From assembly GCF_037042905.1 (NCBI RefSeq), contig NC_087251.1:46068001-46132000 (forward strand): 64,000 nt of DNA, read 5' to 3'. The notes beneath the pieces are model-generated. The model did not search any database. It was not told the origin of the DNA and worked only from the letters and a program-made list of their open reading frames with translations. The stretch comes from Lytechinus pictus. Lineage: Eukaryota. The position numbers were made by a program, and so were the translations under genes. How positions within the stretch are numbered: position 1 is the first letter of the stretch; the number at the start of each line of letters is the position of its first letter. Shown here one piece after another: positions 1 through 64,000 of this stretch.

Positions 1-349
1 GGTCCAAAATATGAACAAAAATTGACCCATTTCCATGTTCATAATACTCTCCTAGTATTAACAGTTGCCTCACTTTGTCCAATTCTGGGCATTACTATAT
101 ATTGGTCATTTTCAAAAATTACAAACAAAAGTGGGGATGGAATAAATGATTATATTCTCTAACCCCAAGCACCAATGAGTCAACAGCTGGAAAAATTGCA
201 TGAACATTGACATCTGTCCATAGATATAGGCCTATATAACTATACAATTACTTTATCACCTTTTTGGCCAAAACAGAAATTATGACTGCTGCTTTCTGGG
301 AAATCTTTCATAATGGATACTCAATGATTGAATGAATAGAAATAAGTAT

Positions 350-355
350 TTTATT
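350..355 (-). other. Possible polyadenylation signal of the TRIM9-like gene (3' UTR about 2.1 kb)
   Basis: AATAAA on the minus strand downstream of the stop codon; AT-rich context makes it weak evidence. Confidence 0.2.
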
Positions 356-1334
356 ATACCATGTATTCAACTATATTCTACTAAATTATTATTCAGTCAG
401 TTTAAAAAAAAAACAATTTTGTTCCCGTAAAATGACAATTCCAATATGGGAGAACTATAAGATTCTACAAAGTGATTGAAATAAGAACAAGAATTTACCC
501 CAATATGAGGTAAACAAAAACATAATAATTTCAGTGAAAACTTTTCAAGTATACTATAAGAATGATAAATACAATCATGAACAATACAACAGCCATGTAT
601 CATAAATGATAAATTCATTTCATGCACACATGTACTCATATAAATAGGGGATATATAAATAAAAGTAATAACACAATACACTTTTTTAAATGCAAATTGA
701 GTCATTATCTCACAGGATGATGACAATGATTGCTACTTTTGGTAACAGATTGAATGACAGGTCATGAATTCATGGAAAGAGTTCGTAAATTGCATCTTGA
801 TAGTAGAGAATAGAGACGAAACACTATCAGAGTATTGAAAATCAACAGATTTATATAACTTTAGATTACACAATAATAATAATGTGCTAATTTCATTGAC
901 TTCCATTCTTGGAAAATGAAAGCAATGACCTATGTACAGTAATAAAAAAAGTATTTTGATCGTGCAGCTCTCTTCCACACAATCCTTCAAAAACGTTTTT
1001 ATCATGTGCAATATTTTTTAATAACTGTTTCTATGAAGCATGCAGGGAATATGCTATTCTATGTACATATAAATACTTATGGCAAATGGCCAATTAAGCA
1101 ATTTTACTGGATGAATTTTGCTATCTATTTCATTCTGGAGGGATGGATATTATTCGTCTTCTTCATAAAAAAGCACCATTAAAGCAACTCATAAATACTT
1201 TACATAGATATACAAAAGAAAGAATATATTCAAGGGTTAAATCATCATTCAATCAATCTATAAAAAAAAATCTGCCTCCATAACTTTGGTAATACGCTAC
1301 AATGCAAACATGTGTGTCAAGAAGACAAACTTCA

Positions 1335-1493
1335 GGGGAGAGTTTCATCAACATTTTCGTTCGACAAATAGTCAGATCTGATATCTCTCCTTGATTCTGA
1401 TAGGCTAAGAAGCATTTTCACCATGGCAACTGTTGGATAAAATGGTACCTGTGGGATAAAACGTCTGACAAATCCTTTCATGAAATGCTTCCC
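1335..1493. mobile_element. Short MITE (GGGGAG..TTTCAT terminal inverted repeat family)
   Basis: ggggagagtttcatca ... tttcatgaaatgcttccc; internal ccttgattctgataggct core shared with the other copies. Confidence 0.6.
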
Positions 1494-2074
1494 AGTTTCT
1501 TTGGTTATTTTTAGGTTTTACTGTCGATTGTCATAAATTATAATCTATTCCTTGGTTGGATAATTAAAAATGATTAAATAATTTTTTTTCTTAAATGCAC
1601 TGTTAAAGTTAAACCTGGGAATGAATTTGCAATAATTAGTAAGAGACATTTATGCGTACTTCTTACCATAAATGGGATTTTTTTTTTCTTAAATGCACTG
1701 TTAAACCTGGGAATGAATTTGCAATAATTAGTGGCAAGAGACATTTATGCGTACTTCTCACCATAAAATCCAGGATTTTCCAAAAGGAACATTTGCCCAA
1801 TGAAACTGGCTAGATGTAGTATAAATCCAAATGTAAGCTGGTACGTCTGTATTCTTGTAACTCGGGCGACGTTTTTGTGATTTTTTATCTGTAAAGTACA
1901 TTCTACTGATTGTACAGAAATGAGATTAGATCTGTATGTTTCCCCTTATTAGCATTTGGGATGTAAAATTCAACACATTTCAAGGAAATTTCAAGGAAAA
2001 TCTGATTTACTGAATGTTTTCTGATCAAAATGGGAAAACAAAACAAGTGCTGTTGATTGAAACACTTTGATCTA

Positions 2075-2210
2075 GGGAGCATTTCATGAAACAGACAGTG
2101 AGAGATTTTCACTGACTATTGTTATAAGCTACTGAAATCCTTGCATCTGATTGGCTCACAGCAAATTTGTTAGTGAAAGTCAATGACTATTTGTTTCATG
2201 AAACACTTCC
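2075..2210. mobile_element. Short MITE, same family
   Basis: gggagcatttcatgaaac ... gtttcatgaaacacttcc; core ataagctactgaaatccttgcatctgattggct is identical to the copy at 8634. Confidence 0.7.
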
Positions 2211-2461
2211 AAGGTACAACAAGAATTTAATTTAGATAATCAGCCACTGCAATATTGAATATCTATTGAGAGTGTAGAAAAGGTGCATTTAACATGTGCC
2301 AGGAATGAACTCATATTTGCTCCAACGGAAGGTATTCTACATAATTACAGATAAGTTATCACATGAAGCCACTTCCGTTGATCACGAATGACCATTTCAT
2401 CGATAAAACTGCACTAACTCTGCTTTTTACAAATAGAAATTTATACATTTGTCTAGGAATT

Positions 2462-3025
<564 letters not shown>

Positions 3026-4869
3026 TTAGAATAATAATGAACTGGTATAATTTTTACACAGCAAATCTTTTGAGTACGTGTGTTTGTGTACGTGTGTATC
3101 AATTAGACATGTTTTACTTCTGGGACTGACCTTAAGAATGAGAAAGGTCAATTGATAAAAATACCTTTGATCAGGGGCATAAATGCTGTGGCTGGGTCAA
3201 ATTTCAGATGTGTAGTACAATGGTGTCTCCTCAAGTTATTGAAACGACCTTCTTTGATCCATCAACATGGAAATAATTCATTCAAATAATAGCAAATCAG
3301 TTCTTTCCTTGTCTTTAACTTATTCAATTATCTATCTCAAATGTGATTTGATACTATGATCGTTATTATCTCTATTGACAAATACCAACTCCAGCACGGC
3401 CCATTTTCTGTCTTAAGTACCACTGCTCTCTACAGTTTACAAAGTGAAACACTAGAGTGCCCTCTTTCTTCACATTTTGAACAGTTGCAAACAACGCCAC
3501 TTTAACATGCTCATCCCTCTTGGCTATTCATGAGTGAACACAATGAGATAAGGTCCCTTGTGAGATAGCTTTGATTGTTAAGAAAGAGAAGTCCTTCAAA
3601 TTTACTACAACAAAGAAAACTGTCACCTATTACCCAAACATAACTATGCCTGTTTGGGTTCGAAACTGGGGCTTAACCTAAACCCAAGCTGTTGCACTCA
3701 ACGAGATTTAACTGACAAGAAATACAATTTGAACATATGCAGTACTTTATAAATAAAGAGTAAACACAGTTTAACTGTAGTCAGCTTCTCTTCTACAGTG
3801 TTAATATAGTATATTCCAATCATGATTATCATTATTCTGACGACCCGAAAATCCATCAACACTGAGCTAAAAACCCATTAAAATACTAGTACTCAGTGAA
3901 CAATATGAGTACCAGATGATACAAAACAAATAAATTGTAAAACTCTCCATACTCTGCATAATACAACTTTGAGAATTTCTGTTTTAAACATTGATTTTTT
4001 TTAAATAGATAAAATACAAGTAGACTGTTAGGTACTCAGAGAGTGTTCCAAACTATGGTATGATTTACTGTGAAAATTTATGAATTTATAGAAATATCTA
4101 CATTAAACTCTAAATCTGTTAGTAATATGATGTAATTAGTTACCCTGCTAAAAAGCCGTAAAGATTAGAAAAGAGAAGAGTATATGACACACAAAGTAAT
4201 TTGTTTCTTGTACATAAAAGCATGAAAAATTATGCATTCTTAAAAACATAATTACTCAACTGCACATTTGCTAAACATTATTTTTACTATACAAAATAAT
4301 GACAATAAGACATTTGGTGTCACCAATGCCCTTACAACTTGTCAAAAACTATCAATGCTTTATATTAAAAAATATATAAAAAGACTCTTATAAGAGCAAT
4401 CATACTTGAAACTGGGACTTCCAATTGGAATTTTTAAAAGTTTATGAGTCGTACCAGGTCCGTTGTAGAATCTACATCTAGTTGCCTTGAAAACAAATTA
4501 CCTATCGATTGTCTTGTACATTTGCAAGCATTTAGTTCCAATAAAACAATTATATGAAACATTATGTCTTGCGATTGTACTTGATTTCAAAGTTCAGCAT
4601 AATAAGTTCCTCTATATTCAAAACTTCCATTAAAATTTCTAGAGCTTAAAATAAGTCAACCATGTGTTTACTATGGCAAAAGCCTCCATTATATTGCACA
4701 AATCCTATTCTAATCCTATGAACTTTTGTGTACAATGGTAAAGCTGCTTGAAAAGGAAAAGTGCTTTAATTTTTTCTTTAGAGACCATTCCTACTGTAAT
4801 ATGATAAATCAATTCAAGTAATTAATTGAAATAAACACCATAACCTTGCACTACTTATATAATTGAGCA

Positions 4870-5300
4870 TTGGGGAAAGAGGGGGGGGGGCAGAGAGAAA
4901 GGCAAGAGGGGAGAAAAAGAGCGAGAGTTAATGAAAGTGAAGGGAAAAACAAAAAGATGAGATTTAAAAAAAAGAGTGAAAATGATAGCACAGAAAAGAG
5001 ACAAGAGAGAGAGATAGAGATAGATGAAGATAAGAGATAGATATGAAAAAAGAGAGAACACAAAAAACAGAACAAGGAATAAGAATACAGAGACAGAACA
5101 GAGAGCAAGGGGTGCAGAGGAAGGAGATACTAGATAGTAGAATGCAGTTGGAGAGAGAGAAGAGAAGGGAGAAAGAAGAGAGAGAGAAAGAAGAGGAGTA
5201 AGGAAGTCAGAACGTGATTTAATTCCAGGCTAAAGTTAAAAAGATAGAAGAAATAAGAGAAAGGAGAAAGAAGAGAGTGGAACCAAGATAGATGAGAAAG
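4870..5300. repeat. GA-rich low-complexity tract
   Basis: Purine-rich imperfect (GA)n/(GAA)n runs. Confidence 0.8.
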
Positions 5301-6182
5301 AAGTCAGAAGGCCCCTCTCCGTACTCATTCATGTACATTGTTGCTAGGCTAGCAACATATTCATTGATAAGAACTCCCAAAGCTGATTGATCTGCAAAGT
5401 TTGTACTCAGAGAAGCCTGCACAGTGCCATCTCCCACTGAGAAAGATATAATAGGAGAAAGCTCTTGAAGATAATGGAAGAGGGGAATAGCGTGCAATTG
5501 GAAAGTAAACATAGCAGGGTTGGTAGGGGAAGGGTACAGAAGAGTACAGAGAGGCCATAGGCTTTTCTCGATTCCTATTAAAGAGAACAGCCAATAAGAT
5601 TAAAATAGAGATCTTCCACTCAATGGAATGGGTATTTTAAAATGGAGAATAAACGGTAAACCAATCGAAGGTACATCCTATTAACTTCCAGATGATGGGC
5701 ATCTTGTAACTTCAGGCATTTTTCAAAAATGCATTAGATGGATATATTCGGTTACCTATAATTCAAGAGCAGCTACAATTCTTTAATTTCTTTTGAAATG
5801 TTGCCAGCGATGGCCCATAAACAGAGATTTCAAGGTGGAAATAAAGGAAAAAAAACAGCTTAATAATATACACACAGGAAAAATTAAGAATAACTTTAAA
5901 AGACCAAGAATTTGTGTCACAAAAGAATATGTATGGTAGCTGTGTTTAAGGTAAAGAAAAGAAATTGATATTGTGGTTAGCACTCAACATGCAATGTTTA
6001 GTAAACTGATCAATCTCCAGTATCCACTGTTCCTCACACAATATAGTAATCTGAAAATTTGTATAAAGGAATAATTAGGTCCCAGTATTATGGATGACAT
6101 TGTTCACAGATTTGTGAAAGTGGCTCTGTAGAAGAGAATGTGAATTGTGAAAAGTGGACTACATGATCCTGTTTGACCTTAC

Positions 6183-6236
6183 CCATGTAACTTCTTGCTG
6201 TGTACATACAAACTCTTGAATGGAACAAGGTGATTC
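6183..6236 (-). CDS. Candidate 54-nt cassette exon between FN3 and SPRY (GITLFHSRVCMYTARSYM)
   Basis: tttgttttgtttag|GA...TGG|gtaagg; open and frame-preserving in phase 1. Confidence 0.4.
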
Positions 6237-7006
6237 CTAAACAAAACAAATATTTTCAACAACATACTTTCTTATTCTCTTCTTTCACACATTTCTAAAA
6301 GGACAAGTTGGTTAATTCTACAGGTCAAAAACAAACCAAAGTTCTCAAATTATGCTGTCCTTATGAAGTGACAGTTTTAAAGGATGAGAAAGACACATCA
6401 ATTTACAGTAAAGGATATAAATATTTGTACATGAGAGGATGGCAATTCAAATACACAACTACACTGGACAACATTGTTTTGACAGTCAATACATGGGAAT
6501 TGCTATTTATATTGCTATTCAATTGTTGTTTTTCATTGAGATGGTTAAAATATTGAATAACTGATACAGGCCTACAAATATTGAATGATATCAAAATATT
6601 GAATGATTATTCAGGAATGGGTCTCATAATTTATCTGCCCCCAAAAAATAAAGTGAGAAAGAAAGATAAATTACATAAATAAATTTTTGTAAAAATCAAT
6701 CAATAAATAAAATAATCTAATGATTAAAAAATAATGCACAAGATGCTGTCTTCTACTTTCTGAATACAAAAAACACAATTTTTTTTTTTAATGTAAAGCA
6801 AAGTCAAACCTACATCACATGCTAAGCTTTCAGAAGCAAATCGAAAGACAAACCATAGAAATGGAAAGACAAAACTTGAAAGAAATTGACACCCGCTAAT
6901 GCTTACATGCGAGGAAAATTAACCTTCAGTCTACAGGGAAAAGATGGTCCTATGCAAAGTCTAGGGATATGATGAAATTCAGTAGTCTACGGTGGTTAAA
7001 CAAGGA

Positions 7007-7293
<287 letters not shown>

Positions 7294-7372
7294 CTAAAAA
7301 CAGATATACCAAGGACAATAGGTCATCATTGATGTTTTAATAATTTATATCATATTATAATTATGATAAATA

Positions 7373-7561
7373 CAGTCAAACCTTTTTTGCAGCCACCCTG
7401 TCTATAGTGAAAACCTGTCTATAGTGGCCACTAAAATTGTCCCCCATTGAAAGAAATATGTGTTACAGAACCTATCGATAAATGCCACCTGTCTACTGTA
7501 ACAGTGGTCACTTTTTCTGCTTCCCTTGGGTGACCGTGACCTTAATAGACTGGTTTGATTG
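7373..7561. mobile_element. Tc1/mariner-type MITE
   Basis: TA|cagtcaaacc ... ggtttgattg|TA; internal cctgtctatagtg repeats. Confidence 0.65.
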
Positions 7562-8633
7562 TATTAACTATTAAATTTTTCTACTTTCTCAGCTTTTTGA
7601 TGATTTTTTTAAGGGAAAATGATTTATAAACACATGCATAATCATCCTTATCACCAAATCAAAATTAATAAAACTGTAAAGAGGAAAAACAGATAAATAA
7701 TACTACTACCACTATATTGAAGGTACATACAAATCACAAAATTTGTTTCTTTATTTGTCAATGTCATCTGCTTATTTCTTTGGTTTTTGCCAGTTCCTAC
7801 TCCAAATGAATTGGTAGGAGAAAAGTTTAGGGAGTCATAACACCAACTTGTCAATGTTTACTCCTCTCACAAACTAGTTTGATTAGTCTGCCTAAACAAT
7901 TCAAAACCCACAAACACCAATACAATAACCACTACATACCCCAAGAGTGACAAATATTGTTTTTATTCCCCCATTTTGTACTATATGCAACAGAAAGGTG
8001 TTTGAGAAGCAAAGCAATGCACTGCTTTGTGGATGAGTGGTACAGTGAAAGAAGGTGTGATAATTGTACAAGAAAAACTAAGAAACCAAATCTTTTGTGT
8101 TTCTACCTCCTTTGTTGTTGTATCAATTATATAGCAATTTTGATTGTAGAGGCAAGATATGACGGGCTGTCAATCAAATGATTTTTAGAAAAATATTTTG
8201 CTGGGAAATTATAAGAAATATAGAGCAGAATGTAATGAAGTGTCGTTGCAATTTCACCCTTCAAACACTCAGAATGAATTGAAAAGTTTGTCCGAACTAA
8301 TTCCCACAAAGTTAGAGTAAGTGGTCTCTGATCTGTAATTTCAGTTTCATTCCGTTTTTATTTCTAAATCATCCAGTAAAGACCCCCAAAATTATCCTTT
8401 CAAATTGATGAATATAGTAGATTAATATAGAGTACTGTCAATGGGTTTATTGAAATTTTGTTACTCAAATTTTAAGACAACATCAGAGGATTGGGGGATG
8501 TAGGGTGGGACCTAGTTTTATACCCATGGGCTTTTTGTACTGCAAATATGAGTTTGTATTGTACTATTCAGATTTGTGACCAAAGTACACATTTAAGGAG
8601 AAATTATCCTCTTAACAGGTAAACGTCTATCCA

Positions 8634-8770
8634 GGGGAGTACTTCATGCATGAATATTCAGTGATTTTCACTGATAAATGTTATAAGCTACTGAAATCCT
8701 TGCATCTGATTGGCTCAGAACAAATTTGTCAGTGAAAATCCTCGACTACTTGTCTCATGTAACACTCCCC
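8634..8770. mobile_element. Short MITE, same family
   Basis: ggggagtacttcatg ... catgtaacactcccc; shared core. Confidence 0.7.
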
Positions 8771-8885
8771 TATTGGTTATTACCACATGTTTGCCAATGG
8801 TTGACCCTTTTTATTCCAAGCTTTCATGAAAGAAACAAATGATATATGAAACAAATGATAATAGAGATATGAAGGAACCACTAAC

Positions 8886-9025
8886 CCTGAACTCTCCGTT
8901 ATTGCCATCATCTAGCTCGAGTACATATCCCTCAACCCAGCTGGAAGGGTGAGCTTGCCATGCGATGGTAACACTATTATTCTCTGCACTGCAGTCTGAT
9001 GGGATGATATTGGGTGCTTCAGGAG
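8886..9025 (-). CDS. TRIM9: TRIM9/67-like exon, N-terminal half of FN3 (PEAPNIIPSDCSAENNSVTIAWQAHPSSWVEGYVLELDDGNNGEFR)
   Basis: 140 nt, gtttttgcag|CT...TTCAGG|gttagt. The GYVLELDDG motif is typical of TRIM9 FN3; phase 1 to 0. Confidence 0.95.
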
Positions 9026-9619
9026 CTGCAAAAACACAAACAATTACACAAATCTAGTTAGATTGGAGTTCATACATTCAATTTTGAAGGTAGAATATCA
9101 ATGTTTAATTGGTAATAAATAAAAAGTTTGAAAGAAATGAATGGGGTGGTGCAATGTTTTGAAGGTATAGCTAATAGTAAGAATAGTTAGAAAAAACTCA
9201 TCAAAGTGCACATTTCTTGGCAAAATGGTAATATATAGAGGTTGAAAATAACGTATAGGGAGGTACAAGTTTTCAATGCCACCAAACTTTACCGAAGACA
9301 GTATTCAGAATAGTAAAAAAAAAACCAAAACAACCATAAAAAATGCACATTCCTTGGCCAAATGTAATAAATAAAGAGTTTGAAAATACCTTATGGGGTA
9401 GGGCAACTTTCTAAGCCACCAAACCATAGCCAATATTCAGAATAGGTGAAAAAATACATAAAAAGGAAAACTCCTTGGCTAAATAATATGGCAGTATGAC
9501 AAGCCCCTTCCAAATTCAAATTGTTTATCAAATGCATCGGTTACATGCCATCACAACAATAAATTTACTTTTCCATTTTCCATTTAAAAAGTGTGACATA
9601 CGTTTGCTTTAGCTATATA

Positions 9620-10439
9620 CAGTGCGTCCCACAAAAAACGAAACCGAGATTTATCGATGATTTATCATAACTTAATAACAAACACAATAGACAAATGACC
9701 TACCATTGTAAAGCTTAGAATCTCCTCTTTCATCTGAAATTACTTAGATTATTTTTCATTCACGCATGAGTGAGCAAAAACAATTTGAAGAGGGGATACC
9801 AAAAAGTCATTTGGCGGGCTGTATCTGAGTTTCAAAAAGAAAACCACATTTTTTAAAAGTTCAATATCTGCTCTTTAATTTGATACCTCAATTACAGAAA
9901 ATGGTCAAGAAATAACATAGTTCTGGTTATTTAAAATAAGGCTTAATTTTCAATAATTTCATCAAATGAAGAGGTTTTACAGGCTAGCGTTCAAACTCAC
10001 TCGACACTCCGTTTTGTTGACGATCAGCCATGCATTAAGTCTTTTGTTAACCATGCAATAGCTTCTGTGGGAAATCGGTGAAAACACGTTTATTTCATGA
10101 AATTATGGAAATACCAGCATTGTTTCGAGGGAACATAACTTTTTTAATTCTTGACCATTTTTGGTGATTAAGGTATCAAATGAAAGAGCAGATATTGAAC
10201 TTCTTGGCATGTGATTTTCTTTTTGAAATTCAGATACCCCCCAACAAATGAGTTTTTGGCATCCTTTCCTCAAATTGTTTTTGCTCACTCATGCGTGAAT
10301 GATGAATAATCTAAGTTTTATCAAATGAAAGAGGAGATTCTAAGCTTTAGATTGGTAGGTCATTTGTCTATTGTATTTGTGATTAAGTTATGATAAATCG
10401 TCGCTTAATCTCGGTTTCGTTTTTTTCTGGGACGCACTG
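9620..10439. mobile_element. Non-autonomous Tc1/mariner-type element with long terminal inverted repeats
   Basis: TA|CAGTGCGTCCCA..AAAAAACGAAACCGAGATT ... AATCTCGGTTTCGTTTTTTTCTGGGACGCACTG|TA; inverted similarity extends about 300 bp; no transposase ORF. Confidence 0.9.
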
Positions 10440-11929
10440 TATAACTTGCAGTCACATCCAAATGGTACATTAAGATACATTACAATGTCCAAGACAAAGA
10501 CATTTTATTCACAAAAGTCTGAAAAACACTTACATGAACATGACAGAACCAAGTTGAAAAAACATTCAAAAAATAATAGGACAACAAATGCAATAAAGAA
10601 GTCATAATTGAGCAAAAATCCACTACAATGATGAGCTTCTATCACATTGCTATCAAAGAAAACTTGGAATAGATGCATTTTTCACAAATTAAATACAACT
10701 CCATATCAATAGATTAAAATAATTTTCATCAAGCAGTAGCTACAATCAGTAACTATGATTAGATTTTTAGTGAACATCAAATATGTTTTGAACATTAGAA
10801 GAAGAAATGGATGGAAATGCCATTTCGAAGCATTCATGCCATTCAAAGTAAAAAAAAAAAGCAATTCAAACAAAATGAAAGTGGATCCTGTTTGCAAAGG
10901 GGAACATTATCCGTGAGACATGAAAACATGATATGACAGGGCGGCTGATCGGTAGAGAGAAAAGAACAGAGACGGCAAAGCTACACCATGAATGAGACAT
11001 GAAGATGACACAGAGATGCAAATATACAGACACCGATACAAGAAACAGAAAATGTGGGGCAGGAAAGAGGATAGCCGCTACACAGAGAGATAATCGACCA
11101 TCGTCGTCGGATCAATGCAGGGTATCATGCTCCCATGTCCCCCTCGGAAGGCAGGGTGCTGTATCTATACAAGATGTCTGCCGCATTGCTGCCATCATCG
11201 GGTTACACCCAACAGTGGTTTCTCAGGAGATGGAGACTTTTTTTTACAGAATGTCAAGAGAAAGTTATTCAGAATTGAACAGGGGGGGGGGGGGGAGGAG
11301 GGTGCATCCATACAGAGGATTTTTCCTGATTTAAAATCTTTTAAAAAATAAATAAAAAAACTTGCTGAAGAATTTTGTTGTTCTTAGAAGATGTCTATTC
11401 TATCATTCTATGGCCTGTTTCAGATTTTTCCCCCTGAAAATTAGCCTCTCCAGCTAAGCTTCAGTGTGGTATACCAAATTTACTACACCCAAACAATAAT
11501 CAAAGATAGGATTTTAAAAGAGATCCTGAAAACGGAAAAATAACCTCATAAAATCCCTCCAGCACCATCTATGCATGGACCTTCCATGATCTATGTTTGG
11601 TGGAGGCATAATAAGGTTTTAACTTTTGCAACCAGGATAATATTATCTAATCTTAATAACTACTTTTCTAGAGAGGGGGAAGGGGTCATACAATCTATCC
11701 CATCCATTTATACAGCTCTGTATTCATCCCATTTATAGAAAGTATATCACATATCTACATGTAATTTCACCTCCAAAAGAATTATGAATTGGATATTTAT
11801 GAAGAAGAGGTCTAGCACTTCCAATTAGTGTTTGATAGCTACTAAAAATCGTGTGTTTCTCTGATAGCAAAAGAAGTTTTTCTTCTTTGCTTTTTCATTA
11901 CCAATTTTGAATGGATGATTTATTGTGTT

Positions 11930-12240
11930 TCCGGATAAGATCAGAGTAGAATTTGGTATGGATGCACTCAAATTGAAAGGTTTCTGGATAAAATCAGAGT
12001 AGAACCTGGTATTGACACACTCACACTGAGATGGTTTCTGGATAAAATCAGGGTAGAATCTGGTATTGACACACTCACACTGAGATGGTTTCTGGATAAG
12101 ATCAGAGTAGAACCTGGTATTGACACACTCACACTGAGATGGTTTCTGGATAAAATCAGGGTAGAATCTGGTATTGACACACTCACACTGAGATGGTTTC
12201 TGGACAAAATCAGGGTAGAATCTGGTATGGACACACTCAA
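11930..12240. repeat. 54-bp minisatellite, about 5.5 copies
   Basis: Unit cacactcacactgagatggtttctggataaaatcag(g/a)gtagaa(t/c)ctggtattga; appears as an 18-aa repeat in ORF 11825-12364. Confidence 0.92.
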
Positions 12241-13728
12241 AGCCCTTTAGGAAGAAACTGAGGGAAACTAAAAACTCAAGGTTTGATGGGACCGATCGAT
12301 GGCCCGGTGAAGGGAAAGCAGGCTGACAGAATTGAGATGAATCGAACATCGACATGGTAGACAAAATCAGAACAACTTCCCCCCATGTCAGAAACAGAGA
12401 AAAATTAGGAGGTAGGCCCTATAATTCCAGTGGTAGTGAGGGTTTCCGACAGCAAAAGGGTTAAATTTTGCCACTAGCGTGGCCGCAGCTATGGGTCTAC
12501 ACTGTAATGTCAAAAGTGACGGGGTTGTTAACTCATTGATTCCAAAGTTTCCTACAAGAGGTATTGCTCTGATCATTAGAGTCGCTATAGTTAGCAATGC
12601 ACAAGCCACTTTTTACTTTAATTAAAGAGTAAGCGAACTGGCTAAAATCATATGTAGCCTCTTATAGACTAGTCTATACCTTTTGAGAAAGAATAAATTA
12701 GCCTATGATTTTATTTTTATAGAGAAACTAAAATGTTTTCGAGAGAAGTAGTTGTTTTCCTACTTGGTAACATATTTCTAGTATAAATGTATTGAGTAGA
12801 GATAAATTTTTTACATCATTCTAGTGGGCCTATATTACAAGACTACATTGCTCAGAAATCGGAATTCTGCATTATGGGTTCGGAACCTGGCCAGATTTGA
12901 GTAGTTGACGACTAGAGGCTATTGGTTTGTACATGGCTTTAAGACAATTTTCTCAACTCAATCTGCAGGTATGCTAGACTGATCCATTCTAGAGGCTAAT
13001 CACTTTCATAGACCTAAAAAAAACGAGAATGCAAGTGCAGGAGAATGACAGGACGTGACTTTCTCATCCAAAAGATCTAATCATTTTGAAAATGAGGATC
13101 TATAGATTCACACTTACATTTACACATACTATCCACAGATCAATATCCAACTATACACAAAATAAAAATAAAAACATGAATGATTGCAATATCAATGACA
13201 TTGTAAACTGATATTTGACGGCAAAAACAAACAGACAACACTTGATAAAATTTCAAACAGAAAATGACTGTAAATATACAAAAATAGCATTTGACCATGA
13301 CACAACAGACATTTATACGACATTTGATGCAACAGCGTATTTTTTTACTCTGGCAGTCAATTTCTTTTTTTTTATTTCCCCCTTTTTTGTCTACTTATTA
13401 AATGTCAGCAATATTTGGGATTAAAAACTGCTTGAAATGAATCGGTTCAAATTAATTTGTTCACTTTCCAAATATTTGATTTCTTTCTTAAACGTTGAAT
13501 CACAAATTCTTAAAATTTCATATCATTAATAATATGATAAAAATAATGTTAAAATTGTATTTAAAAAAATCAAAATCTTACAGGTAACTAAAAGGAGGAA
13601 TATGTCAGAGATGTTTTAAGTTTTTTTAAATGTAAAACACAAAGCATTAAACATAAACAAACACTAGAACTGATACGATACATGCATCAATATCAATGCT
13701 CTAGTTACATGTTCAGATTGAGTCTTAC

Positions 13729-13746
13729 CCTTAGTCATATCCATGC
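13729..13746 (-). CDS. Candidate 18-nt microexon between the COS and FN3 exons (adds 6 residues: EMK-RMDMTK-APEAP)
   Basis: ttttctttgttatttttgcacatctaag|GCATGGATATGACTAAGG|gtaaga; frame-preserving in the phase-1 intron. Confidence 0.55.
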
Positions 13747-14680
13747 CTTAGATGTGCAAAAATAACAAAGAAAACTAAATTTAACACCAAAATAAAAGTT
13801 TCAAACAGTGGAAAAAGTCCACACAAATCACGGAAGACATGATGAATTGAATGATCTATAAAGACGAAATGAGAGGCATTTTTCTTGCAAAGATTTGTAT
13901 CTTTAAGGCCAACTTCATTAAACAGTTAATGGTAAACATATCAACAGGTACAAAAATACATTTTACATGAAATATAATATTCCAAAAGCTGGTTTATTTC
14001 AGCAATTGAATAAACCAAAATTCATTGAACAAAATAGGATTTGCCTGGTTGCCCCCACCCCTTTGGACATTCACAGTAAGAAATTTATCTGAACTGGGGA
14101 ACTAGTGACCAATTATCAAAGGGGCATTGATTTGCCCCCCCCCCCCTCCTCGCCCTTTTCCTCAAGTCAAGCTGAAGATATTCAAGGATAATGACACAGA
14201 GATGACAATCAAATGTCTTCATGTAATCTAAATATTTACTGCAATTTTCAGGGCAGTTCAACTTGAAGAAACCTAGATCATTTTTCCATTTTTCCATTCT
14301 AAAACCATTTCCTTGAAACAAATGACATGTCATAAACTTATAAACAACCACTCAACTGGAAAGGATTTTGCTTCCAGCCCTGTCATGGCATGAATATAAG
14401 ACCCCATTCTCATTGATATTATGGGCTACCTCTGGTCGTGATTGGAACCAAAAACCTGCTTCATACACAAAGAAATGGTCTGCTTCTAAAGGTCCTGCTA
14501 ACAACGACTGTGACAGTGCATTTAGCACCGCATTCACGATTACACGCGTTCACATCTCAAGATAGTCCCACACGTTCAATTCTACCCAGCCAAGTTATAA
14601 GGGAAAAGAGACTTCTCAGGCTACTTTCTGAAGAACTAGATCTGTCCATTTGAATCAGTATCACATCAACACAAAATAGA

Positions 14681-14785
14681 GGTGTTGTGGCCTAGTGGAT
14701 AAATCCCTGTACTTTGAACCACAAGGTCCCAGGTTCAAATCCCAACGCAGCGCTCGCAGCCTTTGACAAGGCACTCTATACAATC
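14681..14785 (+). mobile_element. tRNA-derived SINE (5' part)
   Basis: Box A tggcctagtgg and box B ggttcaaatccc, followed by cctttgacaaggcact. Confidence 0.65.
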
Positions 14786-15219
14786 AACAGAATGGGCGAT
14801 GTGGCATTCACATCGCAAACATAATGCAATTAGCACAAGCTGGATCATACCAATGGGTGTGGTGTGAACAGGGTTTTGGGGAAGGACGTGCCACATGGAG
14901 GACCCACGCTGCCACCAGAACACCCAAACAAACAGTGACGGACAAGGTGTGAGGGTGACAGACATACCAACACGCTCTTGTACTCCCACAGCCGCAGGGC
15001 TGGGGGAGAGGGTGCACTGTGCAGGGATGGGTGATTCAGAGATGCATTCACTTGAAGCAATTAGTATGTTCATGCTTGAAGAGAACATGTATCAGAATGT
15101 CAGAAACGCAACATAGCCCCTGAAAATGATTTGTCACTGATGGAGAAAATTGCTATATTAGGCAGTTTTTGCATAATGCTATAGGCCTACAGATGATTCA
15201 AGAATAGAGAAACAACCAA

Positions 15220-15360
15220 GAAGTCTTTGTCAAAAATTGGTGAATCAAAACGGCAGTGTAGTCCTCAACTCTGGCAAAATGGCATACATTCAATTTCTCA
15301 TCAGCTCCAACAATAGGAAGAAACATCTGTTCTGATTCACCAATTTTTGACAAAGACTTT
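15220..15360. repeat. Inverted repeat / MITE core
   Basis: aagtctttgtcaaaaattggtgaatca ... tgattcaccaatttttgacaaagactt, a perfect inverted pair. Confidence 0.7.
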
Positions 15361-16091
15361 GGAGCTGTTCTTTGTCCTTTTCAATACATTTACTGTGTTC
15401 TCGAATCCTCCGTACTTCGCGGAGCGAGAACTATCAATTGACAACTGTTTTTTAAAAACTTTCTCAAGGATCTTTCCTCCTTATATATGATCACTTAAAG
15501 ATATTATAGGTCTATGTCTTAGCAATGAGGTTCCACTTTGGCCTTCAATTGCCAATTTGAATGTAGTAAGCATGGTATTCTTGATGACAGCAGCCATTTT
15601 CACATTTTATCATTCTTGTATCTTGTTCACTGATTTCCTAGAAAGGAGTCATTGGACACCAGTAACACCCAAGTCACACCAACGAAAGAAACTCCAGTCT
15701 GATCAAATCTATCACGTTATTTTCATTTACATATCACTGGTCGGTTTAGGGCCGATCACACTGGTGTGACTGCAGAGCAAGGCCCTGTAGGTCAGAGGGT
15801 TGCCTTCAATTTCCATAAAGAAGCAATTAACATATCTCTTTCCATGCAATAGTCGGTAGATGTAAACTTTTGCTTGAACAAAACTGCCTTTGGGTGGAAG
15901 TGATATCAACGAGAATGATATTGGTGTTTAGGCTTGAGGGGAGCATTGAGAAAGATGTTACAAAAAAAGATTGATGTATCAGATAAACATCAACTTCAAG
16001 TCACCCTCAAGTTTCAGCATTGAATTTCGGCTTGTCTCAATTTGTCCCAGTGTAAAGTACTTGCATACATCTCTTAAGTGTATCGCGTAGA

Positions 16092-16232
16092 AGGGTCTTG
16101 TGGATAAGCCCACTGGCCATGAACCTCAAAGTCCAAGGTTCAAACCCACCTAAGCATGATATTCCTTTGGCAAGATACATGCATGCATTCATCTACATTT
16201 GCCACTCCTCACCCAGGCTATGAATGGGAACT
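16092..16232 (+). mobile_element. tRNA-derived SINE, diverged
   Basis: gtggataag ... ggttcaaaccc ... cctttggcaag ... cactcctcacccagg..tgaatgggaac; related to the copy at 47840-48070. Confidence 0.6.
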
Positions 16233-16731
16233 CAACCAAAGACTACAAATATGCCTCAACAGCATATCCATGGATAACAACTTTTCTTGACACTTAATTC
16301 CTAAATCACACCATGACAGGCAATATCAATACCATATCATATTTGTGTATTTATTAGTTATCTTTATTATTGTTTGAATGATTTGTTATGCCATTATTAC
16401 ATTGTAAATTCATTGCATTTTGGCATTTGCCACAATGATTATCTGATTTCTATCAATAAACCATTTATCATCTGTTGATTTATCAAGTATTATCTGTTGA
16501 TAAGCTGTACTTTTTCTAATGTAAAATAATAATGTGTATGCTGCTTTTTTTTTCTTTTCTTATTTATTTATTCTGTTATAAATTTAAATTACTTGTATTA
16601 ATTATATGTGATTTGTTATACAAAATTATGAAAACCCAATAAAAACTTTAAAAAAAAAATCATTTATCTATCTATCTATCTATCGATCTATCTATATATA
16701 TATATCTATCAATCTATAAGATTGATTTTAA

Positions 16732-18252
16732 AGGTCAAGTCCACCTCAGGAAAATGCTGACTTGAATAAATAGAGAAAATTCAAACTTGCATAATGCTGA
16801 AAATTTCATCAAAATCGGATGTAGAATAAGAAAGTTTTGACATTTTAAAGTTTCGCTTATTTTTTACAAAACAGTGATATACACAACAAGGTTAGTCAGT
16901 CGATGATGTCAATCACTCACTATTTCGTTTGTTTTTTATTGTTTGAATTATACAATATTTCATTTTCTATAGATTTGACAATAAGGACCAACTTGACTGA
17001 ACCATATAGTATTAAGGACGTTCCACAGTTATGTTTGTGCGCATTATGATCTGCGCATAGTTTACACTCTGCGCGCTGACGTCACAATGAAAGAACAGGT
17101 GACTAATTAGCTGCGGGTATGAGCTGATTTTTCTCATCTTCTGCACTTTAACTGCAGATCCGATGCGTTATTTCATGAAGCTAAAATATGGAATTATTCC
17201 ATGGACCATTCAAAAAAAAAATTCTCTACAATATCAAAATACTTTACTCTGCAGTGCTGCCAAGAATCACGAATATTACCCCGAGTTTGAATAAATGGTA
17301 GAGTGGTTTTGATTTTTTCTTCACATTGATACAAAGCATTCGGCGCATTTTTGGTGTTTTAAAAAGCATATTTGCTCTAATAAAAATGCTGATAGTTTAA
17401 AAACAAGCACATGAACCCCTATTTTTTAATGTTTGTACCTCTTAGGTATACCTTCCTCTACAACTCTGCAAATTTTGGTGAAAATGACATGGATTTTGAA
17501 TAAAGTACAGCATTTATTGTACGTTTGTAGTTTGTTACTGAAATTTTACATTTTTTAGATTGGGATTTTGTTATCTTTTACGCCATTTTTAAGAACTGAC
17601 AGTGCTGTTAAACTTAAAATTGCAAACAAATAGCACTATTAATAGATTCTCCATTCTAACGATACAATTATTAACTCTCTTGCGAAATTTCATGACTTTT
17701 TCATGTATTTTGACTGAGTAATAGAGGTTTAAACTCATTGTAGTAATCTTGGGCGGTCTAAAAATGCTAAATTCTTTTGAATGAGCAATTCTTAAGAACA
17801 TCAATTTGGGTGAACTTTGAAGCTCTAGAGCAAAAAATCAAGCACATGGACCTATGTTAATTTTTGCATATTTCGAATATTAAGGTTCTATGTGCAAAGT
17901 TTGGTGAAAATGACATGGATTTCACTTTAACTGTGGAACGTCCTTAAACAAAGCTAATTCCACATGTTCAGGGAGGAATTAATCGTTGTATCACTTGACA
18001 ATGAGAAAATTAGAATATTTCATATTTCCTATAATAAAATACAAAAGAAATAGTGAGTGGATGACATCATCAGTCTCCTCATTTGCATACAGACCAGGAT
18101 GTGCATATAACTGTTTTTTTAAATTAAGCGAAACTTTAAAATGTCATAACTTTCTTATTTTACATCCGATTTTGATGAAATTTTCAGTGTTATGCTTGTT
18201 GATTTTTTCTCTTTTTATTCAAATCAACTTTTTGTTGGGGTGGACTTGTCCT
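16732..18252. mobile_element. TTAA-target non-autonomous DNA transposon (Kolobok-like AG..CT termini), interrupted by a nested element
   Basis: TTAA|AGGTCAAGTCCACC ... GGTGGACTTGTCCT|TTAA; colinear with the copies at 52716 and 63401 except for a 928-bp insert. Confidence 0.88.
17016..17943. mobile_element. Nested TTAA-target non-autonomous DNA transposon (GG..CC termini)
   Basis: TTAA|GGACGTTCCACAGTTA ... TAACTGTGGAACGTCC|TTAA; empty site tagtattaaacaa is seen in the copy near 53000. Confidence 0.9.
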
Positions 18253-19331
18253 TTAAGTGCCTATATCACCCTGTCTGAAGAGATTTATAAATGAAAAGTG
18301 ACAAATCGGTCCATTATGTCAGTGTTCACTCAATGGCAACTGATAAAAAAAAATCACTGAATATGTGAGATGGAGGTCTCACGTATTAATATGCTGATCA
18401 AAAGTTAGATATGCTGATTGATTAGGTGCACGATAGTACTTTTTAACCTCTCATGCTATGTATTAGACAAAGAAATCCATTGTATAAACACCAATCAGTA
18501 TCATCCCACCAAAATAAATTAATGGAAAATGGAAGATCATGAAGGTCACGGGACGCCATTCGGCGGCGATATGCGTTATACAAGCATTTTGATATAATTA
18601 TCATTAAATCTCAATCAGAGTTAAGCTTATACAGGATTTGCATCTACTCGCTAGCAGGATTTTCGCAATTAGGCAAATGGATTTCACCTACAATATAATC
18701 CTCATTAATCCAAATTGGATTTGACAAATACCACAATTAAGACAACATATACATTGTGAACATATATACACTGTATTCATTTTCAGCCAATATAAGTGAC
18801 AAAGCTTATAAGCTTTGTAGATTGGCAGAAAATGAATAAAAGCAAGCTTATACGACTTCAGTTGCAATAACGAAAGCAGTTGTCTTTTTATTTTATGGTC
18901 TGTGAAGAAACAGAATGAGTGTCCAACTTCAAGGTTTTATTTAATTCAAACCATATCTATGGTTACATATAAAGGTTTGTGCATCATTGTTATCTAGATT
19001 ATAATAATAAAAATGAATTTGATTTTTGCTTGAAAGACTACAACCTTTTAAAAAAAAACAGTTAAAATTGATTCATGTATATGTTTTGTAGTAATCAACA
19101 TAAAATAATAAATACTGAAAAATTAAATAATCAGATTTGGGGGATTTATTATGAAATAAAAAGGATATCAACAGGCAAAATATCATTCCATTCCAAATTT
19201 TAAAAAGTACATTCATCGTATGCACAAATAAGAGAAACAAAAGTTCAGACAATAGCAATCAGAATACTGTGGTGAGGTATGAGGAGAAGTCAAATTATAT
19301 AAGGCCTAAATCGAAACCAGGAGACACTCAC

Positions 19332-19488
19332 GTTTCATCTCTTTGAAGTTGAGCCTCTCTATTGACTGAATGGCAGAGGCGCTATCTAGGGTCAGGTCAA
19401 ACTCGGGTGCAACCCTCGCCTGGAGGAGAAGTTCCTTGTCCCAGGACTCCTCCGACATATGCGCCCGTTGGACCAGTGCTCCAGAGAC
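19332..19488 (-). CDS. TRIM9: TRIM9/67-like exon, COS box region (VSGALVQRAHMSEESWDKELLLQARVAPEFDLTLDSASAIQSIERLNFKEMK)
   Basis: 157 nt, cttccatcgcag|GTC...AAAC|gtgagt. The EFDLTLD...I..LNF motif is the COS box; phase 0 to 1. Confidence 0.93.
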
Positions 19489-19539
19489 CTGCGATGGAAG
19501 AACATGGGATGGACGTTGATTGGATCGGGGCATCCTCAA

Positions 19540-20200
19540 ATGATGATGGTGTTGAACATTGATAATAACGATGAAGTGGATTGCAATTATGATAAAGAAT
19601 GGTAATGATAAAATAGATCATTACAATGATGAAAAGGATGATGACATTGAAGAAAGGGATGATGGCATTGATGAAAGGGATGATGACATTGAAGAAAGGG
19701 ATGATGGCATTGATGAAAAGGATGATGATCATGATGATGATGGTGAATGATGACAATGATGAAAAGGATGACATTGATGAAAAGGAAGATGATAATAATA
19801 ATGATGATAGTGTATGATTGTGATGAATGATGGCAGTTATGTTGCTGGTGAAAATGATACTGATGCTGCTGATGTTGAAGAATATTGGGAAATAAAGAAA
19901 TTGGAGCAGGAGGAGAAAGCGGAAAAGGAGAATGAACTTGTTTTTAATACTAATGATCATTGTTTTGATATGGATGCTGATGTTAATGACGATGATGATG
20001 ATGGTGGTGGTATCGGTGATAACGTTCATGATAATGGTGTTTGTTATGATGGAGATGAGGTCCATTTTGATGATGACGATGACGTCGTTTTTTGTTGTTG
20101 ATGATGATGATGATAGTGATGACATTGATGATGATGACGATGATGACAATGTGGATGTTGATGAGGATGATGTTGACGAGGATGATGAAAACAATGACAC
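19540..20200. repeat. (GAT)n-derived low-complexity tract with 21-bp subrepeats
   Basis: gatgatgacattgaagaaagg / gatgatggcattgatgaaagg units in a long imperfect GAT array. Confidence 0.9.
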
Positions 20201-21334
20201 TATAAACAATTGCATACTTTTTGTCCAAATATTGCGACTAGTTTATCAGCCAAGTCAAAATATTGTGATGGTTATACAGTCCATTCAAAATAATTACAGA
20301 CATCCATAGTGTCTCACAAACTACTTCTTGTAATTTGTGATGGAGAATTCACTAATGCCTAGAAAATCTTCTTATGTTTTGAATATGCGAACTAAATACG
20401 TCATGCAATGGTTTCTTACAAAAATCCATTGAGCGTATGACTATAGAACTGATGTAACATGTTTTTTATAGAAAAAGCATTGACATAGAAAGATAATAGA
20501 TTAGCTGGAAAATAGCTGGAAAAAGAGCCTGAAGTCTAACTTGTAGCGGCAAGTGGCATTTCAAAAGAGTCTCGGCTAGGAGTGATGGGGGAAGGGTGTG
20601 TGGAGTAAGAGATGCAGAGAGAGAAGAAGGGAGAATTGGAGGACACTAGATCTAACTTAAGCGAGGAAATGTGAGTGATGCCTTTTGTTTCCCCACGATG
20701 ACTCATCTTGTTCGTAATACTGGTATCCATAACAACGGATGATATTCTGGGTTTGGACAGCATGCCGTTTTCCAAAGAATAGATCTCGTTTCTCATCCAA
20801 AACAAGCTTTCAGCGGTGTCACTGGCAAACTCGAGATCAGTGAAAGATATTAATTTTTAACTTGGTAATTGGTTGATATACACTTTACTTGACTTGTATG
20901 ATATTCATTTCTAGGACACGGGATAAAGCATGTAGTACTATGGAAATCCATTATGGCAAGTAATTCATGAATGATAAATGACTTTTTACATCAGGATTTT
21001 AGTTAAATGCGTGGATTTGCAATTAGCTTGCTATTTAGGTTTCATACTCACACAAATGTGATTATGACAAATTATCAATCACGTAAATCAAGCCTATGAT
21101 ATCAAAATTGGTACAAGAAGAATCATGTTTTAATAGATGAAAGAAACCATGAAGTTTTAATGAACCAAAATGAATTTAAAAATCTGAGAATTTTGGTTTT
21201 GGCAGAGTATTACAACATTCATAATGTTATGTTGCTCCACTTAGACACTAAATAGTGCTTGTGTTACACTCTTAACTCTTTCATAAAAATATATATTTTG
21301 AGTCATGTGTGTCCAGTCATCAGAGGGGGTATTA

Positions 21335-21780
21335 ACAAAGATACTACAAGGGGAAGATCGGATACTTCGGTGATTTTTTGAAACGCTCGATTAATGCTCA
21401 TGGTGAAGGGCGCCCACTAGCGTTGAGTAGGTAAACCATCGCACATCAGCACGCGAGTGTGTATGAAACATATGGGGAAAATGAGAGAGGGGATTTTGGA
21501 GGCACAGGGGAATAACTCCACCTTTTATTACCCAGAAACCTCTGAAATATATTCATCTTTAATTTAAGAAAAAAAAGGAATAAAAACAATTTTAAAATGT
21601 AAGAATCGTCTATTCGTGCATCCCTTCACCATTTCTCTCATATATTTTTGTACACAACCATATCACAATACGCAAAGGTAAAAAAAGGTCGTTACTTACT
21701 CAACGCTGTGGGGCGCTCTTCCCGAGCGTTTCATTACGCGCTCTATGTACTGTCCGATCTTCCCTTTGTAGTATCTTTGG
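21335..21780. mobile_element. MITE
   Basis: caaagatactacaaggggaagatcgga ... tccgatcttccctttgtagtatctttg, plus sub-terminal inverted agcgttgagtag / tactcaacgct; tatta on both flanks. Confidence 0.8.
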
Positions 21781-21944
21781 TATTAATTAATATGCACATT
21801 ATATAGCCTCTGGCATGGGGATTATGATTTCTGTTTTGGGGTCTATTTTCTTAATTCTGTTCATTTCAAATTCCATTTTACATCAGAGAAAAAAGCAATT
21901 TCTAATAATGGACCAAATTTGCAAATATAGGATTTTTCTTTCAT

Positions 21945-22235
21945 TTTGAGGGCGAACTGCCAAATACCCCATGTATCTAAAAATTACAATGATCAATCTT
22001 TTTACACTCTTGAGGGCAAATTGAGGGCTAACACCGTCGTGCATATTCTAATATCATAATTACTAATTTTTTACATTTTGAGGGCAAGTCGCCCAAAGCC
22101 CCCATGTATTTTGATATTATAAATATCAATTTTTGGGGGGAGAGTTGCCCAGTGCCCCCATGTATTCTGATATCATCAGTATTCAATTTTTGATGGCGAA
22201 TTGCCCAGCCGTCTCTTTATATTCTAATATAATAA
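21945..22235. repeat. Imperfect ~60-bp tandem repeat
   Basis: Repeated ttttgagggc(g/a)aa.tgcc...ccccatgtat...taatat. Confidence 0.7.
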
Positions 22236-22246
22236 TCATTACTTAC

Positions 22247-22387
22247 CATGAGGAAAGCTGCAGGATCACCTTCCTTCATCACTTCTATACTGTATTCCAG
22301 GAGTCCCGTCGTCTGCTTCAGTTTCCCACTGCACTGCCCAATATGGTTCTTTAACATCTTCGTCTTGAACTCCTTCTCTCGATGAAC
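22247..22387 (-). CDS. TRIM9: TRIM9/67-like exon, coiled coil (VHREKEFKTKMLKNHIGQCSGKLKQTTGLLEYSIEVMKEGDPAAFLM)
   Basis: 141 nt, ctattctag|GTT...ATG|gtaagt. KL.QTTGL.EY..EV.KE.DP..FL is conserved in TRIM9/67. Confidence 0.94.
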
Positions 22388-22599
22388 CTAGAATAGTGAG
22401 AGGAAGAAGATTAATACAATAGGTGATGAAATAAACATCCAGAATCCCTTACAATGGATAATTATATAAACATCATGATCATTGCAGTGGAAGACAATAT
22501 AGCTCTTAACATCTTCGTCTTGAACTCCTTCTCTCGATGGAGCTAGGTATAGTGAGATTAAGAAGATTAATACAATGGATGATTACATAAACATCCTTG

Positions 22600-22840
22600 G
22601 TCCCTGTTTTACAAAGAGTAGTGATTGATGCGATCAAAGTTGACTAGTGAAATCCATCAATGTCATAATTTTTCATACACAAAATTTGCACAATGTCCCT
22701 GTGTTAACAAAGCGGAGGACATTGAATTGTCAGGACAATGATGTATGAATGAATATACATCATATTGTTAACAGACTATGTTGACGTTGCAGGTTTCCAT
22801 AGTAGATCGGATCAATCATAACTCTTTGTAAAGATGGGCT
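22600..22840. mobile_element. MITE
   Basis: ccctgttttacaaagagtagtgattgatgcgatc ... gatcggatcaatcataactctttgtaaagatggg. Confidence 0.65.
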
Positions 22841-22969
22841 CTTGATCGTCCACTGGCATTGACAAGGGTTTAAACAACTTGATAATGTAGGGGGGTAGCA
22901 ACTACTCACATAGTATTAATACTCTGCCTTAAAATCTAGAGACAAGGCGGTATAGATGCTTATTGTTAT

Positions 22970-23208
22970 ACACTATAAATTGCACAGATTTAAATTAAAT
23001 GTAGGTGGACTGTAGTTAGGAACCAATCAAACTTTTGATTTGTTTTACTCCTTAAAAAAAATTAATGTTTTTTAAATCTCAAAGGATTTGAATTCAAATC
23101 CTCATGATTTAAAAGTAAAGTTTTAGGATTAAAAATAAATCCAGAATTTGATTGGTCTGTAACTACAGTTGACCTGGATTTAATTTAAATCCCTGCAAAT
23201 TAGAGTGT
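22970..23208. mobile_element. AT-rich MITE (CAC..GTG termini)
   Basis: tacactataaattgcacagatttaaattaaat ... atttaatttaaatccctgcaaattagagtgt. Confidence 0.65.
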
Positions 23209-24321
23209 CATTATCATCATTAATGTGTACAGGGATGAGAAGCTGTAATAGGTAATAGGTACGTTTTCTTCGGAAGTAGATTTCGAATCTCTATTTTGAA
23301 CTATATCTGACATGGGCCAATGGCCTCAATTGAGATATGATTATGGATGCACTATTCAACTCCCGAGCATGAAAAATATGAATCATTTGCAACTGAACAC
23401 CAGTAAATGTTTTAGCTTGTAACCTCTTTGACATATTAAACCAGGGAGTTGGGAGTAAACTCCCTGACATAATGGTGCAAATTTCAAATGATCACATTTT
23501 AGGCAGTAGAATGATTGATATGGGGCTACTTCAAGCATAAATTTAAAATATCCATGAATTTCCATGAGTATTGTAATTCTATAGCCATGAACTCAATTTC
23601 GGCAGGTAAGTGGAATAGTTTAGGGAGAAAGGGCAAAACTATTTCTGTCATAGAAATCTACATTATTTTTCTCAGAATTATTTTCAACAGTGTTTTTAGA
23701 TTTCTACCCCAAAAATTAATACCGTCACATAAGCTTTAGAAGTATACATTTGTAGTACATGTACATTTGTAATGTGGCCCAGCACAAGAAATCATTCATT
23801 CTTTCCTTTGACCATGAACGGCTATCAAGTAATAATGCACACTATTAATATTTCAATCTATCATGAACCTATACTACATCGAAAGTATCAAAATAATCCA
23901 TCTAAAACCACTCTCTTGAGTGATACACATCGAGGGGGAAAATATTGGGACACTCTTAAAAACCAACATGCAAGGAACCCTTCCTATTAACTATCAAAAA
24001 TAGAAATAGAGGGTGAACTTGGAGAACATAATACGCCAATCACAAATCGTGTCAGATCAAATCAGGCTGCAGACCATCGAGCCGCGAGAACTGGAATAAC
24101 GGAGGGGTTGAAAGCCGTGGAAATCGATGACGTGCGGACGGGATTCGTTCCGAGCAGAAAGCTTAAAACGGCTAAATGGTAATGGTAGGAGTGCTCTGAT
24201 GAGAGACATCACCAATGAGAGACTTGAACATTTGTAAACAACTTCACAATACCTCACTATAATACACTCAAGATGTGTCTACCACCAGTGTTGGTATCTT
24301 GGGTTCAAAATATTATGCATA

Positions 24322-25113
24322 AGGGCAATTCTTTACGTTGGTGGACATGAGCTCAATGTGTCTTGTACTGTATATAGCCCATCTGAACTGTACATTTTAA
24401 TTGTGTTTGCCTTACTTATAATACTTATTGCTGGTTCTTTAATTGATGTTGAGGGCTTGAGGCAAGAAATGGAATGCATTTTTTAAAACATTTTTTGATT
24501 TACACAGCCCAAGCCAGATCCCGTACAGTTTAGTGAATACATTACCAATATACTGACCAATAAGGAAGAGAGAGGAGGAAACTTATTCATTTATTTATTT
24601 CACCTTTAAACATAAACTGTTGTCTGAAATCCTACTCATAATATTACAGAAACAGAAACATGAATCTTACACACATTATTGAATTTTTAGTGACATTTAT
24701 GTTGTTGACCATACATGGACAAAATGTAACGTGAGTAACCACTTTATCTGCACCCCTAGTAAAAACCATGTGTTCTTTATTTTTTTAATTATATACAAAG
24801 TTTTTCTCCCTAATATACTTCTTTGAAATGGATATAATCAACTTTCATAAAAGTATGAGGACACTTTTCACTTATGTCGACTTTTCATTTTATGCATGTC
24901 CAAATCATGTAACATGAGTAACCGACACATTTCAAAGATTTGCCGGGAGCATAATAAAATTTCCCAAGTTTTGTTTTTATACAAAGGATAGTCAGACTGC
25001 GTACTTTGTTGTGATAAAGAGATGTTTAGTTCCTATCAATGATAATGGAGTTACAGCTCCAAGTATGAGTCAAGGTGTTTCCAAATGTAACGTGGGTAAC
25101 CGTGGAATAGCCC
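24322..25113. mobile_element. Probable non-autonomous DNA transposon (GGGC..GCCC ends)
   Basis: gggcaattctttacgtt ... ccgtggaatagccc; internal repeats atgtaac(g/a)tg(a/g)gtaacc x3. Confidence 0.5.
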
Positions 25114-25933
25114 ATAACATCTTCACAGAGCTACTTGAATATGTTGCAATAAATGCCCTCTAATTTCATATTTACTTCTCTTTCATAAAGGTATTTCCCC
25201 GGAAGTCATGTGTTGTAGTGATTGCCTTGTCTTTTTTTTTTACTTCGTCTTCATACTGGTATTTACTGTAAGTTGTTTGTTTTTGTCCTCTTATTATACT
25301 TCTTCATAGAGCCAATGTGCTGTAAGTCATATGGTGTATTAAGAGTATAGGACTGTTACCAAGTAGTTATGTTGTTATGTTGTTATACCGAGGTTTTTAC
25401 CTAACTATGATGCAGGAGATGTCCATTCATTTATCTTTGATTTTTTTTCTTCAAAATTTGAAACATTCCAATGATAGTCAATTAACTCAGTAAATCAAGA
25501 AATTGGAAGACCCCCCTCCCACAATATTATATTCATCAAAAAAGAGAAACAAGAATGAGAATTCAAATGAAGCTGCACAGTCACTGCTATTTGCTAAAAG
25601 TACATTTGAAATATAAATCTGTAGTGTTACACATTACTCAATACGAAATTGTTTAAAAGAATTGTTCTCACTTGTACATGTACTTAGGGAACACAATATA
25701 TAGTCAGATGGAAATTAAAAAAATCATACAATGTATGAAACTCATATCAGAATTTCTCCTCTCTTGTTTTTTAGGTTCAATTTTCAAAACATCATCACAA
25801 TGCTAAATAAGATCCCAATAGGGAAAAGGCACAACCTGAACTACCATCAAGTATTAAAGTCCACCTACTCCACGTCTGATCACTTTAAGTTCCTTATTTT
25901 CTTCATGACCAACCATATCCTATCTACAGTATA

Positions 25934-28900
25934 CAGTCAGACCGCAGCTCGCGCGATAATGAGCATATTCACGGAGATTTATTCAGCGGCCCTCTAGCGG
26001 TCTCCGAAGGAAAACGTGCGATCAATTTGGCTTGATTTTCCCACTGAATTGGAGGGGCTGAAGTTATAGCTCTGTACTGGTCGCTAACTTCAGTTTACGT
26101 CGAAACGAATTGTGGTAAGTTATTTTCAAGACCTTCATCTACATTTTGGTATATAATTTTCCATATTTGGACATTTTCAACCTACCATTTTTACCTCTTT
26201 AATTGATGCTTATTTTAGTAATATTTTAACTGCGATTTTGTAGTCGGAATTTCACTTTTGGTTCCTGACTTTGCTACATAACCAAATTGTTTCGATCGGG
26301 GTTTTTTAGAAAGAGGAAAAGTCACTGTTCAAAATATGTCAGAACCAACTTGACGCAAACTCACCTTATATTTTTATTTAAGAGAAAATGATACCCTAAA
26401 AATCAAGAAATTTACGTTTTACCCGGAAGTAACCTTCTCGTTCACTCTTCGATGGCGCGAAATAATGCCAAAATTACGTTCGTCGCGGGTTGGTAGAATT
26501 TCGCCTTTGGTCCCATACGTTGAAACTTCTGTAATGATGGCAGATGGCTCGCATTATATTTGTGACTGTGGACGGTGGACTTTTTTTTTTAATTAAGACT
26601 TAATATAAACGAAGCTTAATAAGTAGATCCCTTCTAAAGTTTTATTCAAATGATTATCAGGTTTCCGAATTCCATCAAGTTTTTATAGATTGAGATATTT
26701 CTTGATTTATGTTGAAAATTGTTAACCTTTTTTCTTAATTAGTCGAAGTTGAGCCCCATAATGATTTTTGCCCCAGGCTGCGGTTAACTTAAGAATTAAA
26801 TGATGATTAGCTCAGACAGTCTACTCTAGAGACTATAAACAGTTTAAAGTCAAAGTAAAAAGTCTGGTACTACCGTACTCAGTAGTATTTATAAACCATT
26901 TTGTTCAAATAAAAAAATTGTGGCTGTCACAGACAGTACTTAGTTAGTCTCTTAATTGACTTACATGTAACATAATTCATACTTTGAATAATTTAGACTA
27001 TTTCTCTCTTTTTTGTCTCTTCTACACACAGATCTGCATACTTGCTGACTCTGGTCTCTGCTTGCTACTTTATTCTGGGAGATTCCATCATGTACTATAT
27101 GGTCAGACCATGATTTGGACAAAGCCCTTTTTTCGTTTGCAAATTTTGGACTGATATTGATAATGACAACAGAAAATTGATCTTTATCGATATTGGAAAC
27201 AAAAAAATTAGAGCACAGTTTTGGGGAGGACTAAGAATACTGACTTGGACAGGAATACAGCTTGACAAAAATAAAAATTCACAATTCAAAACCAAAGAAC
27301 ATTTTTAATGCATTGCAAGAAACTTTCTACTCAATCACACATTCCAAAATTAAGGGTAAGTCCTTTGATTAAATACAAACATGTAGTTGATTTGCAATTG
27401 AACATAAGTTTCTTGCAATGCCCCATAATTATATTTTGTTCTCAAGCAACTCTGTTATATGTTATCTAATGTGCTGAAGGTTAAGTGCCATGTATGTTCA
27501 CAATTTTTTTTTTGAAAGGTATAATATATTTGTCCTTTTAAACGGTATTTGAATGTGGTTACGCCTTGTTTTTGTTTTCCACAGTAATTATTGCATATAT
27601 GAACAGAAGTGAAATATTTGTTGTGAAGCACTGTATGAATGTTGTGTGATCATGGAGCTATGGTGTGATGGTATTATAATTAATTCATAATTTTTGTTAT
27701 AAGACTGTAAACCTCGTGGATGTGAGGGAGTGGCCTGGATGAAAGGAAAGTGAGCATGTGTCCAATTACTGATTTGCATATGTTTAGACAATTTTGTTCG
27801 TGGATAAATATTAATGTGCATTCCCTATTCCAAGCAAAGAGTAAAGGAGAAGTCCACCCCACCAAAAAATTAATTGAATTTAAAGAAAAATAAAGTATTG
27901 CAGAGAATTTCATAAAAACTATGATTCAAAATTCAAAAAATTACTATTTTGACATTGAGAAATTTGCCTAATTTTATAAAACAATTATATGCTCATCTTG
28001 GTCAATGTGCAAATTACAGAACTCATTATGTCACACGCACTCTAATTTCTTGTGTATTTTTTTTGTTTGATACATGTACATGACATGTATATTTTATTTT
28101 AATTTTCATTAACAAATTTTGAGAGGGATTTTAATTCCTCCATTAACATTCGTAGTTTCCATAAATGTAACCTATTGTGATTCGAGAAAGATTTTTTACA
28201 TCAAATTTGCTAAAATTTATATAATAAAAATGCAACAAAAATTTAAAAAGTAATTTGATGTGAGTGACATAATCAATTCTATTTGCATACCATTGTTTTG
28301 TGTATATAACTGTTTTGTGTTAAAACAGGGAAATTTCTGTATTTATTCAAATACTTTTTTGTTGATGTGCACTTGACCTTTAACTCACTTCCCTTCCCAC
28401 CCCTGCCCAAATAAGTGTGATCAAGAACTTGAAAATCAAAAGCAGTGATTAAGAAGAAGTAAGAATTAATCATAGAGCTATTAATAGCTCCATGATTTAA
28501 TAAATACAGGCCTAAATAGAACTTCATATGAAAGTAAAAAGAGAATAAAGCTGGGTAGCAACGATGAAGGAATATGATTTAAAGAAAAAGCATAAACACA
28601 TCCCCATCAACCCTCCCCCCCCCCCCCCAAAAAAAAAAAACAACAACAACACAGTCCGGCGGGTTCGAACCAGGGTCCTTGCACACGTCAAAACATAGCG
28701 CTCACGGAATTCGCCATTGATCTCTCCGTACTATTTTCGGGTTTTTTAAGCTATATATAATGTTGTAAGTCTGTGCGCCGCTGTTGACCAATCAGAACGC
28801 GTCGGCAATTCTACTACAATTCCAATCATTTCGCGATGGACATTGCCGTGGTTTTTTGTGGTTCCTGACTTTGCTACATCATGAAATTTCATAATTCTTT

Positions 28901-29262
28901 TTCAGTCGTAAAGAAGAATGTCCCCGCTTTATATTGATTATAATATCAATTTGACGCAAGTGTGATTTCGATGCAAAAATGCGCTCTGTTTATTCACATA
29001 TATTTCTTGAAAAAAATCATTTTTTCTAAGCTAAATATCGGTCTTCAAAATACATTAAATGTGCATTTTATTTAGCTGATCAGAAATTTCAAAGTTTTAT
29101 CTATAAAATAAGACCAATTATGTGAGGAATAAACGATTCTAAGAGCAAAAAACACCGATCGGAAAGTTCGTCTTCACAGCTCATTACGTATGCATAACCA
29201 CGGGCGGCTATGCATACCGCTGAATAAAATAGAGCACTTTCGGACGGGCTGCGGACTGACTG
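25934..29262. mobile_element. 3.3-kb non-autonomous DNA transposon with TA target duplication
   Basis: TA|CAGTCAGACCGCAGC ... GCTGCGGACTGACTG|TA; CpG-rich subtermini; internal direct repeat tggttcctgactttgctacat (about 26259 and 28859); no transposase ORF. Confidence 0.8.
27845..28379. mobile_element. Diverged, inverted copy of the TTAA-target family inside the 3.3-kb element
   Basis: taaaggagaagtccaccccaccaaaaa ... gtgcacttgacctttaa. Confidence 0.7.
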
Positions 29263-30589
29263 TATACTAGAGTTAACCTATGGTCTCTGTTTAGACATGT
29301 GCAGTAGCATGGTTAATCCTGAATGGAATTAGTATATCGTCATGGATTAGCTTAGCTTATACTCCAATGCACAGAGATGTAAGTTTAGCCCTCTGATCTC
29401 ATCTTTCTCTGCCGGCTATATGGAAAAATTACTTCAAACTTAAATTACAATAATTATTTGCATAGTAATGCAAGATGCAATTTGAAAGATAATGAGGAAA
29501 ATCTGAAAATTTATGTACAAAACAAATGGAGAGTTGTCCACAAAATCAGCCATTTTGAAGCACGTTTGCCAATTTGAGGATCCATCCCCATAGAAAGTAC
29601 AACAAGACTTTTTAAATGTCCATAACTTGCTTATTTCATAACTGATTTTGATGAAACTTTTTTTTAAATTGTTCCTCTCATTTTACTCTTTCCAATAAGA
29701 TTGCTTCTCTTCTTGGGTTTTGGTTTCATTTAATGGTGGAGTTGTTAACTGTGCTCATGAATGCACCATGGACGCCTGAATAATTTTGTTAGGTTTATTG
29801 ATGAAACAATATGAAGTCTCTGATCTTGTCAAGGTGTATTGTCATGTTTTATGATTATAACCTATTAAACATGGTTGGGTTAACATTAGTCTACAACTGT
29901 AGACCCACATCTGCAGTGTGTGTATCACAGCTGATTCAAGGAGTCTGCATAACAGACTATAGGTCTACTAGAGCTACAGAAATGGCTCGCTTCGCTCGCC
30001 CTTTCAGGCTGGTTTGCTTCGCAAACCAGCTGTAGATCCCACTTCACGAGCCATTCAGAGTCTGCATAGCAGACTAGGTTAACATCCACACAGCTGATGG
30101 TATTGAAAAACAAAATCAAAATCAAATTATGATGATCAGTCACATCACAATTCACAAAGAGCAGGGACGTTTCATAACGAAATTCATGAATGCACCATGT
30201 ACTTAACGAGTAATGAAATATAATTTTGTTTGGCTTATCATTTAGTGACGAGACGACATTAAGTCTGTTATCTAATAGGATGACTGGCATGGCATCCCCC
30301 TGGTATTCTCTCTTCCTCCGTACCCGTCGTAACCCATCGCATTCCCATGCATGCACCTGTATTGTCCATCGCATCGCAAAGTATTTGCCAAGAGCCCACG
30401 GCTTGCACCCTGATCAGGCGTTGATAATCAAATTATCGTTCCTCATCACCCCGGTGGCCAGCCCAGAACAAGCGAGCCCTATTCTAACGGTGTCGCAAAC
30501 TGTCACTTCCCATCATGCTCATATCCAGCCTGACGCATCGCCGCACAAATCAGCTTGGATGCGTGTACCGCTTGGTAGGAATCATCCAT

Positions 30590-30960
30590 GGATTTATAAA
30601 TCCTACGTCAGATTGTGGATGTGACCCTATATTAAGAATGTGTGAAATTTGATTATAAATGCTCATGTCCTGTTATTGTTGCTCATTGTGTAGGAATTAT
30701 AATCCTACATGAGATTGTGGAAGTCACCCTGAAAATTAAGAATGCATGAAATTTGTTCATGCTCATGTCTTTGTTACGGTTGCTCTTGTGTATGATTTTA
30801 TAATCCTACACGAGATTGTGGTATTGACCTGTGCTTAAAAGGTGTGAAATTTGATTATGTTCATGTTTTGTCAATGTTGCTGTAAGTAGGACAATGTGGA
30901 AATGACCTGTCCTAAAAATGTGTGGAATTTGATTACTCTCATGTCTTGATATTGTTTCTT
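30590..30960. repeat. Imperfect ~105-bp tandem repeat (3-4 copies)
   Basis: Repeated ataatcctaca.gagattgtgg..tgacc...aagaatgtgtgaaatttgatt. Confidence 0.75.
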
Positions 30961-31537
30961 TTATGCATCATGGTCAGTTATGAAGGAACAGCGGGTTGCT
31001 ATTTCAATTTTAGTGAATTTTCATTTTCATGTTGGATGACTTTTTGCGTGTAATAGTATAATACAAATTATTGGCTCACAAATTTCAAACAGCTTGTGTT
31101 GTGCATATCACAAAATACAGCAACGTTCATATTGCTGCAACCTCAATATATTTCATCATACGTCAATGAAATTTTACAATGTACAATATTGTCTTATTGC
31201 TTTCGCTCGTGATTCAAATAAACTTACATCTTTGGCCTTTATGATCAATTTATAAAATATATGCTAGCTCAATTTACAAAATGTATGTTATAGTGTTTCA
31301 TGAACATATTCAAGTATAATTCACGATCAAGCATGTCTGATGTATGTAGTGGCCAGTCTAGACTTTTGTAATAGATGGGGGGGGGGGGTTCTAAAAGCAA
31401 ATACGAAAAAAAGAGGGGCCAGATTATTATTTTCTTGGAACTTAGCTGCAATGACATTAAAATGTATGTTCAATGGATGATAGACATGGCGCCTTGTGTC
31501 CCTGCCTAGATCTACACCACTGATGGTTCATATTTGA

Positions 31538-31752
31538 AGTGTGAACAGGGTGATGTGAAAGGGGATGAAGGTCGAATGATGGACCCACAGTTACACTGCC
31601 AGTCTAAGTAATAGTTTACCCTTCAAATGTGAACAGGGTGATGTAAAAGGGGATTAAAGTCTAATGATGGACCCACAGTTACACTGTCAGTCTAATAGTT
31701 TACCCTTCAAATGTGAAAGGGGATGAAGGTCCGATGATGGACCTGAGGTTAC
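31538..31752. repeat. ~85-bp tandem repeat (about 2.5 copies)
   Basis: gtgaacagggtgatgt.aaagggga..aag.tc.aatgatggacccacagttacactg.cagtcta. Confidence 0.8.
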
Positions 31753-34700
31753 ACTAATCCCTTGTGGATATATTTGGGATGCCAGAGACATGGCTGGAAT
31801 CCTAACAGGGCCGTTAATGAGAAGAGTTGGACTGGTTTAGGACCCGCAAGATGGGGGACTCTGTTTACGACAGGCTGGTCGAGAGTTGGCCAACGGGAGG
31901 GATGAATAAATAATATCTGGTTGAAGTGCATAATTGGTTGTGGTGTAGATTGTGAAGTTGGTCCAGAGGGCAAAGCGCAGAGGTGATGTTTTAAAAATGA
32001 AGAGAGGGACAGTGAGAGAGTGAGAGAGACAGGGCACTGCAAAGACAAAGAAACAAATTAAGAGATGGAAAAGAGAGAGAGAGAGGGGGGGGGGAAGAAA
32101 GAGAAAGTGAGAGAGGGAGGGGAGATAGGATATAAGATGGGAAAGGAAAATGGACACGAGAAAAGTAATCTGACCCCCATTGTTCAGATTTCTCAAAATT
32201 TATTTCTCTGCACATACCAAACTGAATGGACGTTCATGCAACTCATCATTTTAAAGGGAAGGAACAACATCCTTTGAAGTCACAAAACCTGCTTCTGATA
32301 GAATGGGAGGTAAATACAATATCTTTTCCCAATGTTTATCAATTCATATACCGGGTATTCACTATTTATTTGCAAATGTAAAAATACATTTATATTACAG
32401 TGAGCCAGCTTTGAAAAAATTAACAATATCTGCAGTTTTGAAGCCGTTTCATGTACAAAACATTATATGGAGAATTTAAATGGACAAAATCACCAGTTTG
32501 GAGCCGTTTTTCAAAAGGGGAAAGAAAAATGGTTACAAATCTGCCAGAACATTGATTTCTAATACCATGACTGAAATGTATAATAGTTTATTGTTCATAC
32601 AGGGAATAATTTTGCTGGTGTCGCATCGAAATTTGCTCCACATTTTTGAAAGACTGCTATGCATTAAGTCTTTTGTATAGCATATTTTTACATAGGACTG
32701 TACATTACCTAGTTGAGAGATTTTCTCTAATGACCAAAAATTCTATTCATATTTGTAAAGCAAAATTATTCCCTGTCATACTTCTATAAAAAGACAATGG
32801 TATTGGACCTAGCTCTACATGCGTATACAGATATGCACTGGTGGAAAAATACAGTGTATTGTATTGGACAACAATGCATGGAGGGGCTTACGCATACTTG
32901 TACATGCATGTATGCAAAATTACTTGTTCCTAGCAAATAACTGGATGTGTTCTCCATTAAGCCCTCCCCATCTCAGCAAAGCATTGGTGCAATGACTCAC
33001 TGTCTCAACGCTAATTGATCCCCCATCATTTCACATGGCGTAATGGGAACAATCCGCGGTGCCACGGCAATGATGATGATGACAATGATGAGGGCGCTTT
33101 TGTTTTCACAGGCTGCGGCCATAGACTGCACCTGCACCCTCCGAGCAAGAGTCATTCCAGTAACTATACGATGTGTAGCCTTGAGATATTTACACAATAT
33201 GCAGGTTTGGGGAAAAAGATGTCGGGCCTGTATCTTTTACTAAGCATTCTTTTATCTACATTTTTTCTGCATGGAAGTTATCTTTTCTTTGGGTTACATT
33301 TGTGTGAAATGTATTTGGGTTTTTTTTCTCGGAGTTAAAGTTATACTCACATGCATGTACTTACAGTAGTATGAGATGATATGTATTGCGAGAAAGCCTT
33401 ATTGCATGAACTAATCAACCCAAAGTACTATTTTTCCCTTCAGATGCAATAGAGTATGTAATAACTTATCAAGAAGTAGATGTATGATAATATGAAGAAT
33501 GTAAGTATGTATCGCAAATTCATCAAACGCAATATCACAACGCACCAAAACTCAAAGAATATGAAAGCTCTTGAAGATAATATTTCATAAATAAAGGATT
33601 TCAATTGCAATAAGAAGGGGAGAGATGAAATGTTCTTTTGAAATATAGAAAAGGCTCTTTTCCATTGGATTTTTTTTAAGAAGGGTGTTAAAAGTTATTG
33701 GACGTTATTGGTTTGTTAAAGGGAAAGTGATGCTCTTCTAGTTTTTAATATATCATGTATACATAAATCTATTCTCTTTTTGGACCACTGTGGAGGATTT
33801 AAACTGATATGCCTTCAGAAAAAGGAAAACAAATATAAAATACAAAATACTCAATGATGATAACCAAGCTCACAAAAGTAACAAGTATGGGTGATACATG
33901 AGAGTATCATGTGGTGGCTCCTAGATAATTACCCATGCACGGTTTTTTAAAATACAAATGCCATTCCCTTTCTGAACATCAGCAGAGGATTTCAAATGGA
34001 TACCCCTTCAGACAAGTGAAAACAAAAACAAGCACAAAAATAACACAAGACAAAGAAGCTCACGAAAGTAACAAGTTTGGGAGATACACGGCTGTATCGA
34101 GAAGTGGCTCCTAGATAATTACCAATGCATGCCACAAATCATGGCATGAACTGGACCAGGAGAGACATTGACTCTGTAGGCGTACTCAGATCAACTCGAT
34201 CACCAGAATACCCGTTAAGATACAAAAAAATTTTACACTTGTCTAGAAAATAATCAATACTCGTATTCCGCATGCGACCTAACCTGAAGCAGACCCTTTA
34301 GGGGGTAAGTTCACGAAGTTTAAATTCACTAGCTCAGCAGCCCATGTCCTACCTGCAACCAATAATTTGCTGGGTTGAGAGTTTTAGTAATTTGCATTCA
34401 TAACTTAAACAAAACTTATTACATCGCAGGAGTTTTCTTTCGGGTATATTACGTATAATTTGCCATCACACTGCAAAAAATACCTGTTATTTTCTGATCG
34501 GGGTAGATCGGGTTGAGTTTCCCAATCAGAGAATATACCTAGTATTCTAGAAAATCGAGGCGGTCTGAATAAGCCTGGTATCAACCCAAGACGCGAACAG
34601 CATCGAGGACGAAGAAGAGGGAGGGTGCCGGTTAATAATTCACACCTCTGTATCTCCAATTGCTGAAGACAAACGGCCGTGAAGGGCAGCATGTTGGGAA

Positions 34701-35422
34701 TTCGACGGGATCGTTGCTACACGAGTGGGGACAACATGACACAAACACCCTGGAATTTCAATCGTTTTGTACCCCCGCCGCAAGGTCCCTGAATGCACGG
34801 ATCCCCTTGGTATAATGAATTGTTCATGTATGCTGATCATGTTGGTATTTGTAAGCTGGTATGTGACATTGTTACATGCTATCATGTTAGATCTTTCAGA
34901 GCAATGGAGGGACCCGCACGCACTTGCAAGGAAGATGTTGCCTGTGAACTCGCTCTCAAAACGTGTTGAAAATCGTGGATGGATACAATCTTCTGCATAG
35001 TTTTATACAAATAAGATGATTATGTAATGAACTCATTAATAGGACAACAAAGTGTATGTGCACAAAAAGACAGCAAATGCTATTGTTCATTACTGTGTCC
35101 ACATCTAACAAAGATATTCTATTTTTACAGAAATTAAGAATTAAGTCATGACTTCTATAAGAATACAAACTGTAGGTATATGATCAGCAGCTTCCTTCTG
35201 CCATTGATCTCCTTTTCTGCTGTTGTATCATTCTCATGTGATCCTCCTTATCTAATTCGTCTTGTTTTATCCATATATGTTTGATTTTTCTGTATTTTGT
35301 ATTCTAGTGTTTCCTTATTTACTTTCCTTCCACAGTTAAACTTTGTCTCCTTGTTTCTAGTGTTGCTGTTGCGTGTCTGTGGTCTATATTATGGTTGTTC
35401 CACTTTATATGTTTGTCATTTT

Positions 35423-35461
35423 GCCTCCGACGAAGATTCTGCTAGGATCGAAAGCTTAGGC
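35423..35461 (+). ncRNA. Minimal type I hammerhead ribozyme-like motif (Penelope-like element/retrozyme remnant)
   Basis: GCCT-CCGACGA-A-GATTCT-gct-AGGATC-GAAA-GCTT-AGGC: stem I GCCT/AGGC, core C(U>C)GANGA, stem II, GAAA, palindromic AGCT stem III. Confidence 0.55.
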
Positions 35462-35685
35462 CGCTTTTGACTCTCTAATTTACTCCATTGGCTCTCTGTT
35501 ATTAGATAAGCAGTTTTCAGCAGCTTCTTTCTGCTATATTAAAAGACAGCAAATACTACAGATCACTGCTGCATCTACATCTAAGAGAGACATTCTGTCT
35601 ACTTTTACAGAATTAAAATGACTAAGTCTTGACTTCTATAAGAAAACTTCTAAAAGAAAATACCCCCTTCCAAAAAATGTTTATT

Positions 35686-35935
35686 GCTGTGTGTTGGCTC
35701 AGTTGGTAGAGCATCCGTCTCACAACTGGGAGGTCGGGGGTTCAAACCTTGGCTGGGTCAGACAAAAAGATGTTAAAAGATGGGAGTTGCTGCTACCCTG
35801 TTTGGTGTTCCAACAATTAAAGGGAAAGAGCCTCGTCGATATGACGGTGCACACAGCTGCCGGGCCCATGATCAATTAGGCAAAGCAAATTTTCAGAGTA
35901 TTTTATTTCATGTCTATTTCGAACAATAAAATGTG
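35686..35935 (+). mobile_element. tRNA-derived SINE (Val-CAC-like head)
   Basis: tggctcagttggtagagc (box A), ctcacaa loop, ggttcaaacc (box B), non-tRNA body, A-rich end; acceptor stem does not pair. Confidence 0.7.
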
Positions 35936-37620
35936 GATTTTGGGGGGTTTTGTATCTAACAAAGATAAAGGAAGGATTTTCCTTAAAATGATTTGAACCC
36001 TGAAACCAGTAGTGTAGCTTAGTAAATGGGGGTAATAAAGGAACACCCTGCGTACCTACATGTAACAAGGTGGACATGTGTGCAATATAAATACCCTACA
36101 TCATTATCATCAAATTATAGCCTACCATAAACCAAATATGTCAGGGTAAAAGTAAAACATTATAAAGCAAAATTTTTTGCATGCAGACCGCCTCCTTATT
36201 GAAATGTAGCAATGCAATGCAATTCACACAGTTTTGAATTCCATCTGAAATCATATTTGATATCAAGATATTAGTATCATAGTTTATACTGACATGTATC
36301 ATGGTATTTTGGTATATTGGAAAGCTAGTTTTATCAGCTAGAGCTATAGAATTGCTATTTATTGCAATTCACCCTATTTTGAGTTAAAAAATGATGACAA
36401 TATTTATCTGTGATATTCATTCAAATAATCCTACATGTACATGTATACAAAAAGGCTCATACATGTACAAATTAACTTTATTATCATTTATTACATGTAC
36501 AGGGATTTACACACGAATACAGATCAAAACAGCATAATTAATTTGTTTTAGACAAGAGAGTATGCATCATACTTACTCAGCTAAAAGATGTATAGGGTTG
36601 AGTCATTGCTCATTAGTGTTGCGCCATCGATGTGTGCTTTTACACAGTTGTGTGGGTGCACGCCAGACAATAAGCTATCAACATCATTACTAATTCATTC
36701 TCCTGGAGCCTTACTCATGCCGCACACATCCATCAGTCTATTAGGAAATCTAATATCTAAATCACCGTAATTATTTTACATAAGATATCATCCTGCCCCC
36801 TTTTTAAATTGGGACTCATTTCATGATTTATGACATAACACCCAAAGGACAGCTACAGTTTCGGTGTGCATATTACAGTATGGTAAATAATGTATTATCC
36901 ATGAACGGGGATGTTTGAAGTAAGGTGCCAAGTTAACAAAAGTATTACTGTTTTCCATTTTCTTTCATAATCAACACATTTTTTCACATTACTGTAAATC
37001 AAAGGCTATGCTGACGCTTTTCTATATAAGTGTTTCAAAGAAGCATGCAGACAAATGGCATTATTATTTACCATGTTCTTGTGGTTCGATTTACGCAAGG
37101 TAACATTGCAGGTTATAAAAATGCTACTCTCTTTGGAATATATTACGCACCAGGATAGGAAATAACTACTGAATTAGTTTTTATGGGGCTATTCTATTTT
37201 TTCACATTGGAGTGATTGCTGAAGTTGGGAGACAATCTCTATCATTTCAAGGGCTAGTTTGTTTTTGTTCAACAAATAATTATTCTGCAAGTGGAAATAT
37301 CATATGTACATTTACAATATTGATGTCCTCTACATGTATATTCTTGAATATTGCTTGTGGGAGATCTAAGGGAAAGTGACTACTCTAGAAAAAGACCTAA
37401 ATAATGCAATTGGAAGAATTTTAGGGTCAATTTGTGCTGTGGTAAGGGTGGAATTTCCTGTGTATTTCCGACAACCCTAAACTACTTCTGGAATATCAGA
37501 TTCAGATACACAGATACCCTTTAGAAATGAATGCATAATTGTATATCCAGTGAATTTCAGATATAGTATCTTTTTAAGTCCTTCCTGAAATATCCAGTGA
37601 ATTTCAGATATAGTATCTTA

Positions 37621-37989
37621 TACCCCTTTCATAAACCTATCGTCCAATTAGCCGCCTAATAGTAATGCGGATAATTGCGTTCACAAACTCCGAAAATTAT
37701 CCGCATTATTTTTACGAGCGCCCGTCCTGAAAAAGGCGGATAATCGTCATGAAAACTGGACACGCCCCCTCCGATGCGGTTGTGTTGGAAAAGGGTGACC
37801 TTGTGACCGCACCATGGCAATTATCCGCATCATTTGGAAATACGTTCATAAACTCAAAATCTTGTCCCGATGCTGCTATTATGCGGATAATTGCAGCATC
37901 AAAATAATGCGGATAACTCTGGTTCTCCTCCGATTTTACGACCAAATTATGCTGCTATTAGCCACATAATTGGGTTTATGAAAGGGGTA
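37621..37989. mobile_element. MITE with 3-bp TTA target duplication (PIF/Harbinger-like TSD)
   Basis: TTA|TACCCCTTTCATAAACC ... GGTTTATGAAAGGGGTA|TTA; internal atgcggataatt repeats in both orientations. Confidence 0.85.
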
Positions 37990-39227
37990 TTATTAAGTCC
38001 TTCCTGAAATATCAATCAAAATAAAGCAATGCAATCTCAACATAAGTCATTTACCTATAAAAAGCATCCTTGTCATTTCAGGGGTATAAGTTCCTAATAC
38101 TTTCTCCTGCCTACCTCTAAATGCAAGCTTAGCATTCCCTTGGATGCATGAAGAAGTGAGGTGCCAACTTAATCAGTGATTTTTCTCCTAATGGAATTTG
38201 ATAAACCATGTCTAAATATATGTTGACAAGGTACCCAGCATTTCAATAAAGGTCTAATGGATTATCAATTTTCCCATGCTTTTTAGATTATCATAAAAAG
38301 CTTTTATATCTACTCAAATCTGGTTGACGTATTCCTTATCATAAAAAAAGTATTGAAAAAAGGATCAAGATTGACATAAATTTGAAATTTGTAGTTTGTA
38401 CCAGGTCTTATTTATCTAATCAACATTGTTCATCCAATCAGCATCAATCCACATAGTCCTTATTCATCATATTTAAAAAAAATAACAACAACTTTCAGGA
38501 AATTTCAGAGGCAGAGGTTTCTCATTGAACAGATTTCTGACGTTACAGGGAAGTGAAATAGATTCGGAGTAAAAGACCAAGATGGTCAAAATGCATGCAC
38601 ATCTCTTAGAACGTTAACTCTCATATTACAAAATAATATTGGATTTTGTATATTAAGTTAAAAATCATGGATGATTTTGAAACCTTACTCAATTTAGCTG
38701 AATGTCATGCATAGTATTGAAATGTAATTATAACAGCTATCTATATGTGTATTCATTGCAGTCATACATCAAAAGATCATACCAACTAAGTTAATACCAA
38801 CTATGTAAATTACTTTCAAATATTTGTTTTCCTATTACAATGTCCTCAGAGTATACGTGTGTAATCAAATGATAAAGACAGAGCAAATATTCCCAAAAGA
38901 AATTGATTTTCCATATTTACAGCTTGTTCAAATATTTCAATATTACCCAAAATATGAATACATAAAGAAGATATATACTACTGATTTATAATAAGTGCAA
39001 GTGAACCCTGAGGAAGGAAGTAGCATGAATCAGGAGCATTCCTCTTGAAAGCAAGTCACAACTGCACCTGACTTCAGAACTCACTCCCATAATTGGAATG
39101 AAGACCAGGCAGGGTCTGACGATTCCATTTCTTCGGGTTCAGCCACTTCCCGACGAGACTCCCTTCATTATTTGCAACGTGATCGACCAATCAACAGAGG
39201 GTGAGTGAGCTACCAGCCAAATAACAG

Positions 39228-39362
39228 GTGAACATTTCATGAAACAAATAACCAGTGATTTGCACCAACCACTGTCATAAGCTACCCAAATCCTTGCATC
39301 TGATTGGCTCAGAGCTTATTTGTCAGTGAATATCACTGACTTTTCGTTTCGTGAAACACTCC
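39228..39362. mobile_element. Short MITE, same family
   Basis: catttcatgaaac ... gtttcgtgaaacactcc; core ataagctacccaaatccttgcatctgattggctcaga. Confidence 0.65.
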
Positions 39363-40095
39363 ACAGGCTTCCATCATGAAGGTCTACTACCTTCATCACA
39401 GTCGCTGTAGAGACCATAGAGCAATTGATGGCTGGATGGACTGATTGATGATTAAACAAAACTTTCTGAGTCATCAGGCCTTCCCCTTCTTTAAAAACTC
39501 ATCAGGATTTTCCACCGGCATGGGCATGAATCAGTGGACACGGGCCGACGGACTCTAATCTTCCCGTCAGCTTCGCCCACAATAACGCATGTCTGGGAAA
39601 CCTTGTCCCAGTTTTTAGCGAGCTATGCTGTTGCAATGTTTAATTATCCTACCCTGACTCATGTCTCCTAACCCAGATATTGCCATTGCATTATATGGTC
39701 TATTAATCCATTACATATTGATTGGGGAGGTTAGAGGCCAGTGCACATTTCTGCAAGAGCATCAAATTAGATAAATAGAGCTATAAAATGTAGTACAGTA
39801 TGTTCAGTGTAAACAGTACCTCTAACTTAAATACTTATTTCATTGTGATGATCATATAAATGAAATTGACGGCAAACCTCATCATAATGCCATTCCTGAT
39901 CCATACAATTATAAGGACAGATGAGAAACCAATATGATAAGATTTTTCTTAATTTCTGCATTCACACAAAACATTCTACAAGTAGTTAAGTTGAGTTACC
40001 AATTTAAGAATAGTGTATGTGATGTAAACTACACAAAAACATTAATGCAATCAATATGATTTCAGAAATAACTTTGTCGAACACACAACACTCAC

Positions 40096-40188
40096 CTGTA
40101 GAATTAGCTGATCTCTTCGTTTCTGAACAACATTGATGAGTTCATCAAACTTTGCAACAAGGCTAGCTTCAAAATCAACACTACTCTC
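40096..40188 (-). CDS. TRIM9: TRIM9/67-like exon, coiled coil (ESSVDFEASLVAKFDELINVVQKRRDQLILQ)
   Basis: 93 nt, gtcttcag|GAG...CAG|gtgagt. Phase 0 to 0; resembles the E..V.FEA.LVA..D.LI segment of TRIM9. Confidence 0.92.
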
Positions 40189-40797
40189 CTGAAGACATAC
40201 ATGAGAAATAAACAAAAAAACATAGTGAGGTACATTCGCAAAAAGAGAAGAGCAAAATACAAAATGGGTAAGCACAGAAATACAATGACAATGTCTATCT
40301 GACTGTCAGACGAAAAGCATATCATTTTTGTTCAGTTACTCATAAATGTTTGAAATATATTTTACTACCATAGAGAATTAAGAAAAAGATCTTGGCTGTA
40401 AAGTAGAAATCCTACATCGGAAGCAAAAGAATAAATGACTTAAAACTCATATACTCAGTCCAGTGTTGGCCTTGTATCCATGAAGCAAATAATTATCTTT
40501 GGTTAAAGTAATGAGACAAATTATCATTTCCAAATCGATAATGAAGCTAATCTTCAGAATTAAAGCCAATGAAATTCATATCGCCAAGGAAGTGATGATA
40601 TGTTGCAGCCACTGAAACCAAACCAACAATAGGTGATTATTTGTTTCATATCGGTAAAAATAGGAAACTTGAAAGTTCACCAAAACGCTACACACAATCT
40701 TGTATTTGATGGAAAAAATTTCACTTTACATGTATCATGTGATTCAATTTTGACCATTGATTCTTTTATGTGGAATATGATTTGAGAGATATCTTAC

Positions 40798-40893
40798 CTG
40801 CACTTGGTCTATAGTGTTCTTCAGATGAACCAGGAAGTCTTTGGCACTCTTGGCTTTCTCTGATAATGATGTCAATGCCTGGGAAAGCTCCGT
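40798..40893 (-). CDS. TRIM9: TRIM9/67-like exon, start of coiled coil (TELSQALTSLSEKAKSAKDFLVHLKNTIDQVQ)
   Basis: 96 nt, cttttgttttag|ACG...CAG|gtaaga. LSQAL..LS..AK.AK.FLV.L matches the post-B-box exon of TRIM9/67. Confidence 0.93.
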
Positions 40894-40982
40894 CTAAAAC
40901 AAAAGAAAAGACAAAAATGTGAAGCTTATTTTATTGATACATAATTAATTACTAAGTTACTTATTATAAACAACATAGCAGT

Positions 40983-41137
40983 GCCTCGTTGCATAAGAGT
41001 TACTATAAAAGTAACTTTGTCATACAATGGTAACTACCATGGTAACCATGCTAATCAGCCAATCAGAATCAAGGATTTCTGGAAGTTACCATTGGATTGC
41101 AAAGTTACCATCATACTAACTTTTAAGCAATGGGGCC
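40983..41137. mobile_element. Short MITE related to the ccttgattctgattggct family
   Basis: gcctcgttgcataagagtta ... taacttttaagcaatggggcc; core agccaatcagaatcaaggattt. Confidence 0.6.
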
Positions 41138-44106
41138 CTGGTGGTAATCTAATGTATATCTCTAAGTTAACAAGGACTTTGTTTCATTTTATTAATTGTA
41201 CGATTTCTCTATACATTTTTCTGCATCAGAGTAAAATCATGATAACAAATATGGATTTATAAATCAAAAAGTAGATTTTTGCTGTTGTTGTTTTTGCACG
41301 ATATGTAAACAAGACAAATGTCCATTTATAGACAATATGTAAATACTCATACTTATACAAGAATCTCTCTATGTGCTTTAGAAGAAAGAAAATTACATGT
41401 ATAATCATGAATTTTAACAAAATATTTGTAAAAAATTACGAAACCAATCGTGAAGGAATAATTTCGAACAGAAATATCACATCGGGACAAAAAGAACACA
41501 AGTGTTGGGGGACAGAAGTACGGTAGTTGTTTATCTCATCCACTGTCTCCCAGCACTGCTTAGTATTCTAGCCATGTTTCCCCACTCAAGATCTTGAGAG
41601 ACAATGGTTAATGGTCTCCTGTCAGGGATTCCCAGAGGCACCTGTCATACAAAGAGCCCTAAACAAGCAAGCTGGTTTCAACTTGTTACTCTTCAACCCC
41701 GTACATAAGACCGTGTGCCCTTCCGGGGGTTAGGCGCATGACAAGAATGAACTAAATACATGCATGGTGGTGTAGAAATGGGGGGCGTGACATGGGTAAA
41801 GTTCCCCATGCATTCCCAGATTAAATGGACATGATGAAAATGAGAAATGACTAGTCAAACAATAAGTAATTTGAAATGATAATTTGCTCACCAAGAAAGG
41901 ACAATATCTATGCATTTATATGCAGTTATTTAAGAAAAGGACTTTAAAAGTAGTCACCCCCCCTGACAATCATCATAGGAACTTCACTGCCGGATCGATT
42001 GCAGGACTGATGCAGCGCCACTAAACCTGATACCCGAGAGAGGGTATCTATTTTTGATTTGCAACTGTCCTTGAGAAATTTTCACTTTGGCAATACCATA
42101 TGAACCTTGCAAGCGCAAGAAACCCAGTGGGAACCTGTTGATGTCATCACCATTCAAGTATAATTTTGTGTTAAGAGAACACATGTATATGCAAGCCATG
42201 TCATTGCAATATATATTTCTGAAAGATTTTATCTATATACAGTGTAGTTTGGGACGGAGTCAAAACAAGTCAAGAAATAAGATAATATTCCTCATTCCCT
42301 TCTATCTTGACTCTGAAATATTGTTTTAAGTTGATGTCACACTCAAATTTTACTACATGACAGTCTACATCTGGGACTACAATATACATATATTCAATTG
42401 TAAAAAAGTTTGGCCATGAAGCCAAGATGTTAGAAAAACATACAGATCCAATAAGAAAGCTCTGTTTTTCATCTAAGAAGACAACATAAACTTAGAATTA
42501 TGTGGGTTTTACTTTTAACACAAAAAATAGCTAGCTATCCACTTTCTTCTTTATGAATACAACAAATTTACATGAAAACAAATTAGCCTACTTGCGACCA
42601 TTGCATCAGATACCGAGGCTTGATAACTTATTCAAATTGGACTGATACACCGTACATGTATACTGCACTGAAAATCAATAGCAAGTTAGAAAGGGAAACT
42701 TTACGGTCAGTTCCTACAAGGGCCACATCTACCCCGAGTAGAATACGGCGATTGCTGTCAGAAAAAAGGAGTTGCTTTATAGGAAGAGTTCCATTGACCT
42801 ACATCCACATAGTATCAGATTCATCTGAAGCAAACCTGTTCATATCAGCAAAATGTGCGAACACTACATTATCAATGGCATCATCGGTTAGGCAATATGC
42901 TTTGTGATTGTCCACTATTCATGATAGATGTCCATAAAAGATTTTCAATTATTCAAAACATGTTCTGCAGTAATAACATTTGACTATCAAAACTCTTGGT
43001 CATGTCACTTCTGCTGCAAATACTCTTCAAACTGATCAGTAATTAAAGAATAGTTTTGCACACCAATCAGCACTTTCATGCTCTTTGAAAACTACAACCC
43101 ATATACTTTTCTCCTTTGGTTGTTTCATTCTCATTTATTTTTTTAAATCTTTTTTATACTCATATACATATACCCTTTTATTTACTCATTCATTTGTTGG
43201 TTTTATTCATTGACTCATTATCAATCTATTCATTTATTCATAATTTATTTCTGATATTCAGACAGTCTTTGATTCAAGTAAAAGAGATACATGTATGTCA
43301 CGATCTTCACCTCTTGGCTTTTCTTAAATGTTGAACTACTTTGTAGAAACTTTCTTATCAAACCATAAGTTTGTTTTTATCATTGAGGACCCAACAACAT
43401 TTGAAACAGGTAAAACTGATATGACTATTCATTTGCTGTATAGTAGGCCATCTTAGATTGGTATTCATTTTTCCTTCATGATTATGTAGCACATTTTGTA
43501 AACAGCCAACTTTTACAAGCTACCAAGATTTTCATTTTAAACTTTAAAACAAAAACACCCCCGCCCCCCATAATAACAGGACCCAAAAACATCATTCAGT
43601 GGTCCCTTTCACACAATGTACTTCCTGCTGCTGCTGGAAGCATATTTCCATATACAATAACAGCATATTCAGCAACTCCTGGCAGATATGAACACAACTT
43701 CAGATACTGCTGCAGAAAAGCCACAAACAAGGTAACCTGAGGTGCCAAGTCAGTCAAGTGTTGCCCATCTGCATACATACATTAAATCAATAGGTTGGGA
43801 TGGGTAGCATACGACACGAAGCAAAAGTATTAAAGATTCAAATTCAGCTCACTAAAATCACTACAAATACAATATGAAATTTGATGAATGGTATAGATTG
43901 ATTGAGTAATACAGATCTGCCAACCTGAACAAGAAAATTTCAGTATTTTAAAAGCTGAAAAATCAGCATTTTGGTGAGAGAATAAGAATTTTTAAAGAAA
44001 TACCGTAGGACATTTCATAAAACTAAACTTCAGAAATCAGTATTTTACATGAAACCATCAGTATACTCATTGTTCAGTAAGTACTACGTTGGGAGCTCTG
44101 GTTATA

Positions 44107-44320
44107 CACTCTAAAAACAAATCAGTCAAAAATGACTAGTAAATAGGGTCAGCAGGGTGCAACTGTTATTCTAGTCATATTTGACTATTTTCTAGTCATA
44201 TTTTACTAGAACAGACTTATTTCTGACAAGAATATATGTCAGAAATGTCAGTGATGGTCATATCAGTTGCACCCAGATGACTACTGGTCTAGTCAATTTG
44301 ACTGGTTTGTTTTAAGAGTG
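44107..44320. mobile_element. MITE (CAC..GTG termini, TA flanks)
   Basis: TA|cactctaaaaacaaatcagtcaaaaatgactag ... ctagtcaatttgactggtttgttttaagagtg|TA. Confidence 0.8.
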
Positions 44321-47300
44321 TATTTCTTGAAGTTCACTTATTACTGGATCATTCACCTCTACCTTTTTTCATTAAATGAAGAGACAAGGGAAGAGAAAGG
44401 GATGAAGTACCATCATCTGAAAGTGACTTTAAATTTGTGATTGTAAGGCATTCTCTTCATGAAGTACAGTGTCATAAAGGCATTTTAATATTATGAGTGG
44501 ATTTCCTTTTCATTCAAATAATAAGTGACTATCTTGTTTCAAAGTGTAAGTTCTGTTGAATTATTAGTTATATTTTTCAGGTTTCCATTATTATTGAAAC
44601 ATCAAAAGTGTTTTCTCTGTAGCCCTATTAAGTCATTATTAAATCTAAAATGCAACTTGTCTTTTATACCTGAAGAGTGTATGTATGGGCAGAGATATTC
44701 ATTGAAATCTAAGAACTAGATATTAAACATGGAGAACCTAAGACAATCACTCTTTATATTCAATCAATATAACTCACTCCTTAAATCACTCTGAAGACAT
44801 GTTAAGGTGCGCTCTCTAAAAGAATCAAAAGACAAAGAGACTATTAAAGAATCAAGATATCTGATGCCTAATGCAAGAAGGCTGAGCCCGTCTCAGCCAT
44901 CTTGCAGACTAGCCCTGAGGACTAACCCATGGTAACCGAGAATGGTGGATCTATTAATCTCAGGCAAGGACAGTATACTAGGAAGGAATCAGCTGAAGGC
45001 AGGCAGCTGACAGGTATACGTGGGACTGAGGAAACCAGTATCGCGAGGTAATAATGGATGAGTTAACATAGTCTACATGTACATGTAGGGACAAATTCTC
45101 CCTTGCCACAATAAGATTTTAAAGAATAAGATAGAGATAAATAGATAAAGATAAAAGGTTTTTTTTTGTTCTCCCTTGCCAGAATAAGATTTGAAATGAA
45201 TAAAGAAAAGATAAAGAAAAGAAAAACTCTGCCTTGCCGAAATAAGAATGGGAATAGATGAATAACAATACTGAATGAAATAGAATGATTAATGAAGAGA
45301 AAAAATTTAATGACAAATAATGAACTAGACAACTAAAAGGAAAATATTTTTTTAAAGAAACATATATAGACAAACAACATGAGCAAAATACTTCACGAAT
45401 GTGAATAGTCCTTATCAAACACATTTATGATACCATTACACCCACACCTCCAGTTAAAAACAACCATAAAACACTTTAACATACTTTAATACACACATGT
45501 GCATGTGTTAAAGTACACCTCGCTATCTCATGCAGATGTGAACATGTTACATTGTGTTTCTTCCTCTGACATTATGTGTGTAAAGAATGTTATGTTGTAA
45601 CAATGTCATTCTAAGTGGAAATATATAGGTCACAGCTCTTTACATTCAACAAAGTCATCTAAAAGTACTATAATTATTTTACTTGCTTGTATATACAGGG
45701 AATACTCGGCACGAGGCTACAAATTAAACCCATGGTCTTAACTCTTAATCTATATTCTAATCTAATTGAAATTAAACAGAGTTGGTTCTATCTGGTTATT
45801 TTCAGCAAAACACTGCTCTTAAAAACATAACCACAAACTACACAATCCTTATAAGGAATTCCCATAATTATGCATTCAGCAGGCCAAAAAGAATCTGATT
45901 TCTTGGTGGTTCCAAGTAAATATACGGTCAGGATATGGGGTTGTGGGGAAGTAAATTCTTACATTAACAACAACACAGAAAAGAGGTGTTTTTGGATGCA
46001 TTTTATGCACCTAACCTCATTAAATTCAGCAGAGCGAGAGAAGTTCCATTTTCTGGTCATTTCAAGTGGCTCTCCGTGTAGCCCTCTTCTTAGAACAAAA
46101 TGCCACCAGGGAACAGCTACCAGAGGCCAATTCATTCACAAGATGAGCAAAGGTGTGAAAGTATAAATAACCAGGTGAATTTTTAGTGCTTCTCCCCAGG
46201 TGTGGGGGCTCGGTAGAGGGGGATGTGGATCGGAATGTGGGGCAAATTGGAAATCTGGCCTGCGACGCATCCACGGATATCCATTCTGTGTCTCACAGAA
46301 AATTTGTTTAACCATGAATTATGGAGGGACCAACACATCTTGCTTGTTTAGTGAGATTTATTTTTGTCTTAAATGTCAAAGTAAAGTACAAAATAATGAT
46401 TTATCACGTGTTTATGACAGAATGTGAGCATGGTGTGAGCTTCTTTTCACTTTCTAATTGTATCAGCATCTGCAAGAATCTTCAACCCTGAAGGAGGCAG
46501 ATGTAACCTGAAAAAGAAGGGGGAGGGGGTGATACCGCTAATTAAACAATAAAAAATCTCAAATTTGAAAGCAGCAAGAGAATACAATGTGAAATACCTC
46601 TGTTCTACATGTACCTCATCTTTGTATTGGAACAACAAAGGTGATTTACTTATTGAGAGAACTAGTAAATTTATCTCTACTTAAATTCTGTTGATACTTA
46701 GCAATCAATTACTGTTGATATACAGGTAATCTTCATGCTAACATATCAAATTATATTGGTATTTGGTAAGTTGCCAATAGCATACAGGGGTGTAAGAAAT
46801 GTAATGATTAACAGTTGAAATCTAACCAGCCAAGGATAAATACCTGCAATGTATCATCAATACTTTGGTTTGTGTTTGTAATAATCAATAGATTATTCCA
46901 CCTTTGACATCATTCAAGCAATTACTATTTGTTTTCAATAGATAGAACTGCTTTTTACGCTAGGTCTTCAATACAGATTGATTCGGGGGTATTTCATCCT
47001 TCCAAAAGGTTCACAATCGCTGTTTATTACTTGGCACCCATAATGATTCGGCCTTGTAATAAAGCAAACTGCGACCCCCATTACATGAAAAATATATCAC
47101 TGTAACTTTGCCACCCAATAACTACCACAGAAATGAATGCTCAACAGCCAATCAAAATCAAGGATCACATCGAAGAGTTATTATAATGTGCAACAGGGCC
47201 CAGTCCAGTTACAAAGGTGTAAGTTTATATCTCTCTTCTTCTTCAAAACAATAAAGGCATTAGTCCGTGTAAGGCGTATGAGTGGCTGGAAACCATTTGA

Positions 47301-47839
47301 GCAGACGATACATGTCATCATACGTATGCCACAAGAGCGGACCAATTGGTGGGCTGGTGACACACTGGTGGATACAGAGCTAATCCTCCAGGAGCGGCTA
47401 AGGTATTGCATGATGATGGAAGCGATAGGAGGTCATGACGAGTAAAGACACTGCATGGCCATAGGGATTACACTGAGGTGCCGTGTTGGTAAACTGATAG
47501 GAAGATGCGGCAAGAAAGATGAGCAACACTGACTAGACATAAAAGCAACAACTCGTGAATAAGTGCAGCTAACTTGGAGGTTTACTGGGTTGCTCCTTTA
47601 AAGCCTTAAGAACTTTCTGTGAAGTTTATTCAGGTTCTTCACTCAAAAGTAAGATAAAAGTGAGTTAAATTTGTTAGAATTATAGAAGCTTATTCAACTT
47701 GTCTGTGGATTTATCTATGAATTCATTCATTCTAAGTCTTTCTGACAATATTCACCTTTTATCAGATTGAAATTCATTATACTCTATTTATTGTTGTAGT
47801 CTATATGTTGAATCTGAACTTGCCTTGATTAGTAATAAC

Positions 47840-48068
47840 ATAATAATAATATAACACATAACATAGTGCACATATCTTCCATGGTACATAGGTGCTCACA
47901 GCTTTTTGAATTACTTCCCGCCGGTACCCATTCACCTCACCTGGGTTGAGTGCAGCACATTGTGGATCAATTTCTTGCTGAAGGAAATTACGCCATGGCT
48001 GGGATTCAAATCCACAGCCCTCTATTTCAAAGTCCACATCCTTATCCGCTGGGCCACAATAACACTCC
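47840..48068 (-). mobile_element. Near full-length tRNA-derived SINE
   Basis: gtggcccagcggataag ... ggatttgaatcccagcc ... cttcagcaagaaatt ... cactcaacccaggtgaggtgaatgggtacc ... (TAT)n tail. Confidence 0.8.
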
Positions 48069-49484
48069 ATTGTAGTAATTACTGAAATATTAAACTTTTG
48101 CTCTCAACACACTGGAAAATTTACCTCGAAATTGCCAACATTCCAGTACAGCCTTTATCAACAATCTACCTTAGATTCCACAAGTATATGCTAAAAAAAG
48201 GTTAGTCTTAATAATACAAAATAACAATAACTTCATTTATAAGGCAGTTACAGATGTTTCTAAGTGTTTGAACATCCCCCTCCTTCCGAGAAATCAATAT
48301 GTAAACAATCTTATGGATCTATGAATTCAATTTGTTATCAGAGTTATGGAAAGATGAAATCATCAAGGCATTAATAAACCGCAAGCTGCATTCCAGTCTG
48401 CCTGCATGTGATTAGTATCCTTATTCCTTTGATTCCTTCAACCCAGGTTTATTGGATTGCGGTTGATAGATTTCATGCAAATGTTACCACTAAAGACAAA
48501 CTACTGCTTCCTTTAGAAGCAACATTATCGATCATAGTGGCAGTTGATTCCACACGATTAGCCCCCGGACAAAAAAGAAAAAAAGCCTGCTTGCAGTATG
48601 CTCATATTTTCAAAAGACTGAGACTCTTTGAGTTTTTAACCTGGGAATGATTCACCCTTAGTTTACTTTTAATATTTATTTGTTTGACATATTGTATTTT
48701 GTTTTAAATGTGGCAATTTAAATACCCGGTTTAAATGTAGCATTTTGTTTCACCATGTATTAATTTGTTAAACAGTGCATCTACTGAAGAAGCTACCCTG
48801 TGTGCAAAGAATAAATAAATTTCAAAAAGCTTTGAAACATTACAAATCAAATCACAGATCACTTAACAATTAAAATCTTCAATCTACATTGAAAAAATAT
48901 AATCTTGAGCCAGAATCAGACGTTCATATTGTTTTGGGTTAGTATTAGGTCACTGTGTAATTTTGCTTTGTATATCATTTAATGCCATTATTTTTGTAAT
49001 TATTTATTATATGTTATATATTGTTCTTTGTATACCAACAGCCGGAATATGATTTTTATGCCAATGTAATTTCTTTTTGTTTTGAGCATGACAATAAATT
49101 TTGAATATCTGATCTGATATCTGTTCTTGTAAAATTTCAAGACCGGTGTCCATGCACTATAGACATATAAAGTTACTTATCCTAGCCCTAGGTCCCCCTA
49201 GGCATTGGTGTTGTGTGCGAGAGGTACCAATCTGGCACACTTCAAAGTCATGACTCACCATCTTCAAGATGTCAATATGTGCAGAATATTAGCTTTTCAT
49301 GCACAGTCAAGAGCAATAATTGTTTTCAAACTGCGTGCAAGCCAGTTTCCCCTACAAACCACAAAGTCCCTGACTACCTACTGTACATGCAAAGTACAGG
49401 TTTCTATTTCTGAAATATTCCATGGTTTGGTAGGATCAAACAAGAAATTTGAAGCAAAAAAAATTGTTAAATTCATAAGAACTA

Positions 49485-49702
49485 CACAGTAAAAGGAATG
49501 TTTATAATGTTATACATTATTGTTTGCTATATGAACTTAACAGTTGTTGTTTAACATCCATGCTTAATTTATTGAAGATTGATATTACAAATTAAACTTT
49601 GTTGTTTAAGATTTTGAAACACTTGTTTGAATGGTTAAACAACTTCTTAAAATATAAAGTTAAAAGAATTGTAAAAACATATTAAACAGCATTTTTACAG
49701 TG
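49485..49702. mobile_element. AT-rich MITE (CAC..GTG termini, TA flanks)
   Basis: TA|cacagtaaaaggaatgtttataatgtt ... aacatattaaacagcatttttacagtg|TA. Confidence 0.6.
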
Positions 49703-50069
49703 TAGTTTTCTCTGAATAACTGAAAATCAGTCTACTAATTTCATCAAATTTCTAATTGCGTGAAAGTTATGACAAATCTTTATATCTTAGTTTCTTTTGA
49801 CATTTTGAGATAAAGTTATTTTCTGATTTTCTTTATCTAAACTAAGTAAAACAGTCTGAAAAGATCCATTAGTGATTGGAATAAATAGAATATTTTACTT
49901 AAATTGAATGTTTTTGTTGAATTCGATAAACATTTCAATCATAGAATTCACCCTTAAAAAATGGAACGAAATTGTTATATTAGTGAACACACAAGGACAC
50001 CTTAGTTAATCATCCTTGCTTATTGTATGTTTAACCAACTACTGATGTTTTGAAGGTGACCATACCAAG

Positions 50070-50232
50070 AGGGTGTTTCATAAAGCTGTTCTTAAGTTAA
50101 GAAAGAATGACTGGTGCACCTTCCTTACACTCTAAAACCATCGTCAATGAACATTTTTGTGTATACCAATTATCACAAAAAGGATCACCAGTCGTTCTTA
50201 AAGTCATTCTTAATTAACAAACAGTAACACCC
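50070..50232. mobile_element. Short MITE
   Basis: gggtgtttcataaagctgttcttaagttaaga..gaatgactgg ... ccagtc..gtcattcttaattaacaaacag..acaccc. Confidence 0.55.
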
Positions 50233-51711
50233 ACCTGCTCTCACAGCTCTTTCGTTCCCTTAGAATTCCCATGCTTCTTTGCATCACTTTAAAACATTGG
50301 CCTTGACAAAATCTTGAAGATCTTTGTCATCTAACAGGACATTCGCTCGGGAAACAAACCCATAACTGACATTTTATACAAGATACAGAGAGATTGAGAG
50401 AATTAACATTATTACTTGGCCTTTACAATATGTACCTCAAAATATTCAGAATTAGAAGACATCTCATAAAACAGCTACAATTTCAAGTCATGGCATAAGA
50501 AGCAATCTTCTTTTATCTCAACAGTTCTTTCATTGAAACATGAAGATATCTTAACCTTTGACCGTATTTATTTACATATTACTGATGAAAATTACGAGGA
50601 AAATTTTAAATAATGGCAATGTACATCTTCACCTCCTGAGGAAGTGCTCTGTCAGATAATTTCACACAGAATATGCAGGAGAAATCCTTATATCTGCTTA
50701 CATCAGAATTTGTTTAACCATCCTATAAAGATGGCTCACCAAAAATTATGCACTGCAGCCACTGCCCAATAATTTGTTAGTGTTGACCAAAAGTTGGTTA
50801 AAATGGAATAGCATGCACATTGCACAATCATGCAGCTGGCATGCAAAATCTACAAGCCTGACTTTTCAGCAGTCCCCTCTATACCCAACCTTTTACCTAC
50901 CTATTGTACATCATGAACTCATTGTTTGTTTGTAGGATATAGACATAAATGAAATAAAATAAAATGACAATGAATTACAATTTTTTTCTAACCAACTTTT
51001 TGGTTGGTTTGGTGTTGGTTAAAGAAAATTTATGTGAGTGTAGTACTTCCTAAAAAGTTGGAATGCTCCTAAAGATGTGACTGTGTGTTGTTATCTACAG
51101 TAGATAGCAACATAGTAACACTCAACTTAATTCTCAACAAGTAATAAAGAGATCAGATAAGATTTATCCAATTTTCAAATTCGTAAAGTCTCTGATCTTG
51201 ATGACTTAAAACAGTTAATTCTATATTGACAAGGAAGGATACATATTGATTGTTTGTTTATTCTGTATTTCACTTATTTTATTTCCAAATTACCACTGGT
51301 CAACACAATTGCAAAATTAGTAGGATCACTAAAACAGTGGCAAAAAAACAAAATAACCTCTGAGAAATACATGCATCATTATTACGAATAAAAGTTCCAC
51401 AAGATTAATCTCTTACATGTAGATTTGATCACACAAAATAACAAGACTATATATATGGTTACCCTTAAAAAATCACAGTCCTGAAGTAACTAATACTCCA
51501 TTGGATAACACCATGAAAGGTCATATTCAGCAGCAACGCTGATTAAATAAAAGTACCAAATCTCCGCTCTCACAGCTTTACAAAATAAGGGACGCACTTA
51601 CTCATCTTACAGGTGAGCTCACTGTGTGTGTACGGGATGAACAGTGGCAGTTAAACAACCGTTGCATAAAAGTGGAATGATCATTTTTCTTGAATGAAAG
51701 AAACGACATAC

Positions 51712-51750
51712 CTTCATCTTGGCCATGTCTTGCGGAGTGGGATCCCCCAT
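51712..51750 (-). CDS. Candidate alternative first coding exon (MGDPTPQDMAKMK) of a RING/B-box-less TRIM9-like isoform
   Basis: gtaaacATGG Kozak context, 13 open codons, donor AAG|gtatgt in phase 0 matching the acceptor at 40893; CpG-rich block immediately upstream. Confidence 0.55.
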
Positions 51751-51829
51751 GTTTACCTAAAGGTAAATATATCTCATGAGATCAGCTCTGTGCCATTTTC
51801 CACAACAATAATCAAAGGATTGTTCTATT

Positions 51830-52280
51830 CGATGGGCGCATACGCCACCGCGGCCATACAGGCGGTGCAGCTGTGTAACGCACACGCGCGTGTGCAATCA
51901 CTGAGGGCAAATACGGCACACGGCGTCCACGTATACGTGTGAGGCTCAGGTTGAGTCGGCGGAAGGATGCGTTGCTATTCACGACCTCATCCCCCCCTTG
52001 CTGTTGATGATGATGATGCACTCGGACTCGGCCTGCTGCCGTCCCTGAATGCAAACATTAGCACTATTTGCGTTTGTGTGCTCATACACCGGGGGTATTC
52101 TCGCCAATTTGATGAGTAAGAGAGATGGGAGATGAGGAAGAAAAGAAAAAGGTTGAGCCAGCCGGAAGAGAGGATGATGGAGAGTGGATGCAGAGACTCC
52201 AGGGAGGGAACGCGGGTAAATGAATGCCAGGCGAGCCACCACAGTTGGTCTCTTCCCAATGAATTGTGATAAGAATGCCC
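51830..52280 (-). promoter_or_regulatory. CpG-rich candidate internal promoter / 5' UTR
   Basis: GC/CpG-rich island in an AT-rich intron. Inr-like TCAGT at 51900-51904 (minus strand), palindrome CACGTATACGTG about 30 nt upstream of it, and palindrome CACACGCGCGTGTG downstream. Confidence 0.45.
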
Positions 52281-52715
52281 CGGGCAATATTATGGTCGTA
52301 ATGGACGATTCAATTATGTTCTGAATGAGTCATCTTCCCTTTCTTCTTGCATGCTTTCATCTTTTACCTCCATGTTTTTCCCCCATCTCCTCTGGCCGTG
52401 AAACACAGAAGCAGCAACAGAAAAATTATTAATTCAGAGAAGTAGACAATTCCTCAAGGGAGTAGGTGCAAGCATGGCGGGTGTAAAAGGTGGTCAGAAG
52501 CAACAGCCCTATCCAAGCAAATCCCCTTTTGTACTTGGTCATGGCAATCATTCCAGTTCATTACCTTTAAGTTAGTATCCATATTGGACAAGTTAATCAG
52601 ACCATGTGAAACTCAGATCATAGCATTAGTTCAGGTTTAGTTCCCTTTATTATGCCATATCACTGATCAATACACTAACATGTGCATTTTCATACTGCTA
52701 TTGTTGCATTTTTAA

Positions 52716-53309
52716 AGGTCAAGTCCACCCCAGGAAAATGCTGACTTGAATAAATAGAGAAAAATCAAACTAGCATAGTGCTGAAAATTTCATCATAATC
52801 GGATGTAAAATAAGAAAGTTATGACATTTTTAAAGTTTTGCTTATTTTTCACAAAACAGTGATATGCACAACTACATGTAGGTGAGTCAGTCGATGATGT
52901 CCATCACTCACTATTTCTTTTGTTTTTTATTGTTTGAATTATACAATATTTCATTTTTTTTAGATATGACAATAAGGACCAACTTGATTGAACCATATAG
53001 TATTAAACAATGCTAATTCCACATGTTCAGGGACGAATTAATCGTTGTATCACTGACAATGAGGAGAAAATTAGAATATTTCATATAATAAAATACAAAA
53101 GAAATAGTGAGTGGATGACGTCATAGTCTCCTCATTTGCATATACCAGCCAGGATGTGCATATATTACTGTTTTGTGAAATTAAGCGAAACTTTGAAATG
53201 TCATAACTTTCTTATTTTACATCCGATTTTGATGAAATTTTCAGTGTTATGCTTGTTGGATTTTTCTCTTTTTATTCAAATCAACTTTTTGTTGGGGTGG
53301 ACTTGTCCT
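52716..53309. mobile_element. TTAA-target non-autonomous DNA transposon, intact 594-bp copy
   Basis: TTAA|AGGTCAAGTCCACCCC ... GGGGTGGACTTGTCCT|TTAA. Confidence 0.9.
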
Positions 53310-56300
53310 TTAAGATTGGAAGAGAATTTTCACTTGTAAATTAATTTCATACTCTCACAATATACATACAGTTCTTTGAGGATTTTTGGCAAGGACAAAG
53401 TATATCATATATTGTTTACACTTGTAAGGAGTTTGTATTTCATATTCTCACAATAATTATTTTGGGATTTTTTTTAATGGAACATTAATGATTTTTTGCA
53501 AGGAGCAGAGTATATCATTTTATTTTTCCTCGGATCATTTTTACACTTTTCCCGCTTTCATAACCTGTTAAAACTCCCAATGATGCCTTGCACAGAAGTA
53601 TAGAACTATACAGACACACTATACATTATCTTCACAATGAAATATTGACAAAATTCATGAATGTTTTCAAGGAATTAAGGTACTGATGGCAAAGTTTTAC
53701 AAAATTTCTAGAATAATCCCATTATTGTGCTAACTGGATCACTTTTAATGAATACATGTAGGTCATAACTTCATGAACTTGAGATTCTGTATGAAAACCC
53801 CTACATGTAGCTTAATGATGTGTTTTGTTCTGTTTTTGAAGTCACTTTGGGTGTATACAATCATAAATTTATAAAATATACCACATACAATGGTTCTGTA
53901 AATGTTTCCTTATCAGTGCACAGGATAAATCAACATATCTTATATATATTTTCACAATATTCTTAAACCATTTAATATTTATGTTATTTTTTTCTTATTA
54001 AGCTCCAATCTCTGACGAGCTTTCAGTGTATCAAAACTGCCTCTGTTTAATGTTCTGGGAATAAACTACCACCATCCATGTACTTTTTATAATTTGAATT
54101 TAGAGAATCTACAGCCTGAAACAGAGATTGAAAAGTAAACAATACATGTATGCAGGTCAACATTATATCTAATTGAAACAGAATATAAATAACTTTATAA
54201 TAATAATACACTAAATGCTGTTTTCAGAATTTGAGAGGATACTCCTCACTTGTCAGAAAAGAATTTTCGAATGTTAAAACCATCTAATGTCCATGCATAC
54301 ACACGTTAGTATAGCGCAGGTGTACACAACATTTATGGAGATCATTTATTTTTACTAGAACATGTACATATAACCAATTACATGAAAATTCTCTCTATCT
54401 CTATCTATTTTTCATCAGTTATGACAAACACCCCCTTGTAATATTCATAGAAAGGGCAATAAAAATGACCAACATCTCAGGGAGATGATTAGTAAATGAG
54501 ATGACTAAGTCTCCTCGTACACTAAACACTAGGGGAATCTAAGCCAATACAACAGGGTCCCCCTTTACACGGATGAAATGCAAATGATCTACAAAATTAC
54601 GTTGATTGTCGTGAATATTACAAGAAGTGAGCATCTTGCTTTACACCGGTAATTTGTTCCACGCGACTGCGTGGCCGAGCAGTGGAGTGTGTCTCTTATT
54701 GCCAAGACCACCTCCTCCCTCCCATCATCGTGCCCCACACACAAGGTTGGCGAGATGGACGTTCGGAGTGTGTTTAATGCATTGTGCAAAACAGGGCATT
54801 GGAGACACATTATTTTCTGTCAAAACGGGCACAGGTTTTCCTATTGATCCTGCATTTTGCATGTGGGTGAATGTCCAGTTTACTAAACAAACAGCTTATT
54901 AATGCTTCAGGCTCGGTTCTCAACTGCATCTAAAATGAGATCTCGCGTTCCCTCCGATAACCTGCATATATTCAGGTGCACAAACCGGTATGCTTCCTGC
55001 TTGGTTAGCAGGGGTCAAGGGGAAAAAATCAAGCATGAATATTTCATGACGAGCAACAGTTCAACAAATATTCAGGACAGAGTCTCTGAAAAACAACCTG
55101 GTGTATACGTAATTGGCACGAAATCCTTCTCCATGATAATAATATTCTCCACCCTATCAAGTCTTGATTCTGGGAAAAATGCCGTTAAAGGAAATTATGA
55201 CACATTGTTTTCCTCATCTAATTACTTATTTCTTTTATTTGCAAATCACAAAAAAAGGAATCTCAAAATCCATTTTTTATTCCTTCTTCATGAAAGCTTA
55301 ATGAATGGTTAACTGAACAGAGTTTCCTAGTTACTCAGTGTTGATCATTCACTAAATATGTACGCCCAACTTTTATTTTTTTGATGAGAAGTTGAGAACA
55401 ATCAATTTTCGCAAGGACCAAGTATCGAAAATTCACAACAGATAAACAATGTCTGAAAGAGTAAAGAGGTCTATGGTATTTCTATAGTAGTTCAATAATG
55501 CTGGGAAAACATTGGCTAATTGAACCTCAATGAGATTATACCCAATTTTACTATTGTTTTCTGGATGCAATAAAAAAATTATTAACAAAAGTAACCTTCT
55601 TGTTTCTGTTACGATGAATGCTTTTATCTAATTCATGTTTTACTTCAACAAATTACTTTAATATGTTATTCTAGGGACCCTGCGCTTCAGACATCTTTTG
55701 TTTATAATTAGTTCCTACGATATTTTCTTATCTGCAAATGTAACACTATTTTTTGCTGATGTGAATATTATCTTACATTGTAAAATAAAATATCAAAAAC
55801 AAATAAACCTTTTCATCATTTGCCAATGTAAAATGTGAGACTGCCTTGCCTGATCATATAATATGGTATTGGGTTCACTTTATGAAGAAAGACTGGGCAT
55901 CACGACATCTGATTACTATTCTCAACGTGAACTGGCAGTGAACGATCATAATATTGACTGAATCTCATCGCCTGTGGCAAAGAAAACATGCCCAGTCGAT
56001 AAGTGAATACAGACTTCATACATTACGATAACTAAATGAATAATGCCTTTCAAAATGAAATTGATTTCATTATTGATCGGAATCCTGGTTTGTTATCAAA
56101 AATGAAATAGGGCCGGTATTAAACTAAACATTACAATAAATATCTGTCACATGTCATCTTTTGTAAAACAAATATTGCTATTTCCCAACTTGTAGGCCTA
56201 CATTTAATTGCACAAGGCTTGAAAATAACACTCATGTTATACATTAAGCGGCTGAAGTATATGAAACTGAATATTTTAGAAAAAAAAAATAGTACACAAA

Positions 56301-56528
56301 CAGTGCTCAATTATAAAAAAATAATTGCTTCATCAAATAAACTTTTGCAAGTATGGAGGAAAACTTTGATTTTTTTATATGGTGTTTCCTAAACCAGGAG
56401 CAACTACAGCCTTTACTATAGCTCTTTTGCAACTTGAACTCAGAAGTGTTAAAAGATCAACTCTGGTACTGGTAACAACAAAATAAAATGTTTGCAGAAT
56501 GGAATAAAACTGACACAGACTTATTATA

Positions 56529-57590
56529 AACAAGTGGAACGCCTCTGGCAGTCTCGCCTGCATTACGCGATTCAATATAGCAACAGTGCTGACTTTGAAA
56601 ACAGCTATTGAATACTTATTTACAAAAGAAAAGACTCATGATGATAAAATACCATGTCCATTGACCCAACATGACCTTTGACCATAATCATGTGGTGTGC
56701 AAAATTTGCACGTCTTAGGTCACATGATAATGGTCAAAGACTGCAAAACATACTTGATAACCCCTCTGTCTATGTTTCATCATGGAGGTAGAAAGAACTA
56801 CATGTACACGTACATGTGTAGATCCATAAACTTTAAAGTTACATGTTCTTAGGTCACATGATAATGGTCAAAGACTGCAAAACATACTTGATAACCCCTC
56901 TGTCTATGTTTCATCATCATATTCATGGAGGTAGAAAGAACTACATGTGTAGATCCATAAACTTTAAAGTTACATGTATGATGGCAATTCAACGAATACC
57001 CTCAACATGGCCAAAGTTTGTTGACCCTAAATGACCTTTGACCTTGGCCATGTGACCTGAATCTCACACAGGATGTTCAGTGATACTTGATTACTCCTAT
57101 GTCCAAGGTGCTTAAACCAGATCCATAAACTTTCAAAGTTATGATGGAAATCAACAAATACCTCCAACACGGCCATGGTTCATTGACCTTAAATGGCCTT
57201 TGATCTTGGTCATGTGACCTGAAACTCTCACATGATATTCAGGGATACATGGTTACTCTTACGCCCAAGTCTCAAGAACTAGATCCATAAACTTTTAAAG
57301 TTATGAATTATGATGACAATGCCACAAATACCCTCAACATTATCAAAGTTTGTAGGCTCTAAGTGACCTTTGACCTTGGTCATTAGACCTGAAACTGAGG
57401 CAGAATCTTCAGTGATACACAATTACCCCTATGTCTATGTTTCATAAACTAGGTCCATATACTTTCTAAGTTACATGAATGATGACATTTCAAAAACTTA
57501 ACCGGTATCGATTCCTCCAACATGGCCTAAGTTCATTAGCCCTAAATGACCTTTGACCTTGGTCATGTGAGCTGAAACTCAGGCAGGATA
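56529..57590. repeat. Interspersed element with ~160-bp subrepeats carrying TGACCTTTGACCT
   Basis: Repeated atgacctttgaccttgg.catgtgacctgaaactc...gatccataaacttt.aaagttatgatg; internal direct duplication about 56715-56845 / 56848-56975. Confidence 0.8.
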
Positions 57591-60500
57591 TAAATGAGAA
57601 ATAATCCCTTAGCCCCTCAGTATAAAGTTCATCATGTGGGGGTAAATGAAGAATTTACCTTTTGCCCCATCGCCCTTTACCCCAGTAGGTCTATATGAAA
57701 TGCTTCAAGAATTACAATACATGGTGGAACTAGAGGAGATTTACGACTGCCATGCTTGATTCTGATAGCTCAAGAAAGGTCAAGACCATCGTGGATTATA
57801 ACCAAGGAAGGATCATAATAAGGTCAGAAGAATTATGGATAGCCAGATAGGATCATAGAAACAATAAAACAACACCTGTTTAACCACAAGATAAACAGTC
57901 ACTTAAGATGATTTCATATCACTTTCCATAGTTTAAAGAGAGATGACAGGATGGAAGCTACATATAGAGAGGTGTCCTTACTTTCAATTTTAGAAAATAA
58001 TTCATTACTTTTTATTAAGAGCGGATAATTTTCTGACACAAAAAATAAAAAATCCTCAAAAATCTTTGCCAAATTCACGTCTACAATAATGAGTATTGAG
58101 ATTTTTTTCTTATTTTTTTTTTGCAGAAGGGAAGAACAAACCACATAGGCCTTTTAAACCTCAATATAAAGGATGGATTGAGGATTTAACATGATTTATC
58201 AGAGAAAGTCAGGGGAGCAGAATAAGAGGTAGAAAAAAGTCCTGAGCATGGGGGTATATGCCCGTTGGATCTTCGCCTGCCCAATATAAAAAAGGCCAAG
58301 TTTACCCCCGAAGTTGATTTGTCAAAAGTTCAAGCATTTTATAGTTTTACTTATTTTACAAGCTATACATGATACAGGCAGTAAATGATGCAGCTTATGA
58401 GATCACATGTATACTAGTACTCACTATTTTGGTGTTCTTTTGTTTTATTACATTTTATTTATTTATTTTATTTTATTTCATTTCCAGGTACACATTATAC
58501 TCGTAACAATACTAAAAATAGTCAAATTCATTACATTGAAAATAATCATCATACAATATCCAATATACAATATTTTAAAAAACACTCAAAAAAGGAAAGA
58601 ACACCAGCTAATGCCTGGAGATTATCAAAAGAAATCATTTTGCGCTTTCAACATAATTTGAATTGCAATCATTGAAACTTTCAAAATCAAATCTGCAAGG
58701 ATCAATCTAAAATTCTTGATATTTCACACAACAAAGTACAAGTTGGATGTTTACTGGTCTTCTCTCTCATTTGCTTTGACGGTTTGACTTGACCAGCATT
58801 CCATAACTGTAACTGATTTTTGAATGCGAGTGAAACTTTAAAATGTCATAACTTCTCTATTTCACACACTTGCTTGGTTTCTTTTGTTCAAATCAAATTA
58901 TTGCTGAAATGGACTGGACCTTTAATGCGCTTGAGCCATTGGTGCACAACTTTCAAAGATAAGTTAAGAGTTTAACCTGACAAGGAGAGGGTTCCTGATG
59001 AATACCTGATAACATACAGGCCTACACACTTGACATGAAGTGGTACTTGGGCAGTAATTTCATCTCTCCATAAAATCATCAGCATACAAGATGTTCACAA
59101 TATCAATTGATGACAGTCTTTAAACTTATGAACCCCAACTGCAAAACATTCTCTGCTTCTAGCTTGGTACTTTCATACCATGGACCTATAATGTTCATAC
59201 CAATCAGATCATAAAAAGACCTACATGTATGTACTCTACTAAAAGCGCTAGATTTGAAGTTTTATACAACAATTTTTAATATATATATGAACCTTAAAGT
59301 AGTTTGAATAGTTTTTAAAAAGTGTTCAAACAGCAAAGTTTGATTTAAACTTTCATGTGTAAATGATGTGTCGCCATTATGATGAAATATGTCGCAGCAA
59401 TAAATAACTAATGCACTTAATCAGTTTTCAATCCAATTATTTAAGTTCTTGGTAGAAAATTTTTGAATAAACCTAATTTCTTATAATAGAATACAAAAGA
59501 ACAAGTGGGGATATGACAACATCAGCCCACCTAATGTAAATTCATGAAGACATGCCTAGAACCGTTTCACAGGAATAAGGCAAATCTTTAAAACTCAAAT
59601 AACTTTGTTATTTGTTATCCGATTTTGATCAAATTTTCAGCATTTTGCTCAGTGAATTTTAATCTATTCTTTGAGTCTTAATTGTGAAAAATCCTATTCT
59701 TTATTTCTTTTTATCCTATTTTCAAGCTTGAAATCTAACTTTTCTTTAAATTTTTGGAAAACATACCAAAAAATCATTCTTACATAAAAATTTATTTAAA
59801 AAAATTAATATTTCTAGGGTAAAATCCTATATTTAGTGCCAATATCCCCTTATTAATCCTACTAAACAGGATAAAATCCTAATAATTGGCAGCTCTGAAT
59901 GTGTTATTTCTTATGTCTAATCTTGATTTTCATTTTTTGTTTCTCAAACCATCACTCTAAGTATGATTTTATTTTCAAAAGAAAATTAGTCTATATTTAA
60001 TGTCTCATTAAATTAGTCTATATTTAATGTCTCATTAACTCTAATAGTAATCTGAGTGCAAATACATTAATGATGATTTTAAATATACATGTATACTACT
60101 TAGAAAATAACTAGTGATTTAGAGGAAGAAAATTCAAAAGAGTTTGGCAGTGAAAAACCTACACTCTAAAACAAAAAAACTAACACCCTATGTTTTATTA
60201 ATAGTTTCATCATGTAAGTCATGTCAGAGGAATGGGGAATAATTTACGAGACAAGGGTGAAACAGATCTTATAGAATGGATGGTCCCTGAAGAACAAGAA
60301 AGGCAATTTCACTCTTGGGACCTCTTCAAGTAAACATGATCTTGTATATCACATTTGACAAGCAGGAGTTTGGCCTCTTTATTTCTGACTGAACCAGTCA
60401 AATTATCTGGACCCCTCTCTGGTGGTGCAATCATATTTTGCTGCATTACATTAGATTTTAGAGTACACATTGCTTTTCAAAAGTACCCCAGATATATATT

Positions 60501-63400
60501 CATGAGTTAAATTATTATATTATTTTAATAATAATACCAATTGCACAAAGACCACATTTCTATTTGTTTTTAATGAAATATTAGTAACAATAGTTCCCTA
60601 TACTATAAAAAAGTTCCAACATCATTATCAGTGCAAGAATACCTGCAACCCCTAAAATCCTCTCATTAGAAAATTTGTGCATGATGTAATCTGCAAAAAT
60701 GTGATGTTGAAGGTGTTGTTCTTTCACCAATGTGATCTAGATGAGTAGATCATTCAAGGGCCTGGATTTTATTAGGTGCCTACTGCCTCATGCCCATTAA
60801 TAAACCAAGGTTAGGAGTGCCATATGCAGATAAATGTTGAACCATTGATGAAATCAGCAGCGCTTTGGAGCTGTGGTGGGATTTGATCTCTATACCTCAT
60901 GAAAGTCCTCAGACTTTTCCAGAGAACCAGTCACCACATACATGTACTTACTGTACAAGATGGATATTTTTGTAACTTAAGAAGAATTGTAAATCATTTC
61001 TCAAAGACATCCCTTGAAAGTAATTTAAGAGTGGATGATGCTGGTCTTGTCAGCAAATATAGGACTAGAGTTCAAACAGTCAGTAGAGTGGATGAAATAG
61101 TGCCCCAGTCCATTTTAATGTTCAGTACAACATAATTCATGTCCTTGTCCACTACAAACTGACAAGAACTATCTGCTGGCATCCCCCTAATCATTGAGGA
61201 AACAAATGGTGAAGTGAGAGTACAAACAAAATAACATTGCTGGCATTACATTTTCAAAGACAGTCAGTCAGTATTACCAGTAAAGTGTTTTGCAAAGTAT
61301 CTGTTTTCACTATGTTACCTAACATTTTCTCAGAACTGTGTATGAATGAATATAATTTTTTTTTACAAAATATTGGATGCTTATTGTTGAGTATAACTTT
61401 TAAGGTGAACTAAAATGAGTACAAGTACACAGGTCTGTAAAACATTCATATATTGCATAAGTCTACCTAAGCTAAAATATTATGGAAGTAATTTTTTCCA
61501 AAAAAAAAAGTTTTAGGTAAACTTTTAAACATCATTGTTTCATAAATTATATCTACACTGTACATGTAGATCTAGTCAGTTCAAGAGTATTGAATTGGTG
61601 TAAAGTGATGGAAACTCTGCTGAAACCCAAGTACTTTTGTACTCTTGTCAATCAATTTCTGCAAAAGGGAAAACAGCATCAGGATTCCAATGATTTTTAA
61701 GTACTGTGTGTCATTCTATAGTTACTAAGAGACAATCAATAAAGTTGTTTACATTCATTTCCATCTCAGTTTTCATTCATACCGAACTGAGCGATTAAAA
61801 AAAAACCTTGACTCATCCTCAAGGAAAGTGCGTTGCCAAGAGTTCGTTCATTCTCAGAGGTCCCCGTCTTCACCAGATAGGCATGATGATTTCTGTAATC
61901 TCACTTTGATTGAATCCACACCCCTGTTGGATAATTTACCAAGTAATTATCAACCAAAATAGAAGAGACTCGTGGGCTATTTTTGTTGTATTAAGCCTCC
62001 ATATCGCTTCTCGAGTTTGTCCTCTGGCTATCGACACTGGACAAACTCTAGTCAAATTGACCTGGACTTCATTGACGGAGTCTCAAGAGCCCAAGTGCAC
62101 TAAGTACTGTAATACTGAGGAAGTTCAAGGATCTTGGCACACCTGGGGCTATTAAAAACTATTAACCAGAACTCTTAAAGATAAAAATAAATCACTTAGC
62201 AGAAATCAGAGAAGAGCCACAGAGCAATTTGTCTCTTACATGTAAATCTCTTCAAGATTTCAGACGATGCCAAAGCGATGACTGGGAGATGTTTAGAATC
62301 TTTCCATATCATCATGATGGGATCGCCACTGATTAAATCCTCCTCCTTCCCCATCTAAAGGTCATTAAACAGCAATTAAGAGTCTATTCTAATCAAGAGT
62401 TCAAACATCCCCACACATACAGGTCTGTGTAATATTGATGGTTAGAATCTGAATTTTTTTTTTAAGGACTCTAAATCTATCCCTACATGTAATAAAGATG
62501 GGACAAGCTGCATTTCTTTGAACAAAAAGAAGGTGTGTAAATACTGAAAAAATGTATCATTAAATAATAGGATTGAAACTTCCCCTAAATAATGCAATAA
62601 TGGAGGAATTATGATCCCTTTATTTTGCATTAATCCTATTCTTTCATTTTGAAATAAGCACAAGATCAGTATCATCACAACAAACTGCAAAGAAAATAAT
62701 ACAAAATTTTAAATGCATACAGTAATATTTGGCCTAAATAGTTCACTAACCCCTCCCATGCCCTTCCCTAAAACTTAAATCAAAAGGTGGTTGAACTTTC
62801 AAACAAAATGACAAAAATTCATAATATCTAACCCCTCCCTAAAAATGAAACTATAGGTGATTGAACCTGGATACCGAAAACAATTTGATTATTTCTTATC
62901 ACATCAGCCATCCTTGATCATATTTTGCTTTCATGAAAACAAACTATACCTTGAAGGCAAATTCTTAGATCTAGGTGGGGTACCAATGGGATTGGTCTTC
63001 ACAAGGTGACTCAGCCAGCCTTCTTCTGCTGCCCATTAAAATTGTGGCGAAGGATTTTTTTTTAACTTTAAAGGCCAAGTCCATCCAGAGTTGGGATGAA
63101 ACAACAAGGGAAATCAAACAAGAAGTTACCAAAAATGCCCCTTAGTCTAAAAAAATAACTAGTTTTTAAAATGGAAATCATTTATGATTTAGGATTGTTA
63201 GAACATTATGATTAATTTTCATTCCAGCTGACATCCAAAGTGCTATACCACTCCCAATAATACACATTATCTTTCATTGTTAATCATCAGCAATGTTAAT
63301 ATTCTGCTTTCATATCTACTGTATAGTGCATATCTTATCAGATTAACGTCCCTTCTGAGTGCTTTACATTTACAAGTAAATTATTTTGTTGAATAATTAA

Positions 63401-63962
63401 AGGTCAAGTCCACCACAGAAAGATGTTGATATGAATCAATAGAGAAAAAACAAACTAGCATAATGCTGAAAAATTCATCAAAATCGGATGTAAAATAAAA
63501 AAATTATGACATTTTAAATTTTCGCTTATTTTTCACAAAATGCTGAGTTACATGCACGACTAACTGTCTGAAATGCAAATGAATTATACAATATTTCAAT
63601 TTTTACAGATTTGACAATAATGACCAACTTGACTGAACTATAAAATGTTTAAACAATGGTAATTTCACATGTTCAGGATGGAATAAAACTTTGTTTCTCT
63701 TGCCAATGGAGAGAAATTAGAATATTTCATTTCATATAATGAAATACAAAAGAAATAGTAAGTGGGTGATGTCATCAGTCCCCTCATTTGCATACATGTA
63801 CCGACTAGGATGTGCAAAAGATTTTTTAAGAAATAATGTGAAACTTAAAAGTGTCATAACTTTCTTATTTTACACCCGATTTCAATGAAATTTTCAGCAT
63901 TATGCTTGTTGGATTTTTCTCTTTGAAATCAAATCAACTTTTTGTTGGGGTGGACTTGTCCT
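63401..63962. mobile_element. TTAA-target non-autonomous DNA transposon, third copy
   Basis: TTAA|AGGTCAAGTCCACC ... GGTGGACTTGTCCT|TTAA. Confidence 0.88.
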
Positions 63963-64000
63963 TTAACAAGGAGATTCCGTGATTTAAATTGATTTTGTCA

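What the first reader, a model, noticed from the sequence alone, without database searches (positions are those of the whole stretch)
51700..52280. Candidate internal promoter and first exon for a RING/B-box-less TRIM9 isoform
Seen: about 11 kb upstream of the first coiled-coil exon, a CpG-rich block with an Inr-like TCAGT leads to aaacATGG-GGGATCCCACTCCGCAAGACATGGCCAAGATGAAG|gtatgt. This encodes MGDPTPQDMAKMK and its phase-0 donor matches the acceptor at 40893. Known: TRIM proteins dimerise through the coiled coil and need the RING for ligase activity. Inference: this isoform would keep the CC-COS-FN3-SPRY region without ligase activity, acting as a natural dominant-negative or adaptor.
Basis: partly seen in the sequence, partly recalled or inferred. 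Interest (0 to 1): 0.7.

Follow-up and report, generated by a model that had tools for sequence, protein, structure and literature searches.

The report
Sea urchin TRIM9 lacking its ligase
A sea urchin nerve-guidance gene, TRIM9, carries a small extra exon inside its first intron that is spliced onto the rest of the gene and is shared with related urchins; it likely serves as a second start and would give a shorter protein without the ubiquitin-tagging part, predicted to pair with the full protein and likely to dampen it.

Summary
The exon is real. ATG 51750 encodes MGDPTPQDMAKMK, and its phase-0 donor joins the coiled-coil exon at 40893. One RNA-like contig shows that junction (25 of 26 letters); a second, from another study, stops exactly at the donor. 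Four L. variegatus RefSeq models and an older S. purpuratus model begin with the same 13 residues. The RING and both B-boxes sit in one intact exon 15 kb upstream, outside the window, so the short form (438 aa) lacks them.

The start site is not shown. Contigs end at 51873 and 51889, TCAGT occurs 40 times in the intron, and a conserved block lies further up at 52160-52345. Three of three raw RNA runs showed no cover of the exon. Four short upstream ORFs precede the ATG.

A dominant-negative role is inferred from engineered RING deletions of TRIM9 and a heterodimer model; it is untested. The isoform is already in automated annotation. I found no paper on it and no earlier finding of this scan. 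New member of a known kind.

The parts
52160..52345 (.). Conserved non-coding block upstream of the exon, a likely promoter or enhancer; holds CCAAT-, GATA- and AP-1-like words (52260, 52272, 52332)
   Evidence: Contigs of organisms C and D match it with 15 differences in 186 nt and 13 in 153 nt; motif scan; no Rfam match near a gathering score
52526..52563 (.). Second short conserved patch
   Evidence: Same contig of run X14, 2 differences in 38 nt
51900..51904 (-).
   Evidence: 11-27 nt beyond the upstream ends of two contigs (51889, 51873); 40 such words in the intron
51712..51889 (-). Alternative exon as far as contigs cover it (leader plus 13 codons)
   Evidence: X1 contig 51889-51712 and X2 contig 51873-51712; both run through the AG at 51758-51757
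51757..51857 (-). Four short upstream ORFs in the leader (ATG 51857, 51841, 51796, 51777; 10, 9, 4 and 6 codons), the last stopping 6 nt before the main ATG
51712..51750 (-). Coding part of the alternative exon, MGDPTPQDMAKMK, phase-0 donor; second in-frame ATG at 51726
   Evidence: 13 of 13 residues identical in P0001, P0122, P0126, P0135 (L. variegatus) and P0134 (S. purpuratus)
40894..51711 (-). GT-AG intron of the short form, 10,818 nt. It is the lower part of the 25,831-nt first intron of the long form, whose RING/B-box exon lies outside the window at L003:3540-2725
   Evidence: junction in the X1 contig
40798..40893 (-). First coiled-coil exon, shared acceptor
40096..40188 (-). Coiled-coil exon 2
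22247..22387 (-). Coiled-coil exon 3
19332..19488 (-). Exon for the region before FN3 (COS box by position; name recalled)
8886..9025 (-). FN3 exon 1
7155..7293 (-). FN3 exon 2
2462..2973 (-). SPRY exon with stop

Best explanation
This is an exon inside the first intron of the Lytechinus TRIM9/67 gene that is spliced in frame to the coiled-coil exon; it likely is an alternative first exon with its own promoter, and it would give a 438-residue coiled-coil-FN3-SPRY protein without RING or B-boxes that is predicted to pair with full-length TRIM9 and likely dampens its ubiquitin-ligase output. Shown: exon, junction, open frame to the SPRY stop, conservation, and absence of RING and B-boxes. Inferred: its own promoter in 51890-52560; translation from ATG 51750 past four short upstream ORFs; antiparallel heterodimers with the long form. 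Such a dimer would carry RING and B-box at one end only and would still bind SPRY clients such as the netrin receptor DCC/UNC-40. The net effect would be a cell- or stage-specific brake on TRIM9 ubiquitination.
For: Junction: the X1 contig leaves the genome exactly at 51712 and its 26 loose letters match 40893-40868 at 25 of 26, against 7 of 26 for unspliced intron. The X2 contig (other study, other organism code, no differences from the window) stops exactly at 51712. Both contigs run 116-132 nt past the internal AG with no loose end listed upstream, which fits a first exon. 5 of 180 stored proteins hold the 13-mer, each at its N-terminus: four L. variegatus models and one S. purpuratus model; these lineages split about 50 million years ago (PMC10273620, abstract start). 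The window's exons give an open 438-aa frame, 436 of 438 identical to P0135, with only FN3 and SPRY in Pfam for P0001. The RING/B-box exon is intact, has a GT donor in phase 0 and gives an open 697-aa long form; it is the only close copy in the genome. Upstream DNA is CpG-rich and conserved. Model of long (P0129 220-440) with short (P0001 1-180): score 0.66, best of 3 controls 0.00, runs agree in at least 94% of contacts, partner pLDDT at least 83. The mark was reached by 51 of 78 solved and 2 of 108 mismatched microbial pairs, and by 71 of 105 solved and 2 of 126 unrelated eukaryotic pairs. TRIM coiled-coil dimers have been solved, so this pass may be from memory. In mouse neurons TRIM9 lacking RING co-precipitates TRIM9 and blocks netrin-dependent branching, and the SPRY domain binds DCC (PMC4003241, passages). 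A Neogenin_C match over the family cut-off exists in this genome (29 of 294 positions).
Against: The start site is not mapped, and X1 also has a contig at 52031-52249 of unknown strand. Three of three raw RNA runs (6%, 6% and 25% of each read) had zero depth in the bin 51288-51951, although X20 had 17 reads on the coiled-coil exon, so the exon is not used in every sample. The junction itself rests on one contig, and its run is labelled RNA only by guess. The long-form junction was not seen in Lytechinus RNA: that exon lay outside the stretches laid, and most joints and loose ends were not displayed. Co-expression of the two forms is therefore unshown. No protein evidence; four upstream ORFs may lower translation. 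The engineered RING deletions keep the B-boxes, which this form lacks. PMC4003241 also reports that RING-less TRIM9 keeps some functions and does not fully copy the knockout. The listed models of Diadema, sea stars, sea cucumbers, crinoids, hemichordates and amphioxus do not show this N-terminus.
Confidence: 0.5

Rival explanations
1. Same short isoform, but it works as a ligase-independent homodimeric adaptor in cells or stages where the long form is absent, much like a RING-less FSD-type protein made from the TRIM9 locus.
For: All four listed L. variegatus models of the C-terminal half start with this exon, and no full-length Lytechinus model is among those listed. RING-less TRIM9 still restrains basal branching and binds SNAP25 (PMC4003241) and binds many partners (PMC8098814, passages).
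Against: The coiled coil is the same in both forms, so they would mix wherever both are made (model; TRIM9 self-association). No data on cell types.
Confidence: 0.25
2. The transcript exists but gives little protein: a weakly used promoter or regulatory leader with upstream ORFs, conserved mainly as a DNA element.
For: Low contig depth (about 7), zero cover in 3 of 3 raw runs, four upstream ORFs. Neighbouring non-coding DNA is about 92% conserved in organisms C and D, so 13 identical residues could partly ride on DNA conservation.
Against: ATG context, frame and donor phase all fit. The peptide is 13 of 13 identical in S. purpuratus, against 252 of 272 for the RING exon between S. purpuratus and L. 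variegatus. The 2 differences in the X1 contig both fall in the leader, none in the codons.
Confidence: 0.1
3. The exon is not the first one: the true start lies further upstream (52200-52560 or beyond), or the AG at 51758-51757 makes a 45-nt in-frame cassette (VNMGDPTPQDMAKMK) between B-box 2 and the coiled coil of the full-length ligase.
For: The AG gives a phase 0-0 exon with no stop. Contigs exist at 52031-52249 (X1) and 52160-52563 (X13, X14).
Against: 2 of 2 contigs on the exon run through the AG. None of the four full-length S. purpuratus models or three Diadema models listed holds the 13-mer. A further-upstream start would still give the same short protein.
Confidence: 0.08
4. Gene fission: in Lytechinus the RING/B-box exon and the coiled-coil-to-SPRY part have become two separate genes, and this exon is the only start of the second.
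For: NCBI annotates two separate TRIM9-like proteins in both Lytechinus species (P0125 and P0131 for the N-half). The long junction was not observed here.
Against: The RING exon keeps a GT donor in phase 0 and an open 697-aa long frame. The same split stood in an older S. purpuratus annotation (P0133, P0134), while the listed NCBI models are full-length (P0121, P0124, P0127, P0129). The two N-half models end in different tails, as gene-model artefacts do.
Confidence: 0.07

Closest known systems
RefSeq predicted TRIM9-like isoforms X1-X4 of Lytechinus variegatus (XP_041467906-909) and S. purpuratus XP_011668974.1
   Same: Same N-terminal 13 residues; 436 of 438 residues identical to X4.
   Different: They are automated models, filed as a separate gene named E3 ligase and not as a RING-less isoform. 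The S. purpuratus model joins the exon to the second coiled-coil exon. The four listed L. pictus C-half models start later, at MLKNH.
Human TRIM7 isoforms GNIP2 and GNIP3
   Same: Natural isoforms of a TRIM gene that lack the RING and keep coiled coil and B30.2/SPRY (PMC11360163, passages).
   Different: Another TRIM class, no FN3; the passages read call them spliced isoforms and do not name an internal promoter.
Engineered TRIM9-deltaRING and madd-2-deltaRING
   Same: Ligase-null, dimerise with the full protein, keep SPRY; block netrin responses (PMC4003241; the worm result seen only as cited there).
   Different: Artificial; human aa 139-781 keeps the B-boxes, which the urchin form lacks.
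FSD1, FSD1L and FSD2 (TRIM-like proteins that lost domains)
   Same: TRIM-derived proteins without the full tripartite motif (PMC10445537, passages); their coiled-coil-COS-FN3-SPRY layout is recalled, not checked.
   Different: Separate genes; here the layout comes from the TRIM9 locus and its SPRY is closest to TRIM9 and TRIM67.

Membership tests
Class I TRIM9/TRIM67/MADD-2 (the gene) | RING plus two B-boxes at the N-terminus | tested here: met
   Single exon L003:3540-2725, 98% identical to P0131, which hits zf-C3HC4 and two B-box families
Class I TRIM9/TRIM67/MADD-2 (the gene) | FN3 and SPRY at the C-terminus, SPRY of TRIM9/67 type | tested here: met
   Pfam; best PDB matches TRIM9 SPRY E 4.9e-80, TRIM67 SPRY 3.7e-77
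Class I TRIM9/TRIM67/MADD-2 (the gene) | COS box | tested here: inconclusive
   No COS family at E 0.01 for P0001 or P0129, but none is listed for mammalian TRIM9 either
Class I TRIM9/TRIM67/MADD-2 (the gene) | Dimerising coiled coil | tested here: inconclusive
   Model only: 0.66 against best control 0.00, possibly from memory of solved TRIM dimers
TRIM RING E3 ligase (the short isoform) | RING domain | tested here: not met
   P0001 and P0134 hit only fn3 and SPRY; the RING exon lies upstream of the alternative exon
Alternative-promoter isoform | Exon spliced to the shared downstream exon with an open frame | tested here: met
Alternative-promoter isoform | Exon is first, with its own capped start | tested here: inconclusive
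   2 of 2 contigs run through the internal AG and show no upstream loose end, but contigs cannot show starts
Alternative-promoter isoform | The long form is also made from the same locus | tested here: inconclusive
   Open frame and intact sites, full-length S. purpuratus models; junction not seen in Lytechinus RNA
Natural dominant-negative isoform | Co-expressed with the full form and lowers its activity | not testable with these tools
   Needs single-cell and biochemical data

The most novel reading that the evidence does not exclude
TRIM9 has a natural built-in inhibitor: an internal promoter, kept for about 50 million years in sea urchins, makes a RING- and B-box-less subunit that caps TRIM9 dimers and switches netrin/DCC signalling from ligase-on to ligase-off by cell type or stage. 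If vertebrates have a like internal start, the mouse tools would have missed it, since the knockout removes exon 1 only and the antibody was raised against the B-boxes (PMC4003241, PMC6002264).
Probability: 0.25. Interest if true: 0.65.

Novelty: new member of a known kind. Interest (0 to 1): 0.42.

Why it matters
Work on TRIM9, TRIM67 and MADD-2 in axon guidance leans on artificial RING deletions. A conserved natural form without RING and B-boxes would show that an animal uses this switch itself, and Lytechinus larvae allow exon-specific knockdown. It also offers a likely reason why both Lytechinus annotations split TRIM9 into two genes and call a RING-less protein an E3 ligase. The principle, a ligase-null TRIM isoform, is known from TRIM7, so the surprise is moderate.

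Tried and rejected
No RNA holder on record was listed for the stretch; 14 runs are RNA by guess. The first lay over 40000-59900 was swamped by repeat reads, so 1134 joints and 4921 loose ends were not displayed and the long-form junction could not be read. Of 24 listed runs, 7 were laid; no DNA run was laid as a control. Searches with residues 1-42 of P0001 found no further carrier of the N-terminal peptide: 2 of 4 candidates at near length and 2 of 3 shorter ones passed; P0002 is full-length, and P0179 and P0180 are unspliced read-throughs of the coiled-coil exon. Only cluster representatives are searched, so this is weak. Twelve or more members of the 28-member cluster were not listed. A structured RNA was rejected: one Rfam match at 18 bits against a gathering score of 43; no tRNA. 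A repeat or second copy was rejected: the block matches once in the genome. The adapter-like loose end of X14 at 52193 resembles a template-switch oligo (recalled). I rejected it as proof of a divergent start, because the organism C contig carries matching G-rich letters there, so strand invasion or mispriming is possible. TCAGT as evidence of a start was rejected (40 copies). My first exon join used a wrong FN3 boundary and gave a stop; corrected. Paper searches on TRIM9 with sea urchin, lacking RING, alternative promoter, RING-less isoform and MADD-2 isoforms listed nothing on this isoform; the library lacks most subscription papers, and no supplements were read. The TRIM32 short-isoform search gave nothing usable.

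Full report
Setting. The window is G000:C7:46068001-46132000. It holds the 3' part of a TRIM9/67-type gene on the minus strand. The SPRY exon is 99% identical to a Lytechinus variegatus protein and the exons match L. pictus models at 99.6-100%, so this is a Lytechinus sea urchin. The RING and both B-boxes lie in one 816-nt coding exon just outside the window (L003:3540-2725). It is the only close match in the genome; the other 101 of 102 matches are at most 39% identical. The first intron is 25,831 nt. The candidate exon lies inside it, 15 kb below the RING exon and 10.8 kb above the first coiled-coil exon.

Observation. All stated features are present: ATG 51750, 13 codons, gtatgt donor in phase 0, phase-0 acceptor at 40893, TCAGT at 51904-51900, and the highest CpG count of the window. 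In the wider 214 kb the CpG block is not in the top 25 of 2135 windows; the RING exon has a similar level. From sequence alone the pattern is only modestly rare: 6 ATG-to-donor patterns in the intron, 3 with good context, 2 of them this exon.

RNA. No holder on record as RNA was listed. I laid 7 of 24 listed runs. In X1 (organism A) a 201-nt contig covers 51889-51712 and continues with 26 letters that match the start of the 40893 exon at 25 of 26 positions, against 7 of 26 for the intron. A join from a GT donor to an AG acceptor across 10,818 nt is best read as splicing, whatever the run's label; the block is single-copy in this genome. In X2 (organism B, another study) a contig identical to the window covers 51873-51712 and stops at the donor; its last 5 letters were not shown. 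Both contigs pass through the internal AG, so the exon is at least 162-178 nt and not only a 45-nt cassette. Against broad use: three raw runs (X20, X22, X23; 6%, 6% and 25% read) had zero depth at 51288-51951, with 17, 3 and 2 reads on the coiled-coil exon at 40834. The start is not mapped. The contig ends lie 11-27 nt below TCAGT, a weak hint. X1 has a further contig at 52031-52249, and X13 and X14 (organisms C and D) have contigs over 52160-52345 and 52526-52563 at about 92% identity, all of unknown strand.

Conservation. Four L. variegatus RefSeq models (438-462 aa) begin MGDPTPQDMAKMK-TELSQ, and an older S. purpuratus model begins with the same 13 residues joined to the next exon. The two genera split about 50 million years ago (PMC10273620, abstract start). 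These are automated models; their RNA support was not seen. The peptide was not found in the listed models of Diadema, sea stars, sea cucumbers, crinoids, hemichordates or amphioxus. That may reflect annotation or a younger origin. The window's exons give an open short form of 438 aa (436 of 438 identical to P0135) and an open long form of 697 aa (666 of 697 identical to S. purpuratus P0129). NCBI splits the gene into an N-half and a C-half in both Lytechinus species; an older S. purpuratus annotation did so too, while the listed NCBI S. purpuratus models are full-length. The long junction was not observed in Lytechinus RNA here.

Mechanism. The short form has FN3 and SPRY and no RING or B-box. 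The new exon enters at the boundary between B-box 2 and the coiled coil, so the whole dimer helix is kept. A model of a long-form fragment with the short form's first 180 residues (S. purpuratus and L. variegatus stand-ins) scored 0.66 against 0.00 for the best of 3 controls, with at least 94% contact agreement and partner pLDDT of at least 83; the contacts run antiparallel. The mark was reached by 51 of 78 solved and 2 of 108 mismatched microbial pairs, and by 71 of 105 solved and 2 of 126 unrelated eukaryotic pairs. TRIM coiled-coil dimers are solved, so this shows likeness, not binding. In other TRIMs the coiled coil mediates dimerisation and oligomeric state is linked to catalysis (PMC4864278, abstract), and B-box 2 drives higher-order assembly and restricts RING dimerisation (PMC4936894, abstract). 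By inference a short-long dimer has RING and B-box at one end only and would cut the activity of assemblies, and a short-short dimer would hold SPRY clients without tagging them. In mouse, the TRIM9 SPRY binds DCC, and RING-less TRIM9 co-precipitates TRIM9 and blocks netrin-dependent branching, yet keeps some functions (PMC4003241, passages). A short Neogenin_C match suggests that a DCC/neogenin gene exists in this genome. I put 0.9 on the isoform being a real transcript, 0.5 on a brake on the long form, and 0.25 on a stand-alone adaptor.

Comparison and novelty. RING-less isoforms that keep coiled coil and SPRY are known for TRIM7 (GNIP2, GNIP3; PMC11360163, passages), and FSD1 and FSD2 are TRIM-like genes that lost domains (PMC10445537, passages). 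The gene is a class I TRIM9/67; the short product fails the RING test and is not itself a RING ligase. The protein is already in automated annotation of a sister species. Searches for a paper on it listed none (open-access library only, no supplements read). The scan's earlier notes hold nothing on it: one unrelated note nearby and none by words. The mouse knockout removes exon 1 and the antibody was raised against the B-boxes (PMC6002264 and PMC4003241, passages), so a like form in mouse would not have been seen with those tools; I have no evidence that one exists.

Verdict. Observation confirmed; exon and junction real and conserved; promoter position and function inferred. New member of a known kind, interest 0.42.

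Noticed in passing
window 22504-22542 (minus): Partial tandem copy of the acceptor and first 13 codons of the coiled-coil exon at 22387, running into a stop after 26 codons. It may act as a decoy acceptor; the four listed L. pictus C-half models start inside the true exon at MLKNH.
   Followed up: partly
window 62199-62354 (minus): NCBI model P0125 splices the RING/B-box exon to this stretch as a terminal exon; either a gene-model artefact or a RING-B-box-only transcript.
   Followed up: no
window 13729-13746 and 6184-6237 (minus): Optional exons of 6 and 18 codons (before FN3, and between FN3 and SPRY), also optional in L. variegatus and S. purpuratus models.
   Followed up: partly
window 51880-51895: Perfect 16-bp palindrome just below TCAGT (read); the X1 contig ends inside it at 51889.
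   Followed up: no
window 52193: The X14 contig (organism D) carries an adapter-like loose end here on the + strand; a divergent transcript or a library artefact.
   Followed up: partly
window 51712-51726: The new exon ends in MAKMK, like the MAKSQK or MSKSQK end of the RING/B-box exon it replaces; chance, convergence or an old partial duplication.
   Followed up: no
window 47900-48040, 50070-50205, 52700-53320, 56530-57430, 59370-59580: Dispersed repeats in the intron that draw many RNA reads from other loci.
   Followed up: no
window 54501-55000: Second CpG-rich patch in the first intron (19 CpG in 500 nt) with almost no RNA cover.
   Followed up: no
G000 contigs C2, C9, C14, C18: Clusters of many B-box genes with long open frames (about 100 weak matches to the TRIM9 N-half).
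   Followed up: no
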